64,000 nucleotides of DNA from Dehalococcoidia bacterium (GTDB lineage Bacteria > Chloroflexota > Dehalococcoidia > Dehalococcoidales > BS750m-G39). Positions 1 to 64,000 of this stretch are shown piece after piece. The translations under genes and the position numbers were made by a program. The notes under the pieces were generated by a model that ran no database searches, was not told the DNA's origin, and saw nothing but the letters and a program-made list of their open reading frames with translations. The stretch's first letter is position 1, and each line of letters begins with the position of its first letter. The stretch covers positions 9,887 through 73,886 of the forward strand of contig JASFHK010000005.1 in NCBI GenBank assembly GCA_050123275.1, given 5' to 3'.

Positions 1-864
1 GCCTTGCAGCTCTTCGACGACGTGGTGCTCAAGAACAAAGAGTACGTCGATCTGGTCACCGGCGACATTTACGCCCACAAGACCTATTACATGGGTCTGG
101 TGGACGATAAAAACCGGGTCAACTTCTACGACGGGACGATAAGAGTGGTCGACCCCGAAGGTAAAGAATACACCAAATTCAAGGCGCAGAACTACCTCGA
201 CCACATCCGCGAGCACGTCGAGCCCTGGACCTACGTCCGCTTCTCCTACCTGAAGAACGTGGGCTGGAAGGGCTTTGTCGACGGCAAGGAGAGCGGGGTT
301 TACCGCGTGGCGCCGCTGGCGCGCTTGAACGCCTCCGACGGCATGGCCACGCCGCTGGCCCAGGAAGCCTACGAGAAGATGTTCGCCACGCTGGGCGGCA
401 AGCCGGTGCACAGCACGCTGGCCTTCCACTGGGCGCGCCTGGTGGAGGCGCTCTACGCCAGCGAGAGGGTGCTGGAGCTGGCCAAAGACCCCGAGATTAC
501 CTCGGACGATATCGTTAACCTGCCCACCCAGGCCCCCAAGGAGGGGATGGGTGTGGTGGAAGCCCCCCGGGGCACCCTTATCCACCATTACCAGACCGAC
601 GAAAAGGGTATTCTTACCGGGGTGAACCTGATTGTGGCCACCCAGAACAACTCGGCGGCAATCAATATGTCTGTGGAAAAAGCAGCCAAGGCGCTGATAA
701 AGAACGGAGACGTTCCCGACGGGATTCTGAACATGATCGAGATGGCTTTCCGTGCCTATGACCCCTGCCATGCCTGTGCCACTCATTCTCTGCCGGGGCG
801 GACGCCCCTCGAAGTGAACGTCTACGATGCCGGCGGCGACTTGGTGAAAAGAATGGTTAACTAG
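1..864 (+). CDS. [NiFe]-hydrogenase large subunit, C-terminal ~287 aa (5' end outside window); cytosolic group-3-like
   Basis: The frame is open from base 1. It has an EAPRGTLIHH motif and the C-terminal Ni-Fe ligand motif DPCHACATH, followed by a ~25-aa tail of the kind removed by the maturation endopeptidase. mvhD and the hyp genes follow. Confidence 0.85.
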   Translation, partial: ALQLFDDVVLKNKEYVDLVTGDIYAHKTYYMGLVDDKNRVNFYDGTIRVVDPEGKEYTKFKAQNYLDHIREHVEPWTYVRFSYLKNVGWKGFVDGKESGVYRVAPLARLNASDGMATPLAQEAYEKMFATLGGKPVHSTLAFHWARLVEALYASERVLELAKDPEITSDDIVNLPTQAPKEGMGVVEAPRGTLIHHYQTDEKGILTGVNLIVATQNNSAAINMSVEKAAKALIKNGDVPDGILNMIEMAFRAYDPCHACATHSLPGRTPLEVNVYDAGGDLVKRMVN

Positions 865-881
865 ATTAGGAGTCAGCAGGG

Positions 882-3125
882 ATGAAGCCAATACTGGTAG
901 TAGATGACGAAGTCATCATGAGAGAGTCCTTACGGGACTGGTTGAGCAGCGACGGTTATCAGGTAGAGATTGCCGAAGACGGCGAGGAGGCCTTGAAGGC
1001 GGTTGCCGAGCAGGAGTTCAGCATTGCCATCCTCGACATGGCTTTGCCGAGGATGAACGGCATCGAGGTCTTCCGGGAAGCCAGAGCCAAGAACCCCAAG
1101 CTCAAGGGGATAATCATCACCGCTTATCCCTCGGTGCGGACGGCGGTGGAGGCGATGAAGGAAGGGGTGGTCGATTACCTGTCCAAACCCTTCCCGCTCA
1201 ACAAGCTGGAAGCGGTAATCCGCAACGCACTGGGCCCCGTCCAGGTGGAGGTTAAGCCCAAAGACGAGGTAGCTCCGGCTGAAGTCGAGCCGCCGCTAGT
1301 CGAAGAGGCGCCGCTGGAAGAGAGGGGGCGGGTCGAGGAAGCCGTCGATTTGGCCACCGGCCAGATATGCTTGCCGCCCTGCCAGATAGCCTGTCCTATC
1401 GGCGAGGACATCCAGCGCACCAACGCCATGATTTCCCTGCTGCCCCTTGACGAAGAGCAGGCCTACGACCAGATAATTAAAATCGGCGACGAAATCCATC
1501 AGCAAAACCCACTGTTCACAGTCTGCAGCTTTATCTGCGGGCTTTGCGAGCGGGAGTGCAACTATAAAGACCACACCGGCGCCGTCAGAAGGATGATGCT
1601 GAAGCGGTTTATCACCCATCACTATATTCCCTATCTGGATAACAAGCTCCCCTTGCCCTATCCCACCAAGGAAAAAGTGGCCGTTATCGGCGGCGGCCCC
1701 GGTGGATTGATGTGCGCCTACCGGTTGGTGCAAAAGGGTTACCGGGTAACCATCATGGAAAGAGACTCCCATCTGGGGGGCGCCCTGCGCTACATTCCCC
1801 AGTACCGTCTGCCGACGCGGGTTATCGATAGCACCCTGAATAACCTGGTCAGGCTGGGCCATATCGAAGTCCGTTTCGGCGTTGAGATGGGCGAAGACCG
1901 TAACTCGCTGGAAAAGCTCTATCGCGAGGGTTTCCGGGCGGTGTTTATCGCCACCGGCACTCTTGACCCACGGCCGCTGATGATGGCCAGGGAGACGCTG
2001 GCCGGCGCCGACCTGGACGGCGTTATCTCCGGGCTCTATCTTCTCCACGATATCAACCGGGGCAAGACACCGCCCCGCTTCTACCGTCAGCTTTTGTGGC
2101 ACAAGAAAGTGATTGTTATCGGCGGCGGCAACGTCGCCTTCGATGTCGCCCGCACGGTGAGACGGCTGGGCGGCGACGTGACCATGGTCTGCCTGGAGAA
2201 CGCGGACCAGACTTCCCGGGACAAGCTTCCCGCCGAAGCCGAGGAGGTCGAGGGCGCTTTACAGGAAGGCATCCTGATAAACTACAGCCGGGGGGTGGAG
2301 GAGATTATCGGTGAGGACGGCCGTTTCAAGGCGATAAAGTGCCCGCGTTGCACCTCGGTCTTCGATAGCAAGGGCTTCAACCCCAAGTTCGACCACGACG
2401 ACGTTATCTACCTCGAAGGTGACGTGCTCATGGTTACCATCGGCCAGGGGGTGGAGCGGGCGTTCTTCCGCCGCGAGGAGCTGCTCGACCAGAAGGGCCG
2501 GCTCGATGTCGACCCGAACACCCTGATGAGCTACCGCAAAGAGGGAGTCTTTATCGGTGGCGACGCCCGTCGGGTGGGCTTTGCCGCCGAGGCGATGAGG
2601 GACGGGGTGGTGGCCGCCGAGTCGATCGACAGCTACTTGAGGGGCGAGGAAATGAAAACGGGGCCGGTGGGCTATCAGAAGGCCGCCTTCCCCGAGCTTT
2701 CCCACTACAAGCCCCAGCCGGAGGTCACCTGGCTGCCGGTGAAAGACCGGCTGAACTTCGAACCCTTCGAGAAGAGGTTTACCCTGGAGGAAGCGGTGGC
2801 CGAGGCCAAGCGCTGTCTCTGCTGCGGGCCCTGCCAGAGCTGCAAGGGCTGCGTGATGATGGGGTTGCAGCCCCGTATCGCCGAGATTGCCCTTAACGAG
2901 GACTTGTGCAGCGGCTGCGGCGTCTGCGTGGCGGTATGCCCTTACGACGCGCTGCGGCTCATCAATAGATACGGCGGGCCGGTGGCGAACGTGGACGAAA
3001 TCAAGTGCAAGCGCTGCGGCCTTTGCGCCAGCTCTTGCCCGTCCGGGGCGATAAACATAAAAGACGACCTGGCGGTGGATATCGCCAGTGCTTATCAAAT
3101 GTTAGAAGAAAGGGGCGAGCTATGA
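882..3125 (+). CDS. Response-regulator receiver (REC) domain fused to a GltD-like FAD/NAD(P)-binding oxidoreductase and a C-terminal 2x[4Fe-4S] ferredoxin domain
   Basis: The N-terminus has REC hallmarks: VVDDE, AILDMALP and LSKPF. An E/P/V-rich linker follows, then a Cys-rich Fe-S region (CLPPCQIACP, CSFICGLCERECN). Two Rossmann motifs are present (VIGGGPGG, VIGGGNVAFD). The C-terminus carries CSGCGVCVAVCP and CKRCGLCASSCP. The start is 17 nt after the hydrogenase gene. Confidence 0.75.
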   Translation: MKPILVVDDEVIMRESLRDWLSSDGYQVEIAEDGEEALKAVAEQEFSIAILDMALPRMNGIEVFREARAKNPKLKGIIITAYPSVRTAVEAMKEGVVDYLSKPFPLNKLEAVIRNALGPVQVEVKPKDEVAPAEVEPPLVEEAPLEERGRVEEAVDLATGQICLPPCQIACPIGEDIQRTNAMISLLPLDEEQAYDQIIKIGDEIHQQNPLFTVCSFICGLCERECNYKDHTGAVRRMMLKRFITHHYIPYLDNKLPLPYPTKEKVAVIGGGPGGLMCAYRLVQKGYRVTIMERDSHLGGALRYIPQYRLPTRVIDSTLNNLVRLGHIEVRFGVEMGEDRNSLEKLYREGFRAVFIATGTLDPRPLMMARETLAGADLDGVISGLYLLHDINRGKTPPRFYRQLLWHKKVIVIGGGNVAFDVARTVRRLGGDVTMVCLENADQTSRDKLPAEAEEVEGALQEGILINYSRGVEEIIGEDGRFKAIKCPRCTSVFDSKGFNPKFDHDDVIYLEGDVLMVTIGQGVERAFFRREELLDQKGRLDVDPNTLMSYRKEGVFIGGDARRVGFAAEAMRDGVVAAESIDSYLRGEEMKTGPVGYQKAAFPELSHYKPQPEVTWLPVKDRLNFEPFEKRFTLEEAVAEAKRCLCCGPCQSCKGCVMMGLQPRIAEIALNEDLCSGCGVCVAVCPYDALRLINRYGGPVANVDEIKCKRCGLCASSCPSGAINIKDDLAVDIASAYQMLEERGEL

Positions 3126-3340
3126 AGGAGAAAGTAGAGCAAGCCTTAGCTAAGATAAAACCGGCTCTACAGGCCGACGGCGGTGATGTCGAGCTGGTGG
3201 CGGTGGAGGGGGGCACGGTTAAGGTTAAGCTGACCGGAGCTTGCGCCGGATGCCCGGTGGCCAGCATAACCCTGAAGCAGGGCATCGAGCGGTTGCTCAA
3301 GGAGCAGATCGCCGAGGTCAAAGAGGTGGTCGCCGTCTAA
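3122..3340 (+). CDS. NifU C-terminal-domain-like Fe-S cluster scaffold/carrier protein (72 aa)
   Basis: The internal ATG at 3122 overlaps the upstream stop (ATGA). The motif LTGACAGCPVASITLKQGIE is typical of the NifU-like CxxC domain. Confidence 0.7.
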   Translation: MKEKVEQALAKIKPALQADGGDVELVAVEGGTVKVKLTGACAGCPVASITLKQGIERLLKEQIAEVKEVVAV

Positions 3341-3363
3341 AACGGCGCCACGGGGTTTGACTG

Positions 3364-3579
3364 ATGCCGATATACGAATACGTTTGCGATAAGTGCCATT
3401 CGAAATTCGAGTTGCTCAAGCCGATGAGCCAGTCGGGGGATGATGCCGCCTGCCCTAAGTGCGGCGGCAGTGCCCGGCGGGCGCTTTCGGCATTCGCCCG
3501 CAGCTCCAACGGAGACGAGTCTTCGGGGAGCGCTTGCAGCACCTGTGGCTCCAGCGATTGCAGCTCCTGTTCACTCTAG
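3364..3579 (+). CDS. FmdB-family zinc-ribbon protein
   Basis: The N-terminus MPIYEYVCDKCHSKFE ... CPKCGG matches the CxxC-X-CxxC FmdB/zinc-ribbon signature. The tail is Cys/Ser-rich. Confidence 0.7.
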   Translation: MPIYEYVCDKCHSKFELLKPMSQSGDDAACPKCGGSARRALSAFARSSNGDESSGSACSTCGSSDCSSCSL

Positions 3580-3594
3580 ACGGGGAGGCGAATT

Positions 3595-3831
3595 ATGCCG
3601 GATACGCAGTTTTCCTGCCATTCCTGCGGTAAAATCGCCGAGGGTGCTCCCGGAGCGACCCCCTGCGAGACGTTGCAGGGCTGGCTGACCGTCTCTTCCT
3701 GGGAGGGGCCGGGGGTGGTGGAGCACTATAACTTTTGCTCGTACAGCTGCCTGGAGTCCTGGGCGGAGAAGAAGGTGCCCAGAGTGCCCGGTGTGTTCCT
3801 GGATTCTTTTAAGGAAGATAAGAGTAAGTAG
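3595..3831 (+). CDS. Hypothetical Cys-containing small protein (78 aa)
   Basis: The ORF sits in the co-directional gene string and has a CHSCGK motif plus further Cys residues. I recognise no family. Confidence 0.4.
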   Translation: MPDTQFSCHSCGKIAEGAPGATPCETLQGWLTVSSWEGPGVVEHYNFCSYSCLESWAEKKVPRVPGVFLDSFKEDKSK

Positions 3832-3837
3832 ATAGAA

Positions 3838-4287
3838 ATGAATACGCTGGTGCTGGGGATGGGTAACCCCATCCTCACCGACGACGGTGTCGGCATTGAG
3901 ATTGCCCACCGGCTCAAGGAGAGAAAACCCGAACTAGACGTAGAAGAAACCAGCGAGGCCGGAATCGCTTTGCTCGACTTTATCGTGGGCTACGACAGGC
4001 TGATTATCGTTGATTCGATAAAGACGGAAAAGGGGAAACCCGGAGAGCTTTACAAGCTGGATATTGGGGCGCTGAAGCCCACCGCACATCTTACCTCTTT
4101 GCACGGCGTGGATATCGCCACCGCTTTCGAGCTAGGGCAAAAGTTTGGCTACCATATGCCCCGGCAGGTCAGTATATACGCCGTGGAGGTTAAGGATAAC
4201 ACCTCTTTCGGTGAGGAGTGCACCGAGGAGGTGGGAAGCCGGGTTTCACTCATCACTGAGCAAATAATAGGGGAGGAAAAGCTGTGA
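3838..4287 (+). CDS. Hydrogenase maturation endopeptidase (HycI/HoxW/FrhD family)
   Basis: The N-terminus LVLGMGNPILTDDGVG and a later HGVD motif are characteristic of the family. It lies within the hydrogenase/hyp context. Confidence 0.8.
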   Translation: MNTLVLGMGNPILTDDGVGIEIAHRLKERKPELDVEETSEAGIALLDFIVGYDRLIIVDSIKTEKGKPGELYKLDIGALKPTAHLTSLHGVDIATAFELGQKFGYHMPRQVSIYAVEVKDNTSFGEECTEEVGSRVSLITEQIIGEEKL

Positions 4288-4736
4288 CGCAGACTATTGA
4301 AGCCAAAGCCGCGACGGAAAAACCCAAGTCGGGATTTAAGCCCAAGATTATCGTTTTCTGCTGCAACTGGTGTTCCTACGCCGGTGCCGACCTGGCGGGC
4401 ACCTCCAGGCTTAAAATCAACCCTAACTTCCGCGTAATCCGCACCATGTGCTCGGGCCGGGTGGAGCCTTCCTTTATTTTCCATGCTTTCGCCAAGGGTG
4501 CCGACGGGGTGATGGTGGCTGGTTGCCACCCCGGCGATTGCCACTACAGCTCGGGCAACTACAAGGCGCGACGCCGCATGTTGCTGCTCAAGAAGACGCT
4601 CCCCCAGCTCGGCATAGAGCCGGAGAGGTTGAAACTGGAATGGATTTCCGCCTCCGAAGGCAGTAAGTTCCGCAACGAGGTCAACGAGTTCGTCGACGAG
4701 GTCACAGCGCTGGGCCCCCTCCACAACGGTAAATAA
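4284..4736 (+). CDS. mvhD: Methyl-viologen-reducing hydrogenase delta subunit (MvhD) family protein
   Basis: The FCCNWCSYAGADLAG ... CSGRV ... GCHPGDCHY Cys pattern is typical of MvhD. The GTG start overlaps the protease stop. Confidence 0.8.
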   Translation: MTQTIEAKAATEKPKSGFKPKIIVFCCNWCSYAGADLAGTSRLKINPNFRVIRTMCSGRVEPSFIFHAFAKGADGVMVAGCHPGDCHYSSGNYKARRRMLLLKKTLPQLGIEPERLKLEWISASEGSKFRNEVNEFVDEVTALGPLHNGK

Positions 4737-4760
4737 AGAGTCCTCCCCCTGAAGGCGGAT

Positions 4761-7067
4761 ATGCTGACCAAACTAGGGAGATTGGCGAGAATAAACGTGC
4801 GTGGGGTGGTGCAGGGAGTCGGCTTCAGACCCTTTATCTACCGCTTGGCCTCCAAGCATGAGCTGAAAGGGCGCGTGCGCAACACCTCGGGCAGCGTGGA
4901 GATAGAGGCAGAGGGGGATGAGGCCAGGCTCAACCGCTTCATTGACGAAATCGAGACGAAAGCCCCGCCCATGGCGCGCATCGAGAGCGTCGCGGTCGGC
5001 TTTGCTTCCCCCAAGGGCTATTCCGATTTCAGCATCGCCGGGAGTTTGAGCCGGCAGGGGCACTACCAGCTGGTCTCGCCCGATATCGCCACTTGTCCCG
5101 ACTGCAAAAGAGAAATCTTCGCTGCCGCTGATAGACGTTATCGTTACGCTTTTACCAATTGCACCAACTGCGGGCCGCGCTTTACCATTATCGAGGACAT
5201 TCCCTACGACCGTCCCAAGACCACGATGCGCGCTTTCGAGATGTGCCCGCTCTGCCAGAGAGAATACGATAATCCGCTCGACAGGCGCTTTCACGCCCAG
5301 CCCAACGCCTGCCCGGTCTGCGGGCCGAAGCTGGAGCTGGTCGATAACGATGGTCGTGCCGTTGACTGCGAAGACGTCATTCAAGCCGCTGCACGTTTGC
5401 TCAAAGAGGGCAAAATACTGGCGGTAAAGGGGTTGGGCGGCTTTCAGCTGGCCTGCGATGCCACCGACGAAGGTATCGTCAATCTGCTTCGGCAGAGGAA
5501 GCACCGCCCCTCAAAACCTTTTGCTGTGATGATGGCTGCCGTAGATGAGGTGGAAAAGCACTGCCATGTCTCCGCCGAGGAACGGGCGTTGCTCGAATCG
5601 CCCCAGGCGCCCATCGTCCTCCTGCGCTGGCAAGAAGGCTCCGACATCGCCGGGGCGGTGGCTCCCGAACTGAAATACCTGGGGGTGATGCTGCCCTACA
5701 CGCCGTTGCACCACCTGCTAATGCATGAGGTCGGCTTACCACTGGTAATGACCAGTGGCAACCTGAGCGAGGAGCCCATCGCTAAGGACAACGACGAGGC
5801 CTTGCGGCGCCTCAATAATATTGCCGACTACTTCATCATGCATAACCGCGGTATCTACGCCCGCTACGACGACAGCGTGACCATGGTGGAAGGCGGCGCG
5901 CCGCAACTATTGAGAAGGGCGCGGGGCTACGCCCCCTATCCCGTTTTTCTGCCCTTCAAAGCCGGGCAGATACTGGCCTGCGGCGCCGAGGACAAGAACA
6001 CCTTTTGCTTAACCAGAAACGAGCACGCTTTCCTCAGCCAGCACATCGGCGACATGGAAAACGAGGAAACACTGGAGCATTTCGCCGATACCATCGGGCT
6101 TTATAAAAAGCTCTTCCGGGTCAAGCCGGAGATCATCGCCCACGATATGCATCCCGAATATCTGGCGACCAAGTACGCACTGGAACTGGGCGCGGATAGC
6201 GGATTGCCCCTGGTGCCCGTGCAGCACCACCATGCCCACATCGCCAGCTGTATGGTGGAGAACGGCATAGAGGAGCCGGTTATCGGCGTCGCCTTCGACG
6301 GCACGGGCTACGGCGCCGACGGCACCATCTGGGGCGGCGAGTTCCTTGTCGCCGACTACAAGGGTTTCCAAAGGGTGGGGCATTTCGACAACGTGCCCCT
6401 GCCGGGCGGAGCGGCGGCCATCAAGAAGCCAAACCGCATGGCCTTGAGCTATCTTTACACGCTTCTGGGCGAGGACTTCGATTTGTCCGGTTTGCCCTTG
6501 GCTACCGTCGACGCTGCTGAAGTTGATATAATCAAACAACAGCTTAAAAAGAAAATAAACTCCCCCTTGACCTCGAGCGCGGGGCGGCTCTTCGACGCCG
6601 TCTCGGCGCTGGCGGGGGTGCGGGGAGAGATTAACTACGAGGCGCAGGCGGCCATCGAGCTGGAGATGCTCGCCGCCGATGCGCCGGATAATACCGATGC
6701 CTACCCCTTTGTTATCAATAGTGAGAATGGATTAGGTATAATTAGATTAGGTGAGTTATGGTCGTCTCTGGTGAGCGATGTTAAGAATAAGGTATCAAAT
6801 TCGTTAGTTTCGCGAAGGCTTCACAATACGATAGCCAGGATAACCGCCGACATGTGCCGTTCTGTCTCGCAGGACACCGGTCTAAGGCGGGTGGCTTTGA
6901 GCGGCGGCGTTTTTCAGAACCGGCTTCTATTGCGGTTGACCACCGCTGCCTTAAAAAATGAAGGCTTCGAGGTCATCACTCACCGGCTGGTGCCGCCCAA
7001 CGACGGCGGCGTGTCACTGGGCCAGGCGGTGATTGCCCATTTCAATAACGGGGAGGTAAGACAATGA
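4761..7067 (+). CDS. hypF: Carbamoyltransferase HypF
   Basis: The 768-aa protein has an acylphosphatase-like N-terminus (VRGVVQGVGFRPFIYRLA) and four CxxC zinc-finger motifs (CPDC, CTNC, CPLC, CPVC). YrdC-like and Kae1-like regions follow. Confidence 0.95.
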   Translation: MLTKLGRLARINVRGVVQGVGFRPFIYRLASKHELKGRVRNTSGSVEIEAEGDEARLNRFIDEIETKAPPMARIESVAVGFASPKGYSDFSIAGSLSRQGHYQLVSPDIATCPDCKREIFAAADRRYRYAFTNCTNCGPRFTIIEDIPYDRPKTTMRAFEMCPLCQREYDNPLDRRFHAQPNACPVCGPKLELVDNDGRAVDCEDVIQAAARLLKEGKILAVKGLGGFQLACDATDEGIVNLLRQRKHRPSKPFAVMMAAVDEVEKHCHVSAEERALLESPQAPIVLLRWQEGSDIAGAVAPELKYLGVMLPYTPLHHLLMHEVGLPLVMTSGNLSEEPIAKDNDEALRRLNNIADYFIMHNRGIYARYDDSVTMVEGGAPQLLRRARGYAPYPVFLPFKAGQILACGAEDKNTFCLTRNEHAFLSQHIGDMENEETLEHFADTIGLYKKLFRVKPEIIAHDMHPEYLATKYALELGADSGLPLVPVQHHHAHIASCMVENGIEEPVIGVAFDGTGYGADGTIWGGEFLVADYKGFQRVGHFDNVPLPGGAAAIKKPNRMALSYLYTLLGEDFDLSGLPLATVDAAEVDIIKQQLKKKINSPLTSSAGRLFDAVSALAGVRGEINYEAQAAIELEMLAADAPDNTDAYPFVINSENGLGIIRLGELWSSLVSDVKNKVSNSLVSRRLHNTIARITADMCRSVSQDTGLRRVALSGGVFQNRLLLRLTTAALKNEGFEVITHRLVPPNDGGVSLGQAVIAHFNNGEVRQ

Positions 7068-7636
7068 AAAAAGTGAAGATGGGCCCCCAGCTCATGCTCT
7101 GGCCGCACCCCACCACGCTGGTCGGGGCCGATGTCGACGGTAAGCCGGACTTCGCCGCCGTGGCCTGGGCCGGCGTCGCCGCCGGTACGCCGCCGGCGGT
7201 GGCTGTCGCGTTGCAGCACCCGCGCTACTCGCTGAAAGGTATCCGCCGCAACCTGACCTTCTCGGTCAATATCCCTTCCCGCGAGCTGGTCAAGGAGACC
7301 GACTACTGCGGCCTCATCTCCGGCGCCAAGACCGACAAGGTCGAAGACTGTAAGTTCAAGGTGTTTTACGGCCAGACGCCCAACGCCCCGCTTATCGAGC
7401 AGTGCCCCATCAACCTGGAGTGCGAGGTGGTGCACATCCTCAACATGGGCAGCCACGCTCTGGTCGTGGGCAAGGTGGTGGAGACCCATGTCTCCGAAGA
7501 CTGTCTGACCGACGGCAAGGCCGATATCGATAAGGTCAAGCCGTTCGTCTTCGCTCCCGGTGGCTACCACGCCGTCGGCGAGACTTTCGCCCCCGCCTTC
7601 AAAATCGGCCGGGAAATAAAGGATATTCGAGGATAA
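7064..7636 (+). CDS. Flavin reductase-like (FMN-binding split-barrel) domain protein
   Basis: The 190-aa sequence resembles the flavin reductase domain family. It has an ATGA overlap with hypF and lies between hypF and hypC. Confidence 0.7.
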   Translation: MKKVKMGPQLMLWPHPTTLVGADVDGKPDFAAVAWAGVAAGTPPAVAVALQHPRYSLKGIRRNLTFSVNIPSRELVKETDYCGLISGAKTDKVEDCKFKVFYGQTPNAPLIEQCPINLECEVVHILNMGSHALVVGKVVETHVSEDCLTDGKADIDKVKPFVFAPGGYHAVGETFAPAFKIGREIKDIRG

Positions 7637-7637
7637 C

Positions 7638-7862
7638 ATGTGCCTGGCGATACCCGCCCTGATTACCTCCATAGACGGTAAGGAGGCCGATGTCGAAATC
7701 GGCGGCATCAGCCGTCGCATCAACCTCTGGCTCACCCCCGAAGCCAAAGTTGGGGACTACGTGCTGGTGCACACCGGCTACGCCATCAACGTCCTCGACC
7801 AGGAGGACGCTAAAGAGACGCTGGATATTTTGCGCCAGATAGCCGAGGGGGTGGAGGATTGA
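7638..7862 (+). CDS. hypC: Hydrogenase assembly chaperone HypC
   Basis: It has the MCLAIPA N-terminus with the essential Cys2 and is 74 aa long. Confidence 0.9.
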   Translation: MCLAIPALITSIDGKEADVEIGGISRRINLWLTPEAKVGDYVLVHTGYAINVLDQEDAKETLDILRQIAEGVED

Positions 7863-8953
7863 AGTATGTCACCGAGTTCCGCAGCTCGGAGCTGGGGGAG
7901 GGGCTGGTTTCCCGCATCGGGCGGCTCTCCAAGAAAAAGGCGCGTTTCATGGAGTTCTGCGGCGGGCACACCGTGACCATATTCAGGTACGGCATCCGCC
8001 AGCTTCTGCCGCCGACCATTGAGATGGTATCGGGGCCGGGCTGTCCCATCTGCGTCACCGCCAACGCCGACCTGGACAAGGCGATGGCGCTGGCTGAAAT
8101 CCCCGGCGTCATTATCGCCACCTTCGGCGACATGCTTAAGGTGCCGGGGAGCCGTTCCAGCCTGGAAAAGGCCAAGGCCGGCGGCGCCGAGGTGCAAACG
8201 GTCTATTCCACCACGGACGCACTGGATATCGCTAAAGCTAACCCCGACAAACCGGTGGTTTTTCTGGGCATCGGCTTCGAGACCACGGCGCCCACCGTGG
8301 CCGCCTCCATACTCCAGGCGGAGGAGCAGAAAATAAAGAACTACTACGCGCTATCTTTACATAAAGTATGCCCGCCCGTGATTCGGGCCTTGCTCGATTC
8401 GGGTGAAGTGGAGCTTGAAGGGCTGGTCTGCCCGGGGCACGTGAGCACCGTTATCGGCTCGCATCCCTGGGAGTTTATCGCTAATGAATACGGCATTCCC
8501 TGCGTCATCTCCGGCTTCGAGCCGCTGGACATACTCCAGTGCGTCGAGATGCTGGTGGAGCAGGTGGAGAGGGGCGAGGCGCGCGTCGAGATAGCCTACA
8601 AGCGCGGTGTACGCCCCGAGGGCAACCGGATTGCCTTAAAGCTGATGGAGGGCGTTTTTGAGCCGTCTCCGGCCCGCTGGCGGGGAATGGGCGAGATTGC
8701 CGGCAGCGGACTTAAGATCAGGGAAAGATACCGGAGCTTCGATGCCGAAGCCGTTTTCGATATCAAAACAGCCCCGGCTGTGGAGCACAAGGGCTGTATT
8801 TGCGGCGAGATACTGCGCGGTGTTAAGACGCCCGACGACTGTAAGCTCTTCGGCAAGGCCTGCACGCCCCGCAACCCGGTGGGGCCCTGCATGGTCTCCG
8901 CTGAGGGCAGCTGCTCGGCTTACTATCTCTATGGAGGCGACGTTGGAGGATAA
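7859..8953 (+). CDS. hypD: Hydrogenase maturation factor HypD
   Basis: The TTG start overlaps the hypC stop. It has the SGPGCPICVT motif and is 364 aa long. Confidence 0.95.
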   Translation: MKYVTEFRSSELGEGLVSRIGRLSKKKARFMEFCGGHTVTIFRYGIRQLLPPTIEMVSGPGCPICVTANADLDKAMALAEIPGVIIATFGDMLKVPGSRSSLEKAKAGGAEVQTVYSTTDALDIAKANPDKPVVFLGIGFETTAPTVAASILQAEEQKIKNYYALSLHKVCPPVIRALLDSGEVELEGLVCPGHVSTVIGSHPWEFIANEYGIPCVISGFEPLDILQCVEMLVEQVERGEARVEIAYKRGVRPEGNRIALKLMEGVFEPSPARWRGMGEIAGSGLKIRERYRSFDAEAVFDIKTAPAVEHKGCICGEILRGVKTPDDCKLFGKACTPRNPVGPCMVSAEGSCSAYYLYGGDVGG

Positions 8954-9947
8954 GATACTGCTGGCGCACGGCAGCGGCGGCAAGCTCTCTCACGACCTGG
9001 TCGAAAAGAGCTTCGTCAGCGCGCTGACCAACCCGCTATTGGATAAACTGGACGATGCCGCCGTCTTCGATGTCAGCGGCAAGCTGGCTTTTACCACCGA
9101 CAGCTACGTGGTCAGCCCCATCTTTTTCCCCGGCGGGGATATCGGCAAGCTGGCCGTTTGCGGTACGGTCAACGATTTAGCCACCAGCGGCGCCAGGCCT
9201 CTCTATTTGAGCCTGTCCTTTATCATCGAAGAGGGTCTTCTGGTGAAAGACCTTGAGAAAATCATCGCCTCGGTGCGGAAGGCGGCCGATGAGGCCGGCG
9301 TCAAAATCGTCACCGGCGACACCAAAGTGGTCACCCGGGGCAGCGCCGATAATCTCTTCATCAACACCGCCGGCGTGGGCGTCGTCCCCGAAGGCGTTAA
9401 CCTCTCCGGCGCTAATGCCAAACCGGGGGACAAGGTGCTCCTGAGCGGTCCTATCGGCGACCATGGTATCGCCGTGGTCAGCCAGCGCGAGGGCCTGAGC
9501 TTCGCCACCGCGCTGAAGAGCGACTGCGCCCCGCTGGGCGGTCTGGTGGCCGATATGCTCGAAGCCGGCCCCGATATACACGCCCTGCGCGACCCTACCA
9601 GAGGCGGGCTGGCGTCGAGCCTTAACGAGTTGGCGCAACAGTCTAAAGTGGGCATTAGAATCGAGGAGAAGGCGATACCGGTGCACGAGGCGGTTTTGGG
9701 TGCCTGCGAGATGCTCGGCTTCGACCCGCTCTACGTGGCCAACGAGGGCAAGATGATTGCCGTCGTCGCGCCGCAGGACGCTGAAAAAGTCCTTGCCGCC
9801 ATGCGCAAAAACGAGTACGGCAAAGAGGCCGCCATTATCGGTGAGGTTTCGGGGGAAAAGGCGGGGCGGGTGACGATGAAAACGGTGCTGGGGTCGTCGC
9901 GCATCGTCGACATGCTTACCGGCGATTTATTACCGAGGATTTGCTAA
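8931..9947 (+). CDS. hypE: Hydrogenase maturation factor HypE
   Basis: I chose the start at the ATG at 8931 (MEATLEDKILLAHGSGGK). It is AIR-synthase-like and has the C-terminal PRIC motif. The longer tracked ORF overlaps hypD out of frame. Confidence 0.95.
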   Translation: MEATLEDKILLAHGSGGKLSHDLVEKSFVSALTNPLLDKLDDAAVFDVSGKLAFTTDSYVVSPIFFPGGDIGKLAVCGTVNDLATSGARPLYLSLSFIIEEGLLVKDLEKIIASVRKAADEAGVKIVTGDTKVVTRGSADNLFINTAGVGVVPEGVNLSGANAKPGDKVLLSGPIGDHGIAVVSQREGLSFATALKSDCAPLGGLVADMLEAGPDIHALRDPTRGGLASSLNELAQQSKVGIRIEEKAIPVHEAVLGACEMLGFDPLYVANEGKMIAVVAPQDAEKVLAAMRKNEYGKEAAIIGEVSGEKAGRVTMKTVLGSSRIVDMLTGDLLPRIC

Positions 9948-9950
9948 AAA

Positions 9951-10292
9951 ATGCACGAACTGAGTATCACGCAAAGCATGCTCGACCTCGTCCTGGAGCA
10001 GACCAAAAACGCCGGCGCCAAAGAGGTGGGTAAAATCAACCTGGTTATCGGGGAGATGACGGGGGTGGTGGACCGCTCGGTGCGCTTTTACTTCGATTTT
10101 TTGAGCAAGGGGACGGCGGCGGAGGGAGCGGAGCTTCATTTCGAGGTGGTGCCGACCACCGCCCGCTGCCACAGCTGCTGGAAAGACTTCGCGCTGGGTG
10201 AGTTCGACTGGACCTGCCCTCACTGCAGGGGCAATAACATAGAAATTGTCGGCGGCAAAGAACTATTCGTAGAAAGTATCGAGGTGAACTAG
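9951..10292 (+). CDS. hypA: Hydrogenase nickel insertion protein HypA
   Basis: It has the MHELSITQSM N-terminus and CxxC ... CPHC zinc-site motifs, and is 113 aa long. Confidence 0.9.
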   Translation: MHELSITQSMLDLVLEQTKNAGAKEVGKINLVIGEMTGVVDRSVRFYFDFLSKGTAAEGAELHFEVVPTTARCHSCWKDFALGEFDWTCPHCRGNNIEIVGGKELFVESIEVN

Positions 10293-10940
10293 ATGGAAAT
10301 CAAAGTGGTTAAGGACATCCTGGACGCTAACGACCAGATAGCGCAAGAGAACCGGCAGCTTTTCGACAGCCACAAAATCTTCGCGGTCAACGTGATGGCT
10401 TCGCCGGGGGCGGGCAAGACCAGCGTCATCCTGGAGACCATCCGTCGTCTCAAGGGCAAGCTCAGGGTGGGCGTGGTCGAGGGCGACATCAGCTCCAGCC
10501 TCGACTCCGAAACCATCAGCAAGGAAGACGTTCCCGTCGTCCAGATAAACACGGGCGGCGAGTGCCACCTGGACGCTAATATGACCGCCAGCGCTCTGGG
10601 CAACCTGCCGCTGGCCGATATCGAGCTGCTCCTCATCGAGAACGTGGGCAACCTGGTCTGCCCCGCCGAGTTCCGCATCGGCGAGGACATCAGAATCCTC
10701 ATCTCCAGCACCCCCGAGGGCGACGACAAGCCCTTCAAGTACCCGCTCATGTTTCACGAGGCCGACGTCGTGCTCGTCAACAAGATAGACCTGCTGCCCT
10801 ACCTCAAGTTCGACCTGGACGCTTTTACCAAGACCATCAAGGGCATAAACGGCAAGGCGAAAATCTTCCCCCTTTCCTGCACCACGGGAGAGGGCGTTGA
10901 CGATTGGGTCAACTGGCTGTCCGGCCAGGTCAAAAAATAG
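10293..10940 (+). CDS. hypB: Hydrogenase nickel incorporation GTPase HypB
   Basis: It has the P-loop ASPGAGKTS, an ENVGNLVCP motif and NKIDL. It starts immediately after the hypA stop. Confidence 0.9.
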   Translation: MEIKVVKDILDANDQIAQENRQLFDSHKIFAVNVMASPGAGKTSVILETIRRLKGKLRVGVVEGDISSSLDSETISKEDVPVVQINTGGECHLDANMTASALGNLPLADIELLLIENVGNLVCPAEFRIGEDIRILISSTPEGDDKPFKYPLMFHEADVVLVNKIDLLPYLKFDLDAFTKTIKGINGKAKIFPLSCTTGEGVDDWVNWLSGQVKK

Positions 10941-10952
10941 CCTTATGGAGTA

Positions 10953-10981
10953 TTGACGCTCCTCGGTGCCAGTAGTATACT
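10953..10981 (+). promoter_or_regulatory. Candidate sigma70-type promoter (TTGACG-N17-TATACT)
   Basis: The hexamers are at 10953-10958 and 10976-10981, about 45 nt upstream of the 11024 start. Confidence 0.4.
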
Positions 10982-11023
10982 CGCCTTTAGGTTTAACAAC
11001 TTAATATAGCGGGAGGTTAACCG

Positions 11024-12376
11024 ATGGAGAAGCAATGGCAAGAGATGACTCCGGCCGAGAAGCAGGAGGAACTGTTTGCGCGCTGGCTCTCGCCTAAATC
11101 CCCCGACGGCCAGCCACTCAAGTTCCAGAGCCCTGCCGCCGAGAAAGCCTACATGGAGAGGGCTATCCGTATCCGGGATGCCGTCCAGCTCAAGAAAACG
11201 CCCGACCGGGTGCCCGTCCTGCCCATGCTGAGCTTTTTCCCGACCTACTATGCCGGTGTCAGTCCCCGGGAGGCCATGTACGACTACGATAAGCTGGCCG
11301 AAGCCACCAAGAAATACCTCTACGACTTCGAGCCCGACGTGCAGTCCGGTATCGGTATCGCCTCTTCAGGCAGAATCTTCGATATTCTCGACTACAAGCT
11401 CTACGCCTGGCCCGGCCACGGGGTTTCCGAAGACAGCACCTACCAGTGCCTGGAAAAAGAGTACATGATGGCCGACGAGTACGACGCTCTGATTCGGGAC
11501 CCTTCCTACTTTTTCACCAATACCTACTTCCCGCGCATATTCGGCAATCTGCAGGGTTTCAAGATGCTGCCCAATTTTGCCACCATGCAGGAATTGCCCT
11601 TCGTCGGCCCCAACGTCCTCCCCTTCGGCCTGCCCGATGTGCGCGCCGCCTACCAGTCCCTTTTCGAGGCCGGGGAGGAGGCCCTGAAGTGGGCGGGGGC
11701 CGTCGGTGCTTTCGGCGTCGAGGTGGCGTCGCAGGGTTTTCCCGGAGTCGCCGGCGGCTTCACCAAGGTGCCCTTCGACGTTATCGGCGACACCCTGCGC
11801 GGCACGCGGGGTATCATGCTCGATATCTACCGCCAGCCCGACAAGGTGCTGGCCGCCATGGACGCGCTGACGCCGATAATGATTGACATGGGGGTGGCGG
11901 CGACGCAGATGGCGGGTAACCCGATGGTGATGATACCCTTGCACAAGGGCGCCGACGGTTTCCTTTCCGACGCGCAGTTCAAGAAGTTTTACTGGCCCCA
12001 CTTCAGGCAGGTTATCATGGGCCTGGTTAACGAGGGCTGCGTTCCCTTCTCCTTCGTCGAGGGGGGCTATAACACCCGCCTGGAGGTTATCCGCGACGTG
12101 CCCAAAGGCACTACCTTCTGGACCTTCGATACCACCGACATGGCCCGGGCCAAAAAGATATTGGGCGATGTCGCCTGTATCGGCGGCAACGTACCCACCG
12201 ACCTGCTGGCGGTGGGCACTGCGCAACAGGTGGAGGACTACGTCAAGAACCTGATCGACACCTGCGCCCCCGGTGGCGGCTATGTGGTGGCCAACGGCGT
12301 GGCCGCCGACCAGGTCAAGCCGGAAAACATGAGGGTGATGATTGACTACACCAAGGAGCACGGCGTCTATAAATAG
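11024..12376 (+). CDS. Uroporphyrinogen decarboxylase (URO-D) family protein, possible methylcobamide-dependent methyltransferase
   Basis: The 450-aa sequence shows overall resemblance to URO-D/MtaA-like proteins. The assignment rests on recollection of the family, not on a diagnostic motif. Confidence 0.5.
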   Translation: MEKQWQEMTPAEKQEELFARWLSPKSPDGQPLKFQSPAAEKAYMERAIRIRDAVQLKKTPDRVPVLPMLSFFPTYYAGVSPREAMYDYDKLAEATKKYLYDFEPDVQSGIGIASSGRIFDILDYKLYAWPGHGVSEDSTYQCLEKEYMMADEYDALIRDPSYFFTNTYFPRIFGNLQGFKMLPNFATMQELPFVGPNVLPFGLPDVRAAYQSLFEAGEEALKWAGAVGAFGVEVASQGFPGVAGGFTKVPFDVIGDTLRGTRGIMLDIYRQPDKVLAAMDALTPIMIDMGVAATQMAGNPMVMIPLHKGADGFLSDAQFKKFYWPHFRQVIMGLVNEGCVPFSFVEGGYNTRLEVIRDVPKGTTFWTFDTTDMARAKKILGDVACIGGNVPTDLLAVGTAQQVEDYVKNLIDTCAPGGGYVVANGVAADQVKPENMRVMIDYTKEHGVYK

Positions 12377-12398
12377 CCGGCCCTGAAGCGCTATTTAG

Positions 12399-12436
12399 CC
12401 CGGAGGAGGTTTGAGGCTTTCTCCGGGTTATTTTTT
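12399..12436 (+). terminator. Possible intrinsic terminator
   Basis: A CCCGGAG / CTCCGGG 7-bp stem with a 15-nt loop is followed by TTATTTTTT. The U-tract overlaps the stop of the convergent gene. Confidence 0.35.
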
Positions 12437-13960
12437 CTCGGCCTTTTCGGGCTTCTGGTACAGGGAAGTATGCACCCCGGCGATATCAGCGCCCACGTAG
12501 CTGTAGCCGGTGTTTTCGCCCACCTCGTTGGGGTCGAAGGCTTTCTTCAACTTGCCGAACCAGATATGGTAGTTGGAGACGTGCTTGCCGATAACCTCAA
12601 CGGGGATAACGCCCATCGAGGGCACGGCGAAGCAGCCTTCCAGCGCTCTTTCGCCTATCTTTTTCATCCATTCCTCGACGGCCTGGGACGATTTTTCGTC
12701 GTAGGGGTTGAAGCGGCAGAAGATTTCGGTGTGCCCCAGGTGCCCCTGTTCCTCACCCCAGCCGAACTGCTGCCCGTCGTCGGCGATGACCAGCCCCTTC
12801 TTTATCAGCTCGCGCTTGAGCACGGCGCCCTCTTCCAGCCAGCGCACGTGGTTGTCGTAGCGCTGTCCCTGCACCATCATCGAGGAGAAGGCGCCGCCGG
12901 CGCGGAAGGTCTCCCTGATGGAAGCGCTGACCCGCGTGCACTGGAAGAGCAGGGTGGCTTCGACCTCGGGGTCTTCCACCGTTTTCAGCGACTTGCCGCC
13001 GGTTTCCCTGATGATTTGCGCCAGCGCCTTCTTCTTGTAGGTGAAGTCCTCGTCGAAGTTGCCGGCGATGATGACCATGAAGCCGGGCCCCTGCACCTCC
13101 TTGGTGAACCTGTCCAGGGTGTCGAAGTCCTCTTCGTTGCTGGTGGTGATGTTGGAGGAAACCATCGAGGGGTTGAAGCCCATCAGCTCGAAGGCGATTT
13201 CGGCCTCGCCGATTTTAAGCTCGGCTTCGACCAGCTTTTCTATAGAGGGGAAGGAGAAATAGCGCACCATCATCCTTAAATCCGACGGCTTTTCGGCCAG
13301 CCGGTAGCGCGGTGAGGCGCCTTCCAGCGGGTATTGCGACGGCCCCGGCCAGTGGTAGACCTTGGTCGCCTGCTTGGTGATGACGCCACCCGCGCGCAGG
13401 ATGCCCCGTAGCGATGGCCCCGGCCCGTCGCCGCAGAACCACTCGTCGGAAGCCCCCAGCGTGCCCAGCCGGATGATTTCGCCCTCGTCGGTGACCCACT
13501 CCGTGGCCAGGTCGTTGCGGTCGCCGGTGCTGGTGGTCAGCCCCATGTGGCCGTGCCCCGACATGGCCAGCGCCGTGCAGGTGGAGCCCGACCCCTTCAC
13601 GTTGCATATCATGCCCCTTTTAAAAAGCTCGCCCTGTAATTCCGCCGAGATGACGAAGGGCTCGACCACGGCGTACATGTTTTTCTCGTTGATTTCGATG
13701 ATGCGGTTCATCCGGTGCAGGTCTAAAAAGATGAAATCGTATTCGGGGGGCACGAAAGACCATCCCGTGCTCTGCGCCTTGTAGGGTATCCGGTGCTTGT
13801 TGCAGAGCTTGATTACTGCCGCTACCTCTTCCGTATCGCCGGGGAGAATAACGATCAAATGCGGCGAGCGATAGGCGGCTTTGATGGCCGGGTCGTCGGA
13901 GATATTGTCCTCTCCCACCACGTCTTCGAATTCCTTATAAACGACTTTGCTGATAGCCAT
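12428..13960 (-). CDS. FAD-linked oxidase family protein (GlcD/GlcE-like)
   Basis: The 510-aa protein is adjacent to and co-directional with a CCG-domain Fe-S protein and a second FAD-binding oxidase. The N-terminal region resembles an FAD_binding_4 domain. Confidence 0.6.
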   Translation of the reverse strand: MAISKVVYKEFEDVVGEDNISDDPAIKAAYRSPHLIVILPGDTEEVAAVIKLCNKHRIPYKAQSTGWSFVPPEYDFIFLDLHRMNRIIEINEKNMYAVVEPFVISAELQGELFKRGMICNVKGSGSTCTALAMSGHGHMGLTTSTGDRNDLATEWVTDEGEIIRLGTLGASDEWFCGDGPGPSLRGILRAGGVITKQATKVYHWPGPSQYPLEGASPRYRLAEKPSDLRMMVRYFSFPSIEKLVEAELKIGEAEIAFELMGFNPSMVSSNITTSNEEDFDTLDRFTKEVQGPGFMVIIAGNFDEDFTYKKKALAQIIRETGGKSLKTVEDPEVEATLLFQCTRVSASIRETFRAGGAFSSMMVQGQRYDNHVRWLEEGAVLKRELIKKGLVIADDGQQFGWGEEQGHLGHTEIFCRFNPYDEKSSQAVEEWMKKIGERALEGCFAVPSMGVIPVEVIGKHVSNYHIWFGKLKKAFDPNEVGENTGYSYVGADIAGVHTSLYQKPEKAEKK

Positions 13961-13978
13961 GACTCGTTACCGCCTTTC

Positions 13979-15247
13979 TTAGATTGCCTTCTCGACCAGT
14001 TCCACGATGTCGTAAACCTTGAGGTTGCTGCCGCCCTCTTTGGCGGCTTGGCCCAGGTTCTTTTCGCACCAGGGGCAGGCGCTGGCGATGGCTTCGGCGC
14101 CGGTGGACTCGGCTTCCTCAATTCTCTCCAGCGCCGTCCATATCGCGAACTCGGGGTTGGACTCGTTGACGCCGCCCCCCGCCCCGCAGCACCAGGCGTA
14201 TTCCTTGATTCTATCCATCTCGGCCAGCTTCAGGCCCGGAATGGCTTTGAGCACGTCGCGCGGCGGCTCGTAGACGCCGTTGGCGCCCCGCCGGTATTCC
14301 TTGGGCGGGTCGAAGACGAACTTGTAGCCCGGTATTCTTTTGCCTTCCCAGTGTATCCAGGGCTCGCCCAGCCGCCCCAGGTAGCAGGGGTCGTGGTAGG
14401 TGACGGTCATCTTCACCTTTTTGGTCAGCTTGAGCTTGCCCTCTTTAATCAGCCGGGCAATGTACTCGGATATGTGCAACACCTCCAGGTCGCCCTTGAG
14501 TCCGTACCTGTCGTATAAGACCTTGAAAGCCTGGTAGCCGTCGGCGCAGCCCGTGACCAGCGTTTTGACGCTGGCCTTTTTGAGCATGGCCATGTTCTTC
14601 TCGGCCTGGTTGAGGAAGTCCTCTTTATAGCCCATCTGGAAGGCGCGGCCGCCGCAGCAGGACTCGTTCTCGTAGCCGATGCCGAAGTTGACGCCCGCTT
14701 TTTGCAGTATCTTGACCGTGGCTTTAGCTAATTTCTGGTAGCTTTTATCATAGCTGGCCAGGCAGCCGGCGTGGTAATAGACGTCCACCTTCTCTTTGGT
14801 GGCGTCCTTGAGCCCCAGCCCTTTGGCCCAGTCGGCGCGCTTGCCTTTGGCGCCGGGCACCATCGTGCCCTGTTTGCGCAGCCCCTTGATGATTTTGTCC
14901 AGGGTGGGGTGGGTGTGGCCGTCCTCGACGCACTTGATGCGGAACTCGTTGATGGGCAGCAGCACCTCCATGTCCATGGCGTATTTGCAGGATATGTCGC
15001 AGGCGCCGCACATCTGGCAGTTATAGACGATATGGAGGAGTTTATCGGTATAGTTAAAGCCGTTGGTCAGCATCTCTTTAGCGATGAGCAGCCGGCCGCT
15101 GCCCGAGTAGGCGTGGAAGTTATACCTGGTGAGACTGGGGCAGGCGTAGGAATGCTCGATTCCCTTTACCTTCTGCAGGGGTATATGCTTGCAGGCCCCG
15201 CACCGGCAACACATCTCGACATCACCGCGGTAGTCTTCTATTGCCAT
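13979..15247 (-). CDS. (Fe-S)-binding protein with 2x[4Fe-4S] motifs and two CCG domains (GlcF/HdrD-like)
   Basis: It has CCRCGACKH ... CP and CQMCGACDISC ferredoxin-type motifs. Two CCG motifs are present (ESCCGGRAF, AWCCGAGGG). Confidence 0.75.
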   Translation of the reverse strand: MAIEDYRGDVEMCCRCGACKHIPLQKVKGIEHSYACPSLTRYNFHAYSGSGRLLIAKEMLTNGFNYTDKLLHIVYNCQMCGACDISCKYAMDMEVLLPINEFRIKCVEDGHTHPTLDKIIKGLRKQGTMVPGAKGKRADWAKGLGLKDATKEKVDVYYHAGCLASYDKSYQKLAKATVKILQKAGVNFGIGYENESCCGGRAFQMGYKEDFLNQAEKNMAMLKKASVKTLVTGCADGYQAFKVLYDRYGLKGDLEVLHISEYIARLIKEGKLKLTKKVKMTVTYHDPCYLGRLGEPWIHWEGKRIPGYKFVFDPPKEYRRGANGVYEPPRDVLKAIPGLKLAEMDRIKEYAWCCGAGGGVNESNPEFAIWTALERIEEAESTGAEAIASACPWCEKNLGQAAKEGGSNLKVYDIVELVEKAI

Positions 15248-15280
15248 CTTGGCTCCTCCTCGATTTATTCTTGTCGTTAG

Positions 15281-16744
15281 TTAAAAACAGAGCTTGCCCG
15301 GATTCATCACTTTGTTGGGGTCTAAAATCCGCTTGACGCGGTTCAGGGCTGCGACGTAAGCCGCGTCCCGGTTGACGATCATGCGGGCGTTCTTATCATA
15401 GGGGCGGGAGAAGAAGGCGCCCGTCGCCATCAGGGAATCCACGGCCATAGTGTAAAGCTCGTCCGCCCTTTCCACCTCGGCCGGGTCTGCGGGGTCGTAA
15501 AACAGGTTGAACTCACAGTGGCAGTTGGCCCCTTGCACGATGGGCTGCAGGTAAACGCCCAGCTCCGGGGCGGGGTAGCCGCAACCGTTGGCCAGCTCCT
15601 GCATGAGGGCTATCTGGCCTTCGAGCTTGTCGTAGGTGGTGATGAAAAAGATGTCCTGGCAGGCTCCCTGGTAGCGCAGCTTCCAGTAGGGCTCGGCGGA
15701 GGGGCGTTGCAAAGTTTTGAGCAACTCGCCGGCGGAAACCCTGCCCGCCGCCCTGGCCGCCTCCACGCCGATGCGTTTGGTTAAGTCAGAAATACCTTTT
15801 AGTTGGGCGCTGACCCGTTCTTCGGGGAAGTAATCATAGCCGGCCACATTGAAAAAGAGAACCCAGCTGTCCAGGTCGTCTTTCAGGTTCTGGTAATCGT
15901 CGGGCCACTTTCGGGCCATAATCGCCGCCAGGCCGGTGCTATTGAGCACCAGGCACTCGTTGACCAGTCTCAGCCTGACCAGCCAGTGCACCAGCTCGAA
16001 AAGGCGGCTTAGGTCGGGTGAGCCGACCAGGAAAGGCTCTTCCACTTTGGGCAGCAGCTCGCAGCGCAGCGATGCCCAGGTAACGATGCCCATCGTCCCC
16101 TGCGCCCCCTGGATGAGCCGGTTCCACTGCGCCGGCCCCGGCCCGTAGGGCGTTTTCTGGGCGCCGCCCGCCGCCCACTGCTCCTCTATAGTGCCCGGCC
16201 CGGCGGCCTGACCGGTGCGGAAGGTCTCGCCGGAGCCGAAGACGACCTCGACGCAGGCCAGCGGGTCGGAGATGTCCCACTGGTACTTGGGCATGACCAC
16301 CGGCTCTCTCTCCAGCATGCTGCCGACGACGGTCTTCGCTTTACGCGGCAGCAGGGGCATGTTGAGCCTTAACCCCGCCTTTTCCACGGCCGGTATCAGT
16401 TCGCCGAAGGTTACTCCCGGCTCGACCATGGCCACCCGGTGAGCGCGGTCGACCCGGATTACCTTGTTCATGCCGGTCAGGTCGACGATAACGGCGCCAC
16501 CGGTGCCGGGGACGGTATCGCCGTGAAAGTGGGGCGGGCCGGAGCTTACCGGCACCAGCGGCGTGTTTGTCTGGTTAGCCAGCTTGACCAGCTTGGCGAT
16601 GTCGTCGCCGTTGCGGGGCTTGACCACGCAGGCGGGCCTTACCGCGTTGACGAAGCTCATGTCCCGGGAGTACTCTTCGAGCGTGGCCGGGTCGCTGCTG
16701 ACGTTGCCGGCACCGACTATCTTGGCCAGTTTTCCGTCAATCAT
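15281..16744 (-). CDS. FAD-binding oxidoreductase (GlcD-like)
   Basis: The 487-aa protein has an N-terminal PCMH-type FAD-binding region (VVKPRNGDDIAKLVKLANQTNTPLVPVSSG). It is the first gene of the three-gene string. Confidence 0.75.
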   Translation of the reverse strand: MIDGKLAKIVGAGNVSSDPATLEEYSRDMSFVNAVRPACVVKPRNGDDIAKLVKLANQTNTPLVPVSSGPPHFHGDTVPGTGGAVIVDLTGMNKVIRVDRAHRVAMVEPGVTFGELIPAVEKAGLRLNMPLLPRKAKTVVGSMLEREPVVMPKYQWDISDPLACVEVVFGSGETFRTGQAAGPGTIEEQWAAGGAQKTPYGPGPAQWNRLIQGAQGTMGIVTWASLRCELLPKVEEPFLVGSPDLSRLFELVHWLVRLRLVNECLVLNSTGLAAIMARKWPDDYQNLKDDLDSWVLFFNVAGYDYFPEERVSAQLKGISDLTKRIGVEAARAAGRVSAGELLKTLQRPSAEPYWKLRYQGACQDIFFITTYDKLEGQIALMQELANGCGYPAPELGVYLQPIVQGANCHCEFNLFYDPADPAEVERADELYTMAVDSLMATGAFFSRPYDKNARMIVNRDAAYVAALNRVKRILDPNKVMNPGKLCF

Positions 16745-16779
16745 TTGCGCCTCCTCTTTGAGCGTAGTCGGATTTATGC

Positions 16780-17436
16780 TTAATCGTCGTAGGGCTCGGG
16801 GGGTGGCGGGGGGAAGATGTTGATGCGGTAACGGCTGTAGGGCAGGTAATTTGTGGCCGGTTTGTCGGGCTTGTTGTCGGCCAGGCCGGCGATGCTGCCC
16901 GTAATCGGCTCATCCACCCAGTTCGAGCCGAGGGGGTACATGTAGACGATGCGGTAGGCGAGGCGGAAGAATTTCCACTTACCGTCTTCCTTGACATAAT
17001 CCATGTCGTACTTGCCTAGGCAGGACATGCAGTCCAGCTTGCCGTTGCGCAGGCCGCTGACGCTGCCGTGGGAAAACCAGAGTCCACGGGCTTCAGTGCC
17101 GTCCTTGTTTATCTCGATAATTGGGTTGCAGGTCATGTGTACCGCCAGCCAGCCCGGCGTGCCTTTGTAGCGCTGTTCGCTCAGGACGTTGTTCCAGAAG
17201 CGCTTGACCCCGGTCATGCCCTCGTAGATGCCGGCGTCCTCGATATCCATGGAGATGCCCGGCGTCTTCTTGGCGAAGAGGGAGGGGATTTCGGAGTTGC
17301 GCATCATGAAGTAGAGGTGGGCGTAGCGGGACTGGAGCTTCCAGATTTCGAGGTAATCCTGGGTCCGGGACAGTGCGGCGACCTGTTCCTTGAGCTGGGC
17401 GACTTCGGCCTTGAGGTCTTTAAGGTCCTGACTCAT
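16780..17436 (-). CDS. NTF2/SnoaL-like fold protein with N-terminal coiled coil
   Basis: I moved the start to the ATG at 17436, which is preceded by GAGGAGG. The heptad-like N-terminus is MSQDLKDLKAEVAQLKEQVAAL. The family call is tentative. Confidence 0.45.
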   Translation of the reverse strand: MSQDLKDLKAEVAQLKEQVAALSRTQDYLEIWKLQSRYAHLYFMMRNSEIPSLFAKKTPGISMDIEDAGIYEGMTGVKRFWNNVLSEQRYKGTPGWLAVHMTCNPIIEINKDGTEARGLWFSHGSVSGLRNGKLDCMSCLGKYDMDYVKEDGKWKFFRLAYRIVYMYPLGSNWVDEPITGSIAGLADNKPDKPATNYLPYSRYRINIFPPPPPEPYDD

Positions 17437-17544
17437 TTTTTCCTCCTCTCGACACGGTCGGAGTGGGGGAAGGGTATGAGGGGGTACCAAGTGCTTATTA
17501 TTTACCCATATCCTACCGATGTCAATAACCTGTTGTAGAATGCG

Positions 17545-17573
17545 TTGACAAAAGAAGTTTTAAAAACTATGAT
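17545..17573 (+). promoter_or_regulatory. Candidate sigma70-type promoter (TTGACA-N17-TATGAT)
   Basis: A perfect -35 hexamer lies at 17545-17550 and a near-consensus -10 hexamer at 17568-17573, 90 nt upstream of the 17664 start. Confidence 0.5.
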
Positions 17574-17663
17574 AGCCACAGCCCGTTCTTCTTGCCTCGT
17601 TCTATCCTGACCTTTGTTTATCGTAAATTCTATTTATCATAAATAAAAGGAGGATATACCAAG

Positions 17664-18155
17664 ATGGCGGAGACCAAGTACGGGAAGTACATTATTAGAG
17701 ACCCCCTGGAAAAAGGCAAGTCGCCGATGTTGCACATTTGCGCCGAAAAAGGCTGTCATGGCGCCGCCTTTCCTAACTTTCCGGTTGAAGTCCAGCTACT
17801 TTGCATCAGCGAACCGGTTACCTTTCCCCACCCGCCCCACGTCCACTCTGTCGACGAAATCTTTTTCATCTTCGGCAGCAACCCCGAGAACTACTACGAC
17901 TTCGACGCCGAAATCGAGATATGTCTGGGCGAGGAAGTTGAAAAACATATCATCGATTCCACGTCCATCGTCTATATCCCCGCGGGACTAGTCCACGCTC
18001 CCATTTCCGTAAAGAAGGTGAACAAACCCATCCAGTGGATGCACGTTCTCTTTACTCCTGAATACGATATGGAGCAGGGCGACGTTACCCAGCATCCCCC
18101 TCACCCCCGCGAAAAATATTCGCCCGAGGAGATAAAGAAGCTAAAGCGTGGCTAG
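17664..18155 (+). CDS. Hypothetical protein (possibly cupin-like)
   Basis: The 163-aa ORF has an upstream AAGGAGG and a His-rich segment (PHPPHVHSVDE). The fold assignment is a guess. Confidence 0.35.
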   Translation: MAETKYGKYIIRDPLEKGKSPMLHICAEKGCHGAAFPNFPVEVQLLCISEPVTFPHPPHVHSVDEIFFIFGSNPENYYDFDAEIEICLGEEVEKHIIDSTSIVYIPAGLVHAPISVKKVNKPIQWMHVLFTPEYDMEQGDVTQHPPHPREKYSPEEIKKLKRG

Positions 18156-18907
18156 CTTTCATATTCCTTCCTTAGCTCTTCAACCGTCTTCTTAAACTGG
18201 GCCTGCTTCTCCGCCTCGCTCAAGCGGTGCAGCGGCGGTACCCACTCCATGTCCTTGAGGTTATCGATAAGCATGGGCAGCGAGTCGTAGGGGAAGGAGA
18301 GCAGTATAAAGCCTTCGGGGAGCACCTTGCGCGCCTTCATGCCGAAGCCGAGCCCGGTGACGGTGTAGTTCATCTCGCCGCTTAAATACGGGTAAGCGTA
18401 AAGCCAGGCGCAGATGAGCACCGGGGTGCTTTTGGTGGTTATCATCTTGCCGCTGGTGTAGCAATAGGCGCGGAGCAGTATTTCGGCCTGGGGTGGGGTG
18501 GCGGCGATGATAAGCAGGTCGGGCTCGAAGGGGAGCTTGTCCATCGGGGAGAAGGCGACGTACCTGACGGTGCCCTTGCCCATCTTGGGTATGTAGTTAT
18601 AGATGCGGCGGTTGGCGCGGGCTTCCTTGTAAATGCCGTCCTTGGCGCCGACCTGCCCGCTCTGGAAAATGGGGTCGGCCTCTTCCATGCCCAGTATCAC
18701 CGGGCCCATGCAGGAAAAGTTATCCCGGGTGGCGTAAAAAGGTTGGCTTTTGGGCGCCTCTCCGAGCATCTCGCAGAAAGCCATCTCCTTGGCCAGCTTT
18801 TTAATGCCCTTGGGCCGGTTGAGCAGGAACTTGACGCCTATCGGAGGCTGTTTAAAATCGAACTTCTTGAAGATGGAATAGTCGAGCTTAGCCGGACTCA
18901 TTTTCAT
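18152..18907 (-). CDS. DUF169 family protein
   Basis: The 251-aa protein begins ...FDFKQPPIGVKFL and has an FCEML ... C.G region, as I remember for COG2043/DUF169. Confidence 0.5.
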   Translation of the reverse strand: MKMSPAKLDYSIFKKFDFKQPPIGVKFLLNRPKGIKKLAKEMAFCEMLGEAPKSQPFYATRDNFSCMGPVILGMEEADPIFQSGQVGAKDGIYKEARANRRIYNYIPKMGKGTVRYVAFSPMDKLPFEPDLLIIAATPPQAEILLRAYCYTSGKMITTKSTPVLICAWLYAYPYLSGEMNYTVTGLGFGMKARKVLPEGFILLSFPYDSLPMLIDNLKDMEWVPPLHRLSEAEKQAQFKKTVEELRKEYES

Positions 18908-18943
18908 ATCTCCTTTTTCCGGAAGCGTTACGGCGGTTTATCA

Positions 18944-20242
18944 TCAGCCTTTCATCATGCCGGGTAGCCAGAGACTTATCTCGGGGACGGCTATCAGTAT
19001 GGCCAGGAAGATGAACAGGGCGATGAGGAAAGGCAGCACTCCCCGCAAAAGCTTATCCACCGGTATGTCGAAGGCGGTCCTCATCAAAAACAGCTCCAGC
19101 CCCATCGGCGGTGTAATCAGCCCTATCTGCATGTTGACCACGTAGAGGACGCCGAACCAGATGGGGTCGAAGCCCAGCGCCGTGATGACGGGGACGAAGA
19201 TGGGTATGGTGAGCAGCATGATGGTTATGGCGTCGATGAAACAGCCCAGTATGAGGAGCAGTATGTTGATGCTGATAATCACCAGCCAGGGAGAGAAATC
19301 GGCGGAGGTGACGAAGCTGGTGATTATCTTGACCACTCCGGAGCTGCCGATAACGTAGGAGAAGAGCCAGGCGCCGACCATCATGAACAGAATCATGCCG
19401 TTGATAATCGCCGTTTCGATTAGCGCTCGTTTCAAGCCCTGCCAGCGCAGCCCGAAGACGGTGACGCCGATAATGAGCACCACCACGCAGCCGACGCCGG
19501 CGGCTTCGGTGGGGGAGGCGATGCCGAAATAGATGGAGCCGAGAATGGAAGCCATCACCACCACGATGGGCCAAACCCGCTTCAGCGAGGAGAAACGCAC
19601 CCTCCAGCTGACGGGGCCCAGCGCGGGGCCGAGCGCCGGCCGGCGCCAGCAGATGATGATGGCTACCGCCGCCAGCATGAAGGCCAGCAAAACACCGGGT
19701 ACCATGCCGGCGATGAAGAGGTGGCCGATGGATGTCTCGGAGAGGACGCCGTAGATAATCATGCCGGCGCTGGGGGGAATCAGGGGGCCGAGCACGCCGC
19801 CGCAGCAAAGCCCGCCCATGGCCAGTGCCTTGTCGTAGCCGTAACGCTTGAATTCGGGCTCGGCGACCTTGCCCACGGCCAGTATGGTGGCGGTGCTGGT
19901 GCCGATAGCGGCGGCCATGGCGGCTTCGCCCCAGATGCTGGTGACAATCAAGCCGCCGGGGACGCGGGAGAGCCAGTTTCTGGCGGCGGCGTATATATCT
20001 TCGCCGATTTTGGTCTCGGCGATAAGACAGGCGATAAGGACGAAGAGAGGCAGCGGCGTCCAGTTAATGTTATAGAGGGTGCTGAAGGTAGTCCAGCCTA
20101 CTTTCTCCAGGCTCGAGGGCCCGAAGGTGAAGAAGGCAACGGCTATGGCCGTAAAGCCCAGGGCATAGATGACGGGCATGCCCATCAGCATCAAAAACAG
20201 CATGCCCACCACGCAAACCACCGCTGCTGTGGTAAAGTCCAT
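18944..20242 (-). CDS. TRAP transporter large permease (DctM family)
   Basis: The 432-aa polytopic membrane protein resembles DctM in sequence and follows DctQ-like and DctP-like genes. Confidence 0.9.
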   Translation of the reverse strand: MDFTTAAVVCVVGMLFLMLMGMPVIYALGFTAIAVAFFTFGPSSLEKVGWTTFSTLYNINWTPLPLFVLIACLIAETKIGEDIYAAARNWLSRVPGGLIVTSIWGEAAMAAAIGTSTATILAVGKVAEPEFKRYGYDKALAMGGLCCGGVLGPLIPPSAGMIIYGVLSETSIGHLFIAGMVPGVLLAFMLAAVAIIICWRRPALGPALGPVSWRVRFSSLKRVWPIVVVMASILGSIYFGIASPTEAAGVGCVVVLIIGVTVFGLRWQGLKRALIETAIINGMILFMMVGAWLFSYVIGSSGVVKIITSFVTSADFSPWLVIISINILLLILGCFIDAITIMLLTIPIFVPVITALGFDPIWFGVLYVVNMQIGLITPPMGLELFLMRTAFDIPVDKLLRGVLPFLIALFIFLAILIAVPEISLWLPGMMKG

Positions 20243-20294
20243 AACTACCTCATTTCTTCAACTGCTGTCGGTGAGGGTTAAGGGCGCAGTAGTT

Positions 20295-20825
20295 CTATTC
20301 GGTTTGAGTCGGGGCTTTGCGGGCCCTTAACCCGCTGATGCCTCGACAGAGCTTGCTCACCAGCACGAGGCAAAGCAGGGTATAACAGACGGGTATGACG
20401 AATTTAATGGGGGCTAACGGCAGTGCCCACGGCGTTTTACTGACCTGGCCGATGTCGAGCGCGTATAGCGCGTTGCCGAAGCTCTTCCAGGTGAGCACGG
20501 CACAGAAAATAAGCGCCATGAGCGGGAAGATGGTACGGAGGACGATAGCCTTCATGCGCTCGGGGAAACGGGAGGCGATAAGGTCATTCCTGACGTGGCG
20601 GTCCAGCCTTTCCACACCGGCTACGGCCATCACGCCGCAAAAGAGGAGAAACATGGTGCTCAACTCGTAGGCGGCGGGGTCGGGGGAGTGGAAGATATAA
20701 CGCTTGACCACCCCGTAGCTTTCTATCCAGGCCATCAGCAGCACCAGAATCCCGCTGACCAGCATGAGCCACTGGCTGATACGGCCAATTCCGTCATCTA
20801 TCTTCCGTATCACTCGCATAAACAC
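20295..20825 (-). CDS. TRAP transporter small permease (DctQ family)
   Basis: The 176-aa protein has four predicted TM helices and lies between the DctP-like and DctM-like genes. Confidence 0.8.
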   Translation of the reverse strand: MFMRVIRKIDDGIGRISQWLMLVSGILVLLMAWIESYGVVKRYIFHSPDPAAYELSTMFLLFCGVMAVAGVERLDRHVRNDLIASRFPERMKAIVLRTIFPLMALIFCAVLTWKSFGNALYALDIGQVSKTPWALPLAPIKFVIPVCYTLLCLVLVSKLCRGISGLRARKAPTQTE

Positions 20826-20898
20826 TTTAACATCACTCCCGCTCGAATTAGCGCTCTATTAACCTTTAAAACCGCGGGCACGCCGTTGGTTGTTCCGG

Positions 20899-21918
20899 CT
20901 AGCGAGGATATTGCTCGTTAGCGTCCTCGGCGATATCGATCACTTCCTGACCGAAGTCACCCAGTGTCGCCACCATCGAGTCGATGAAATCGCTGGCGGC
21001 GGCTTTCCACAGGTCGATCTCATCCTGCGGCACGACGTGTATGGTAACCCCGAGTGATTCCAGGTCGGCGAAGTCGGCTGCCCATTCCGACTTCAGCCAG
21101 GTATCGATGTCGTCCGACGTCGCCTTGGCTTCCTCAACCAATATGTCCTGGATATCGCCGGGCAGGTCGTTCCAGACATCCAGGTTGATGGTGAAGCCGT
21201 GTATGGCCGCTACCATGTAGCACGACGCTAGGTAGGGAGCCACGTCGGGCAAACCGAAGATGCGCCCGGCGGCCGGCGCCGTTATCACCGCTTCCACGGT
21301 TCCCTTTTCCAGTGCCCCGTAGGACTCGGTGTAGTCAAGCGGTACGGGGGCGCCGCCCAGTGCGTCTATCAGCCCCGAAGTCGTGGGCGAGATAGCCTGT
21401 ACCAGCAGGCCGTCCCAGTCCGAAAGGGCGGTAACCGGGTCGGCGGAGAAGAGTTCCACCGCGGTGTAGTTGTGCAGGCAGAGTAGCTTCTGGTTGAATT
21501 GATCTTCCAGTAAATCGGCGTATAGCTCCTCTAGGGCCGGCATGGCGGCGATGTGGGCGTCGATGTTGTTGAACAAAAAGGGTATTTCGTTGGCGCCTAA
21601 CCTGGCGTCATCGGCGGAGTTGGCACTGGGGGTGATGGCCCCCATCTCGGCGGCGCCCGTCCTCACTGCGTCGAGAAGCTCGGCAAAGGAGACCATCTGT
21701 TCGGCGCCATAATACTCAATGGTGTAATCGGGGCCGCAGCGGGCGTTGAAGTTGTCGGCGAATTCCTGCTCAATCTCGCCGTATTCGAAGAGGGCGGCGC
21801 TGGCCATCTTGAGGACCACCGGTTCCGCCGGACCTTCGTCCGAATCGCAGGCGGCGAAAAGACCGCCCGACATCACGACGAGCACCAGAGCCACGAGTAG
21901 GATTAACGCTTTCTTCAT
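20899..21918 (-). CDS. TRAP transporter substrate-binding protein (DctP family), lipoprotein
   Basis: It has a signal peptide with a lipobox (GGLFAAC), is 339 aa long, and is the first gene of the TRAP triad. Confidence 0.75.
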   Translation of the reverse strand: MKKALILLVALVLVVMSGGLFAACDSDEGPAEPVVLKMASAALFEYGEIEQEFADNFNARCGPDYTIEYYGAEQMVSFAELLDAVRTGAAEMGAITPSANSADDARLGANEIPFLFNNIDAHIAAMPALEELYADLLEDQFNQKLLCLHNYTAVELFSADPVTALSDWDGLLVQAISPTTSGLIDALGGAPVPLDYTESYGALEKGTVEAVITAPAAGRIFGLPDVAPYLASCYMVAAIHGFTINLDVWNDLPGDIQDILVEEAKATSDDIDTWLKSEWAADFADLESLGVTIHVVPQDEIDLWKAAASDFIDSMVATLGDFGQEVIDIAEDANEQYPR

Positions 21919-22229
21919 GATTACGTTTTACCTCCTTATGGATTCAACAGCTCTTCAGTTTGGCTTGTCTTAGTCGGCCACCTCCTTCAGCCGGAAAAAT
22001 TCCCGGCAGTCGTTGGTTTTGGACGTGCGGTCTCCACAGCGGAGTACCGTTTTGGTTCGCGCTAAAGGGAAAAAAGGTGATGGAATTTGGGTGGGGAGGC
22101 GGGTTGATGAAGAAGGCTGGTGTGGAAGGTTGGAGGAAAACGTGGATGGTAGCGGAGGGTTGGCGGGCTTAACACACTCCGGAGTGAACGTCACTCGACC
22201 AGCACCTCGTTGCCTGGATGGCGGCTTTT

Positions 22230-22250
22230 GGGGAGGGTGATGGGTGGGGG
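22230..22250 (+). other. Canonical G-quadruplex motif (G4-A-G3-TGAT-G3-T-G5) within a purine-rich non-coding tract
   Basis: I read it directly as GGGGAGGGTGATGGGTGGGGG. The surrounding ~22066-22300 region is strongly G/A-rich on the + strand. Confidence 0.5.
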
Positions 22251-22430
22251 AAAACTGAGGGAATAGCGGAGGGGAAAAGAGGAATGGCTGGTCGCAGCCG
22301 AGGTCGAGTCGGGGCGTGAGGAATGTATGTTATTGTTAAGCACATAGAAATTATAGCACACCGTGTCAACCCGTGGGGCTAAAAAAAGAGGTCGCTATGC
22401 CGGTATTCGGGTGGGGGCCGCAAGGCTGGC

Positions 22431-23288
22431 TCAATCCGTGCCGACGGTTAGCTCCATGCCGTCGCAGGCAAAGCGTACCCCCGGCATTTCGGCTTCCAGG
22501 GCGCGGTAGTCGTCGTAGCTGCGGTGCCAGTATTCCTCCAGGTGCATGAATAACACTTCTTTGGCCTGAATACGCTCCGCTATTTTCAGCGTTTCCTCGA
22601 AGGTATAGAGGTTGCGGCGGGTGGGGTGCTCCGCCGGGTATTCAAAGCCGTGCTTCAGCCCCGTTTCGAAGATGCCCGGCTGGGTAATGAGCAGGTCGGG
22701 GTGGCGTACTTCTGCGCGGTGCTCGGGGAAGGGCTTGATGTCGCAGGGGGCGTAGACCACCTTGGCTCCCGCTTGCTCGAAGACATAGAGGAAGACCGTC
22801 TGGTAACTATGCTCCACGGGGATGGCCGTGAGCCGGATGTCGCCGAGCTGTATTTTGTCCTTATAAGTCTTCAGCTCGACGAAGCCCCGTCTCAGGAAAA
22901 AGTCGATGAAAGGGCCGTACTGCGAGCTGACCTTTTCCAGGCTCGGTTTCAGCGCCTCCGGCAGCAGCAGGCAAATCCGCTTTTCGGGGTAGCCGTGCCA
23001 GGTGCGGAAGTCGAGCGCTATCTGCTCCACAACCCGCAGGCCTTCGCTGTGGTCGGGGTCGAAGTGGGTGAAGGTGAGGTAATCGATGCGCTCGATGTCG
23101 GCGCTGTTGAGCTGGCCGGCAATCTCGGCGGGGGTATCGATGAGCAAGTTGATATCGTGCAGAAAAGCCGAGGGGCCGGTCCTGGCGTAGGGAGCGCCCT
23201 TCTCCCGGGCTTCCCGGCAGACGCGGCACCGGCAGAGCGGTTTGGGAATGACGGCGCAGCCGCCGGAGCCCAGTATGGTCCACTTCAT
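22431..23288 (-). CDS. MBL-fold metallo-hydrolase
   Basis: It has an HFDPDHSEG motif (HxHxDH-like) and is 285 aa long. It is separated by 1 nt from the asnB stop. Confidence 0.7.
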   Translation of the reverse strand: MKWTILGSGGCAVIPKPLCRCRVCREAREKGAPYARTGPSAFLHDINLLIDTPAEIAGQLNSADIERIDYLTFTHFDPDHSEGLRVVEQIALDFRTWHGYPEKRICLLLPEALKPSLEKVSSQYGPFIDFFLRRGFVELKTYKDKIQLGDIRLTAIPVEHSYQTVFLYVFEQAGAKVVYAPCDIKPFPEHRAEVRHPDLLITQPGIFETGLKHGFEYPAEHPTRRNLYTFEETLKIAERIQAKEVLFMHLEEYWHRSYDDYRALEAEMPGVRFACDGMELTVGTD

Positions 23289-23289
23289 G

Positions 23290-24903
23290 CTATTTCGCCC
23301 CGGCGGATGTCTCCTCGCGTACGTGTTTCAGGTCGCCGTCCATGGTGCCCCGCACCCGCTCCCTTTCCTCTTCGAAGTCGAAGCCGGTCCAGATGCCGAT
23401 GGAGCCGAGCACCGAGTCCTGCGGGTGGAACTGGCGGAAAATCTTGAAGTAGTAGGCCGCCTCGCGGCTGTTAATCGTCGCCTCGGGGTTTTCCGCCTTG
23501 ATACGCTCGAACTCGTCCTGGCTGACCTCGCTCAGGGCCAGTTTTTCGCCCAGGCTCTCGCAGCCGGCGCCCTGGGTGTACTGCACCTTGTAGCGCCAGA
23601 GTATGTCCTCGGGTAAATAATCGGTGTCCTCGAAAGCCTTGCGCAGTATCCACTTCTCGATTGAGGCGCCCACCTGTTTCGATTCGCGTATCTTGAGCTC
23701 GGGTGGAATCTTCATGGACAGGTCGACCATAGCTGTGTCCAGGAAGGGAACCCGCAACTCCAGATTAAAGTACATGCCCATGCGGTCGGCGCGCTGCAAG
23801 TTTATATTGTGCAGGTTGCCGATGCAACGCCGTGCCTCCTTGTTGAGCATGTCGGTAGGGTAGTTCTTCATGTAATGATAGCCGGTGAAAAGCTCGTCGG
23901 CGCCTTCGCCGGTGAGCACCACCGTCACGTAGTCGGCCGCTAGCTTGCAGGTAAAGTAACAGGGTACGGCGCAGCGCACCAGTGAGGGGTCGTAGCTTTC
24001 CAGCTTCTTGATGACGATGGGCAGCGCTTCGTAGTATTCGTCCTCGGTAAAGATAAGCTCGTGGTGGGTGGAGCCGATGTGGGCCGCCGCCACCCGCGAG
24101 GCCTTGAGGTCATCGCTCTCGTCGCCGTTTTCGTCCTTCATGCCCACCACGAAGGTGTGCAGGTTGGGGATGTCCTCGGCGGCGATGGCGGCCACCAGGC
24201 TGCTGTCCAGCCCGCCGCTGCAGAAGGAGCCGACGTGAATCTCCTTGTCGGAGAGCAGCCGCTTCTTGACGGCGCTGATGAAGGTCTCCCTGATGAGCTG
24301 GGCAGTTTCCTCGATATCGGTGAGCAGGTGGTCGGCGATGCCGGGAACCCGGTAGAACTGCACGAAGCCTTCCTTGGGCGTGTAGTAATGCCCGGCGGGG
24401 AACTCGTGCACCTCTTTGACACCGGCCAGCGTCATCGCCCCCAGCTCGGAGGTGAAGTAGAGCTTGTCGCCCACGTAGCCGTAATAGAGCGGCTTGATGC
24501 CGATGGGGTCGCGCGCCAGCATGAAGTCGTCACCGTCGAAGATGGCGAAGGCGAACATACCGTCCAGGTCCTTAACGCACTCGGGGCCTTTTTCCTGATA
24601 GAGGTGCAGGATGACCTCGCTGTCGGAATCGGTGGTGAAGAAGTATTTGTCCTCCAGCTTTTCCCTTAGCTCGCGGAAGTTATAGACCTCACCGTTACAG
24701 ATAATGCCGGTGCGGCCCCCGTTGGTCAGTATCGGCTGGTGCCCTTTGGCTACGTCCACGATGGAAAGCCGCGTATGACCGAAAACGGTGCTGTTGAAGG
24801 TATGAATACCGCGGTCATCCGGCCCCCGGTGGGGCAGGGCGTCCAGCATCCTGTTTATCGTCTCTGTGTCTTTTACGCCGAAACATCCGGCTATGCCACA
24901 CAT
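23290..24903 (-). CDS. asnB: Asparagine synthase (glutamine-hydrolysing)
   Basis: It has the MCGIAG N-terminal nucleophile and the PP-loop CSGGLDSS, and is 537 aa long. Confidence 0.9.
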   Translation of the reverse strand: MCGIAGCFGVKDTETINRMLDALPHRGPDDRGIHTFNSTVFGHTRLSIVDVAKGHQPILTNGGRTGIICNGEVYNFRELREKLEDKYFFTTDSDSEVILHLYQEKGPECVKDLDGMFAFAIFDGDDFMLARDPIGIKPLYYGYVGDKLYFTSELGAMTLAGVKEVHEFPAGHYYTPKEGFVQFYRVPGIADHLLTDIEETAQLIRETFISAVKKRLLSDKEIHVGSFCSGGLDSSLVAAIAAEDIPNLHTFVVGMKDENGDESDDLKASRVAAAHIGSTHHELIFTEDEYYEALPIVIKKLESYDPSLVRCAVPCYFTCKLAADYVTVVLTGEGADELFTGYHYMKNYPTDMLNKEARRCIGNLHNINLQRADRMGMYFNLELRVPFLDTAMVDLSMKIPPELKIRESKQVGASIEKWILRKAFEDTDYLPEDILWRYKVQYTQGAGCESLGEKLALSEVSQDEFERIKAENPEATINSREAAYYFKIFRQFHPQDSVLGSIGIWTGFDFEEERERVRGTMDGDLKHVREETSAGAK

Positions 24904-24916
24904 AAAAATCGCCTCC

Positions 24917-26455
24917 TTAAGCGTCCGAGTATACGTTTAACCGGGGCAAAAGCCCGGGTATCTCTTCGAAAATCTTGGCCGTGGTCTCGGGGTCGATATG
25001 CTCCACGGGTTTGGCCAGCAGCTCGTTCATCCTCTGGTAGGCCAGGGCGAAGACGTTGTCGCCCTCGCCTTCCCCCTCGAAGGGGTAGGAGCCCGAGATT
25101 TCCCCGCTGCGCAGTACCTGGCGGATGTAGCGGATAAACAGCTTTTGCTGTGTGGCCACCGTGTCCCGGATTTGCTTGAGCACGGTGTCCATCTCCGCCT
25201 GGTCGATGCGCGCCGGTTTTAAGAAGAACTTGAGCATCTGGAAATGGGCGTCGTCGAGCACCGCCTGGAGCAGGCAGAAAACGGCGTTGCAGTCGAGCAG
25301 CCCGTAGGCGCAGTGCAGGAACTGGGGCCCGCTCATCGTCACCAGTATGTCCGAGAACAGCCTCTCTATAGAGGCCTGTTGCCCCGGCGTCTTGGTGTCG
25401 CAGACGCCCGAGGTGGAATAGTTGGGTATGCCGTAGTAGCGCGCCATCTGGGCGCAATCGACGTGGTACTGGCTGGTCTCCACCGAGCCGTAGGAATCGC
25501 CCAGCGTGTCCATGCGCGCCCGCACCGGCACGCTGCCGTAGAGCATCGGCGTACCTTTATTTACCAGCTGCCCCAGCGTGATACCGGCCAGCACCTCGGC
25601 GTTTATCTGGGCCATCATGCCCGCTTCCTTAATGGGCGCCGTCGTTCCCGCCTGTGGCGATGAGGAAACGGCCACGGGCAGACCCCGTCGGCAGACCTCG
25701 ATGAAGGTGTCGGTGGTGTCGCCGACGAACTGCAGCGGGCTCTTGACCAGGCAGGTGATGAAGGAGATGATGGGGTTTTCCTTGAGCGCCTCCTTGCCGC
25801 CGACGATAAGCTCGGCCATCCTGACCACGTTGTCCAGCTGTTCCAGGTTGGTCAGCCCTGTCATAAAGTGCTTGGTGGTGTTATTCAGCGAGGCGAAGAA
25901 CTTGTTGACGTCTTTATTGTCGTCGTTGATGTCTTCGTCCTGTATGTTCACCGTCCTGATGTAGGCGTCCAGCGTTTCCAGGTGTTCGCATACGTGCGCC
26001 GACTGGCAGAGGTCGTTGACGGTGGCGCGGCGGGGGTGGAACTCGGCCAGCTGAATCTCTACATTCTTATCCGACTTCTTGACGTAGGTGGGGAACTCAA
26101 CGTCGAGACAGGTATTGGTCTCCGAGCCGGAGACGAAAAAGACCCGCGGCTCGTCGCCCTTCATTATCAAAGTGTTTTCCGGGTTGCGCGCGCCCAGCTT
26201 GACCGTCTTGGGGGTGTTGGCGAGCGCCTCCGTTACCAGCTTTTCCGGTATCTTTATCAGCCAGGTGGGGTTGGCGCCGGAGGCAACGGCGCTTACCTCG
26301 GCGCCGTTGTCGCGGAATATCTCCGCCGCCTTTTTATTGAAGCAAATCAGACCGGGGTCGACCAGAATTTCCAGCGACGCGCGGTGGATCTGCTCTATCT
26401 GCTTTTTAGTAATCCTTTCGTAGGGTTGGGGTACTAATATTCCTTCTCTAGACAA
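24917..26455 (-). CDS. MttB-family (trimethylamine methyltransferase superfamily) protein, non-pyrrolysine
   Basis: The 512-aa ORF is uninterrupted with no in-frame TAG. Its N-terminus is typical of the MttB family (ITKKQIEQIHRASLEILVDPG). Confidence 0.85.
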   Translation of the reverse strand: MSREGILVPQPYERITKKQIEQIHRASLEILVDPGLICFNKKAAEIFRDNGAEVSAVASGANPTWLIKIPEKLVTEALANTPKTVKLGARNPENTLIMKGDEPRVFFVSGSETNTCLDVEFPTYVKKSDKNVEIQLAEFHPRRATVNDLCQSAHVCEHLETLDAYIRTVNIQDEDINDDNKDVNKFFASLNNTTKHFMTGLTNLEQLDNVVRMAELIVGGKEALKENPIISFITCLVKSPLQFVGDTTDTFIEVCRRGLPVAVSSSPQAGTTAPIKEAGMMAQINAEVLAGITLGQLVNKGTPMLYGSVPVRARMDTLGDSYGSVETSQYHVDCAQMARYYGIPNYSTSGVCDTKTPGQQASIERLFSDILVTMSGPQFLHCAYGLLDCNAVFCLLQAVLDDAHFQMLKFFLKPARIDQAEMDTVLKQIRDTVATQQKLFIRYIRQVLRSGEISGSYPFEGEGEGDNVFALAYQRMNELLAKPVEHIDPETTAKIFEEIPGLLPRLNVYSDA

Positions 26456-26493
26456 TTTCTTCCTCCCCCGGGCAGTCGGCGGAGCCGGCGTAA

Positions 26494-27180
26494 CTAGCCC
26501 GCATTATTCAAAGATTCGATTAGCGCCAGCGCCTGAAAACCGTCGGCGCCATAGCCGTCGGCGCCGATGCTCTTGGCGAACTCGTCCGAGACGGGAGCGC
26601 CGCCGACGACGACCTTTACCCGGCTCCTGATGCTGCTCTTCTCCAGCGCCTCGATGGTTTCCTTCATACCGCCCATGGTGCTGGTGAGCAGCGCTGACAG
26701 CCCCAGGAACTGGGGCTGCTCTTTCTTCAGAGTGTCGACGATAACCCCGGGCTCGATATCGTTGCCCAGGTCCTTAACGGTGTAACCGGCGCCGCGGAGC
26801 AATATCGACACAATGTTCTTACCGATGTCGTGGTGGTCGCCCTGAACGGTGGCCATAATCACCTTGCCCTTGGGCTGGATGCCGCTTTTGACCAGTTGGG
26901 GCTCCAGTATTTCCATGGCTTTGCCCACGGCCTCGGCCGAGGCCAGCATGTCGGGTATGAAATACTCCTTGGACTCGAATTTCTTGCCCACCTCACTCAT
27001 GCTTTCGGTCAGCCCTCTGTTGATTATTTCCTGGACGTCTATTTTCTTCTCCAGGGCTTCCTCGATAAGCTCAATTACGCCGGGCTGGCCCTCCATGCCT
27101 TCTTCCACGCCTTCGTCCTCCCGGGTGGCTCGGCCTTGGATGACGTTTTCCCGAATCAGGCTGATTATATCTTCGGTCAT
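26494..27180 (-). CDS. Corrinoid (B12-binding) protein, MttC/MtbC-like
   Basis: It has the DxHxxG motif (GDHHDIGKNIV) and a B12-binding Rossmann region. It lies between the two MttB-family genes. Confidence 0.85.
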   Translation of the reverse strand: MTEDIISLIRENVIQGRATREDEGVEEGMEGQPGVIELIEEALEKKIDVQEIINRGLTESMSEVGKKFESKEYFIPDMLASAEAVGKAMEILEPQLVKSGIQPKGKVIMATVQGDHHDIGKNIVSILLRGAGYTVKDLGNDIEPGVIVDTLKKEQPQFLGLSALLTSTMGGMKETIEALEKSSIRSRVKVVVGGAPVSDEFAKSIGADGYGADGFQALALIESLNNAG

Positions 27181-27214
27181 TCTTGACTCCCTTCTTCTGG
27201 TTAATGGCGTCGCC

Positions 27215-28657
27215 TTAATCGACGATGCCGGGTATTTCGGAGAGTATCTGCTCTCTTACCGCGTCGGGCAGGCGGTGCCTGGGCTCGGCGATGAGCCGCT
27301 TGGCTTTCTCCCCCGCCTTCTGCCAGACGGCTTTGCCTCCCCTCTCTTCCCATTCCTCGCGGCTGAGCTGGTCGTTGAGAGTGGGCCGGTAGTGCTCGCG
27401 GCGCATAAAACGCCGGGTATGCTTGGCGGCGACGAAGTTGCCCCCCGGCCCCACCTCCTTGATGAGGTCGAAGGCGAGGGTATCGTCGCTGATCTTGATA
27501 CCGGCGGTGGCTCTCATTACCATGCCCAGTATCTCGTTATCAATAACAAACTTCTCGTAGCAGGCCGTCAGTGCGAATTCCATCATGCCGGCGGCGTCGT
27601 GGATAAAGTTAGACCCGGACAGGGCGCAGAGCAGGCTGCTTATCGCCGACTCGTAGCCGCTCTGGGCGTCGAGCACTTTGGAATCGGTCATACCGCCGGT
27701 GGCGTAGAAGGGGAGATGGTAAAACTGGGCCATCTGGGCGCCGGCGGCGTTGAGCAGCCCCATCTCCACCGAGCCCGCCAGGTAGTTGAGCGTCTGGAGG
27801 TCGGTGTTGGTGGCTACCGAGCCGAAGATAACCGGCGTCCCCGGCCTGACCAGCTGGCTGAGCATAACGCCCATCAGCGAGTCCGCCGTCTGTATCACCA
27901 GGTTACCCGCCAGCGTTATCGGCGAGGTGGCCCCGCAAAGCGGCTCGGAGGGACAGACCAGGGGCACGCCGCGCTGGGCGATTTCAATGATAAGGTCGCC
28001 GTACTTGGCGTCCATCTTGAGCGGGCTCATGATGCAGGCCACCATGGAGATGAGCGGGCGCTGGTTCAGCTTTTCGGCGGAGCCGGCGACAATCTCGGCC
28101 ATGCGTAATGCCTGCTTGACCCCCTCCGGCGTATAAACGCCGCCCATGATGTGCTTGGTGGTGTTGTCCAGGCCGGCAAAGAAGCGGTTGGCGTCAACCT
28201 GCTCGTAGGGCAACTCGTTGGGGTAGGTGGGCAGCATGAAAAGGTGGATGTTGTCCAGGCGGTTGACCAGCCGGGCGATGCGTTTCAGGTCTTTCAGTGA
28301 AGCCGGGCGCTTCTTTTTGGTAGCCGGCTCGTAGATATAGAGGGCGGTACCCCCCGTGCCGGTGTAAACCCGGGCGTCGCCGAGGAGAATGTCTTGTTTC
28401 TCCTCCTGCCCGCAGAGCCTGACCTCGGGCGGCGCCATGCCTATCAGCTTGCGGGCTTTGGCCTGGGGCAAACGCACTCGCCGTTCATCTTTGTCCACCC
28501 AGGCGCCGGCCTCCTCAAAGAGCTCGAGGGCTGCCTCCGAGTTTACCTCGAAGCCTACCTCCTCGATAACCCTCATCACGGTGCGGTCTATTTTGGCTAT
28601 AGAATCTTCGCTCAAGGGGCGGTAGCTACCGCCGGTTATGCCTCTTCTGGTAATCAT
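27215..28657 (-). CDS. MttB-family protein, second paralog, non-pyrrolysine
   Basis: The 480-aa ORF is uninterrupted and shows MttB-like sequence throughout. It is the first gene of the minus-strand string. Confidence 0.85.
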   Translation of the reverse strand: MITRRGITGGSYRPLSEDSIAKIDRTVMRVIEEVGFEVNSEAALELFEEAGAWVDKDERRVRLPQAKARKLIGMAPPEVRLCGQEEKQDILLGDARVYTGTGGTALYIYEPATKKKRPASLKDLKRIARLVNRLDNIHLFMLPTYPNELPYEQVDANRFFAGLDNTTKHIMGGVYTPEGVKQALRMAEIVAGSAEKLNQRPLISMVACIMSPLKMDAKYGDLIIEIAQRGVPLVCPSEPLCGATSPITLAGNLVIQTADSLMGVMLSQLVRPGTPVIFGSVATNTDLQTLNYLAGSVEMGLLNAAGAQMAQFYHLPFYATGGMTDSKVLDAQSGYESAISSLLCALSGSNFIHDAAGMMEFALTACYEKFVIDNEILGMVMRATAGIKISDDTLAFDLIKEVGPGGNFVAAKHTRRFMRREHYRPTLNDQLSREEWEERGGKAVWQKAGEKAKRLIAEPRHRLPDAVREQILSEIPGIVD

Positions 28658-28801
28658 TTTTGTTTCTATGTCCTATCTATACAATCAATTGTCCCTGGCG
28701 TTGCGGGCGAATGTCGGCGGAATCAAAGGAAAAATAGGCAAAAGGAATTAAAGGGGATAAAGTGACAAAAGGCTTAAATGCGTTCGGGTTTCAAACAGGG
28801 G

Positions 28802-28838
28802 AATAAAAACCGACAAGCCCGCTCACCGGGGACGGGCT
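28802..28838 (-). terminator. Weak terminator-like hairpin in the long leader upstream of the mttB operon
   Basis: The minus strand reads AGCCCG-(11 nt)-CGGGCT, then TGTCGGTTTTTATT. No CDS ends here. Confidence 0.3.
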
Positions 28839-29170
28839 CATCACTCGGATGTCAGTTGGAGTATGGAGAGGAAATATAAAGTCCGCAACCAGCAGGTCAC
28901 CTGTTTTACCTTGTATCGTTTAACCACAACAAAACCTCCCCGTCGGGTTGGTTAGATCCGGACTTTGTATTAAATGATAACACAATAACCTCCCCCTGTC
29001 CAATCTTGCTTAAAGCCACCGCTACCATTGGCTCGGCGTGTGGGCATACCTTTAGGGAGCGCAGCCCGTTTTTACATTAACCAACTCATCTTATTGTCTC
29101 TAAATCGCTGTCAATGCTTTTTTGTTTATGCGGAAGCGGCGATTCCCGGCCACCCCGGTTTCCCCCGGAT

Positions 29171-29199
29171 TTGAGTGTTAGTCTAAAAAATACTATAAT
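29171..29199 (+). promoter_or_regulatory. Candidate sigma70-type promoter (TTGAGT-N17-TATAAT)
   Basis: The hexamers are at 29171-29176 and 29194-29199, about 100 nt upstream of the 29301 start. Confidence 0.5.
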
Positions 29200-29300
29200 C
29201 AGTTAGTCATATTACGCATCGGGATTTACCGCTTCTCCTCGGAGTTGTCACCTGAAAAAGTTAATAAAAAAGCGCTTTGGTTACTAGTAAGGAGATAAGC

Positions 29301-29792
29301 ATGAAAACAGGAGATAACATCAGGCTCACCGTGAACGGCAAACTGCACGAGCTCATGGTGGGCAAGGACATCCAGCCTGAAGACACGCTGGTGCACACCC
29401 TCCGCGAAACGCTGGGTTACATGGGCACCAAGATAGCCTGTGACCACGGCTCCTGCGGTGCCTGCACCGTCATCATGGACGGCGAGGCGATTCTGTCCTG
29501 CATGCTGCTCACCATCGAGTGCGACGGCAGGAATATTACCACCATCGAGGGCCTGGAAGACGCTAAGACGGGCGAGCTGGACCCCATCCAGCAGGCTTTT
29601 ATCGATTACACCGCTTTCCAGTGCGGCTTTTGCACACCGGGAATAATCATGACCACCAAGGCCATGCTGGATAAGAACCCCTCCCCCACCGAAGAAGAAG
29701 TAAAACAAGAGCTGGCGGGTCACTTCTGCCGCTGCGGCAGCCAGTACCTGGTTTTAAGAGCCATCCGCTCGCTGGCCGAGAAGGGCAGGTGA
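29301..29792 (+). CDS. Molybdenum hydroxylase small subunit, 2x[2Fe-2S] (CoxS/XdhC-type iron-sulfur subunit)
   Basis: The ATG at 29301 follows GGAGA. The Cys patterns CDHGSCGACTV and CGFCTPG ... CRCG are present. Confidence 0.9.
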   Translation: MKTGDNIRLTVNGKLHELMVGKDIQPEDTLVHTLRETLGYMGTKIACDHGSCGACTVIMDGEAILSCMLLTIECDGRNITTIEGLEDAKTGELDPIQQAFIDYTAFQCGFCTPGIIMTTKAMLDKNPSPTEEEVKQELAGHFCRCGSQYLVLRAIRSLAEKGR

Positions 29793-29797
29793 TATAG

Positions 29798-32059
29798 ATG
29801 GGCGGAAACTACCGACATATCGGCAAACCGACACAACGCAAGGACGCCCGCTCCATCGTCACCGGCCGGGCCGAGTATATCGATGACTTGAGGATGGCGG
29901 GGATGCTCTACGGCAGGGTGCTGCGCAGCCCCTATCCCCACGCCCGCATCAAGCATATCGATACCACCAAGGCAGAGGCGTACCCCGGCGTCATAACCGT
30001 GCTCACCTACAAGAACGTACCCAAATGGCTGGCCGGCGTTCCTTACCACCGGCCCGTTCTGGACAGCAAGGTGAATTTCGTCGGCGACGCCGTGGCGCTG
30101 CTGGCGGCGGAAACGGAACAGGCCGCCGACGAGGCTCTGGAGCTAATCGAGGTTGAGTACGAGGAGCTGCCCGCCGTCTACGACATGGAAGCGGCGAGCA
30201 AACCCGGCGCGCCCCAGATTCACGAGAGAATACCCAACAATATATTCCCGCGCGGCTTCAAGGCAATCGGCGAAAAGGCGCTGCAGGAGCTGGTCATGGG
30301 TGACGTCGAAAAAGGCTTCGCCGAAGCTGACATCATCGAGGAAGCCACCTGCGGCTACGAGAACATACCCAACCCGCTGCCACCGGAGCCGCCCGGCGTC
30401 GTTGCCCTCTGGGAAGACCCCGAGCACCTGACCATTTATGTAGCTTCACAGTCGGCGCCGATGAACCGCAACTTCGCCATGCCGGCTTTGGGGCTGGTTG
30501 ATATCCGCGTTATCGGTATGCAGTGCGGCGGCAGCTACGGCACCAAGAACGCCAACTTCATACCCATGGCACACGCCGCGGCTCTGGCCAAGGCGGCGGG
30601 CAAACCGGTCAAGGTATACTTTAATAAGGAAGAGCACTTCAACGCTTATACATTGCGTTTGGGCTCGCGCATCCACGCCAGGATAGGCATCAAGAAAGAC
30701 GGCACGGTGACGGCGGTGGAAGGCGAATGGTTCGTCGATACCGGCGCCGCCTCCGAGATGGCGCAGGTACAGGTCGCCGTCGGTCTGGGCGAGACGCAGC
30801 TGCTGATACGCTGCCCTAACTGGAACGTGCAACCCACCCTGGTTTGCACCAACCGCAGCCCATCGGGGGTGGTGCGCGGCTTCGGCGGGCAGGAGCTTAA
30901 CTGCGCCCTGCTGCCGCTACTAACCGTGGTTATGGAAAAGGCCGACCTCGACCCCGTCGAGTTCTTCAAGAAGAACTACATCGGCCCCGGCGCTGGCTTT
31001 TTCTGGCGCGACGGCATCTGGTGGGACTACCGCGGCATCGACTTCTCCAAAGTCCTCGACAAGAGCGCCGAGATTTTCGGCTGGAAGAATAAATGGAAGG
31101 GCTGGAACAAGCCCACCGCGGTCAACGGCTCCAAAATCACCGGCGTCGGCGTCGGCCTGCACGGCAACGCCGACATCGGCGAGGACGAGTCCGAGGCCCA
31201 CGTCAAGATAAGCCCCGACGGACGGGCGTTGGTTCACGCCTGCGTCTCCGAGTCGGGCATGGGCGAGCGCTCGTCGCTGTGCAAGATGGCCGCCGAGGTT
31301 CTGAACCTGCCCCTGGACAGGGTCAACATCGCTCCTCCCGACACGCTGGTCAACCCCTTCGAGTTCGGTCTGGTCGGCTCCCGCGGCACCTATACCGTGG
31401 GCTCGGCGGTGATTCAGGCCGCCGAGGACGCCCGCCGCCAGCTTCTGGAGAGGGCGGCCCCCATGCTTAAAGTACCTGCCGAAGAGCTGGACACCAAGGA
31501 CGGCGTTATCTTCGCCAAGAGCGACCCCGCTAAGGAAATGGCCTGGTACAAGGCGATGGGCATCGCCCGCACCATAACCGGCCAGGGGCGCTTCGATGTC
31601 GACTTCTCTTTGAGCAACTGTATGATTATCTTCGCCGAGGTCGAAATCGACACCGACACGGGCAAGCTCGAGTTAAAACACATTGTCGCCTCCACTGACT
31701 GCGGCCAGGTTATCGACCCCCTCGTTCTCGAAGGCCAGCTTCACGGCTGCCTGGGCTCGGCGGGGCTGGATACCGCCGTTTTCGAGGAGACCATACTCGA
31801 TAAAGACACGGGCCACATCGTCAACTGCAACATGATTGACTACAAGTGGCGCACCTTCGCCGATTTGCCCCCCTTCGATACCCTCATGATGGAGACGCCC
31901 ATCGACAGCCACCGCTTCCACGCCGTCGGCGTGGGCGAAATCGCCCCCGCCCCCGGCGCCGCCGCCGTGCTCATGGCCGTCAACAACGCCATCGGCAAGA
32001 AAATAATGACTTATCCGGCCACGCCCCAGAAGGTTCTGAAGGCGTTGGGCAAGATATAG
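29798..32059 (+). CDS. Molybdopterin-binding large subunit of the xanthine dehydrogenase/aldehyde oxidase/CoxL family
   Basis: The 753-aa protein has the N-terminal a/b-hammerhead region (RKDARSIVTGRAEYIDD) and GGSYG / GVGE-type segments typical of the family. Confidence 0.9.
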   Translation: MGGNYRHIGKPTQRKDARSIVTGRAEYIDDLRMAGMLYGRVLRSPYPHARIKHIDTTKAEAYPGVITVLTYKNVPKWLAGVPYHRPVLDSKVNFVGDAVALLAAETEQAADEALELIEVEYEELPAVYDMEAASKPGAPQIHERIPNNIFPRGFKAIGEKALQELVMGDVEKGFAEADIIEEATCGYENIPNPLPPEPPGVVALWEDPEHLTIYVASQSAPMNRNFAMPALGLVDIRVIGMQCGGSYGTKNANFIPMAHAAALAKAAGKPVKVYFNKEEHFNAYTLRLGSRIHARIGIKKDGTVTAVEGEWFVDTGAASEMAQVQVAVGLGETQLLIRCPNWNVQPTLVCTNRSPSGVVRGFGGQELNCALLPLLTVVMEKADLDPVEFFKKNYIGPGAGFFWRDGIWWDYRGIDFSKVLDKSAEIFGWKNKWKGWNKPTAVNGSKITGVGVGLHGNADIGEDESEAHVKISPDGRALVHACVSESGMGERSSLCKMAAEVLNLPLDRVNIAPPDTLVNPFEFGLVGSRGTYTVGSAVIQAAEDARRQLLERAAPMLKVPAEELDTKDGVIFAKSDPAKEMAWYKAMGIARTITGQGRFDVDFSLSNCMIIFAEVEIDTDTGKLELKHIVASTDCGQVIDPLVLEGQLHGCLGSAGLDTAVFEETILDKDTGHIVNCNMIDYKWRTFADLPPFDTLMMETPIDSHRFHAVGVGEIAPAPGAAAVLMAVNNAIGKKIMTYPATPQKVLKALGKI

Positions 32060-32070
32060 AGGAGAGAGCT

Positions 32071-34425
32071 ATGAAAGCATTCGACCACGTTGACGCCAAG
32101 ACCGTAAACGAAGCCGTTAAGTCGCTCGAAAAAGGCAAGGCCAGGCTCATCGCCGGCGGCACCGACCTGTTGAGCACGCTTAAGGATAAGATACTTCCCG
32201 AATACCCCGAAACCGTCGTCAATATCAAGACCATACCCGGCATGGACGACATCAAAGAGGACGGCAAGGGGCTGAAAATAGGCGCCCTGGCCAAGCTGGA
32301 TAAGATAGCCGGCTCGCCGGCGGTCAAGAAGAACTATAAAATACTGGCCGAAGCCGCCCGGGCCGTGGCCACCCCCCAGATTCGGCGCATGGGCACCATC
32401 GGCGGCAACCTCTGCCAGGACGTGCGTTGCTGGTACTACCGCTATCCCCACAGCGTGGGGGGCAGGATACTCTGCTACCTCAAAGGCGGCAAGGGCTGCT
32501 ACGCTTTAACACGGGAGAACCAGAACCACTCCATCTTCGGCGGCATGCGCGACGCCGACCCGCCCTGCACCTCGGCCTGTCCGGGTAGCGTTGAAATCCC
32601 CGTCTACATGAGCCAGATTAGAGAGGGCGATATTGAAGGCGCCGCCAAAACACTGCTCAAGAACAACCCCATCCCCGCCATAACGGGGCGGGTCTGCCCC
32701 CATTTCTGCGAGCAGCTCTGTAACCGCGGCGATTTCGACGAGGCGGTTTCGGTGAGGGATGTCGAACGTTTCATCGGCGACTACATCCTCGACCACGCCG
32801 CCAGTATCGTCAAGCCGCCCGCCAAAGACAGCGGCAAAAAAGTGGCTATCGTCGGCTCGGGCCCCGGCGGGCTCGCCGCCGCTTACTACCTTAGAATGGA
32901 AGGACATCGCGTCACCGTCTTCGAGCGCCGTGAGGAGGCCGGCGGCATGCTGGCCTACGTCATCCCCAACTACCGGCTGCCCAAGGATGTGGTCAGGCGC
33001 GTCATTAAAACGCTGGAAGGCATCGGTATCGAGTTCAAATGCAAGGTCGATGTCGGCAAGGACGTAACCCTGGAGAGCCTGAAGAAGGACTACGACAGCG
33101 TTTTCATCGGCAGCGGCGCCTGGGACCCGGTATCCATCGGGCTGGACGGCGAGGAGTCGACCCGCTTCGGTATGGAGCTCCTGGTCAATATCAACCGCGG
33201 TGTCAAAGAAGTCCCCGGTAAGAAAGTTCTCGTCATCGGCGGGGGCAACGCCGCCGTGGACGTGGCCGTCACCGCTTTGCGTCTGGGCGCCAAAGAGGCG
33301 ACCATGGCCTGCCTGGAATCTAGAGAAGAGATGCCGGCGCTGCCCTGGGAGATTGCTCAGGCCGAGGAACAGGGGGTTAAGATAATGCCTTCCTGGGGGC
33401 CCAAGCGGGTGCTCAAGGACGGCGGTAAGGTCACCGGCATGGAGCTGGTGCGCTGCGCCTCGGTTTTCGATAAAGAGGGCCGCTTCGCCCCCAAGCTGGA
33501 CGAGAGCACTAAAGAAACTGTCGAAGCCGACCAGATAATGATGGCGGTGGGCTACAGCACCGACCTCGACTTCGTTAAATCGTTAAAGGCTTTACAGACC
33601 GAGCGCGGCCTGATTGTCGCCGACCCCGAAACCCAGGCGACCAAGGTCGCAGGTATCTACGCCGGCGGCTCGATAACCCACGGGCCCGCCACCGTTATCG
33701 AGGCGGTTGCCGCCGGTAAACGGGCGGCGGCGGCCATGAATGCCTATTTGGGCGGCAAGCCGGCTCAAGCCGAAAAAGACGGCTCCTTGCTCAGTTTCAA
33801 TAACGATTATCTTAAAGAGACCAAGCGGGTGGAGATGCCCCAGCTGCCGGTGTCGCAGAGAAGCCTGGATAAAGAGGACGCTCTGGGCTTAAAGCAGGGC
33901 GATATCGAGGGCGAAGCCAACCGCTGTTTTAACTGCGGCTGCGTTTCCGCCAGCGCCTCCGACATGGGCGTGGTGCTCATGGCGCTTGGGGCCAGCCTAA
34001 AGATTGCCGGCCCCAAGGGCGAGAGGACGATTCCCGTCGCCGAGTTCTACGGCGCTTTGCGGCCCACCCTCGCCGAAGACGAAGTTCTCACCGGCATCGA
34101 GGTGCCCAAGCCCGCCGACGGCGCCAAGCAGAGCTTTATCAAGTTCCGGCTGCGCGAGTCCGTCGATTTCCCCATTGTCAGCATCGCCTCTATTCTCAAG
34201 GTCGAGGGCGGCGTCTGTAAGGACGCTCAAATCGCCCTGGGCGCGGTGGCCCCTATACCCGTGCGCGCCACGGCTGTGGAAAAGGCAATCAAGGGCAAGG
34301 CGCTCAACGCCGAGACGGCGGCAGCGGCCTCAGCGGCGGCTGTCGAGGGCGCCATACCGCTGGAGAATAACGCCCACAAGATTGAGATAACCAAGACGCT
34401 GGTGAAAAGGGTTATCCTCGAATAG
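32071..34425 (+). CDS. Molybdenum hydroxylase FAD-binding (CoxM/XdhB-like) subunit, interrupted by a 4-Cys loop and a GltD-like NAD(P)H/FAD module
   Basis: The ATG at 32071 follows GGAGAGAG. The FAD_binding_5-like N-terminus runs up to GTIGGNL. It is followed by CQDVRC...C...C and then a GltD-like region (VAIVGSGPGG; VLVIGGGNAAVD). The rest of the FAD domain and the CO-dehydrogenase-flavoprotein C-terminal domain then resume. Confidence 0.8.
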   Translation: MKAFDHVDAKTVNEAVKSLEKGKARLIAGGTDLLSTLKDKILPEYPETVVNIKTIPGMDDIKEDGKGLKIGALAKLDKIAGSPAVKKNYKILAEAARAVATPQIRRMGTIGGNLCQDVRCWYYRYPHSVGGRILCYLKGGKGCYALTRENQNHSIFGGMRDADPPCTSACPGSVEIPVYMSQIREGDIEGAAKTLLKNNPIPAITGRVCPHFCEQLCNRGDFDEAVSVRDVERFIGDYILDHAASIVKPPAKDSGKKVAIVGSGPGGLAAAYYLRMEGHRVTVFERREEAGGMLAYVIPNYRLPKDVVRRVIKTLEGIGIEFKCKVDVGKDVTLESLKKDYDSVFIGSGAWDPVSIGLDGEESTRFGMELLVNINRGVKEVPGKKVLVIGGGNAAVDVAVTALRLGAKEATMACLESREEMPALPWEIAQAEEQGVKIMPSWGPKRVLKDGGKVTGMELVRCASVFDKEGRFAPKLDESTKETVEADQIMMAVGYSTDLDFVKSLKALQTERGLIVADPETQATKVAGIYAGGSITHGPATVIEAVAAGKRAAAAMNAYLGGKPAQAEKDGSLLSFNNDYLKETKRVEMPQLPVSQRSLDKEDALGLKQGDIEGEANRCFNCGCVSASASDMGVVLMALGASLKIAGPKGERTIPVAEFYGALRPTLAEDEVLTGIEVPKPADGAKQSFIKFRLRESVDFPIVSIASILKVEGGVCKDAQIALGAVAPIPVRATAVEKAIKGKALNAETAAAASAAAVEGAIPLENNAHKIEITKTLVKRVILE

Positions 34426-34446
34426 AAGCTAGCTTAGAAGATTTGG

Positions 34447-34484
34447 TTCACCGGCCCATCGGTTTTGGGTCGGTGAATTTTTTT
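34447..34484 (+). terminator. Intrinsic terminator after the molybdenum hydroxylase operon
   Basis: A 12-bp stem TTCACCGGCCCA / TGGGTCGGTGAA with a 7-nt loop is followed by T7. The ~57 nt at 34434-34490 recur nearly identically at 44312-44368. Confidence 0.8.
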
Positions 34485-34495
34485 GGGGGGGGAAA

Positions 34496-34523
34496 GTGAG
34501 CCGCGGAGGACTCGCATCCTCGG
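34496..34523. repeat. tRNA-Lys 3'-end-derived fragment (att-like direct repeat, copy A)
   Basis: GTGAGCCGCGGAGGACTCGCATCCTCGG is identical over 28 nt to 45225-45252. Its first 19 nt match the 3' end of the tRNA-Lys at 45303-45378. Confidence 0.75.
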
Positions 34524-34526
34524 GCT

Positions 34527-35045
34527 CTATCTATTGAAGCGGGACATGTTCTTGCATTCTTCGACTTGTATTTCTTTTATGGATTCCCCGGGGCTGAGAT
34601 ATCCGAATGCTTTCTGCCTTACCGTCTCCAGCAAATCGCTAAGTACTAACTGCTCCTTCTCCGAGAGCGGCGATAGGATCTGCCGCATCAGCTCCCAGCT
34701 GGCTATGTTTGCTCCCTCGAAAACCTTGTTACCCTCGCTGGTTATCACCAGCCGCACCAACCTGCGGTCACGCAGGTCTCTCATCTTCTTGATCAGACCA
34801 CGCTTCTCCATGCGGTCGGCTATGAGGCTGATGGTGTTGGGGCTCCGGTCAAGAAATCGGGCTACGTCAGTCACTATTGCCTGACTACCGATGAGCTTTA
34901 TGGCCATGAGCACCGCATGGTGCTCGGTGGTGAGTCCTTCTTTGGCAAATACCGCGTCCTCACATTTGAGCACCAGATTGTAGGTCTGGTGAATAAGAAG
35001 CCAAGTACTGAGTAGGGGGCTATCAACGCCGAACTTAACCGCCAC
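34527..35045 (-). CDS. MarR family transcriptional regulator
   Basis: The 172-aa protein has a winged-helix region (VTDVARFLDRSPNTISLIADRMEKRGLIKKMRDLRDRRLV). The GTG start is preceded by AAGGAG. It is divergent from the archaellin gene. Confidence 0.85.
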   Translation of the reverse strand: MAVKFGVDSPLLSTWLLIHQTYNLVLKCEDAVFAKEGLTTEHHAVLMAIKLIGSQAIVTDVARFLDRSPNTISLIADRMEKRGLIKKMRDLRDRRLVRLVITSEGNKVFEGANIASWELMRQILSPLSEKEQLVLSDLLETVRQKAFGYLSPGESIKEIQVEECKNMSRFNR

Positions 35046-35156
35046 GCCTTCTCCTTAATTATATTATACAGTTTTTGTCAGCAAACTCTCCCGCTATTAT
35101 ACCAAAGTACCATCCAAAAAGTAATACTATATACCTATTTTTGTAAGATTCCTGTG

Positions 35157-35186
35157 TTGACAAAAGGAAAAAAGTGTGATTATACT
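35157..35186 (+). promoter_or_regulatory. Candidate sigma70-type promoter for the archaellum operon (TTGACA-N18-TATACT)
   Basis: The hexamers are at 35157-35162 and 35181-35186 in the marR/arlB divergent intergenic region. Confidence 0.5.
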
Positions 35187-35188
35187 TG

Positions 35189-35228
35189 TCATACACGAGC
35201 CTGTCATATACGAAACTATCGTATATGA
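35189..35228. promoter_or_regulatory. Candidate operator: half-site TCATACACGA plus a perfect inverted repeat TCATATACGA-N5-TCGTATATGA
   Basis: I read it directly. The 10-bp arms are at 35204-35213 and 35219-35228, and a 9/10 direct half-site is at 35189-35198. The element sits immediately downstream of the -10 hexamer. Confidence 0.45.
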
Positions 35229-35352
35229 ATAATTTGGATTAAGCTAAAACGGATTCTGGAACAGCTGACCTGGAAGCAACGAGATGTTAATTGGCAGAAG
35301 GTCAAAATGTACAGGGGGGTGAAGTTGCCCTTTTCGGGGGCAGCCCCTCATC

Positions 35353-35428
35353 TAGAGAGAGAGGAGGTGGTCGTATGTGATTTTAGGGAGGTGGTTGTAC
35401 GTGATTTTGAGGAAACGAAAATTAAGGA
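35353..35428 (+). repeat. Two short tandem direct repeats in the arlB leader
   Basis: GGAGGTGGTCGTATGTGATTTTAG and GGAGGTGGTTGTACGTGATTTTGAG are adjacent. They are followed by AGGAAACGAAAA occurring twice. Confidence 0.5.
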
Positions 35429-35472
35429 AACGAAAACCGGTGTATCTTCTTTGTTAAAGAAAGGAGAAAAAA

Positions 35473-36525
35473 ATGATTGACAAATTCATGAAAGCTATGC
35501 ACAGGCTTCACAAAGGACAGCGGGGCATGACCGGTCTGGAAACAGCCATTATCCTGATTGCCTTCGTGACAGTGGCTGCGGTGTTCGGCTACGCCGTACT
35601 GAGCGCCGGCATCTTCTCTGCGGAGCAGGGGAAGGAAACGGTCTACGCTGGCTTAGAGCAAGCCAAGAGTTCCATGGAGCTCAAGGGCTCGGTAATCGCC
35701 TACGGTGCTCCGGGAGATGAAGGGACAATCAACGACTGCGATGACGACAGCGACTGGACTGCCAGCGCAGGTGTGGCAATTACCCAGGCTATAGGTTACG
35801 GCGGTGGTCACAGCCTTCAGCTAACCCTTGATGGAACGACAACCAGTTCTGAGTTCGGCGGCGGTCTGGCAGCCTACGGCACCAGCTCTACCGCAGACTT
35901 GTCCCAGAAAAGCTATATCAACCTCTATGCTATGACGGATACTGATATGGCGGCTGGCGACTTGAAGTTACGAGTCAGTGACCAGGCTGATTGTACTGCA
36001 CCGCTGGAGACTCTAGACCTGCCAGCGCTAACTGCTGGTACCTGGACGCTGATCACCCTCACCCTTGATAATCCGGGCGTGGATCTGGGTATCTTGACTG
36101 TCGGCATAGAAGGTCCTGACATGACCGGAGCTGGCTATGATGCGATTGTCTACCTGGACAGCATTGTTGCCGGACCTCCTTATAACCATGCCGAGCTCAT
36201 TGTTTTCTCGGTGTCCAACGCTATCGCCGGTAAGCCGATAGACCTGACCCCAAGTCCAGACAACGTTACCGTAATCAGCTATACTGACCGCAATATTTTT
36301 GAGCCCAACATAACCTGGACTGTCAGCTTTGTCGGTCAGAACGACGGCGATTACCTGCTGGAGATGGGGGAGCAGGCACAGGTAGCGGTATCACTGGGTT
36401 TCCTAGCTGTTCCGCCAGGACCCAATGCTGAAATCGGCTTGCAGGTGAAGCCGCCTCATGGTTCCGTAATCAGCATTGAGCGGACGATACCAGCCAACAT
36501 AGATGCCGTTATGGATCTGTACTAG
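35473..36525 (+). CDS. arlB: Archaellin (archaeal flagellin, ArlB/FlaB family) with class III signal peptide and a ~155-aa inserted domain
   Basis: The sequence is MIDKFMKAMHRLHKGQRG | MTGLETAIILIAFVTVAAVFGYAVLSAGIFSAEQGKETVYAGLEQAKSSMELKGSV. This is the archaellin-specific N-terminus as in Methanomicrobia-type archaellins. The C-terminal beta-domain is archaellin-like. AGGAG lies 6 nt upstream of the ATG. Confidence 0.85.
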   Translation: MIDKFMKAMHRLHKGQRGMTGLETAIILIAFVTVAAVFGYAVLSAGIFSAEQGKETVYAGLEQAKSSMELKGSVIAYGAPGDEGTINDCDDDSDWTASAGVAITQAIGYGGGHSLQLTLDGTTTSSEFGGGLAAYGTSSTADLSQKSYINLYAMTDTDMAAGDLKLRVSDQADCTAPLETLDLPALTAGTWTLITLTLDNPGVDLGILTVGIEGPDMTGAGYDAIVYLDSIVAGPPYNHAELIVFSVSNAIAGKPIDLTPSPDNVTVISYTDRNIFEPNITWTVSFVGQNDGDYLLEMGEQAQVAVSLGFLAVPPGPNAEIGLQVKPPHGSVISIERTIPANIDAVMDLY

Positions 36526-36560
36526 GGAGACTTTAATCCCGAGATAACAAGATAACATGA

Positions 36561-36604
36561 GGCGCTCCCGGGGACGAGGGTAGGCAAAGTTCCCCGGGAG
36601 CGCC
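36561..36604 (+). promoter_or_regulatory. Perfect 14-bp-stem hairpin between arlB and the next gene (no U-tract)
   Basis: The stem is GGCGCTCCCGGGGA - 16 nt - TCCCCGGGAGCGCC. It begins 36 nt after the arlB stop. Confidence 0.6.
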
Positions 36605-36625
36605 GCACAGTCTTCGAGGAAAGAT

Positions 36626-37207
36626 ATGAACCCTGAGCAGAGAATAAAGGCTCTGGAGGACGAAGTAAAAGTCCTCAAGAACGAGGTAAAAGCGGTGCTT
36701 TTGGATATAAGAGAGCACTACCTTGGGCTGGAAAATCCGTTCAGCCTGCACAGGGTAACTCCGGGGCAGGAGCATCCGGCGGACATTCCCGGAGGAGGTG
36801 CAGCGCAGGATGTGACGCCTCCCCCCGAAGAGACCGAGGCGAGGAAGAAGGAGCCGGCCACACAGGAAGTGAACGGCAAGAAAACATCCAGCGTCCCCCA
36901 GAATATAGACCTTATAACCATCGTCGGATTAACACAATGGTCGGCTAAGGCGACATCGAGACTGGGCAAGACCAAGACGGAAGCACTGATCGAGGTCTAT
37001 CACACCACCGGTCGTCTTTCCCCCAGCCTCAGGGATGTGCTGATAAGATTGACTCGCCTTTCCGATAACGAAAACGGTGATGGACGGGTGGGATCGAGGG
37101 AATACCTGGCAATCCTTACCGAACTGGACAGCCTGATGAATAAAGAAGGTAGTCAGTTCGATGCCTCGCTCCTGTCCATTCTGGCTGATGGGGAGGGACG
37201 ACCATAG
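36626..37207 (+). CDS. ArlD/E (FlaD/E)-domain-like archaellum accessory protein with N-terminal coiled coil
   Basis: The N-terminus is heptad-like (QRIKALEDEVKVLKNEVKAVLLDIRE), followed by a Pro/Glu-rich linker. The C-terminal segment LITIVGLTQWSAKATSRLGKTKTEALIEVYHTTGRLSPSLRDVLIRL resembles the FlaD/E domain pattern. It sits in the archaellum operon position. Confidence 0.55.
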   Translation: MNPEQRIKALEDEVKVLKNEVKAVLLDIREHYLGLENPFSLHRVTPGQEHPADIPGGGAAQDVTPPPEETEARKKEPATQEVNGKKTSSVPQNIDLITIVGLTQWSAKATSRLGKTKTEALIEVYHTTGRLSPSLRDVLIRLTRLSDNENGDGRVGSREYLAILTELDSLMNKEGSQFDASLLSILADGEGRP

Positions 37208-37215
37208 ATAAGGTA

Positions 37216-37668
37216 GTGGTAACCGTACTGCTTATTATCACCGGGGTGGTCTGTACCCTGGCAGTGTTTAACGCCGTTTACCCGGCTATAGGTTCTGCCA
37301 GCGGGGCAATGGTAAGCATCGCCGGAAATATAAACGACCGCATTAAGAGCAAGATGGAAATAGTGCAGGTATCCTGCGAAGACAGCGACATTACCCTCTG
37401 GGCAAAGAATGTCGGCAGCACCAGGATAGGGAGCATCGAGGACGGCGATGTCTTCTTTGGCCAGGAAGGTAATTTCGCACGGATACCCTATGATCAGGAC
37501 GGCTCACCGAAACCATGCTGGAACTACAGCATCGAGAACGATTCCGAATGGGGGCCTACAGCCACGCTGAAAATAACCATATATCTAGCTCAGGCACCTT
37601 CCGGCGCCCATTTCGTAAAGGTCGTGGCTCCGAACGGAGTCTTGGATGAATATCAGTTCAGCAATTAG
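37216..37668 (+). CDS. arlF: ArlF (FlaF)-like archaellum stator protein
   Basis: The 150-aa protein has a single N-terminal hydrophobic helix (VTVLLIITGVVCTLAVFNAVYPAI) followed by a beta-rich domain. The GTG start and the operon position before the ArlG-like and ArlH genes fit. Confidence 0.6.
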   Translation: MVTVLLIITGVVCTLAVFNAVYPAIGSASGAMVSIAGNINDRIKSKMEIVQVSCEDSDITLWAKNVGSTRIGSIEDGDVFFGQEGNFARIPYDQDGSPKPCWNYSIENDSEWGPTATLKITIYLAQAPSGAHFVKVVAPNGVLDEYQFSN

Positions 37669-37676
37669 GGAAAGCC

Positions 37677-38171
37677 ATGGAGAATGCCATAGTTTCGCTG
37701 CTCTGCATCGCTCTTTTTCTGACGGGGACATTGAACCTTGCCGAAACATCCTTATCGGTGGTAGACAAGATTTCGAGTTCCTGGAGACAGGCAGAGGAGC
37801 AGAGTTATGAGATCAGGCAGACCGGGATTGCCACGGTAAATGCCACCGTGCCCGATGCCAGCCATGTGGAGATAACCATCATTAATGAAGGGGCGGTTTC
37901 TTTAGGAGATTTCGACCGGTGGGACGTTATCATCCGCTACCAGGATGGTACCGCGGTGTGGCTGCCTTACAACTCCGTGCCGGGCTGGACGGTTGATAGT
38001 ATATCTTTTGAAGGCAGTCCAGAGACCTTCGACCCCGATATTTTGAACGCCGGTGAGGAGATGCTGCTTGTCCTGAGACTTGACCCTCCTCTGCCCTCGG
38101 AGTCCACTGCGGAAGCGGCCATATCAACACCGAGAGGCATAGTAGCCAGAGCCATGTTCGCGATGGAGTAG
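37677..38171 (+). CDS. arlG: ArlG (FlaG)-like archaellum protein
   Basis: The 164-aa protein has an N-terminal helix (AIVSLLCIALFLTGTLNLA) plus a beta-rich domain. The F-versus-G assignment rests on gene order only. Confidence 0.55.
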   Translation: MENAIVSLLCIALFLTGTLNLAETSLSVVDKISSSWRQAEEQSYEIRQTGIATVNATVPDASHVEITIINEGAVSLGDFDRWDVIIRYQDGTAVWLPYNSVPGWTVDSISFEGSPETFDPDILNAGEEMLLVLRLDPPLPSESTAEAAISTPRGIVARAMFAME

Positions 38172-38175
38172 AGCT

Positions 38176-38892
38176 ATGAGTCACAATGAAGATGAAAAAC
38201 GCCCTATAGGGAGCGCAATCTCCACCGGCCATGCCGAGATTGATAAGAAGGTCGGCGGAGGTATCCCGGTGGGGTCGCTTACCCTTATCGAGGGGCAGTC
38301 AGACGCCGGCAAGTCAGTGTTTGCCCAGCAGATGATCTGGGGCTCGCTGCGCGGTAATCACAGGGTGCTGGTGTTTACCACCGAGAACTCGGTCCGAAGC
38401 CTCAACACCCAGATGGAGAGCCTCGGTCTTGACATAATGGATGCTTTGCTCCTGGGGTGGCTTAAAATCTATCCTGTGGAGACATCAAGGCTGGAGCTAG
38501 TGGGCACTTTCGACGCTGTCTTGGACGCCATCGAGCACCACACTGCCTACGGCATGGTGGTGGTCGATTCCCTGACGCCGGTAATCGCTCACACTTCGGT
38601 AGGGGATATCATCAGCTACTTCGAGAGGTGCAAGCGACTGTGCGATGATGGTAAGACTATCATCAATATCGCTCACACCTATGCCTTCAACGAGGAGGTA
38701 CTGGCCCGCATCAGGTCGGTCTGTGATGCCCATTTCCGGTTACGCATTGAGGAGGTGGGGGACAAGCTGATTAAGGTACTGGAGGTGGCCAAGGTCCGGG
38801 GGGCGGACAAGGACACGGGAAATATACTCAGCTTCGAGGTTGAACCGGGCATGGGCATGCGGGTAATGCCTATCTCTCAAGCCAAGGCTTAA
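38176..38892 (+). CDS. arlH: ArlH (FlaH) KaiC/RecA-like ATP-binding archaellum protein
   Basis: ISTGHAEIDKKVGGGIPVGSLTLIEGQSDAGKSVFAQQ contains the Walker A motif, and MVVVDSL is Walker B-like. The protein is 238 aa long. Confidence 0.85.
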   Translation: MSHNEDEKRPIGSAISTGHAEIDKKVGGGIPVGSLTLIEGQSDAGKSVFAQQMIWGSLRGNHRVLVFTTENSVRSLNTQMESLGLDIMDALLLGWLKIYPVETSRLELVGTFDAVLDAIEHHTAYGMVVVDSLTPVIAHTSVGDIISYFERCKRLCDDGKTIINIAHTYAFNEEVLARIRSVCDAHFRLRIEEVGDKLIKVLEVAKVRGADKDTGNILSFEVEPGMGMRVMPISQAKA

Positions 38893-38904
38893 GAAAGGAA
38901 CGAT

Positions 38905-40617
38905 ATGCCACAGGTAAGCCTGCCATTTACGAAGGAAAACAAAGCCGATAAACACGGAGAGGACTTCTTTCAGTGTACTCTCTTCCAGATGTTGCCCAAG
39001 CCGGCGCAGGAAGCCAGCCAGCGCCATCCCCACCTGCTGGAGTACCTGCACATGGTGCCGGTGGCGGAAGTCGGCATGCCCAAGTACTACTCCCAGCTTA
39101 CGCGCCGTATGCAGGACATCAGTCACCCCAACCTGATCTATCCGGTGACCGAGGGTGTCTTCGCACATATTTACCCGGACCTTCACGACGGCAGGGATAT
39201 GTACATCTCCGTCGAGCCTGTGCTTGTCGAGAAGCTTGACAAGCTGATGCAGTCTCTGGAAAGGCGGATGCTGGATATGGGTGACCGTCTGGATACTGTG
39301 AGCACCGATGACGATAAAAAAGAAGCGTTCGTGAGGTGCGTAGATGAGAATTTTACCACGGGGAGGACCGGGGGGGGCTTGTTCAGACGGTCCGGCAAGA
39401 ATGGAAAAATCAGGGTGACGCCGCACCAGATGGAGGGACTCAAGTATCTCATCGTGAGGGACAAGATAGGGCTGGGCATACTGGAGCCCATGGTTCACGA
39501 TCGCTATGTAGAAGACATCAGCTGCAGCGGCCTGGGCACTATTTTTATAGAGCACAAGATCTTCCGCAGCCTGAAGACCCCGATCAGCTTCGCCAGCCTG
39601 GAGGAACTGGACGAGTTCGTCCTCAGGCTCTCCGAGCGAATCAAAAAGCCGGTGAGCTTCCGCAATCCAATAGTGGATGCCTCTCTCCCCGACGGCTCGA
39701 GAATAAACATCGTCTACGGACGCGATATTTCAAAGCGGGGTTCTAATTTCAGCATCCGTAAGTTCAGCGAGACGCCAATGTCGGTCATGGAGCTCATCGA
39801 ACTGGGAACGTTAGACTACAGGATGGCGGCCTATCTTTCCCTCGTCATCGGCGAGGGGATGAACGTTTTCGTTGCCGGAGAGACCGCCTCAGGCAAGACA
39901 ACCACACTGAATGCGGTGACCACCTTTATCCACTCAAATGCCAAGATAGTTAGCATCGAGGATACTCCTGAGCTTCAGGTACCGCACAAGAACTGGATAA
40001 GGGAGGTGGTACAGACTACCAAGGAGCAGTCGGAAACCGCGGTCACCATGTTCGACCTGCTCAAGGCGGCGCTCAGGCAGCGGCCGAACGAAATACTGGT
40101 GGGTGAGATTAGGGGCCCGGAAGGGAACATTGCCTTTCAGGCGATGCAGACCGGGCACTCGGTGATGGCCACCTTCCACGCTGCTTCGGTGGAGAAACTA
40201 ATCCAGCGGCTCACCGGTAATCCGATAAGCGTCCCCAAGGCATATATTGACAATCTTAACGTGGTCGTGGTGCAAAGCGCGGTCAAGCTGCCTACCGGGA
40301 AAACCGGCCGGCGGGTGCTCAGCATCAACGAGGTGATAGGCTTTGACCCGATTAAGCAGTCGTTTTCCTTCGTGGAAGTATTCCGGTGGGACCCGGTCAA
40401 TGATGTTTTTGAATTTACCGGGGATATGAACAGCTATCTATTGGAACAGAAGATAGCTTTAAAGCGTGGTATCCCTTCCCACAATAAGAAGCGGATTTAT
40501 CTTGAGCTTGACCGCCGGACGCAAATTCTGGAGAGGTTGCATAAGGAACAGGGGGTTTCAGGATTCTATGAACTTCTTCAAGTCCTGGCCAAAGCGCAAA
40601 GAGAAGGGCTCTTTTAA
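38905..40617 (+). CDS. arlI: ArlI (FlaI) archaellum assembly/motor ATPase (type II/IV secretion NTPase superfamily)
   Basis: It has Walker A VAGETASGKTT, an IEDTPEL motif, RQRPNEILVGEIRG and FQAMQTGHSVMATFHA. The protein is 570 aa long. Confidence 0.9.
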   Translation: MPQVSLPFTKENKADKHGEDFFQCTLFQMLPKPAQEASQRHPHLLEYLHMVPVAEVGMPKYYSQLTRRMQDISHPNLIYPVTEGVFAHIYPDLHDGRDMYISVEPVLVEKLDKLMQSLERRMLDMGDRLDTVSTDDDKKEAFVRCVDENFTTGRTGGGLFRRSGKNGKIRVTPHQMEGLKYLIVRDKIGLGILEPMVHDRYVEDISCSGLGTIFIEHKIFRSLKTPISFASLEELDEFVLRLSERIKKPVSFRNPIVDASLPDGSRINIVYGRDISKRGSNFSIRKFSETPMSVMELIELGTLDYRMAAYLSLVIGEGMNVFVAGETASGKTTTLNAVTTFIHSNAKIVSIEDTPELQVPHKNWIREVVQTTKEQSETAVTMFDLLKAALRQRPNEILVGEIRGPEGNIAFQAMQTGHSVMATFHAASVEKLIQRLTGNPISVPKAYIDNLNVVVVQSAVKLPTGKTGRRVLSINEVIGFDPIKQSFSFVEVFRWDPVNDVFEFTGDMNSYLLEQKIALKRGIPSHNKKRIYLELDRRTQILERLHKEQGVSGFYELLQVLAKAQREGLF

Positions 40618-42073
40618 TAAAGACCTCCTCGGCGTAGACCTATTCTGCCAGATGACATATATGTCGGCCGTGGCTACGTCGGGGCTGACGCGCAGTCAGA
40701 TATTTGAAAGCGCGGCGCGCCTTCCCTATACCTCGTCGCGTTACTTCAAGGACGTGCATTTTCTGGCCCAGAAGCTGAATTATGACTATGCCCAGGCCTG
40801 CCGCATTGTCGGTGATGCCACTAAAGAGCCGGAGCCAAAAGCGCTTCTCCTTCGTCTTTCAGGCTGTGTCGCCTCGGGGGAGCCTGAGGCTAACTTTCTG
40901 GCCCGCGAAGCCTCTGTGATGGGGGAAGTATACGGCAATGGGTACGAGCGGTCGGTGGAAACGCTGCGCAAATGGACTGATGCCTATACCGCCCTAATCC
41001 TGTCGGCGGCACTAGTCATCGTTGTCGCCGTGGTCTCCATGATGATATACCCGGTGGCGCCGACCTTCGTTATAACTCTCTGCGGGCTGGTGCTGATGGT
41101 AACCGCACTCGGCTCCTGGATTATGCACCGGGCCTCTCCCAAGGAGGTAAAGACACACTCACTGGCCGATACTTCAGCGGAGCGTAAACTATCTCATCTC
41201 CTGGTGAAAATATTCCTGCCGGTGACCGCATTAGCCTGCCTGCTTATGGTCTTGGGAAATATGAGCATGGGAAGCATAATGCTGGTGGCTGCGGCGCTGC
41301 TGTTCCCGCCCGGTGCGGTAATTATGTGGGAAGACCGTAAGATTGATAATCGGGACCAGGACATCGCCGGCCTGCTGCGCTCCTTGGGTGGAATTACCAA
41401 GGCAATAGGAACGACGGTCTCGGAGGCTTTGTCCAGGCTGGACCTCCGCTCGGTTGCCTCACTGCGGGGGGGAACCAAGAGGCTGCGTGACCGGCTTGGT
41501 CTGGGAATCAAGCCGGAACTCTGCTGGGACAGGTTTATCGCTGAGACGGGGAGCGAGCTGATTAACCGGAGCGTGCGTACCTTCTGGGATGGGGTCAGCC
41601 TGGGAGGCGATCCCCAGGAGGTTGGAAACCGTTCGTCCCTGTTCGCCATGAGGGTAGCGCTACTCCGGGCGAAGCGGAGGATGGTATCATCCAGCTTTAC
41701 CTGGCTGTGCATTACCATGCATGCGGCTATCGTCGGCCTGCTGGTGTTCATCTATGAGGTGATGCAGACATTTTCCGGCGCGCTGCAGAATATGGGGAGT
41801 GTAGAGAACGGGGCTTTGGGCGAAATGCCGAGCCTGCCCAGTTTTACGTTTCTGCTCGGCGGCAGCCAGTTGGAGCTGCTGCACTATGTGGTCATAGCCG
41901 TGATAATAGTGCTCACCGGCGCTAATGCCGTAGCCATTAAGGTGACCGGCGGCGGGCACAGCTATAAGCTCTTTTTCTTCCTGAGCATAACACTAGCCAT
42001 ATCGGGTGCATGCTTTATCTTTATTCCGAACGTGGTAGACATGATATTCGGTAGCCTGCCGCCGATGCAGTAG
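40568..42073 (+). CDS. arlJ: ArlJ (FlaJ) polytopic membrane platform protein (T2SSF-like)
   Basis: I chose the start at the ATG at 40568, which overlaps the arlI 3' end by 50 nt. An alternative ATG lies at 40652. The conserved region begins DLLGVDLFCQMTYMSAVATSG, and multiple TM segments follow. Confidence 0.8.
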   Translation: MNFFKSWPKRKEKGSFNKDLLGVDLFCQMTYMSAVATSGLTRSQIFESAARLPYTSSRYFKDVHFLAQKLNYDYAQACRIVGDATKEPEPKALLLRLSGCVASGEPEANFLAREASVMGEVYGNGYERSVETLRKWTDAYTALILSAALVIVVAVVSMMIYPVAPTFVITLCGLVLMVTALGSWIMHRASPKEVKTHSLADTSAERKLSHLLVKIFLPVTALACLLMVLGNMSMGSIMLVAAALLFPPGAVIMWEDRKIDNRDQDIAGLLRSLGGITKAIGTTVSEALSRLDLRSVASLRGGTKRLRDRLGLGIKPELCWDRFIAETGSELINRSVRTFWDGVSLGGDPQEVGNRSSLFAMRVALLRAKRRMVSSSFTWLCITMHAAIVGLLVFIYEVMQTFSGALQNMGSVENGALGEMPSLPSFTFLLGGSQLELLHYVVIAVIIVLTGANAVAIKVTGGGHSYKLFFFLSITLAISGACFIFIPNVVDMIFGSLPPMQ

Positions 42074-42086
42074 AAAGGAGGACGCT

Positions 42087-42734
42087 GTGGATTCAATGGT
42101 AGCTGCTGCGGTCGTCGCTGCTTCAGCAGTGATAGTCGTTCTCATTATCGTGGTTATGAGCAAGGTACGGTCCAGACGGTTGAGTCGGACTCAAGTCGAG
42201 ACAGAGCGACAGGAGGTCACCAGCTTTGAACGCCGCACCTGGCTTGAAAACCAGCGGCAGCAGCCCAAGCCGAGGATGGCTGGGGAGAACCTGATACCTT
42301 CGCTGGATGAGCAGCCGGAAGAGCAGCCGGATGAGTTGCGGCCAAGTGCTCCGGTCTCTCCGGGCACGAAGCCTGGCGTTGCTTCTCCATACCCGGCAGA
42401 GGAGCCAGTAGGCGCCGGTGTAGCTAAAGAGGTTAAGGTTCCAGCGGCAGGAGAACCAGTAGGCGCCGGTATAGCTAAAAAGGCTGAGGTTCCAGCGGCA
42501 GGGGAGCCGGAAGGCTCCGGTCTGGCTAAAAAGGTTGAGATCCCAGCGATAGACGATGAAGCGGAGTTTGCCGAAGAAACGGTGAAACGGGGAGCCGATG
42601 CCGGACTGAGCGCCTTCATGATTGAAATGTCCGAGGACGACGGGCTGTCCAAGCTGGCCGAAAATCTGGAGGACCTTGATGTCGGCGATCTGGCCGAGAT
42701 AGCAAGGGATATCCTAAGTAAAAGGGCGAAATGA
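42087..42734 (+). CDS. Hypothetical membrane-anchored acidic protein with a 3x ~17-aa tandem repeat
   Basis: The GTG start lies 5 nt after AAGGAGG. The N-terminal TM helix is AAAVVAASAVIVVLIIVVM. The repeats are AGEPVGAG(V/I)AK(E/K)x(K/E)VPA-like. It starts 13 nt after the arlJ stop. Confidence 0.5.
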   Translation: MDSMVAAAVVAASAVIVVLIIVVMSKVRSRRLSRTQVETERQEVTSFERRTWLENQRQQPKPRMAGENLIPSLDEQPEEQPDELRPSAPVSPGTKPGVASPYPAEEPVGAGVAKEVKVPAAGEPVGAGIAKKAEVPAAGEPEGSGLAKKVEIPAIDDEAEFAEETVKRGADAGLSAFMIEMSEDDGLSKLAENLEDLDVGDLAEIARDILSKRAK

Positions 42735-44278
42735 ACAGAAGCAGAGTGTACCGTGAAGCGAGACGCTTTCTTCAGGCTCTGGTAGTGACAGTCATACTGG
42801 TTTTGACCATGTCGGTACCCGTTGTCGCCGATGACCCTGAGGTTGATGTTTATGTCGACGTCAAGCCTACCTCGGGGCCGGTGGGCACTACGGTTCAGGT
42901 CATAATAACCGGCTTGGTCGGTGAAGGGCAGGTGGCCGTTTCGTTCGCCAACAAGAACAACATAGTGGCCACGGCGGAGCCTGATGACTGGGGCTACTGT
43001 ATGGTCAGCTTCAACGTCGATACCTATCCCGCCGGTGTTTACGGCATCTGGGCAGAGTTCAATACAGAGGAATACGATACCCAGTTCGTCCTGGAGCCGT
43101 CCATCGAGCTCAATAAGCCCAGCGGTGGCGTCGGCGATAACGTAGTCGTCAGCGGCAATGGTTTCGGTAGGGAAACAGGGATAACGGTTTACCTTGATGA
43201 TATTGAGGTGAGCTTCGAAGAAGTGGAAACAGACGAGGATGGCACTTTTACCAACGTTTCCTTCACCATCCCGGAGGCTTGCAAGGGGGAACATGAAATA
43301 AAGGTGAAAGACAAACGGGGGAACGAAGCTGATGCTTCCATATTGGTAAAGCAGGCGGCGGAAATAGCGCCCATGTCAGGAACCCCTGGCTCCGAGGCGA
43401 GCATTTGCGGCACCGGCTTTGGGGCAGACGGCAATATCGTCGTCTATTTCGATGACGAGGATGTTATGGGCACGATTGCTAGTGACCGCGGCAGCTTCTG
43501 TATCGAGTTTCCCATTCCATCGTGCGAATATGGCGAACACACGGTCAAGGTGAGCGACGGGACCAACTCGTTCTACATGGACTTCGCTATCACTGCAAGC
43601 ATGGTCTTAACGCCAAGCACGGGCCATGTGGGGGGATATATCACTGTCCAGGGAATGGGCTTTAAAGAGGGTCTGCCGGTTACCATTACCTACGACAAGG
43701 ACATCATGCAGACCACTAACGCCGACTTGCAGGGAGGCTTCTCGGTGACTTTTCAGGTGCCGCCGAGCATTGCCGGGGAGTACCTGGTGAAGGCTACGGA
43801 CGGCGATACAACCGTTTCCGCAACTTATACCGTTGAGTCGACCCCCCCGCCGGTACCCTCCCTCCTTCTGCCCAGCGAAGGGGCAGATATGACGCAGGGG
43901 GTGTACTTCGATTGGCAAGGAGTGAGCGACCCGAGCGGCGTCTCCTATAGTCTGGTCGTGGCCGCGGACGCCGATTTTTCTAATGCATTGTTGATTAAAG
44001 AGGGACTGACCGAATCTGAATACAGCCTCTCAGGTGAGGAAGCGCTGCCCCCAAGCGAGACCGCCTACTACTGGCGGGTGAAAGCAACCGATGGTGCTTC
44101 CAACGCCAGCGAATGGTCGGTTACGCGTACGTTTTTTGTCAGTCCTGTTTCCGCCACGGCCGGGTTCATAGGCTTCTTTTCCGATATGCCCGGATGGGCC
44201 AAGTACAGTATGATGGCACTCGGTCTGGTACTTCTCGGCTTTATCTGTTTCTGGGCGGGAAGCATGAGGGCCTCCTGA
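42731..44278 (+). CDS. Cell-surface protein with four IPT/TIG-like Ig-fold repeats, an FN3-like domain and a C-terminal TM anchor
   Basis: The start has an ATGA overlap with the upstream gene, and a signal peptide is present. Four ~85-aa repeats share an SG.vG..v.v.G.GF pattern (SGPVGTTVQV, SGGVGDNVVVSGNGFG, SGTPGSEASICGTGFG, TGHVGGYITVQGMGFK). The C-terminal helix is MALGLVLLGFICFWAG. Confidence 0.6.
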   Translation: MNRSRVYREARRFLQALVVTVILVLTMSVPVVADDPEVDVYVDVKPTSGPVGTTVQVIITGLVGEGQVAVSFANKNNIVATAEPDDWGYCMVSFNVDTYPAGVYGIWAEFNTEEYDTQFVLEPSIELNKPSGGVGDNVVVSGNGFGRETGITVYLDDIEVSFEEVETDEDGTFTNVSFTIPEACKGEHEIKVKDKRGNEADASILVKQAAEIAPMSGTPGSEASICGTGFGADGNIVVYFDDEDVMGTIASDRGSFCIEFPIPSCEYGEHTVKVSDGTNSFYMDFAITASMVLTPSTGHVGGYITVQGMGFKEGLPVTITYDKDIMQTTNADLQGGFSVTFQVPPSIAGEYLVKATDGDTTVSATYTVESTPPPVPSLLLPSEGADMTQGVYFDWQGVSDPSGVSYSLVVAADADFSNALLIKEGLTESEYSLSGEEALPPSETAYYWRVKATDGASNASEWSVTRTFFVSPVSATAGFIGFFSDMPGWAKYSMMALGLVLLGFICFWAGSMRAS

Positions 44279-44325
44279 CTACATGTAGTGCCTGGATTAG
44301 AATCAGCGAGGTTAGAAAAGCTGGG

Positions 44326-44362
44326 TCACCGGCCCATCGCTTTTGGGTCGGTGAATTTTTTT
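44326..44362 (+). terminator. Intrinsic terminator, second copy of the 34447-34484 module
   Basis: The stem GTCACCGGCCCA / TGGGTCGGTGAA is followed by T7. The flanks (44312-44368) are ~85-90% identical to 34434-34490 by eye. Confidence 0.75.
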
Positions 44363-44369
44363 GGTGGGT

Positions 44370-45071
44370 CTAGTCGAGGATGGTGAAAGTCTCCAGGATG
44401 TGCTCGAAGTGGACTCCGTCTTCCTCGGCCAGCCCTTCCGTCGACTCCAGAAATATTGGCCACGATTCTAGAAATATTGACCAGACGAACCCGTCATGGT
44501 CGAAGCAGACGTACCTTACGATTGACGTAATGGGTAATTCAACGTACGGCCCTTCGTATTCTATAAACGGGTCACTTTGAAATTGGCAATAAGAGAATTC
44601 CACCCGCTCCCCCACCACGCCGGCGATAGTGACCGGAGACCGGTCGATAATCTCAAAATCACGATTGTTTTTACTTGTAGCAAATTTCGCAATCTCATCC
44701 TCGAGGGCAGCTTTTGCGTCAGAGTTATCTAACGAACTAGCCTCACGTGCAGCTACATGAAGGTAGGAGCGTTCCAACAACTGGTTTTCCTCCACAATAG
44801 AACGGTCAAAAGACACCGCTGTATACCTGCCAAATACATAGGCAGGTGTTTCATCTCCCACATGTAAGTAGGTAACCATTTCTTCGTAGTTTGTAGGGTA
44901 TTCGAAGGAGAAACGGGCATCGCCTTCGCGTAGAGTGAATTTATTATAGTTCTCGTTGATTGCGTCGATTGTGGAGCTGGTGGGTTTGGCACAACCGACG
45001 CTCATAGCGAGCGCTATCAACATCATGGCGAGCAACAGGCAAAGGCAGCGGTTTGAACTTTTTGCAGACAA
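44370..45071 (-). CDS. Hypothetical lipoprotein
   Basis: It has a signal peptide with a lipobox (LAMSVGC) and is 233 aa long. Sampled lines give ~50% GC, visibly lower than neighbouring genes. Confidence 0.6.
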   Translation of the reverse strand: MSAKSSNRCLCLLLAMMLIALAMSVGCAKPTSSTIDAINENYNKFTLREGDARFSFEYPTNYEEMVTYLHVGDETPAYVFGRYTAVSFDRSIVEENQLLERSYLHVAAREASSLDNSDAKAALEDEIAKFATSKNNRDFEIIDRSPVTIAGVVGERVEFSYCQFQSDPFIEYEGPYVELPITSIVRYVCFDHDGFVWSIFLESWPIFLESTEGLAEEDGVHFEHILETFTILD

Positions 45072-45175
45072 TTTCGCTATTTTCCCTTCGCACCCCGCTA
45101 TGCGCGGCTCTATTATAGCAGAAGATTTTGCCGATGGGGGCTATAGGTAACGCTAAAAGCAGGAAGAATTGTAAA

Positions 45176-45330
45176 GGTGGTGGGGAAAAGGTACAAAGGA
45201 CGAGGACTGGGGAGGGGTAAAGTGGTGAGCCGCGGAGGACTCGCATCCTCGGAGGCGTGGCGGGAAAAGGTGGCAGAGGACGAGGACTGGGGAGGGGTAG
45301 GGTGGTGAGCCGCGGAGGACTCGAACCTCC
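45176..45330. repeat. Tandem ~80-nt duplication comprising the tRNA-Lys 3' end (including CCA) plus ~50 nt of its downstream flank
   Basis: Unit 1 (about 45183-45252) and unit 2 (about 45262-45330) share GGGAAAAGGT...GGACGAGGACTGGGGAGGGGTA..GTGGTGAGCCGCGGAGGACTCG. Unit 2 runs into the functional tRNA. Unit 1 carries the diverged tail GCATCCTCGG, which is also present at 34496-34523. Confidence 0.7.
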
Positions 45331-45378
45331 AACCGGCTGATTAAGAGTCAGCTGCTCTGCCAGTTGAGCTAGCGGCCC
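45303..45378 (-). tRNA. tRNA-Lys (anticodon CTT), CCA encoded
   Basis: I folded the cloverleaf by hand. Acceptor stem: GGGCCGC/GCGGCTC. D arm: GCTC-AACTGGCA-GAGC. Anticodon arm: GCTGA-CTCTTAA-TCAGC. T arm: GGAGG-TTCGAGT-CCTCC. Discriminator A plus CCA follow, for 76 nt in total. Confidence 0.95.
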
Positions 45379-45471
45379 AAGCGTGTTCCAGTCTGCCTAC
45401 TATTTTAGGGGGTACGGCCGTTTTTGGCAAGTGCGGGCCGTGGCTGGAGCGCGAGTTACAACTAACGGGTC

Positions 45472-45512
45472 AGGAAAAAGAAGAGCCGTCTGGGTTTTGT
45501 CCCAGACGGCTC
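45472..45512 (-). terminator. Intrinsic terminator after the giant surface-protein gene (potentially bidirectional)
   Basis: A 12-bp stem GAGCCGTCTGGG / CCCAGACGGCTC with a 6-nt loop is followed by TTCTTTTTCC on the minus strand. There is also a T-run on the plus side. Confidence 0.7.
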
Positions 45513-45545
45513 CTTGGTTTTAACTTTTAGCCGTTAAAGGTCGGC

Positions 45546-48500
45546 TTAGCCTCTACTCCTTCGGTAGCGCAGTGCCGTGAAGCCCAATCCGATGACCACG
45601 ATGGCGATGATGACGTAGAGCCACCAGAGGCTACCCGACTTCACGGTGAAGACACCGGTCAGTCCGGCCACGGAGGCTTCGTAGGTGCCGGTGGTATCGG
45701 CGCTCACGGCGAAGCTAACCGGTTGGCTCTGGCCGCCGCTAAGCGTCACGACCTTGCTATCGACCACGTCGCCGTTAATCTGAAGCTCGGCGGTATAGGT
45801 GCCGGACTCTTCGCCGTCGTTAGCCACGTTGAGGCTGATGGTGACGGTCTCTCCCGTCGAAGCCTCGGAAGGCGAGATGTTCAGGCTGCTGGCCGTGAAA
45901 TTGGCCGGTGCCGGAGGTGTGGCCGGAGGTTCGGGAGTAGGTTCGGCCTCGGGCATGGTAGCCAGTACCACGAACGGGGAGGCGAAGTATTCGGCTACGC
46001 CGGTGGCGACACCGACTTCAGCAACACGGCCCGGGTCGGGCGGTAGTATCACCCAGTGACCCTCGGCGTGGCTGTAGAAGGCGATAACCGGGTCGGTAGC
46101 GCCTATCGGTAACAGTGCCGGGTCGTAGTGGAGCAGCACCGAAGCCGTCGGGTTGAAGTAGGTGACCAGCTGGCATTCCAGTTGCTGCATTCTATCCTTG
46201 TAGCCGGTGAAGTCGTAGATGGGGCCGACTAAGGTCATGCCCTCGGGCGGGTCGAGATTCTCTTCGGAGAGGCTCATGACGATGATCTTCGGGTAGCAGT
46301 CGCAGCCTTCGCAGTCGCCGCAGAGCACTACCGTATCCTCTTGCAGCTCGAGCAGGTGCAGCAGGTTCTCGTCGTAAGCCATGGCCTGTTCGAGAGTGCA
46401 GTTCTCGCAGCAGTCTATTTCGACCATCGTTCTCTCACCGAGCATGTCGATGATGAGGTAACAGCGGTCGACGTCAGGACCGCCGCCGCCGCCGCCGCCG
46501 CCACTTCTGACCAGTATGGTTACTTCGTCAGTGGCGACGCAGCCGTTGGCGTCCGTTACGGTCACGGTGTAGGTCGTGGTGACCGTGGGCGAAGCGACGG
46601 GGTTAGCCAGCGCGGCGTCGTCCAGGCTATCGGACGGCGTCCAGCTGTAGGTATAGCTTGGGGTTCCACCCGAAGCGGTGGGATCACCGCCGATTGCTGC
46701 CGAGCCGCCCAGTAAAATGACCTGGTCGGCACCGGCATCGGCTACCGGCAACGGGTAGACGGTGAAGTCGGCGGTATTTCTGCATTCGCAGCCGTTGGCG
46801 TTGGTAACGGTAACCCCGATGGTTACGTCACCGGCGGCGCCAACATCGAAGGTCATGCTATTGGTGTCAGCCCCGGAGGTAATGGTGGCGTCTCCGGAAA
46901 CGATAGTCCAGGCGTAGGTGGCGTCAACGCCGGCATCGGCTACCGAAGCGGTAATACCGGTGCTGTCGGCGCAGGTGCCTTCACCCGGCAGGGTTATTTC
47001 GCAATCGGGGCTCTCATGAACGGGAATGGTGACACTGTTCTCGCAGATGCAGCCGTTGGCGTTGGTAACCTGGATCGCGATGTTGATTTCGCCAAAGTAA
47101 TAGGCATCGGCGTCGAATGTCATGCAGTTGTCGGTCACAATGACATTGGTAATGTCACCACCATGCTTCCATTCGTAAGTAGCGCCAGTACCAGCGTCGG
47201 GCACGCAGACGAGGTGTCCGGTGCTGAGTTCGCAGACACCAGCCTCCGGTTCGAAGTTGAAGCTAAAGGTGCAGTCGGGGTTCTCGTTGATATTGACCAC
47301 CTTGGTGCAGGTGCTGGAGCAGCCGGTTGCAGGATTGGTAACCGTCACCTCAAGAGTGAGGGAAGTACCAAGGTCATAGTCACCGGCGGTAAAGCCAACC
47401 GAGCTTTGGTCGGTGGGGCCGTCAAGGGTACCGTTACCGCTAATCGACCAAGCGTAAGTGTAACCCGATACCTCTGTTACCGAGGCGGTATCACTATTGC
47501 CCTCGCATATGGCGTCGGGAGCGGTGATGTCGCAATTCGGGTTGGGGTTGACGGTGATATCGGCGCTGCTGGTGCAGAAGCATTGGGTCTGGGTGTTAGT
47601 GACCGTCACCTCGAGATGGATGTTGCCGGTGGTGGTAACGTCATCGGCATTGAAGGTTACCTCTCTGGTACCCGTGCCGGTGACGCTGTTGACATCGCCG
47701 GTAACCGTCCAGCTGTAGTCGGCGTAATTGCCGACGGGCACCGAAGCGGTGATGCCCTGTGCGCCGCCGCAGACTTCAGACGGAGCGGTGATGGTGCAGT
47801 CGGGGTTGGGCATGATGCTGACCGTCTTGGTGCACGTCTTGGGGCAGTTGTGGTCGCTGGTAACCGTCACCTCAAGAGTGAGGGAAGTGCCGCTGGCGTA
47901 GTCACCGGCTTCAAAGGTAACCGAACTGCCGGTGGTGGAGCCGACAATAGAGCCGTTACCGGCGCTAACGCTCCAGCTATAAGTGTAACCCGATCCCGGC
48001 GTTACCGAGGCGGTAGCCTGGTTGCCCTCGCATACGCTATCGGGAGCGGTGATGGTGCAATCAGGCAGCGGGTGAACGGTGACAGTAGATGTATAAGGCT
48101 CGCTGTCGCCGCAGGTGTTGGATACGACCAGTTTAACGGTGTAAGTACCGGGGGTATCGAAAGTATGTTGCGGGTCCTGTTCGGTGCTGTCGACGGTACC
48201 GTTGTTATCGAAGTCCCAGGCCCAGCCGGAGACCGAGCCGACGGGGGAGGTCGAAGTGTCGGTGAAGTCGACCGTTAGTTCCACACAGCCCTCGGTGGGG
48301 TCGGCGGTAAAGCCGGCCGTGGGGAGCTTATCCGGGTCGGGTACGCAAGCGTCGTTCTCGCACATCTCGCACTCGTCGCAGCGAGGCGTGCAGTAGGTGA
48401 TTTCAATTTCGTATTTCAGCCCGCCGGGGTTGCTTTCCACGGTGCCTGCATCCTGGCCGTCCAGGGGGCCCATGTACTCGTTGGCGCAGTCGAATTCGAA

Positions 48501-51500
48501 GTAGTTGGCGCCGGTTTGCAGCAGGCTGGTAATATTCCAGCTCTCCACGTTTTGCCAGCCGGAGCTATCGACGTAGGCCGAGGTCAGGTTACTGCTCCTC
48601 CAGGCGTCGTGTACCTGGGCGCTGCCGACGGAGGTGGAGTTGAGGGATACCTCGTAGCCGTTGTCGCAGGTGATGTGGAGGACGCCCTGGATGTTGGTGG
48701 CGTCGGCGGGTATGGTTATCGTTCTATCGAAGTAAACGACGTCACCGTCCACCGGGTGCTCGACCTCGTAGGTCGTCCAGACCCATTCGGCTTCGGTGGG
48801 GAAGGTGTAATCCAGTGAGCTGTCCCAGCCGGAGGGGTCGTAGGCGACTACGGCGTTGCCGCCGCCGACTACGCCGGTAGCTGTGTCGCTAACGTAGGTA
48901 TCGGTTACCGGGTCGTAGCAGTCGTCGCAGGAGCAATCGATTACGGTGATGTAGGCAATCTTCTCCTCGGTATCGTCACCGCAATCGTTATGAGCAATCA
49001 GGGTTACGGTGTAGGTACCGACATTGTTGTAAGTATAGGACGGGTTCTCATCAGAGCTTACGCCCGTACCATCACCGAAGTCCCAGTTCCAAGAGGTGGA
49101 GTCGGTGGAAAGGTTGGTGAATTGTACCACTAGGGGCGCGCAGCCGCTAACCGGGCTGGCGCTAAAGTTAGCTTCAGGCAGCGGGTCAATAGTAACATCC
49201 CCGGTCGCTTCGCTGGTGCAGCCGCTGTTTTCACAGTTTACGGTGTAATGGTCATCTCCGGGGGTATAGTGTATCTCCGTGGAGTCGCAGGGGGATGCGC
49301 CGCAATCACAGCCGGCGCCGGCCGTTGTAGCGGCAGCCTGTACGTCCTGCTCGGTGGCGCCCTCGCAGACGGTAATCGGCGGGGCGGTACCGATGGGCGA
49401 AGTATTGACGGTGACCGTCATGCTGTCGCTGCTGGTGCAGCCCTCATCGTCGGTTACGAGCACGGTATAGGTCGTGGTGCCGTAAGGCGCGGCGTTCGGG
49501 TTGGCCGCGGTCGGGTTGTTCAGGCCGTCGGTCGGAGTCCAGCTGTAGGTATAAGGAGGGGTGCCGTCCGAAGCGGTGGGGCTGCCACCTATCTGGACGG
49601 AATCACCCGCGCAAATTTCTTCATCGGGGCCGGCATCGGCGACCAGGTCGCAGATTACCACCTGGAACTTTTCGCAAATGGTAGCCGCGAACTCTGAAGC
49701 GTCATCGACCACTCTCACCCAGCCGGAGCTGGCGGGCGGCCAGGACTCTGGCGGATGCAGTGTGCCCGGCGTCGGCCAGACAATCGAATCTCTCAGCCAT
49801 TCGCTTTCGCCGTTGGATTCGCCGATAAACTCGGCGTCTATTTCATCCTGGTCGGTGGTCATGCCCAGTGTGCTGAGGAGGTAGTTGCGGGCAGCCACCG
49901 CGCTGGCGTTGGCATCGTCGCAGCCATCGGTAGAACAGTTAGGGCAGGCGTTTTCGACATAGGAACCGCTGTTGCAGCAGCGGTTGGGTATGCCGTCGGT
50001 TACTACGTTAATAGCCTGCTTGAGGCTGGTGCTGAAGCAGGGGGAACCGGCCAGTGTGTCGGCGGCCAGGTTGAGGCCGCAGGCCAGCGGGGTGTAGCCG
50101 GTCATCTGGGTAATGCCCTGAATCTGGCTGGCCACAGTGCCGGCGTTGGCCGCGGTGATAACCACCGGGCCGACTTCAAGCACGGCGGAAGCGTCTGACA
50201 TACCGCCGAACTGAATCACGGTCAGCTCGACCGTGCCGTCGTGCGGGACGCAGGAGCCTTCGTTTACGGCGGCGGCCAGGCCGTTAATCATGATGCTCCA
50301 GTTACCGGAAGTAATACTGGTGGAGCCGTCGAGAATCATGGCCAGCTGAATTTCCACGCCGCCGCAGGTCTCAATAAAGGTAGCGGTGACGTCTTTGTTA
50401 CCGTCCATAACGATGGTTTCGGGGTTGGTGGTGCCGCCGAGGTCGCCCGCCCAGCCGGTAAAGCTCCAGCCGGGGGCGGGGTTGGCGGTCAGTTGTATCG
50501 TGTCACCGTAGTTACAACCTTCGAAGCAGTCGCCGGGGCAATCGATGCCGGCCGGGACGCTGGTGATGGAACCGCTGCCTATAACGTTTGTCGTCAGGCT
50601 GTAGGTGACGGGGAGAAAGACAGCGGTAACCGTCAAATTATCGGTCATAATAATAGAAGTAGGATTGGTGGAGCCGGACAGGGCGCCTTCCCAGTGGTCG
50701 AAGCCCCAGCCGGGAGGGGAAAGAGCTTGCAGCTGTACCACATCATCCGGGTCGTAGACGCCGCCGGGAGGGGTAAGATTAACCGAGCCGCTGCCACTGA
50801 TAATCGTGGTCAGCGTATAGCCGGCAGCGGTGGAGTAGCAGACCTCGACCGGAACCCAGTCAAGGTTAACACTTGCCCACGACCCTCCTGATACCGCTGC
50901 AGTCAGGCGAACCTCCAGGTCGTTGACAATCTCGTCGCGGGTCCAGGTGTGCCCCCAGGTATCGGTGGAGCCACCCACGGTATAGGTAGCTTCGGAATCG
51001 GTGAAGTCTCCTGCAGTATAGCCCACTGTCGTCCAGTCGTAGCCTTCGTTCCAGGAGAGGTCGACAGTGAAACTGCCATTAGGCCAAGAACTATTGCCCC
51101 GAGCATCCAGCCTGACGGTGATGCCGTCGATGGTGGCGCCGGAGGGTATGGCGGAGAAGTCGTAGCCGTAGTAGTAGTGGGTCTGGTTGTTCTCGGCTGT
51201 CGCAGACCCGGGCCAGCCGCCGTCGGCGTAGGCACGTTCAGGGTCATCGAATGAGCCTGCATTAGCGGTGGGGCTTTGCCAGCCGATGCAATCGGAGCCG
51301 GGTCCGCCGCCGGTAACGGTAACGGCGTTGTAAAGAGTGGTTTGGTCATACCAATAACCGCCGCAACCATTATCTTCGTATGCTCGGAAATCCACGTTGT
51401 AGGTGCCGTCGGTCATGGGGGCGGTGATAGTGAAGGTTTCGCTGTAGCTGCCATCGCCGCTATGGTCGGCATGGTCCACGCAGGCGTAACCTCCGCCGCC

Positions 51501-51719
51501 GATTTGCCAACTGGTGGATCTCCAGTCGTCGTTGCCTCCGTAACCACTCGTTGTCACGTTCATGACAACGGTGATGGTGGCTCCGGGAGCCACGGTGACG
51601 CTGCTACCGCCGTCCAATGTCACCGAGTCAAAGGAACGGGCGGCTGCCGCGGGGACAGCCGTCAGGAACATAGACAGCAATATCAGGACACCAAAAATTG
51701 AAAAAAGGGTACGTTTCAT
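45546..51719 (-). CDS. Giant (2057 aa) multi-domain cell-surface protein with vWA, PKD, tandem Cys-framed Ig-like modules, a CARDB-like domain and a C-terminal TM anchor
   Basis: The ATG at 51719 follows AGGAG, and the signal peptide is MKRTLFSIFGVLILLSMFLTAVPAAAA. The vWA MIDAS motif is ILDGSTS. PKD signatures are WNWDFGDG and WAWDFDNNG. A Gly7 linker is present. The CARDB-like region is TVTISLNVANDGEESGTYTAEL. The C-terminal helix is WWLYVIIAIVVIGLGFTAL, followed by RYRRSRG. Confidence 0.85.
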   Translation of the reverse strand: MKRTLFSIFGVLILLSMFLTAVPAAAARSFDSVTLDGGSSVTVAPGATITVVMNVTTSGYGGNDDWRSTSWQIGGGGYACVDHADHSGDGSYSETFTITAPMTDGTYNVDFRAYEDNGCGGYWYDQTTLYNAVTVTGGGPGSDCIGWQSPTANAGSFDDPERAYADGGWPGSATAENNQTHYYYGYDFSAIPSGATIDGITVRLDARGNSSWPNGSFTVDLSWNEGYDWTTVGYTAGDFTDSEATYTVGGSTDTWGHTWTRDEIVNDLEVRLTAAVSGGSWASVNLDWVPVEVCYSTAAGYTLTTIISGSGSVNLTPPGGVYDPDDVVQLQALSPPGWGFDHWEGALSGSTNPTSIIMTDNLTVTAVFLPVTYSLTTNVIGSGSITSVPAGIDCPGDCFEGCNYGDTIQLTANPAPGWSFTGWAGDLGGTTNPETIVMDGNKDVTATFIETCGGVEIQLAMILDGSTSITSGNWSIMINGLAAAVNEGSCVPHDGTVELTVIQFGGMSDASAVLEVGPVVITAANAGTVASQIQGITQMTGYTPLACGLNLAADTLAGSPCFSTSLKQAINVVTDGIPNRCCNSGSYVENACPNCSTDGCDDANASAVAARNYLLSTLGMTTDQDEIDAEFIGESNGESEWLRDSIVWPTPGTLHPPESWPPASSGWVRVVDDASEFAATICEKFQVVICDLVADAGPDEEICAGDSVQIGGSPTASDGTPPYTYSWTPTDGLNNPTAANPNAAPYGTTTYTVLVTDDEGCTSSDSMTVTVNTSPIGTAPPITVCEGATEQDVQAAATTAGAGCDCGASPCDSTEIHYTPGDDHYTVNCENSGCTSEATGDVTIDPLPEANFSASPVSGCAPLVVQFTNLSTDSTSWNWDFGDGTGVSSDENPSYTYNNVGTYTVTLIAHNDCGDDTEEKIAYITVIDCSCDDCYDPVTDTYVSDTATGVVGGGNAVVAYDPSGWDSSLDYTFPTEAEWVWTTYEVEHPVDGDVVYFDRTITIPADATNIQGVLHITCDNGYEVSLNSTSVGSAQVHDAWRSSNLTSAYVDSSGWQNVESWNITSLLQTGANYFEFDCANEYMGPLDGQDAGTVESNPGGLKYEIEITYCTPRCDECEMCENDACVPDPDKLPTAGFTADPTEGCVELTVDFTDTSTSPVGSVSGWAWDFDNNGTVDSTEQDPQHTFDTPGTYTVKLVVSNTCGDSEPYTSTVTVHPLPDCTITAPDSVCEGNQATASVTPGSGYTYSWSVSAGNGSIVGSTTGSSVTFEAGDYASGTSLTLEVTVTSDHNCPKTCTKTVSIMPNPDCTITAPSEVCGGAQGITASVPVGNYADYSWTVTGDVNSVTGTGTREVTFNADDVTTTGNIHLEVTVTNTQTQCFCTSSADITVNPNPNCDITAPDAICEGNSDTASVTEVSGYTYAWSISGNGTLDGPTDQSSVGFTAGDYDLGTSLTLEVTVTNPATGCSSTCTKVVNINENPDCTFSFNFEPEAGVCELSTGHLVCVPDAGTGATYEWKHGGDITNVIVTDNCMTFDADAYYFGEINIAIQVTNANGCICENSVTIPVHESPDCEITLPGEGTCADSTGITASVADAGVDATYAWTIVSGDATITSGADTNSMTFDVGAAGDVTIGVTVTNANGCECRNTADFTVYPLPVADAGADQVILLGGSAAIGGDPTASGGTPSYTYSWTPSDSLDDAALANPVASPTVTTTYTVTVTDANGCVATDEVTILVRSGGGGGGGGPDVDRCYLIIDMLGERTMVEIDCCENCTLEQAMAYDENLLHLLELQEDTVVLCGDCEGCDCYPKIIVMSLSEENLDPPEGMTLVGPIYDFTGYKDRMQQLECQLVTYFNPTASVLLHYDPALLPIGATDPVIAFYSHAEGHWVILPPDPGRVAEVGVATGVAEYFASPFVVLATMPEAEPTPEPPATPPAPANFTASSLNISPSEASTGETVTISLNVANDGEESGTYTAELQINGDVVDSKVVTLSGGQSQPVSFAVSADTTGTYEASVAGLTGVFTVKSGSLWWLYVIIAIVVIGLGFTALRYRRSRG
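46750..48065 (-). repeat. Five tandem ~88-aa Cys-framed modules inside the giant gene (divergent at the DNA level)
   Basis: The modules begin CTITAPDSVCEGN, CTITAPSEVCGGA, CDITAPDAICEGN, CTFSFNFEPEAGVCE and CEITLPGEGTCAD. Each ends ...V.V...P(D/N). The boundaries are approximate. Confidence 0.6.
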
Positions 51720-52064
51720 GTTCGTTCTCCTAACATGTGAGTGGTCGGTTTTGTGCGTGTAGTACTTTTGGTATTCAACTAGAACCATAGTACCCCACCC
51801 ACCAGTTTAATGTCAAGAGTACTAAAACTGTATTAAAGCCACATTACCCACCGTTTTCTGACGCCATCAGGCATATAAAGTACCAGTACTATAGGGATAT
51901 TTTTGCCACCGGGCATCCCACTGCCGTAATGCCCCTTCCGTCACCCTACCGGAGTAAGCCCTACCAGAGTCATCCTACTAAATACCCCTCCAATCTACGA
52001 CTATCTCGCTATTCTTCGCCAGGCACGCCTGTGGGAAAATTTAAGTGTGATGAGGATAGGTGTG

Positions 52065-53117
52065 ATGAAGATACTACGGATAATAATACCGGGACTGGTA
52101 ATCATCGTCGTACTGGCGATTATGGCCAGTATCGCGGGCCAGGACGACGCTGTGGCCGCCCGCCTGAAGGTGATAGCCCCGGCAGAGACCGAAGCCGACA
52201 CCGTTACCGCTGTCACCGCCGAAGAGACAGATGGCAACGCCGCTATGGTGGTACCGGTTGTCGAGAATTTAGCCCTCAACGACAGCTACGCCGATATGCA
52301 ATGGGCTTTGAACTACATTAATATAGCCTCCCTGTGGCAGACGGACGGGGGCGGCGGGGTGATTGTGGCCGTGCTGGACACGGGTGTGGACAGCGACCAC
52401 GAGGACCTTAGCGGCCAGGTGGTCGGCGCGGTCAACTTTAGCGCCAGCGACGGCACCGAGGATATTCACGGCCACGGCACCCATATCGCCGGCATTATCG
52501 CCGCCAACAGCGACAACGGGCAGGGCGTGGCCGGCATCGCGCCGGGCAGCCGCCTGCTCAACGTCAAGGTCGCCGACGACAACGGCTATTGCCAGTCATC
52601 GGCGGTAGCCGAGGGTATTATCTGGGCGGTGGACAACGGCGCGCTGGTTATCAACCTCAGCCTGGAGCTGAAAGAGCCGACGCCGGAACTGGAAGCGGCT
52701 GTCGATTACGCCTGGAGCCGGGGGGCGATAGTTATCGCCGCCGCCGGTAACGAAGGCACCCAGACGCCGGTATACCCCGCCCTTTACGAGAATGTTATCG
52801 CCGTGGCGGCCACCAGCCAGAACGACACGCTGGCCCCGCTTTCCAACTACGGCCAGTGGGTTAATATCGCCGCCCCGGGTAACGAGATATACTCGACATT
52901 GCCCGGCGACAAATACGGTTTCAAGACGGGCACTTCCTTCGCCACCGCCCATGTCAGCGGTCTGGCGGCTATTCTCTTTAACACGGTGAGCGACAGCAAC
53001 GGCGACGGCCGCCTCAACGACGAGGTCAGGGCGGCGCTGGAAACGGGCTGCCAGCAGGTCGGCGGTGTGGTGGAGTGGGGCCGGGTTGACGCCGCCCTGC
53101 TCGCCCTGAATGTTTAG
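52065..53117 (+). CDS. Subtilisin-like serine protease (peptidase S8) with N-terminal signal/anchor
   Basis: The catalytic triad contexts are VAVLDTGVD, HGTHIAGIIA and GTSFATAHVSG. I prefer the ATG at 52065, 8 nt after GAGGA. The tracked GTG at 52047 is also possible. Confidence 0.9.
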   Translation: MKILRIIIPGLVIIVVLAIMASIAGQDDAVAARLKVIAPAETEADTVTAVTAEETDGNAAMVVPVVENLALNDSYADMQWALNYINIASLWQTDGGGGVIVAVLDTGVDSDHEDLSGQVVGAVNFSASDGTEDIHGHGTHIAGIIAANSDNGQGVAGIAPGSRLLNVKVADDNGYCQSSAVAEGIIWAVDNGALVINLSLELKEPTPELEAAVDYAWSRGAIVIAAAGNEGTQTPVYPALYENVIAVAATSQNDTLAPLSNYGQWVNIAAPGNEIYSTLPGDKYGFKTGTSFATAHVSGLAAILFNTVSDSNGDGRLNDEVRAALETGCQQVGGVVEWGRVDAALLALNV

Positions 53118-53175
53118 CCGACCCAATTTAACTTAGGGTTACACTCCGTTTCAGGCAGCGGGGTTAACCAATTTA

Positions 53176-53219
53176 GAGTACCGGAGTTTGAACCTTACCA
53201 TCTCCGGTGCTCTTTTTTT
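53176..53219 (+). terminator. Intrinsic terminator after the S8 protease gene
   Basis: An 11-bp stem GAGTACCGGAG / CTCCGGTGCTC (with one G-U pair) and a 15-nt loop are followed by T7. Confidence 0.7.
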
Positions 53220-53360
53220 ACCGCCTTTTTCCCTGCCTGCGGGGTAGTTAAAGTAAGCTAAAGTTATCTTGACACCAACCTTTCCGACTAATTATGATGA
53301 TGAAGATTATCCCCGGGTGGTGTGGCGGGGGTGGGTTTTTACCAATTTCGAGGTGGGTTG

Positions 53361-53660
53361 ATGCCAGCAGCCTTGTTCGTAACGCTCAACGTGGTTGATG
53401 CTTTTTTGACTAAAACCGCGCTCCAGTCGGGAGCGATGGAATACAATCCGATAATGTCCAATGTGGGCAGCAGCATGCTCGCCAAGGGCGTTATCGCTTT
53501 ATCCCTCGCCTTTCTGCTCTACTACTTCCGGCAGCGGAGGGCGCTCTGGTTTCTCAACATCGGCCTCCTCTGCGTCGTCCTCTGGAACATGTGCACCTGC
53601 TTCATCATGGAAGGGGCTTCGCCTAACTCCGCCGTGGCCCTCTTTGCCCTCTTCGGCTAA
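53361..53660 (+). CDS. Small membrane protein, DUF5658-like
   Basis: I chose the ATG at 53361 as the start. The protein has LNVVDAFLTKTALQSGAMEYNPIM followed by hydrophobic helices. The family call is from memory. Confidence 0.45.
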   Translation: MPAALFVTLNVVDAFLTKTALQSGAMEYNPIMSNVGSSMLAKGVIALSLAFLLYYFRQRRALWFLNIGLLCVVLWNMCTCFIMEGASPNSAVALFALFG

Positions 53661-53665
53661 AAGCC

Positions 53666-54871
53666 TCAATGCTGGCTATCCAGCAAGTCCTGCAATTCCT
53701 GCCGGCTGGTCATGCCGGCGACGGCGTTGAGGAACTCCTCGATGGAAGCGCTCCTGGCCCGCAGCTCTTTCAGCTCGGCGCCGATGGGGCTTACCGAGGT
53801 CGGGTCGTCGGCATAGGCCCCGTGGAAGGCGAAGTAGGCCTGGTTCAGCTTCCGGATGTAATAGCCCATCGAGAGCAGGTATTGCCGCTTTTGCTCCATA
53901 AAGGCCTCGGCCTCTTCGATTTCCCCCTCGGCCAGGTAGGCGTCCACGGCCAGCCTTATCTGCCGTATCTCGGCGTTGAAGTCGAAACCGTCTTCGGCGG
54001 GTGGTGCGCCGGCATCGTAGTTGGGGTAGTACTTTTCCAGGACGAGGGCGCCGATTTCGCCGCTGACAATGCCCGCCAGCGTTTCGTTCATGGTGGCGAT
54101 TTCGTAGTTGCGGTCGAGGCCGGTCAGGTCGAGCACGTAGCGGAAGCCCAGCGGTTTGAGCGCCAGGTACTGGTGCAACCACTCCTCGACGGCGGTGTCG
54201 ATGGTGACGGGCAGGCTCCTGTCCTCAAGGACCAGGGTGGGGTAGAGCGCACCGGCGCCGCCCAGCGCCACCACCAGCGAGGAAACGCCCAGCGCGTCGG
54301 CCTCGGCCTCGATGCTCTCCCTTTCCTCCAAAGTCAGGTTGCCGCGCAGGTTTATCTCCCGCATACTCTCGATATGGTCGCGGGGGGAAACGACCAGCAG
54401 GTAGGGCAGCTCGCCCAGGATAAAATTAACCGGCGGGAAGGTGACTTCGATGCTGATGCTTTGGTACCAGGGGTTGTAGATGCCCTGCTCGTTGAGGACA
54501 TCTTTTATCTGTCCGGCCATTATCTCTTCGACGCTGCCCGCCAGTGCGGTGCGTTGCTCATCGAGGTCAGCCAGCTCGGCTTCTAAAGCAGCGGTGTCGC
54601 CCGTCTCGTCGGTGCTAATCCACCACTCCAGCGCTCTCATCTGCTCCACCAGTTCGAAATAGTCCAGCACCGCGGCCGACGGGTCGGCGACATCATCGCC
54701 GCTGAAAAACTGCCGGGTCTCGTAGGCGAGTGCGTTGAACTCCCACTTGACGAAGTTGAAGCGGTAGGGCTTGACGATGTCGTTGAGGCTGTCGTCCAGT
54801 TCCGAGCCGGCGCAGCCGCCCGCGAGCAGGCATACCGCCAGCAGGGTAAAGACAATCGCTTTCAGTTTCAA
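53666..54871 (-). CDS. Hypothetical lipoprotein (401 aa)
   Basis: It has a signal peptide with a lipobox (LLAGGC). The start overlaps the Sir2 stop by 4 nt. I recognise no family. Confidence 0.6.
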   Translation of the reverse strand: MKLKAIVFTLLAVCLLAGGCAGSELDDSLNDIVKPYRFNFVKWEFNALAYETRQFFSGDDVADPSAAVLDYFELVEQMRALEWWISTDETGDTAALEAELADLDEQRTALAGSVEEIMAGQIKDVLNEQGIYNPWYQSISIEVTFPPVNFILGELPYLLVVSPRDHIESMREINLRGNLTLEERESIEAEADALGVSSLVVALGGAGALYPTLVLEDRSLPVTIDTAVEEWLHQYLALKPLGFRYVLDLTGLDRNYEIATMNETLAGIVSGEIGALVLEKYYPNYDAGAPPAEDGFDFNAEIRQIRLAVDAYLAEGEIEEAEAFMEQKRQYLLSMGYYIRKLNQAYFAFHGAYADDPTSVSPIGAELKELRARSASIEEFLNAVAGMTSRQELQDLLDSQH

Positions 54872-55635
54872 CCTAACTTCGCCCTGACCCTTTCCGTTAT
54901 TGCCGAGAGCACCGGCCCCGTCTTTTCGTTGATGACGACATCGGCCCGGGGGTCGTGGGGGGTGGGGGTGAGGTTAATGATGACCAGCCGCGCGCCGCTT
55001 TGCCGGGCGATGAGCGGCATCTGGGCGGCGGGATAGACTACCAGCGACGAGCCCGCGGAGATAAACAGGTCGCAGGCGGCGGAAGCCTCCACGGCCTGTT
55101 GCGTCTCCCTTTCCGGCATGGGCTGGCCGAAGGATATCGTGGCCGGCTTCATGATGCCGCCGCAGCTGTCGCAGCGGGGCACTTTGGTTCCGGCGTCCAG
55201 CCTTTGCTGAATCGGCTGGCGGGGATATTTTTGACCGCACTCAAGGCAGAGCACCCACCTCACCGTGCCGTGCAGCTCGATTACTTTATCATCGGGGAGC
55301 CCGGCGCGCTGGTGGAGGCCGTCTATGTTCTGGGTGATGACGCAATCGAGCTTGCCCATCTTATCAAGCTCGACGACGGCGTGGTGGCCGGGGTTGGGCT
55401 GGGCCTGGGACATCTCCGGCCAGAGCTCCCGCTGGAACTGCCAGTACTTTTCCCGCCCCGCCTCGCTGGCCATGAAGTTCTGGTAGCTCAGCTCGTCGGG
55501 GTCGAAGCGCTCCCAGATGCCGCCGGGGCTGCGGAAATCGGAAAGGCCCGATTCGGTGCTCAGCCCGGCCCCGCTGAAGACGACCACTCTTTTCGCGGCC
55601 ATAATCATGTCGGCGACGGCGTTAATCTCTTCCAT
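54868..55635 (-). CDS. cobB: NAD-dependent protein deacylase, Sir2 family (CobB-like)
   Basis: The ATG at 55635 follows GGAGG. The motifs are [25 protein letters not shown], the zinc-ribbon pairs CLECG ... CDSCGG, and [10 protein letters not shown]. Confidence 0.9.
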
Positions 55636-55720
55636 TAATAACCTCCCGGGCTGCGCGACGTTAACCTTCAGTGCTATAATAACCCTAATCATACCCCGTT
55701 GTTAAGTTTTTAGATAGCTA

Positions 55721-56440
55721 ATGAAAGACTACTACCAGATTCTGGGCGTGCCCAAGGACGCCAGCCAGGCGGAGATAAAAAAGGCTTTCCGTAAGCTCGC
55801 CTTCCAGCACCACCCCGACCGCAATCCCGGCCACGAGCAAGAAGCCGCCGAGCGTTTCAAGGAGATAAGCGAGGCCTACGGCGTGCTCGGCGACGAGAAC
55901 AAGCGCCGCCAGTACGACCGGGGCGGACCGTTCGCCGGCGCTTACTCACAGGATGACATCTTCCGCCAGACCTTCAACAACCGCGCCACCTACGAGGACC
56001 TGGAGCGGATGTTCGCTCAGGCCGGGCTCCGCTTCGACCGCGATTTTCTCAACAACATGTTTTTCAGCGGTAGGGGCTTCGCCTACCGGACTTACCCCGC
56101 CGATGCCAGCGTTTCCACCTACAAGCCGGGCTGGCTGGAAAGGCAGCTAAACAAGGCGGCGGCGGGTATGAGCCGCTTCGTCCTGAAGCGGCTTTTCGGC
56201 TTAAAAATCGAGCCGCCGGTGGTGCTCGACAAGCACCTGGAGATTGAGATTAAGCGGCGGGAAGCGGATGAGGGCGGCGAAAAGAAGATAAGCTACAAGC
56301 GCAACGGGCGCAAGAAAAAGCTGGCGGTCAAGATTCCGGCGGGCATCAAGTCGGGGACTAAAATCAGGCTGCGGGGCATGGGCGACCAGAAGAACAGGAA
56401 ATCGGGCGACCTCTACCTGCACGTCAAAATCAAGGACTAA
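55721..56440 (+). CDS. J-domain protein (DnaJ-like, lacks the zinc-finger region)
   Basis: [33 protein letters not shown] contains the HPD motif. The protein is 239 aa long with a short DnaJ-C-like tail. Confidence 0.8.
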
Positions 56441-56522
56441 TTTCTCACCCCGAGCGTATTGACAATGGCTACTTTCAATGACACAATAGGTAGTAATTCT
56501 ATATAGACGATAACGATATACC

Positions 56523-56891
56523 ATGCAAAGACAGTACATCGAACAGCTGAAAAAAGGCATCACTGAGACGGCGCTGCTCTACATCATCAGTGAAGTGCAG
56601 ACCTACGGCTATAACATCATCAAAGAACTGGAAAAGCGGACTACCGGCTATCTTCTCCTCAAGGGGGGCACCATCTATCCCGCCCTCCAGCGCCTGGAAA
56701 TCAAGGGGCTGGTGAAGAGCTGGCAACAGCGCAGTAACGAGCGTCGCTCCCGAAGATACTACGAGATAACCGACCAGGGACGGCAGTTCCTGGCCAAGAG
56801 ACTGGTGGAGTGGCGTGAGTTTTCGCTGGCGGTTAGCAACCTCATGGGAATCGGCGATGTCGCCGAAGCCGCCTCCCGCAACACTGCCTGA
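56523..56891 (+). CDS. PadR family transcriptional regulator
   Basis: The winged-helix region is GYNIIKELEKRT...GTIYPALQRLEIKGLV...RRYYEITDQGRQFL. Confidence 0.85.
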   Translation: MQRQYIEQLKKGITETALLYIISEVQTYGYNIIKELEKRTTGYLLLKGGTIYPALQRLEIKGLVKSWQQRSNERRSRRYYEITDQGRQFLAKRLVEWREFSLAVSNLMGIGDVAEAASRNTA

Positions 56892-56940
56892 ATTCACCCG
56901 GACCTGGTATCGCGGCTAAATATTCCTGGAGGTTAGAGCT

Positions 56941-57810
56941 ATGAGGAAGGTTGGCATAGTTGCCGATACGGCGGCTTCCATTCCCCAAGACCTTATCGAG
57001 GAATACGGCATTGGCATGGTGCCCCTGATAACCGTCTCCAACGACAAGACCTACCGCGACGGCATTGACCTGAAAGAGGCAGCGGACCTTTTCGAGCTGG
57101 TCTATAACACGGACAAATTCCCCACCTCCTCCGCGCCGCCCCCGGCCGACTACCTCGAAATATACCGCAAGCTGGCCGAAGAAAAGATAGAAGCTATTCT
57201 ATCCATAACCATATCCTCGGGCTTGAGCGCTTGCTTCGACGCCGCCGGTCAATCCAAGAAGATGGCGGAAAAGGAGCTGCCCGGTGTTGAAATCGAGGTC
57301 TTCGACTCGAGGACGACGGTGGGCGGCTTCGGCATGATAGTGCTGGCGGCAGCCCGCGCCGCCGCCGAGGGTAAAGACCTGTCCCGGGTTATCCAGGCCG
57401 CCCGCGAGGCCAGGGACAAGTTGCACTGCATTATCCTCTTCGACACGCTTTCCTACCTGGCTAAAAGCGGGCGGTTGGGGCGGGGTTCGGCTTTGATGGG
57501 CACGATACTGAGCATAAAACCCATCGCCGAGGTACCCCCCGCGGCGGGAGTGGTGGAACCGGTGACCAGGGTCAGGACGCGTCCCAAGGCGCTGAAACAC
57601 CTTGTGGAGATAGTACGCCGCCGCTCCAGGCCCGGCGATAAAATGCACTTCCTGATAGAACATACCGTTACGGCTAAAGAAGCCGATAAGCTGGCCGCGA
57701 TGCTCGAAGAGGAGTTCGATTGCGCCGAGGTGCTGACCTGCGATACCCAGCCCGTGGCGGCGCTAAAGATAGGCCCCAAGAGCGTGGGCTTGAGCTTCTA
57801 CAGCGATTAG
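56941..57810 (+). CDS. DegV family (fatty-acid-binding) protein
   Basis: The N-terminus VGIVADTAASIPQDLIEEYGIGMVPL and the later FDTLSYLAKSGRLGR and LSIKPI motifs are typical of DegV. Confidence 0.85.
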   Translation: MRKVGIVADTAASIPQDLIEEYGIGMVPLITVSNDKTYRDGIDLKEAADLFELVYNTDKFPTSSAPPPADYLEIYRKLAEEKIEAILSITISSGLSACFDAAGQSKKMAEKELPGVEIEVFDSRTTVGGFGMIVLAAARAAAEGKDLSRVIQAAREARDKLHCIILFDTLSYLAKSGRLGRGSALMGTILSIKPIAEVPPAAGVVEPVTRVRTRPKALKHLVEIVRRRSRPGDKMHFLIEHTVTAKEADKLAAMLEEEFDCAEVLTCDTQPVAALKIGPKSVGLSFYSD

Positions 57811-57840
57811 CGCTGAGGCCACGTCCGCGGAGGTGATGCT

Positions 57841-58668
57841 ATGGCTAAAGTAGGCGTTGTTATCGACAGCGGCGTTAGCCTTCCCGACGAGCTGCTCGAT
57901 GAGTACGGCATCGAAGTGGTGCCGCTGGTTACCGTCTTCGGCGATAAGCTCTACCGCGACCGGCTTGACCTGAAAACCCCCGCAGAGCTTTTCCAGCTCA
58001 TCAAAAAATCGAATACCTTTCCCACCACCTCGGCCCCCTCGCCTACCGACTACCTGGAAAAGTTCAAGCGCCTCAGTCAAAAAGTGGACAGCATTCTTTA
58101 CGTGGCCATGTCCTCCAAACTGAGCGTGAGCTTTAGCTCGGCGACGATGGCCAAGGAAATGGCCGGAAACGAGCTGCCCGATGTTAAAATCGAGGTCTTC
58201 GATTCTATGACCACGGTGGGGGCTGCGGGCAAGAGTCTGGCGCAGGTGGTTAAAACCGCCGAGGCGGTGCGCTCCAAGGTCACCATGATTTTCATCATGG
58301 ACACCCTTTCCTACCTGGCCAAAAGCGGGCGCATCGGCAGGGCACAGGCGCTGATGGGCAACATGCTGAGCATAAAGCCCATCGTCGAGATTCCGCCCTC
58401 AAGCGGGCGCGTGGAGCCGGTGACCAGGGTGAGGACCAAGCCCAAGGCGCTCAAGCAGCTATTGGAGATAGTGGAACAGAGGGTAGGCACGGAGAAACCG
58501 GTGCACATGATGGTGGAACGTACCGCCGTTCCCGGTGAAGCCGCCGAGCTCAAGGAAATGGTCGCCGGGCGTTTCAACTGCGCCGAGGTTCTCCTCTGTG
58601 AATTCAACCCCACCGGGGCGGTTACCATCGGCCCCGGTAATCTGGGCTTGAGCTTCTACTGCGACTAG
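57841..58668 (+). CDS. DegV family protein, tandem paralog
   Basis: It carries the same motif set (VVIDSGVSLPDELLDEYGIEVVPL; MDTLSYLAKSGRIGR; LSIKPI). Confidence 0.85.
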   Translation: MAKVGVVIDSGVSLPDELLDEYGIEVVPLVTVFGDKLYRDRLDLKTPAELFQLIKKSNTFPTTSAPSPTDYLEKFKRLSQKVDSILYVAMSSKLSVSFSSATMAKEMAGNELPDVKIEVFDSMTTVGAAGKSLAQVVKTAEAVRSKVTMIFIMDTLSYLAKSGRIGRAQALMGNMLSIKPIVEIPPSSGRVEPVTRVRTKPKALKQLLEIVEQRVGTEKPVHMMVERTAVPGEAAELKEMVAGRFNCAEVLLCEFNPTGAVTIGPGNLGLSFYCD

Positions 58669-59372
58669 ATTTCGACCTCGTTGTGCTCGGCGTCGAGCAG
58701 TACGTGCTTTACCTCGCCGCCGCAGAACTGCCGCACCAGATTGGCCAGCTCTTCCGTGATGGCACCGGCTTCGCCTCTGGCTACCGGGGGCAGGCAATCG
58801 ACATTAATGGCCACCTCCGTCGTCTCCGGTAGCAGCTTGGTGTGGTCGCCCTGGCGCCAGTTCCAGCGCCGGCACATCACCCGGCTGTTGTCCACATAGA
58901 TAACCTCGCCCGGGGGCGGGTATTCCACCGTGTCCCCGTTGAGTGGAGTGAAAGGCTCGTCGCCCCTGGCGATGGTTAGATGTAAGTCGCCGTCGGCGAG
59001 TTTCAGGTCGTCGCCGCCGCTGGGCACCATGTGCTTCAGTGAGAAATAGTTAAAGAGCGCCACCAGCGTGTTGATGTAGGGCAGCTGGTCGCCGCGCCGC
59101 GCCCGCCGTCCCAGCGACTCGATAGAGCAGTAGAACTTGTTGGGGTTGGTGCCGAAGTCGGTGTAAGCCTGCCGCCAGTTGGCGATGCGGGGGTGGCTCT
59201 TGATTTGCTGCAAGGACTCGTCCTGCGTAGCCTTGGCCACCACCTCGCCCAGCATTTTGATAAGCTCCGGCTTCTCGCCGTGGTTGTCCACCCCGCGGGC
59301 GATAACCACCCCCCGCACGTAGGCGGGGAACTTGGCAAATACATCCGTGGATATGATGTCTTTCACCTGCAA
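58665..59372 (-). CDS. B3/B4 tRNA-binding-domain-like protein (PheT-related stand-alone domain)
   Basis: The size (235 aa) and overall sequence are as I remember for stand-alone B3/4 domain proteins. I checked no diagnostic motif. Confidence 0.45.
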   Translation of the reverse strand: MQVKDIISTDVFAKFPAYVRGVVIARGVDNHGEKPELIKMLGEVVAKATQDESLQQIKSHPRIANWRQAYTDFGTNPNKFYCSIESLGRRARRGDQLPYINTLVALFNYFSLKHMVPSGGDDLKLADGDLHLTIARGDEPFTPLNGDTVEYPPPGEVIYVDNSRVMCRRWNWRQGDHTKLLPETTEVAINVDCLPPVARGEAGAITEELANLVRQFCGGEVKHVLLDAEHNEVEI

Positions 59373-59379
59373 ATACCTC

Positions 59380-60024
59380 CTAAACCCTGGCGGTAGACTT
59401 GGCTAGTTCCCAGGAGTATTCGTAGAGGTGTAAACCCTTGCTCAACGCTAAAATCTCGCCGTCCTCGACGCCGATTTCGCTGGCCATGTATTCCTTGAGC
59501 AGCTGGATGCCGGCCAGGTTCGAGGGAAAGCCCGCCCACAGGTCCCAGGAGCGGAAATAGACGATGAACTTGAGCTTGTTATCGCGGATGCGGGTGTCGA
59601 TGGCCCTCAGGCAAGGCGGGTCTGCCTGCGTGATGGACTCCTTGCCGCCCACGGCCATGAAGGCCTGGTTGGTGTCGTAGCCGTCATTCTTATACATCTC
59701 GATGACTTTGGGTATCTGCTCTTCCAGGTACTGGCCGTAGGTGTACTGCTCGCCCTCGCGGCGGTGGGCGGTCATCAGGTAGGGCAGGTATTCTTCGATG
59801 TAGTCCATCGAGGTCGGCGGGGGAACGCCCTGGGGGGTGGAGGGGACGAGGGGCCGGGTGCCGGGGTTCATAATCTGGACGGCGGCGAAATCCAGCTCCT
59901 TGCGAAACTGACCCTGGTAGCTGCCACGCTCGACCTTGTAGTCATGTCCATCGGTGAGTGTGTGGCGCAGGCAGAGGAACCAGGCTTCGGAAAGGTCCCT
60001 GGCTTCGATTTGCGTGATTTTCAA
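59380..60024 (-). CDS. Thymidylate synthase (ThyA) superfamily protein, short methanogen-type
   Basis: The protein is 214 aa long. The DPPCLRAID segment matches the catalytic-Cys context (PPC). FRSWDLWAGFPSNLAG matches the RS.D...G.P.N motif of ThyA-family enzymes. Confidence 0.65.
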   Translation of the reverse strand: MKITQIEARDLSEAWFLCLRHTLTDGHDYKVERGSYQGQFRKELDFAAVQIMNPGTRPLVPSTPQGVPPPTSMDYIEEYLPYLMTAHRREGEQYTYGQYLEEQIPKVIEMYKNDGYDTNQAFMAVGGKESITQADPPCLRAIDTRIRDNKLKFIVYFRSWDLWAGFPSNLAGIQLLKEYMASEIGVEDGEILALSKGLHLYEYSWELAKSTARV

Positions 60025-60037
60025 GTCGCGTCCTTTC

Positions 60038-60916
60038 TTAAAGCGCCCGGGTGAACTCGGGGCGGAGTCGGGACATATCCTTGCTTTCCAGTACCTCGTT
60101 GATGAGCTTGAGCATGGCTTCTTTCTGCTTGGGCAGCCGCGCCTTGATGGGCAGGTAATTGGAGGCGTGGTTGGCGGTGAAGAAGCAGTCGGTGAACTTA
60201 GCGTTCTCGACGATTATCTTGAGCTCGGCCAGAGACTGGAAGGGAGTGATAATCTTAAAGCGGCCCTCTTCCCAGTCCTTGTGGAGGGGGGTGCCGGGGA
60301 CGAGCATCAGTGTCAGGGCGCCGGCGAAGTCGGGGTCGAGGTCGGTCAGTATTCTGGCGGTGCCCAGGGCATGCTTTTCGGAGCCTTCGGGGCCGCCCAG
60401 CCCCAGCAACACCGTTACCGAGAGGGTAATGCCCGCCTGCTTTATCTTGCGCCCGGCTTCCACAATCTGGGCGTAGGTGGCGCCCTTGTCAATCTTCTTG
60501 AGCAGCTCCTCGTCGCCGGTCTCCACACCCAGGTAGGCGATGGTCAGCCCCAGCTCGTGCAGCTCTTTAAGCTCCTCGACGCTCTTTATCACCCCGGACT
60601 GGGGGCTGGCGTAGGTGCCCACTTTTTTTAGGTTGGGGAACTTTTCTTTGAGGTATTTAAGCACTTTCACCAGCAGCCGCTGGGGGGCGATAAGTGCGTC
60701 GCCGTTCTCTAAAAATATGCGCTCCAGGCTCCAGCCGTAGTTTTTGGCCACGGCGTCGATATCGCGCTGGATGTCCTCGAAGGGCCGGATGCGGAACTTG
60801 ACGTCGGAATAGGTGCCGCAGAAGGTGCAGGTGTTGTGGGAGCAGCCGAAGGTCACCGGCAGCAAAAAGCTGTTGGCCTCGCTGGGTGGCCTGACTCTGA
60901 CCATGTCCTCGACCAT
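60038..60916 (-). CDS. Radical SAM protein with CX4CX2C cluster motif
   Basis: The Fe-S motif is FGCSHNTCTFCG near the N-terminus. A TIM-barrel-like remainder includes LENGDAL and GLGGPEG segments. The start codon abuts the stop of the upstream gene at 60916. Confidence 0.75.
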   Translation of the reverse strand: MVEDMVRVRPPSEANSFLLPVTFGCSHNTCTFCGTYSDVKFRIRPFEDIQRDIDAVAKNYGWSLERIFLENGDALIAPQRLLVKVLKYLKEKFPNLKKVGTYASPQSGVIKSVEELKELHELGLTIAYLGVETGDEELLKKIDKGATYAQIVEAGRKIKQAGITLSVTVLLGLGGPEGSEKHALGTARILTDLDPDFAGALTLMLVPGTPLHKDWEEGRFKIITPFQSLAELKIIVENAKFTDCFFTANHASNYLPIKARLPKQKEAMLKLINEVLESKDMSRLRPEFTRAL

Positions 60917-61611
60917 TAAAATACGCGTCCTTTCTTGAAGATGCCGAAGAAACGGTCTTCGTATTCCTCGAAAAGCCCCCAGCGGTCGAGCTCCTTCTTC
61001 AGCTCGCCGGGCTCCATGTCGCCTTTGTCCACCAGCCGGAAAGATTCCTCGATTCTGACCCTGGCGTCGGCGGGGACGCCGCGAGCGTCCATGTCCAGAA
61101 GCCCCCTGGTTTCCATTTGCATCAGGTTGTCGGGCATCGAGCTTCGCGTCATCTCGTAGATGAACTTCATCAGCGAAACGTCCCAGAGGTCGTCCTGCCC
61201 CTTGATAATGGAAGTCAGCGGGTCGCCGCGCTTGTCGATGTCGCGGTTGAGCTTGTCCACCACCGCCATCAGATTATTGGCGACGATGTTGAGACCCTTG
61301 GGCTCGTTCTTGTAGGTGTAGTAAAGCCCCGGGGCGTGGGAGCCGAAGGCGTGGATGAGGTTTTCCATGTAGTGCCTCGCCTCCGGGCTGAAGCCCTCCA
61401 GGTGGGAGAGGTAGAAGGGGGTGACAATCTTGGGCCTTTCGGCGATGACTCGCCCCTCTCTGATTACCGTCTCGTCGTCGGGCTGGGCCGGCTCGGTGAC
61501 CAGATAGTAATAGATGTTGGTCGTGCCGAAGGTGGCCAGGTTCCGCTTGGGCGGCCTCAGGATTTCGGTGTGCTCGACGGCTTCCTTTATTCTTTCGTCG
61601 TCAATCTTCAT
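60916..61611 (-). CDS. Hypothetical protein (231 aa)
   Basis: It is a clean ORF in a co-directional string. I recognise no family. Confidence 0.5.
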   Translation of the reverse strand: MKIDDERIKEAVEHTEILRPPKRNLATFGTTNIYYYLVTEPAQPDDETVIREGRVIAERPKIVTPFYLSHLEGFSPEARHYMENLIHAFGSHAPGLYYTYKNEPKGLNIVANNLMAVVDKLNRDIDKRGDPLTSIIKGQDDLWDVSLMKFIYEMTRSSMPDNLMQMETRGLLDMDARGVPADARVRIEESFRLVDKGDMEPGELKKELDRWGLFEEYEDRFFGIFKKGRVF

Positions 61612-61615
61612 GGCT

Positions 61616-62224
61616 CTAGTCTATCGCCGCCAGCTCCTGCTTGTATTCGTTCAAGAGGGTCAGGTACTGCGCGTCGAACTGGAGGCGCACCTGCCGCCAC
61701 TCTTCCTGGAACTGGGGCTGGTTTTCGATATCAATATTCAGCTGCGCGTCGGTGCCCATTTGCTTCTTTACCGCCTCGCGCACCCTGGCGCCGAACTCGG
61801 CTTTAAGCTGCTCGTAGGCCTGGCGGCGCTGCGGCTCGCCCTGCTCGGCGTAGTGGTTGAAGATGTTCTGTATTTTGCCGAAGACGTTTTCCACGGCTGC
61901 CTTGTCCTGCTTGATGGCTTTCAGTCCTTCCATCGCCTTCCCGTTTTTCTGGCGGGCGGCTTCAGTCGCGGGCAGGTCAATATTGCGCAGCAGTATCTCG
62001 CTGGCACCTTTTTTGACGTAGGTGGCTGCCTTTGCGTCGTACTTGCCCAGCGCGGTGGACAGGTTGGCGTTCTTGGTCATGTAAGCGGCGGCCAGTTTTT
62101 CCCCCTCGGGGAGGTACTTCCAGCTCAACCGCTCCGCCTCGGTTACCTCGCCCATCGCCGCCACCTTTTCCATGGCGATTTCGCGGGCGCTTTTGATGTG
62201 GTCGCCTTCGTTTTCCAGATTCAT
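61616..62224 (-). CDS. Hypothetical protein (202 aa), helical/charged
   Basis: It is a clean ORF and the first gene of the string. I recognise no family. Confidence 0.5.
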   Translation of the reverse strand: MNLENEGDHIKSAREIAMEKVAAMGEVTEAERLSWKYLPEGEKLAAAYMTKNANLSTALGKYDAKAATYVKKGASEILLRNIDLPATEAARQKNGKAMEGLKAIKQDKAAVENVFGKIQNIFNHYAEQGEPQRRQAYEQLKAEFGARVREAVKKQMGTDAQLNIDIENQPQFQEEWRQVRLQFDAQYLTLLNEYKQELAAID

Positions 62225-62317
62225 AATTCTATTATACTAGATAGGCGCTTCAGGCACAAAGGGTTTAGCTTGTCTTTGGCAGCACAGATGATATAATTTA
62301 ACTGACAGGGAGCCGTG

Positions 62318-62878
62318 ATGGGAAAGTTCGGGGTTTTGGCCTTGTTGCTGACGGCAGCGCTGACCTTACTAGCGGGCGCCTGCGGCGGTAACGGCGGGGA
62401 GACCTTGCCCCCCGCCGGGGTCGAGATGGAATTGACCAGCGCCGCTTTTACCGACGGGGGGACGATACCGGTCGATTATACCTGCGACGGGCAGGACATA
62501 TCCCCGGAGCTTAGCTGGAGCGGCGCGCCCGAGGGGACGCAGTCCTTCGCGCTGATAGTGGACGACCCCGATTCACCAAGCGGCGATTTTACCCACTGGA
62601 TTATCTTTAACATCTCCGCCGACACGTCGACGCTGGTAGAGGCAATTGCCACCGTTCCTCTGTGCGTCCGTCTCTGGCAGGGCGAGAACGACTTTGGTGA
62701 AATCGGTTACAACGGCCCTTGCCCGCCGTCGGGGCAGACGCACCACTATCGCTTTACCATTTATGCGCTCGATACCATGCTGGAGCTGGACATCGGCGCC
62801 ACCAGAGCGCAGCTGCTCGACGCCATGTCGGGTCACCTGCTGGCCCAAGGTGAGCTTATCGCCGTTTACCAGCGTTAG
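62318..62878 (+). CDS. YbhB/YbcL (PEBP/Raf-kinase-inhibitor-like) family lipoprotein
   Basis: I prefer the ATG at 62318, 5 nt after AGGGAG. The lipobox is LLAGAC. The motifs are DDPDSPSGDFTHW and GPCPPSGQTHHYRFTIYALD. Confidence 0.8.
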   Translation: MGKFGVLALLLTAALTLLAGACGGNGGETLPPAGVEMELTSAAFTDGGTIPVDYTCDGQDISPELSWSGAPEGTQSFALIVDDPDSPSGDFTHWIIFNISADTSTLVEAIATVPLCVRLWQGENDFGEIGYNGPCPPSGQTHHYRFTIYALDTMLELDIGATRAQLLDAMSGHLLAQGELIAVYQR

Positions 62879-62897
62879 CCGTGTCTTTAGGATTATC

Positions 62898-63314
62898 ATG
62901 CCCGAAGAGTTCGAAATACTAGACCATACCGCCGACGTCGGCATTATCGCCTACGGCGCCGATTCGAAGGCAGCCTTCGCCAGCGCGGGGAGGGGGCTTT
63001 TCAGCCTGATAACCCGGCTGGACGACATCAACGAGTCGCTCTACCGCGACATCGAGCTTAGCGCCGCCGACGAGGAGAGCCTGCTGGTGGACTGGCTCAA
63101 CGAGCTGGTCTATTACTTCGACACCGAGGGCATTCTCTTCAAGCGTTTCGACATCACCGAGCTGGCCGATAACCACCTCAAGGCCAGGTGTTACGGGGAG
63201 AAGGCGGACGGCTCGAAGCACGAAATAAAGAGGGGCGTCAAGGGCGCTACCTACCACATGCTGTCCATCGAAAAGAGGGACGGCTGCCGGATACAGGTGC
63301 TATTCGACATATAG
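62898..63314 (+). CDS. Archease
   Basis: The ATG is at 62898. The N-terminus MPEEFEILDHTADVGIIAYG and the C-terminal KGATYHML...V.FDI are typical of archease. Confidence 0.85.
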   Translation: MPEEFEILDHTADVGIIAYGADSKAAFASAGRGLFSLITRLDDINESLYRDIELSAADEESLLVDWLNELVYYFDTEGILFKRFDITELADNHLKARCYGEKADGSKHEIKRGVKGATYHMLSIEKRDGCRIQVLFDI

Positions 63315-63324
63315 GAGGCATGAA

Positions 63325-64000
63325 ATGGCTGAAAAATCGGTAATCATTATCGGCGCCGGCATCGCCGGGCTTTGCGCCGGCTGCTACACCCGGATGAACG
63401 GCTACCGCACCCAGATGTTCGAAATGCACGATAAGCCGGGCGGGCTTTGTACTGCCTGGGAGCGCAAGGGTTACACCTTCGACCTTTGCATTGACTGGCT
63501 GATGGGTTCCAAGCCGGGCGTTGGTATCTACCCGCTCTGGCAGGAGCTGGGAGCCCTGCCGGGTCAGGAAATAATCAATATGGAACGCTTCTATCGCGTG
63601 GAGACCGTCGACGGCGGGGTAGTCGAGATGTATAACGACATAGACCGCCTGGAAGCACATCTCCTGGAAATAGCTCCGGAGGACGAGAAGACGATAAAAG
63701 AGGTCGCCCGGGCGATACGGCGTTTCACCAAGCTGGACATGTCGGTGGAGAAACCGCCGGAGCTTTCTAATTTCTTCGACGGGATTAAGATGATGTTCAA
63801 GATGCTCCCCTTTATGGGCGACTTCCGCAAGTGGGGCAAGATGACGATGGATGAATTCGTCCAACGTTTTAAGAATCCGCGGCTACGGAGCGCCTGGAAA
63901 ATTATGCCACCGGAAATGAGTGGCACGGCGATGGTGATAACCATGGCCGGCTTCGACCAGAAGTCGCAGGGCTACCCCATCGGTGGTTCGCTGCCCTTCG
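63325..64000 (+). CDS. NAD(P)/FAD-dependent oxidoreductase, phytoene desaturase (CrtI)-like; 3' end outside window
   Basis: This gene is not in the supplied ORF track because it runs off the end; I translated it by hand. It reads MAEKSVIIIGAGIAGLCAGCYTRMNGYRTQMFEMHDKPGGLCTAWERKGYTFD..., with a GxGxxG dinucleotide-binding motif. AGGAGG lies upstream. Confidence 0.75.
   Translation, partial: MAEKSVIIIGAGIAGLCAGCYTRMNGYRTQMFEMHDKPGGLCTAWERKGYTFDLCIDWLMGSKPGVGIYPLWQELGALPGQEIINMERFYRVETVDGGVVEMYNDIDRLEAHLLEIAPEDEKTIKEVARAIRRFTKLDMSVEKPPELSNFFDGIKMMFKMLPFMGDFRKWGKMTMDEFVQRFKNPRLRSAWKIMPPEMSGTAMVITMAGFDQKSQGYPIGGSLPF

Follow-up and report, generated by a model that had tools for sequence, protein, structure and literature searches.

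Was the archaellum operon that lies beside a tRNA-Lys gene in a Dehalococcoidia bacterium inherited in place, or was it inserted there from elsewhere? The window analyzed here comprises 64,000 nt of contig JASFHK010000005.1 (GCA_050123275.1), and all positions are given in its numbering. As originally predicted, the elements follow one another in the order T1 (the left copy of a terminator module), A (a tRNA-Lys 3'-end fragment), marR, arl genes, surface-protein genes, T2 (the second module copy), a lipoprotein gene, B (another such tRNA fragment) and the tRNA itself. Copies A and B are spaced ~10.7 kb apart and enclose marR, an arl2-type archaellum operon, two surface-protein genes, T2, the lipoprotein gene and a flank unit, F1. 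We consider this 10.7-kb stretch to be probably a horizontally acquired genomic island, one that would have entered as a circle by a single crossover at tRNA-Lys-derived sequence.

An intact archaellum operon and its neighbors

The segment opens with a marR-family regulator gene (34527-35045, minus strand, 172 aa, Pfam MarR 1.5e-8, GC3 0.66) that is divergent from arlB and whose product may control the operon; by tblastn, its sole match among the arl loci compared was in L001, a contig of a nearly identical strain. Between the two genes lies an A+T-rich intergenic region (35046-35345) with face-to-face sigma-70-like promoters at 35157-35186 (plus) and 35207-35179 (minus), each with an 11/12 match, and without homology to the arl locus of L175, the contig that carries the closest arl operon. 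The module common to relatives (35346-44278, plus strand, GC3 0.57-0.70) is supported by Pfam and NCBIfam matches, identity to L175 and dN/dS. It begins with arlB (35473-36525, Pfam Arch_flagellin 7e-19), the product of which carries a class III signal peptide (N-terminus ...KGQRG/MTGLETAIILIA), followed by an arlCDE-like gene (36626-37207), whose 193-aa product has no family match yet has homologs in equal position in 52 loci. The arlG-like (37216-37668, ArlG match 1.6e-6) and arlF-like (37677-38171, ArlF match 7e-5) genes score under the curated cut-offs and stand in the expected order, and the core motor genes arlH (38176-38892, FlaH/ArlH 2e-79), arlI (38905-40617, T2SSE 1e-40) and arlJ (40568-42073, ArlJ/FlaJ 2.5e-132) are found together in this one locus by Pfam and NCBIfam. 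Genes for a membrane protein with 17-aa repeats (42087-42734) and a TIG/Ig surface protein (42731-44278) complete the plus-strand series. The gene set and order (arlB, arlCDE-like, arlG-like, arlF-like, arlH, arlI, arlJ) would match those of the Chloroflexota arl2-type archaellum clusters of Litorilinea aerophila, SAR202 and Dehalococcoidia (Nat Microbiol 2025, PMC12488501).

With dN/dS of 0.07-0.36, the arl module is intact and under purifying selection. Neither the island nor the window ORFs scanned yielded a prepilin peptidase (ArlK/PibD, Peptidase_A24); in L176 such a gene adjoins the arl cluster, and here it may be encoded elsewhere in the genome. The tRNA-proximal end, i.e., the place where an integrase would be expected, is occupied by cargo, a putative lipoprotein gene (44370-45071, minus strand, 218-233 aa) whose GC3 of 0.55 is the lowest among the window's long genes. 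Its product has no Pfam, NCBIfam or PHROG match and only 10 homologs among 5.8 billion proteins, and those looked up (47-57% identical) are encoded in other chromosomal contexts, without a tRNA. The island-end genes, i.e., marR and those for a 215-aa protein and the lipoprotein, did not occur in 80 genome-scan arl loci, and L175 encodes a homolog that is 59% identical to the 215-aa protein.

Repeats at both borders

The sole tRNA found by ARAGORN and Rfam is a tRNA-Lys(CTT) with an encoded CCA at 45303-45378 (minus strand), just where a functional tRNA had been read from the sequence; a promoter-like site lies at 45430-45402, and the island runs outward from the 3' side of the gene. A 28-nt exact direct repeat, GTGAGCCGCGGAGGACTCGCATCCTCGG, has two occurrences in the window, 34496-34523 in copy A and 45225-45252 in copy B, whereas chance produced none in 100 shuffles, even at 3 mismatches. 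The claimed identity of the two copies is thereby confirmed, as is their divergence from the functional gene, given that the true tRNA 3' end (45305-45332) matches the repeat at 79%, with the first 19 nt in common (19-21 nt overall) and a diverged tail. Copy A, as aligned (34484-34523, minus strand), holds a 12-nt remnant of tRNA-downstream flank ahead of the 28-nt repeat and adjoins the marR stop codon; on the minus strand it folds into a hairpin right behind that stop (-17.7 kcal/mol, z = -3.7). Copy B (45223-45252), which contains the complement of the CCA and the diverged tail, forms with flank F1 (45177-45222) the first unit (45177-45256, minus strand) of the ~80-nt tandem duplication foreseen at the tRNA (45177-45243 vs 45257-45323, 87% identical). 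The second flank, F2 (45257-45302, minus strand), reaches from copy B to the functional tRNA; in strain L001, otherwise identical at 99.9%, its place is taken by a strongly diverged variant, F3.

The terminator module is likewise duplicated. The FAD/flavoprotein gene of a molybdenum-hydroxylase operon has its stop codon at 34423-34425, and directly behind this comes T1 (34416-34490, plus strand, 88% identical to 44291-44368), whose hairpin has 13-14 bp followed by T7 (-29 kcal/mol, z = -3.0). T2 (44291-44368, plus strand) lies between the convergent surface-protein and lipoprotein genes and is missing behind the homologous gene in L178. Both fold alike, into G+C-rich hairpins of 11-14 bp and then T7. 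The two hairpin copies of the original prediction are thus real, but its length of 57 nt was too short: without gaps the module covers 64 nt (34427-34490 vs 44305-44368, 88%), and with gaps allowed it occupies 34416-34490 and 44291-44368 (up to 78 nt), overlapping the final three codons of the gene before it. The homology of A and B also grows leftwards when indels are allowed (34484-34523 vs 45208-45252, 40/45 columns), and the left module is therefore the T2 and B regions joined together, with the 839 nt that contain the lipoprotein gene (44369-45207) left out. In other words, 34416-34523 corresponds to 44291-44368 followed by 45208-45252, with order and orientation preserved; identity is 88-89%, and one block of 28 nt is perfect.

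A dispersed REP/MITE-like repeat was considered and rejected for the 64 kb of the window and for loci of other organisms: within the window the 28-mer, the F flank and the T module have only the described copies, they have zero matches in 2.9 million IMG/VR viral contigs, and the repeats (T, A, F) have no copies in ~170 fetched loci of other organisms.

The source is a metagenome-assembled contig, its junctions coincide with repeats, and two shorter assemblies end at or near these repeats, all of which might be expected of a contig misjoined via the conserved tRNA-Lys 3' end or the terminator hairpin. We judge such an artefact to be very improbable. The shared repeats measure just 21-39 nt, and the left junction (FAD gene, T1, A, marR) is present in three independent assemblies: it is contiguous with the island in Logan contig L001 (99.9% identity), and both are also listed in the gene table of a JGI contig, with samples and assemblers differing. 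A chimeric assembly is thus unlikely, and L001 continues through T2, the lipoprotein gene, F1 and B into another flank unit.

A compositional break and a different context in relatives

The composition breaks at A and B. All 11 genes between them have GC3 values of 0.55-0.70 (mean 0.634), vs a mean of 0.784 for 36 genes elsewhere in the window (p=4e-6); the segment has a GC of 0.536, vs 0.591 on either side, and the tetranucleotide distance is maximal at 35-45 kb. This depression is not generic to arl clusters, as a control set of 74 other arl loci gave a mean GC3 difference (arl minus flank) of -0.003 (sd 0.052), with only 3% of them reaching -0.13. The compositional shift proposed from spot counts is therefore borne out for GC3, GC and tetranucleotides alike, and it coincides with the repeats.

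The nearest relatives are Chloroflexi and Dehalococcoidia MAGs (ArlI 60-94% identical), with archaea at 54-56%. L175, on a contig of ~54% GC, has the closest operon (ArlI 94%, ArlH 97%, ArlJ 91% identical; dS 0.17-0.39, about 0.3), and DNA identity to it is 81-87% across 35350-43644. There, flanking genes (GC3 0.56-0.71) and arl genes (0.57-0.73) are alike; arl GC3 matches, at 0.65 in the window and 0.68 in L175, while the flanking-gene sets of both differ by 0.19. Homology to L175 starts at ~35346-35350, in the arlB leader. Ahead of arlB, L175 and L178 carry genes for a histidine kinase, a GerE-type response regulator and CheY; response regulator and/or CheY genes also precede arlB at eight Dehalococcoidia loci of greater distance, which brings the related loci that conserve the module to 10. 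All of these genes are absent from the window, which differs from its relatives in this loss as well as in the presence of marR and the repeat borders. With 4.5 kb of flank at hand for L175 and 2.3 kb for L178, these flanks could themselves be part of a larger mobile module. In related genomes the same operon occupies a different locus without these repeats, and the island reading thereby passes one of the tests originally proposed for it. Among 80 GTDB arl loci, no general link to tRNA-Lys is seen, which makes the tRNA-Lys-flanked segment a single case.

An empty site was sought and none was found. Host-like relatives L082 and L083 (GC3 0.80 in each; codon-usage correlation of L082 with host genes r=0.97) keep the molybdenum-hydroxylase operon with RNase H-like and dnaN genes downstream, where neither arl nor tRNA-Lys occurs. 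As synteny is broken on both sides, this amounts to an absence of arl at the operon, not to a true empty attB. Relatives at 78-80% identity have no arl downstream of the operon, but the tRNA is missing too; the exact empty-site pattern had 0 matches in JGI metagenomes, and exact-protein look-ups returned island-bearing contigs only and no island-free variant.

Could the cluster instead be old and vertically inherited, the repeats reflecting local tandem duplication or deletion near the tRNA and the low GC3 gene-specific constraints? One ancient archaea-to-Chloroflexota archaellum transfer has been described, with vertical descent favored thereafter, in a study that makes no mention of tRNA, islands, integrases or mobile elements (PMC12488501). 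Moreover, the island is seen in 3/3 samples where the locus was seen, and tandem duplication is clearly active beside the tRNA. We nevertheless hold continuous descent at this locus to be improbable: GC3 is low in marR and the lipoprotein gene too, not only in the arl genes; other arl loci show no such depression; the window lacks the kinase, response regulator and CheY context that relatives conserve, and homology is interrupted at the arlB leader; and the arl genes are at a dS of about 0.3 from an organism of very different genomic GC3, whereas the flanking operon is at 0.57-1.0 from its closest relatives. Unlike the clusters of PMC12488501, the operon here looks to have been relocated recently between bacteria.

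Possible routes of entry

Islands associated with tRNA genes (ICE/IME, pathogenicity and fitness islands) are flanked by tyrosine-recombinase attL/attR repeats at tRNA 3' ends, and their integrase gene usually adjoins the tRNA. The present segment resembles them in its place beside a tRNA 3' end, the tRNA-derived direct repeats at both borders, its size of ~10.7 kb, the sharp compositional break and the accessory cargo (motility, surface proteins, a regulator). A classical integrative island, in which a tyrosine or serine recombinase acted at the tRNA-Lys 3' end or a relic of it and A and B are attR/attL-type cores, would fit the tRNA 3'-end site and the exact coincidence of the perfect direct repeats (28 nt) with the boundaries in composition. 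The non-tRNA tail beside the 21-nt core is identical in A and B, as an attP arm would be, the B plus F1 unit is laid out like the attP-like junction of tandem elements, and the variation of the tRNA-proximal unit between strains 99.9% identical elsewhere suggests ongoing recombination there.

Even so, this route appears rather unlikely to us, albeit less so than vertical descent. No integrase, excisionase or transposase was detected in the segment's 11 ORFs with Pfam, NCBIfam and PHROGs, in agreement with the original prediction, nor any recombinase gene or remnant among the annotated ORFs scanned in the 64-kb window, and the tRNA-proximal gene encodes a lipoprotein. The integrase gene would have to have been lost since, or to be encoded elsewhere with its product acting in trans, like that of mobilizable satellite islands. 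In contrast to known tRNA-associated islands, the perfect pair is A and B, i.e., a pseudo-tRNA fragment with a non-tRNA tail, and not A and the functional tRNA, and a strain-variable 80-nt tandem array of flank and tRNA fragment lies at the tRNA. A second, unrelated T module of 64-78 nt is duplicated in the same order, which would be left unexplained unless the T1/T2 similarity were unrelated to the insertion, e.g., a locally copied terminator. The absence of the 28-mer, F flank and T module from the viral contigs also argues against it.

The duplicated composite is more readily explained by homologous or Campbell-type capture than as a simple integrase footprint, even though both are compatible with the evidence. 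A direct composite duplication of terminator and tRNA fragment flanks the insert, as after plasmid or suicide-vector integration or the re-insertion of a specialised transducing phage; it is far longer than a recombinase core, with the 28-nt perfect identity at one end. It departs from such insertions in that the copies are about 88% identical and differ by the 839-nt cassette. As the donor of the archaellum module we postulate a bacterium of lower GC (about 54-55%) and of the L175/L178 type, in which the operon would have stood behind the conserved kinase, response regulator and CheY genes. The transfer would have taken only the portion from the arlB leader onward, which in the present genome would have been joined to marR and new sigma-70-type divergent promoters. 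The island may have arrived as a circular molecule and undergone a single crossover within tRNA-Lys-derived sequence already present downstream of the tRNA-Lys(CTT) gene, presumably the 28 nt of core and tail, over which the two sides share their longest perfect match. Since an insertion of this type would double any homology common to circle and target, it would account for the recurrence of terminator module and tRNA fragment on both sides in the same order and orientation; the 839-nt lipoprotein cassette would afterwards have been lost from one copy or gained by the other. The crossover could have been catalyzed by RecA or by a tRNA-targeting integrase encoded elsewhere. An extra assumption is that the circle had earlier resided at an equivalent locus, whence its copy of the terminator and tRNA flank. 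Of the insertion first proposed, then, the framing of an archaellum segment by tRNA-Lys-derived repeats and the break in composition stand, while the mechanism is a proposal and the searches for an empty site found none.

The locus places an archaeal-type swimming motor in a bacterial genome, and it suggests that this machinery is still mobile between bacteria as a genomic island.

Repeats at the borders of the probable island

The tRNA-Lys(CTT) gene at 45303-45378 (reverse strand, CCA encoded in the gene) is the sole tRNA gene in the window, and its 3' end occurs three times, as the original prediction had it, i.e., in the functional tRNA (45303-45378), at 34496-34523 (copy A) and at 45225-45252 (copy B). 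The 28-mer GTGAGCCGCGGAGGACTCGCATCCTCGG has exactly two copies, A and B, and shuffled sequence would be expected to contain no match to it, even when three mismatches are permitted. The first 19 nt of this 28-mer are also found in the functional tRNA (21 nt in the case of copy B, counting the CCA complement), beyond which the tRNA reads CGAACCTCC and both copies read CGCATCCTCGG; the alignment thus bears out the claimed 28-nt identity of A and B with a tail missing from the functional gene. With indels allowed, their homology covers 34484-34523 and 45208-45252. Copy B is included in an 80-nt tandem duplication (45177-45243 vs 45257-45323, 87% identical), its unit made up of ca. 46 nt of tRNA-downstream flank (F1 at 45177-45222, F2 at 45257-45302) and the tRNA 3' end, close to the ca. 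80 nt with ca. 50 nt of flank that had been predicted. The duplicated terminator module, claimed as 57 nt, turned out to be longer: the copies T1 (34427-34490) and T2 (44305-44368) are 88% identical over 64 ungapped nt, and a gapped alignment (34416-34490 vs 44291-44368) enters the upstream flavoprotein gene at its last three codons. Each copy consists of a strong hairpin followed by T7.

Judging by these module homologies, the left border (34416-34523) corresponds to the right one (44291-45252) in compact form, without 839 nt that hold a lipoprotein gene and the greater part of F1; the edges of this cassette show G-rich microhomology. T2 as the native end of the arl module was considered and rejected, being missing after the homologous gene in L178, a related arl locus. 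An independent Logan contig (L001) carries the same island and left junction at 99.9% identity, and both are also evident from the genes tabulated for a JGI contig, a recurrence that argues against a chimeric assembly.

Comparison of window 45253-45302 with L001 13508-13554 showed that two strains 99.9% identical over 13.6 kb differ almost solely in the flank unit (ca. 47 nt) that separates copy B from the next tRNA core, where L001 has a markedly different variant (F3) of the tRNA-proximal unit. As the differences are concentrated there, the array of flank and tRNA fragments varies between strains, and the replacement by F3 in an otherwise near-identical contig indicates that recombination is probably still ongoing at the array. 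Two shorter assemblies stop at or near these repeats.

Could the repeats be generic dispersed elements? Short-word BLAST of the terminator module, copy A, the flank unit and the tRNA core recovered no further copies in the 64-kb window or in ca. 170 loci of other organisms, and the 28-mer, flank and hairpin are absent from IMG/VR, which rules out a viral or proviral source for these att-like sequences among the entries of that collection. The dispersed-repeat alternative thus finds no extra copies to draw on within the window, these loci and IMG/VR. The idea that arl clusters are generally linked to tRNA genes was likewise rejected: any tRNA lies within 10 kb in only 8 of 80 GTDB loci, with no consistent tRNA-Lys(CTT).

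Composition and cargo of the probable island

All 11 genes between A and B have a GC3 of 0.55-0.70 (mean 0.634), vs 0.784 on average in the remaining 36 window genes (Mann-Whitney p=4e-6). Island and flanks hardly differ in GC1 and GC2; overall GC is 0.536 in the segment vs 0.591 on either side, and the tetranucleotide distance peaks at 35-45 kb. GC3 steps from 0.78 in the flavoprotein gene to 0.66 in marR on the left, and from 0.55 in the lipoprotein gene to 0.73 in a giant surface-protein gene on the right, both steps coinciding with the repeat positions. The predicted low-GC segment was therefore confirmed by profiling of GC, GC3 and tetranucleotides, with its edges at the repeats. That arl genes generally have a low GC3 was ruled out with 74 other arl loci having usable flanks, in which the arl-minus-flank difference averages -0.003 (sd 0.052) and only 3% reach -0.13.

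GC3 dips below the flanks of -0.18, -0.15 and -0.12 were seen at L080, L078 and L156, arl loci that may likewise have been transferred recently; a search at these three gave neither flanking direct repeats nor tRNA genes. Nor were flanking repeats found at L045 or L081, which with the former make up the loci inspected for a GC3 dip or a nearby tRNA-Lys(TTT). The arl arrangement framed by tRNA-Lys and repeats appears so far to be unique among the loci compared.

The island opens with a marR-family regulator gene (34527-35045, reverse) and an A+T-rich region (35046-35345, unstranded) with face-to-face sigma-70-like promoters (35157-35207). The forward strand then carries arlB (35473-36525), a 193-aa arlCDE-like gene (36626-37207), arlG-like (37216-37668) and arlF-like (37677-38171) genes, arlH (38176-38892), arlI (38905-40617), arlJ (40568-42073), genes for a 215-aa membrane protein with 17-aa repeats (42087-42734) and a 515-aa TIG/Ig surface protein (42731-44278), and terminator T2 (44291-44368); a putative lipoprotein gene (44370-45071) follows on the reverse strand. 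This order is the one described for arl2-type archaella in Chloroflexota (PMC12488501), and we take the cargo to be a genuine arl2-type cluster as in that phylum. Genes for an integrase, excisionase or transposase were found neither in the island, in line with the original prediction for this segment, nor among the other window ORFs scanned, and an Rfam scan of the island returned no RNA family besides tRNA. The lipoprotein gene was considered as an ancestral neighbor of tRNA-Lys and rejected: its few homologs lie in other contexts without a tRNA, and its GC3 is the lowest.

The membrane-protein gene that comes after arlJ contains three tandem 51-nt repeats (42394-42546) encoding the 17-aa repeats (P-A-A-G-E-P-V-G-A-G-...-K); its homolog in L175, another related arl locus, is shorter (174 aa) and 59% identical. 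In L176 (GCA_002011475.1; arl locus 71% identical), DUF5658 and Peptidase_A24 (prepilin peptidase) genes come after the cluster (13723-14528). The island, unlike L176, has no Peptidase_A24 gene. A JGI contig that shares the Sir2 protein and the order of right-flank genes with the window has a DUF5658 gene listed three genes further on.

Directly across tRNA-Lys from the island, the giant gene (45546-51788, reverse) encodes a 2,080-aa surface protein with PKD, VWA, CARDB and InlB B-repeat domains and internal ca. 261-nt repeats; its tetranucleotides are atypical and its GC3 of 0.73 is nearer to the host. The left end of the window (4-9947) holds a [NiFe]-hydrogenase large-subunit fragment with the maturation genes hypF, hypD and hypE, and a response-regulator/pyridine-nucleotide-oxidoreductase/ferredoxin fusion protein is encoded at 882-3125. 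Rfam PYLIS_3, the pyrrolysine insertion element of mttB, matches 27592-27691 (reverse; 47.9 bits vs a gathering score of 38) inside an MttB-family ORF (27215-28657) that has no in-frame stop codon and is thus a non-Pyl homolog, adjoined by genes for another MttB homolog and a corrinoid protein. DnaJ and DegV genes, sigma-70-like promoters, intrinsic terminators and the CCA encoded in the tRNA gene mark the host as a bacterium, probably one of the Chloroflexota.

Nearest archaellum operons and the flanking operon

Scans of genomes and metagenomes with ArlI gave a best match of 80% on a 4-kb Guaymas Chloroflexi contig, followed by Dehalococcoidia MAGs (60-64%) and archaea (54-56%); closer relatives, e.g., L175, came from a larger protein collection. 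L175 shares 94% (ArlI), 97% (ArlH) and 91% (ArlJ) protein identity with the window, and its DNA is 81-87% identical from 35350 to 43644, where the L175 contig ends. Between the two, core genes have a dS of 0.17-0.39 and dN/dS of 0.07-0.36, which places the operon under purifying selection. In both L175 and L178 (ArlI 77%), flanking and arl genes have the same GC3 (0.56-0.72); arl GC3 is also similar in the window (0.65) and L175 (0.68), whereas their flanking-gene sets differ by 0.19. The composition of the operon suits genomes of ca. 54-55% GC and stands out as alien in the window.

Upstream of arlB, L175 encodes a GAF histidine kinase, a GerE-type response regulator, and flavodoxin-like and CheY-like proteins (93-4476). 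The kinase, regulator and CheY genes are also present in L178 (3-2215; 74-81% identity), and a GerE-type response regulator and/or CheY-like gene lies just before arlB in eight more distant Dehalococcoidia loci (L003, L006, L008, L009, L019, L096, L102 and L108), i.e., this is a conserved regulatory neighborhood. Kinase, response regulator and CheY genes are all missing upstream of arlB in the window, and homology to L175 starts only at ca. 35346, directly downstream of the TTTATATA box of L175 (window 35346-35472; L175 4480-4576). Given the missing regulator genes and a homology that begins at the arlB leader, promoter and regulator were probably exchanged, which suggests a swap in which the response regulator and CheY would have been lost and marR and sigma-70-type promoters gained. 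The arlB leader in the window contains a 25-nt tandem duplication (ca. 35362-35411).

On the other side of the left border, the flavoprotein (FAD-fusion) gene, the island-side end of a molybdenum-hydroxylase operon, has best homologs of 77-80% identity. Homologs of the flanking genes bear mixed taxon names, e.g., Dehalococcoidia at 67% and 'Deltaproteobacteria' at 71%. Two relatives, L082 (contig codon usage host-like, r=0.97, GC3 0.80) and L083, retain the ferredoxin/molybdopterin-subunit/flavoprotein operon (dS 0.57-0.97), followed downstream by RNase H-like and dnaN genes, and by an MFS transporter gene in other relatives. No tRNA-Lys or arl genes lie beside the operon in any of these flank relatives, and the upstream sides differ as well. 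The syntenic comparison thus shows that arl is not linked to the molybdenum-hydroxylase operon in the nearest host-like genomes, but with synteny broken on both sides it yielded no true empty site. An empty-site DNA pattern (terminator hairpin, 5-35 nt, exact intact tRNA 3' end) had 0 hits in JGI metagenomes, and look-ups of the flank proteins by exact match gave no empty site, all contigs being island-bearing or right-flank ones.

Probable insertion at tRNA-Lys and possible spread of archaella

The duplication comprises two modules that are not related to each other, a terminator and a tRNA fragment with a remnant of flank, both of them repeated on either side in the same order and orientation; a Campbell-type insertion is the simplest single event giving this pattern. 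A circle carrying a homologous copy of the tRNA-Lys-distal region would cross over once with the chromosome, likely within the 28-nt block, the longest perfect identity. Suppose that the chromosome had the order flavoprotein gene, T1, G-run, 28-mer, F2, tRNA and the circle had 28-mer, marR, arl, T2, lipoprotein gene, F1: a single crossover in the 28-mer would then give exactly the observed order, and other crossover points inside the duplicated stretch would lead to an identical product. The 839-nt lipoprotein cassette would either have been inserted later into the right-hand copy or have been lost from the left-hand one. Copies A and B as attP-type arms of a tRNA-targeting recombinase encoded elsewhere also fit, since the tail of the 28-mer is not tRNA sequence and yet identical in both; however, a plain integrase footprint duplicates the core alone and leaves the double duplication of terminator and tRNA fragment unaccounted for. 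For the Campbell-type crossover itself, either RecA-mediated capture or such a recombinase could be the catalyst, and the identical non-tRNA tail together with the F3 variation of the array does not separate the two.

Site, tRNA-derived direct repeats, compositional break and accessory cargo are all features in common with tRNA-associated genomic islands, from which this one differs by having no integrase. We rate the locus as being of that type, with an unusual cargo, the archaellum. That it is still mobile as an integrase-less, tRNA-Lys-targeting island, excising via its flanking repeats and re-inserting in trans through a recombinase encoded elsewhere or homologous capture, seems to us rather unlikely. 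Were it true, archaellar motility would spread as a plug-in module, possibly beyond the described lineages, and patchiness in Chloroflexota would stem partly from transfers rather than repeated loss alone.

Bacterial archaella have been described only recently. They are present in 243 of 3,780 Chloroflexota genomes, with a patchy distribution. A single ancient transfer from archaea to Chloroflexota, followed by vertical descent and loss, has been proposed for them, in an account with no mention of tRNA genes, genomic islands, integrases or mobile elements (PMC12488501). Here, a complete operon under purifying selection appears, judging from the sequences compared, to have moved between bacteria, a probable move accompanied by recognizable insertion scars at a tRNA gene, a homology break at the promoter and a regulator swap. 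The locus offers sequence-level evidence for secondary bacterium-to-bacterium movement of the archaellum with regulatory rewiring. If the pattern is wider, such secondary transfers would add to the patchy distribution of archaella, and the locus would exemplify the rewiring that a multi-protein motor of foreign origin undergoes upon arrival.
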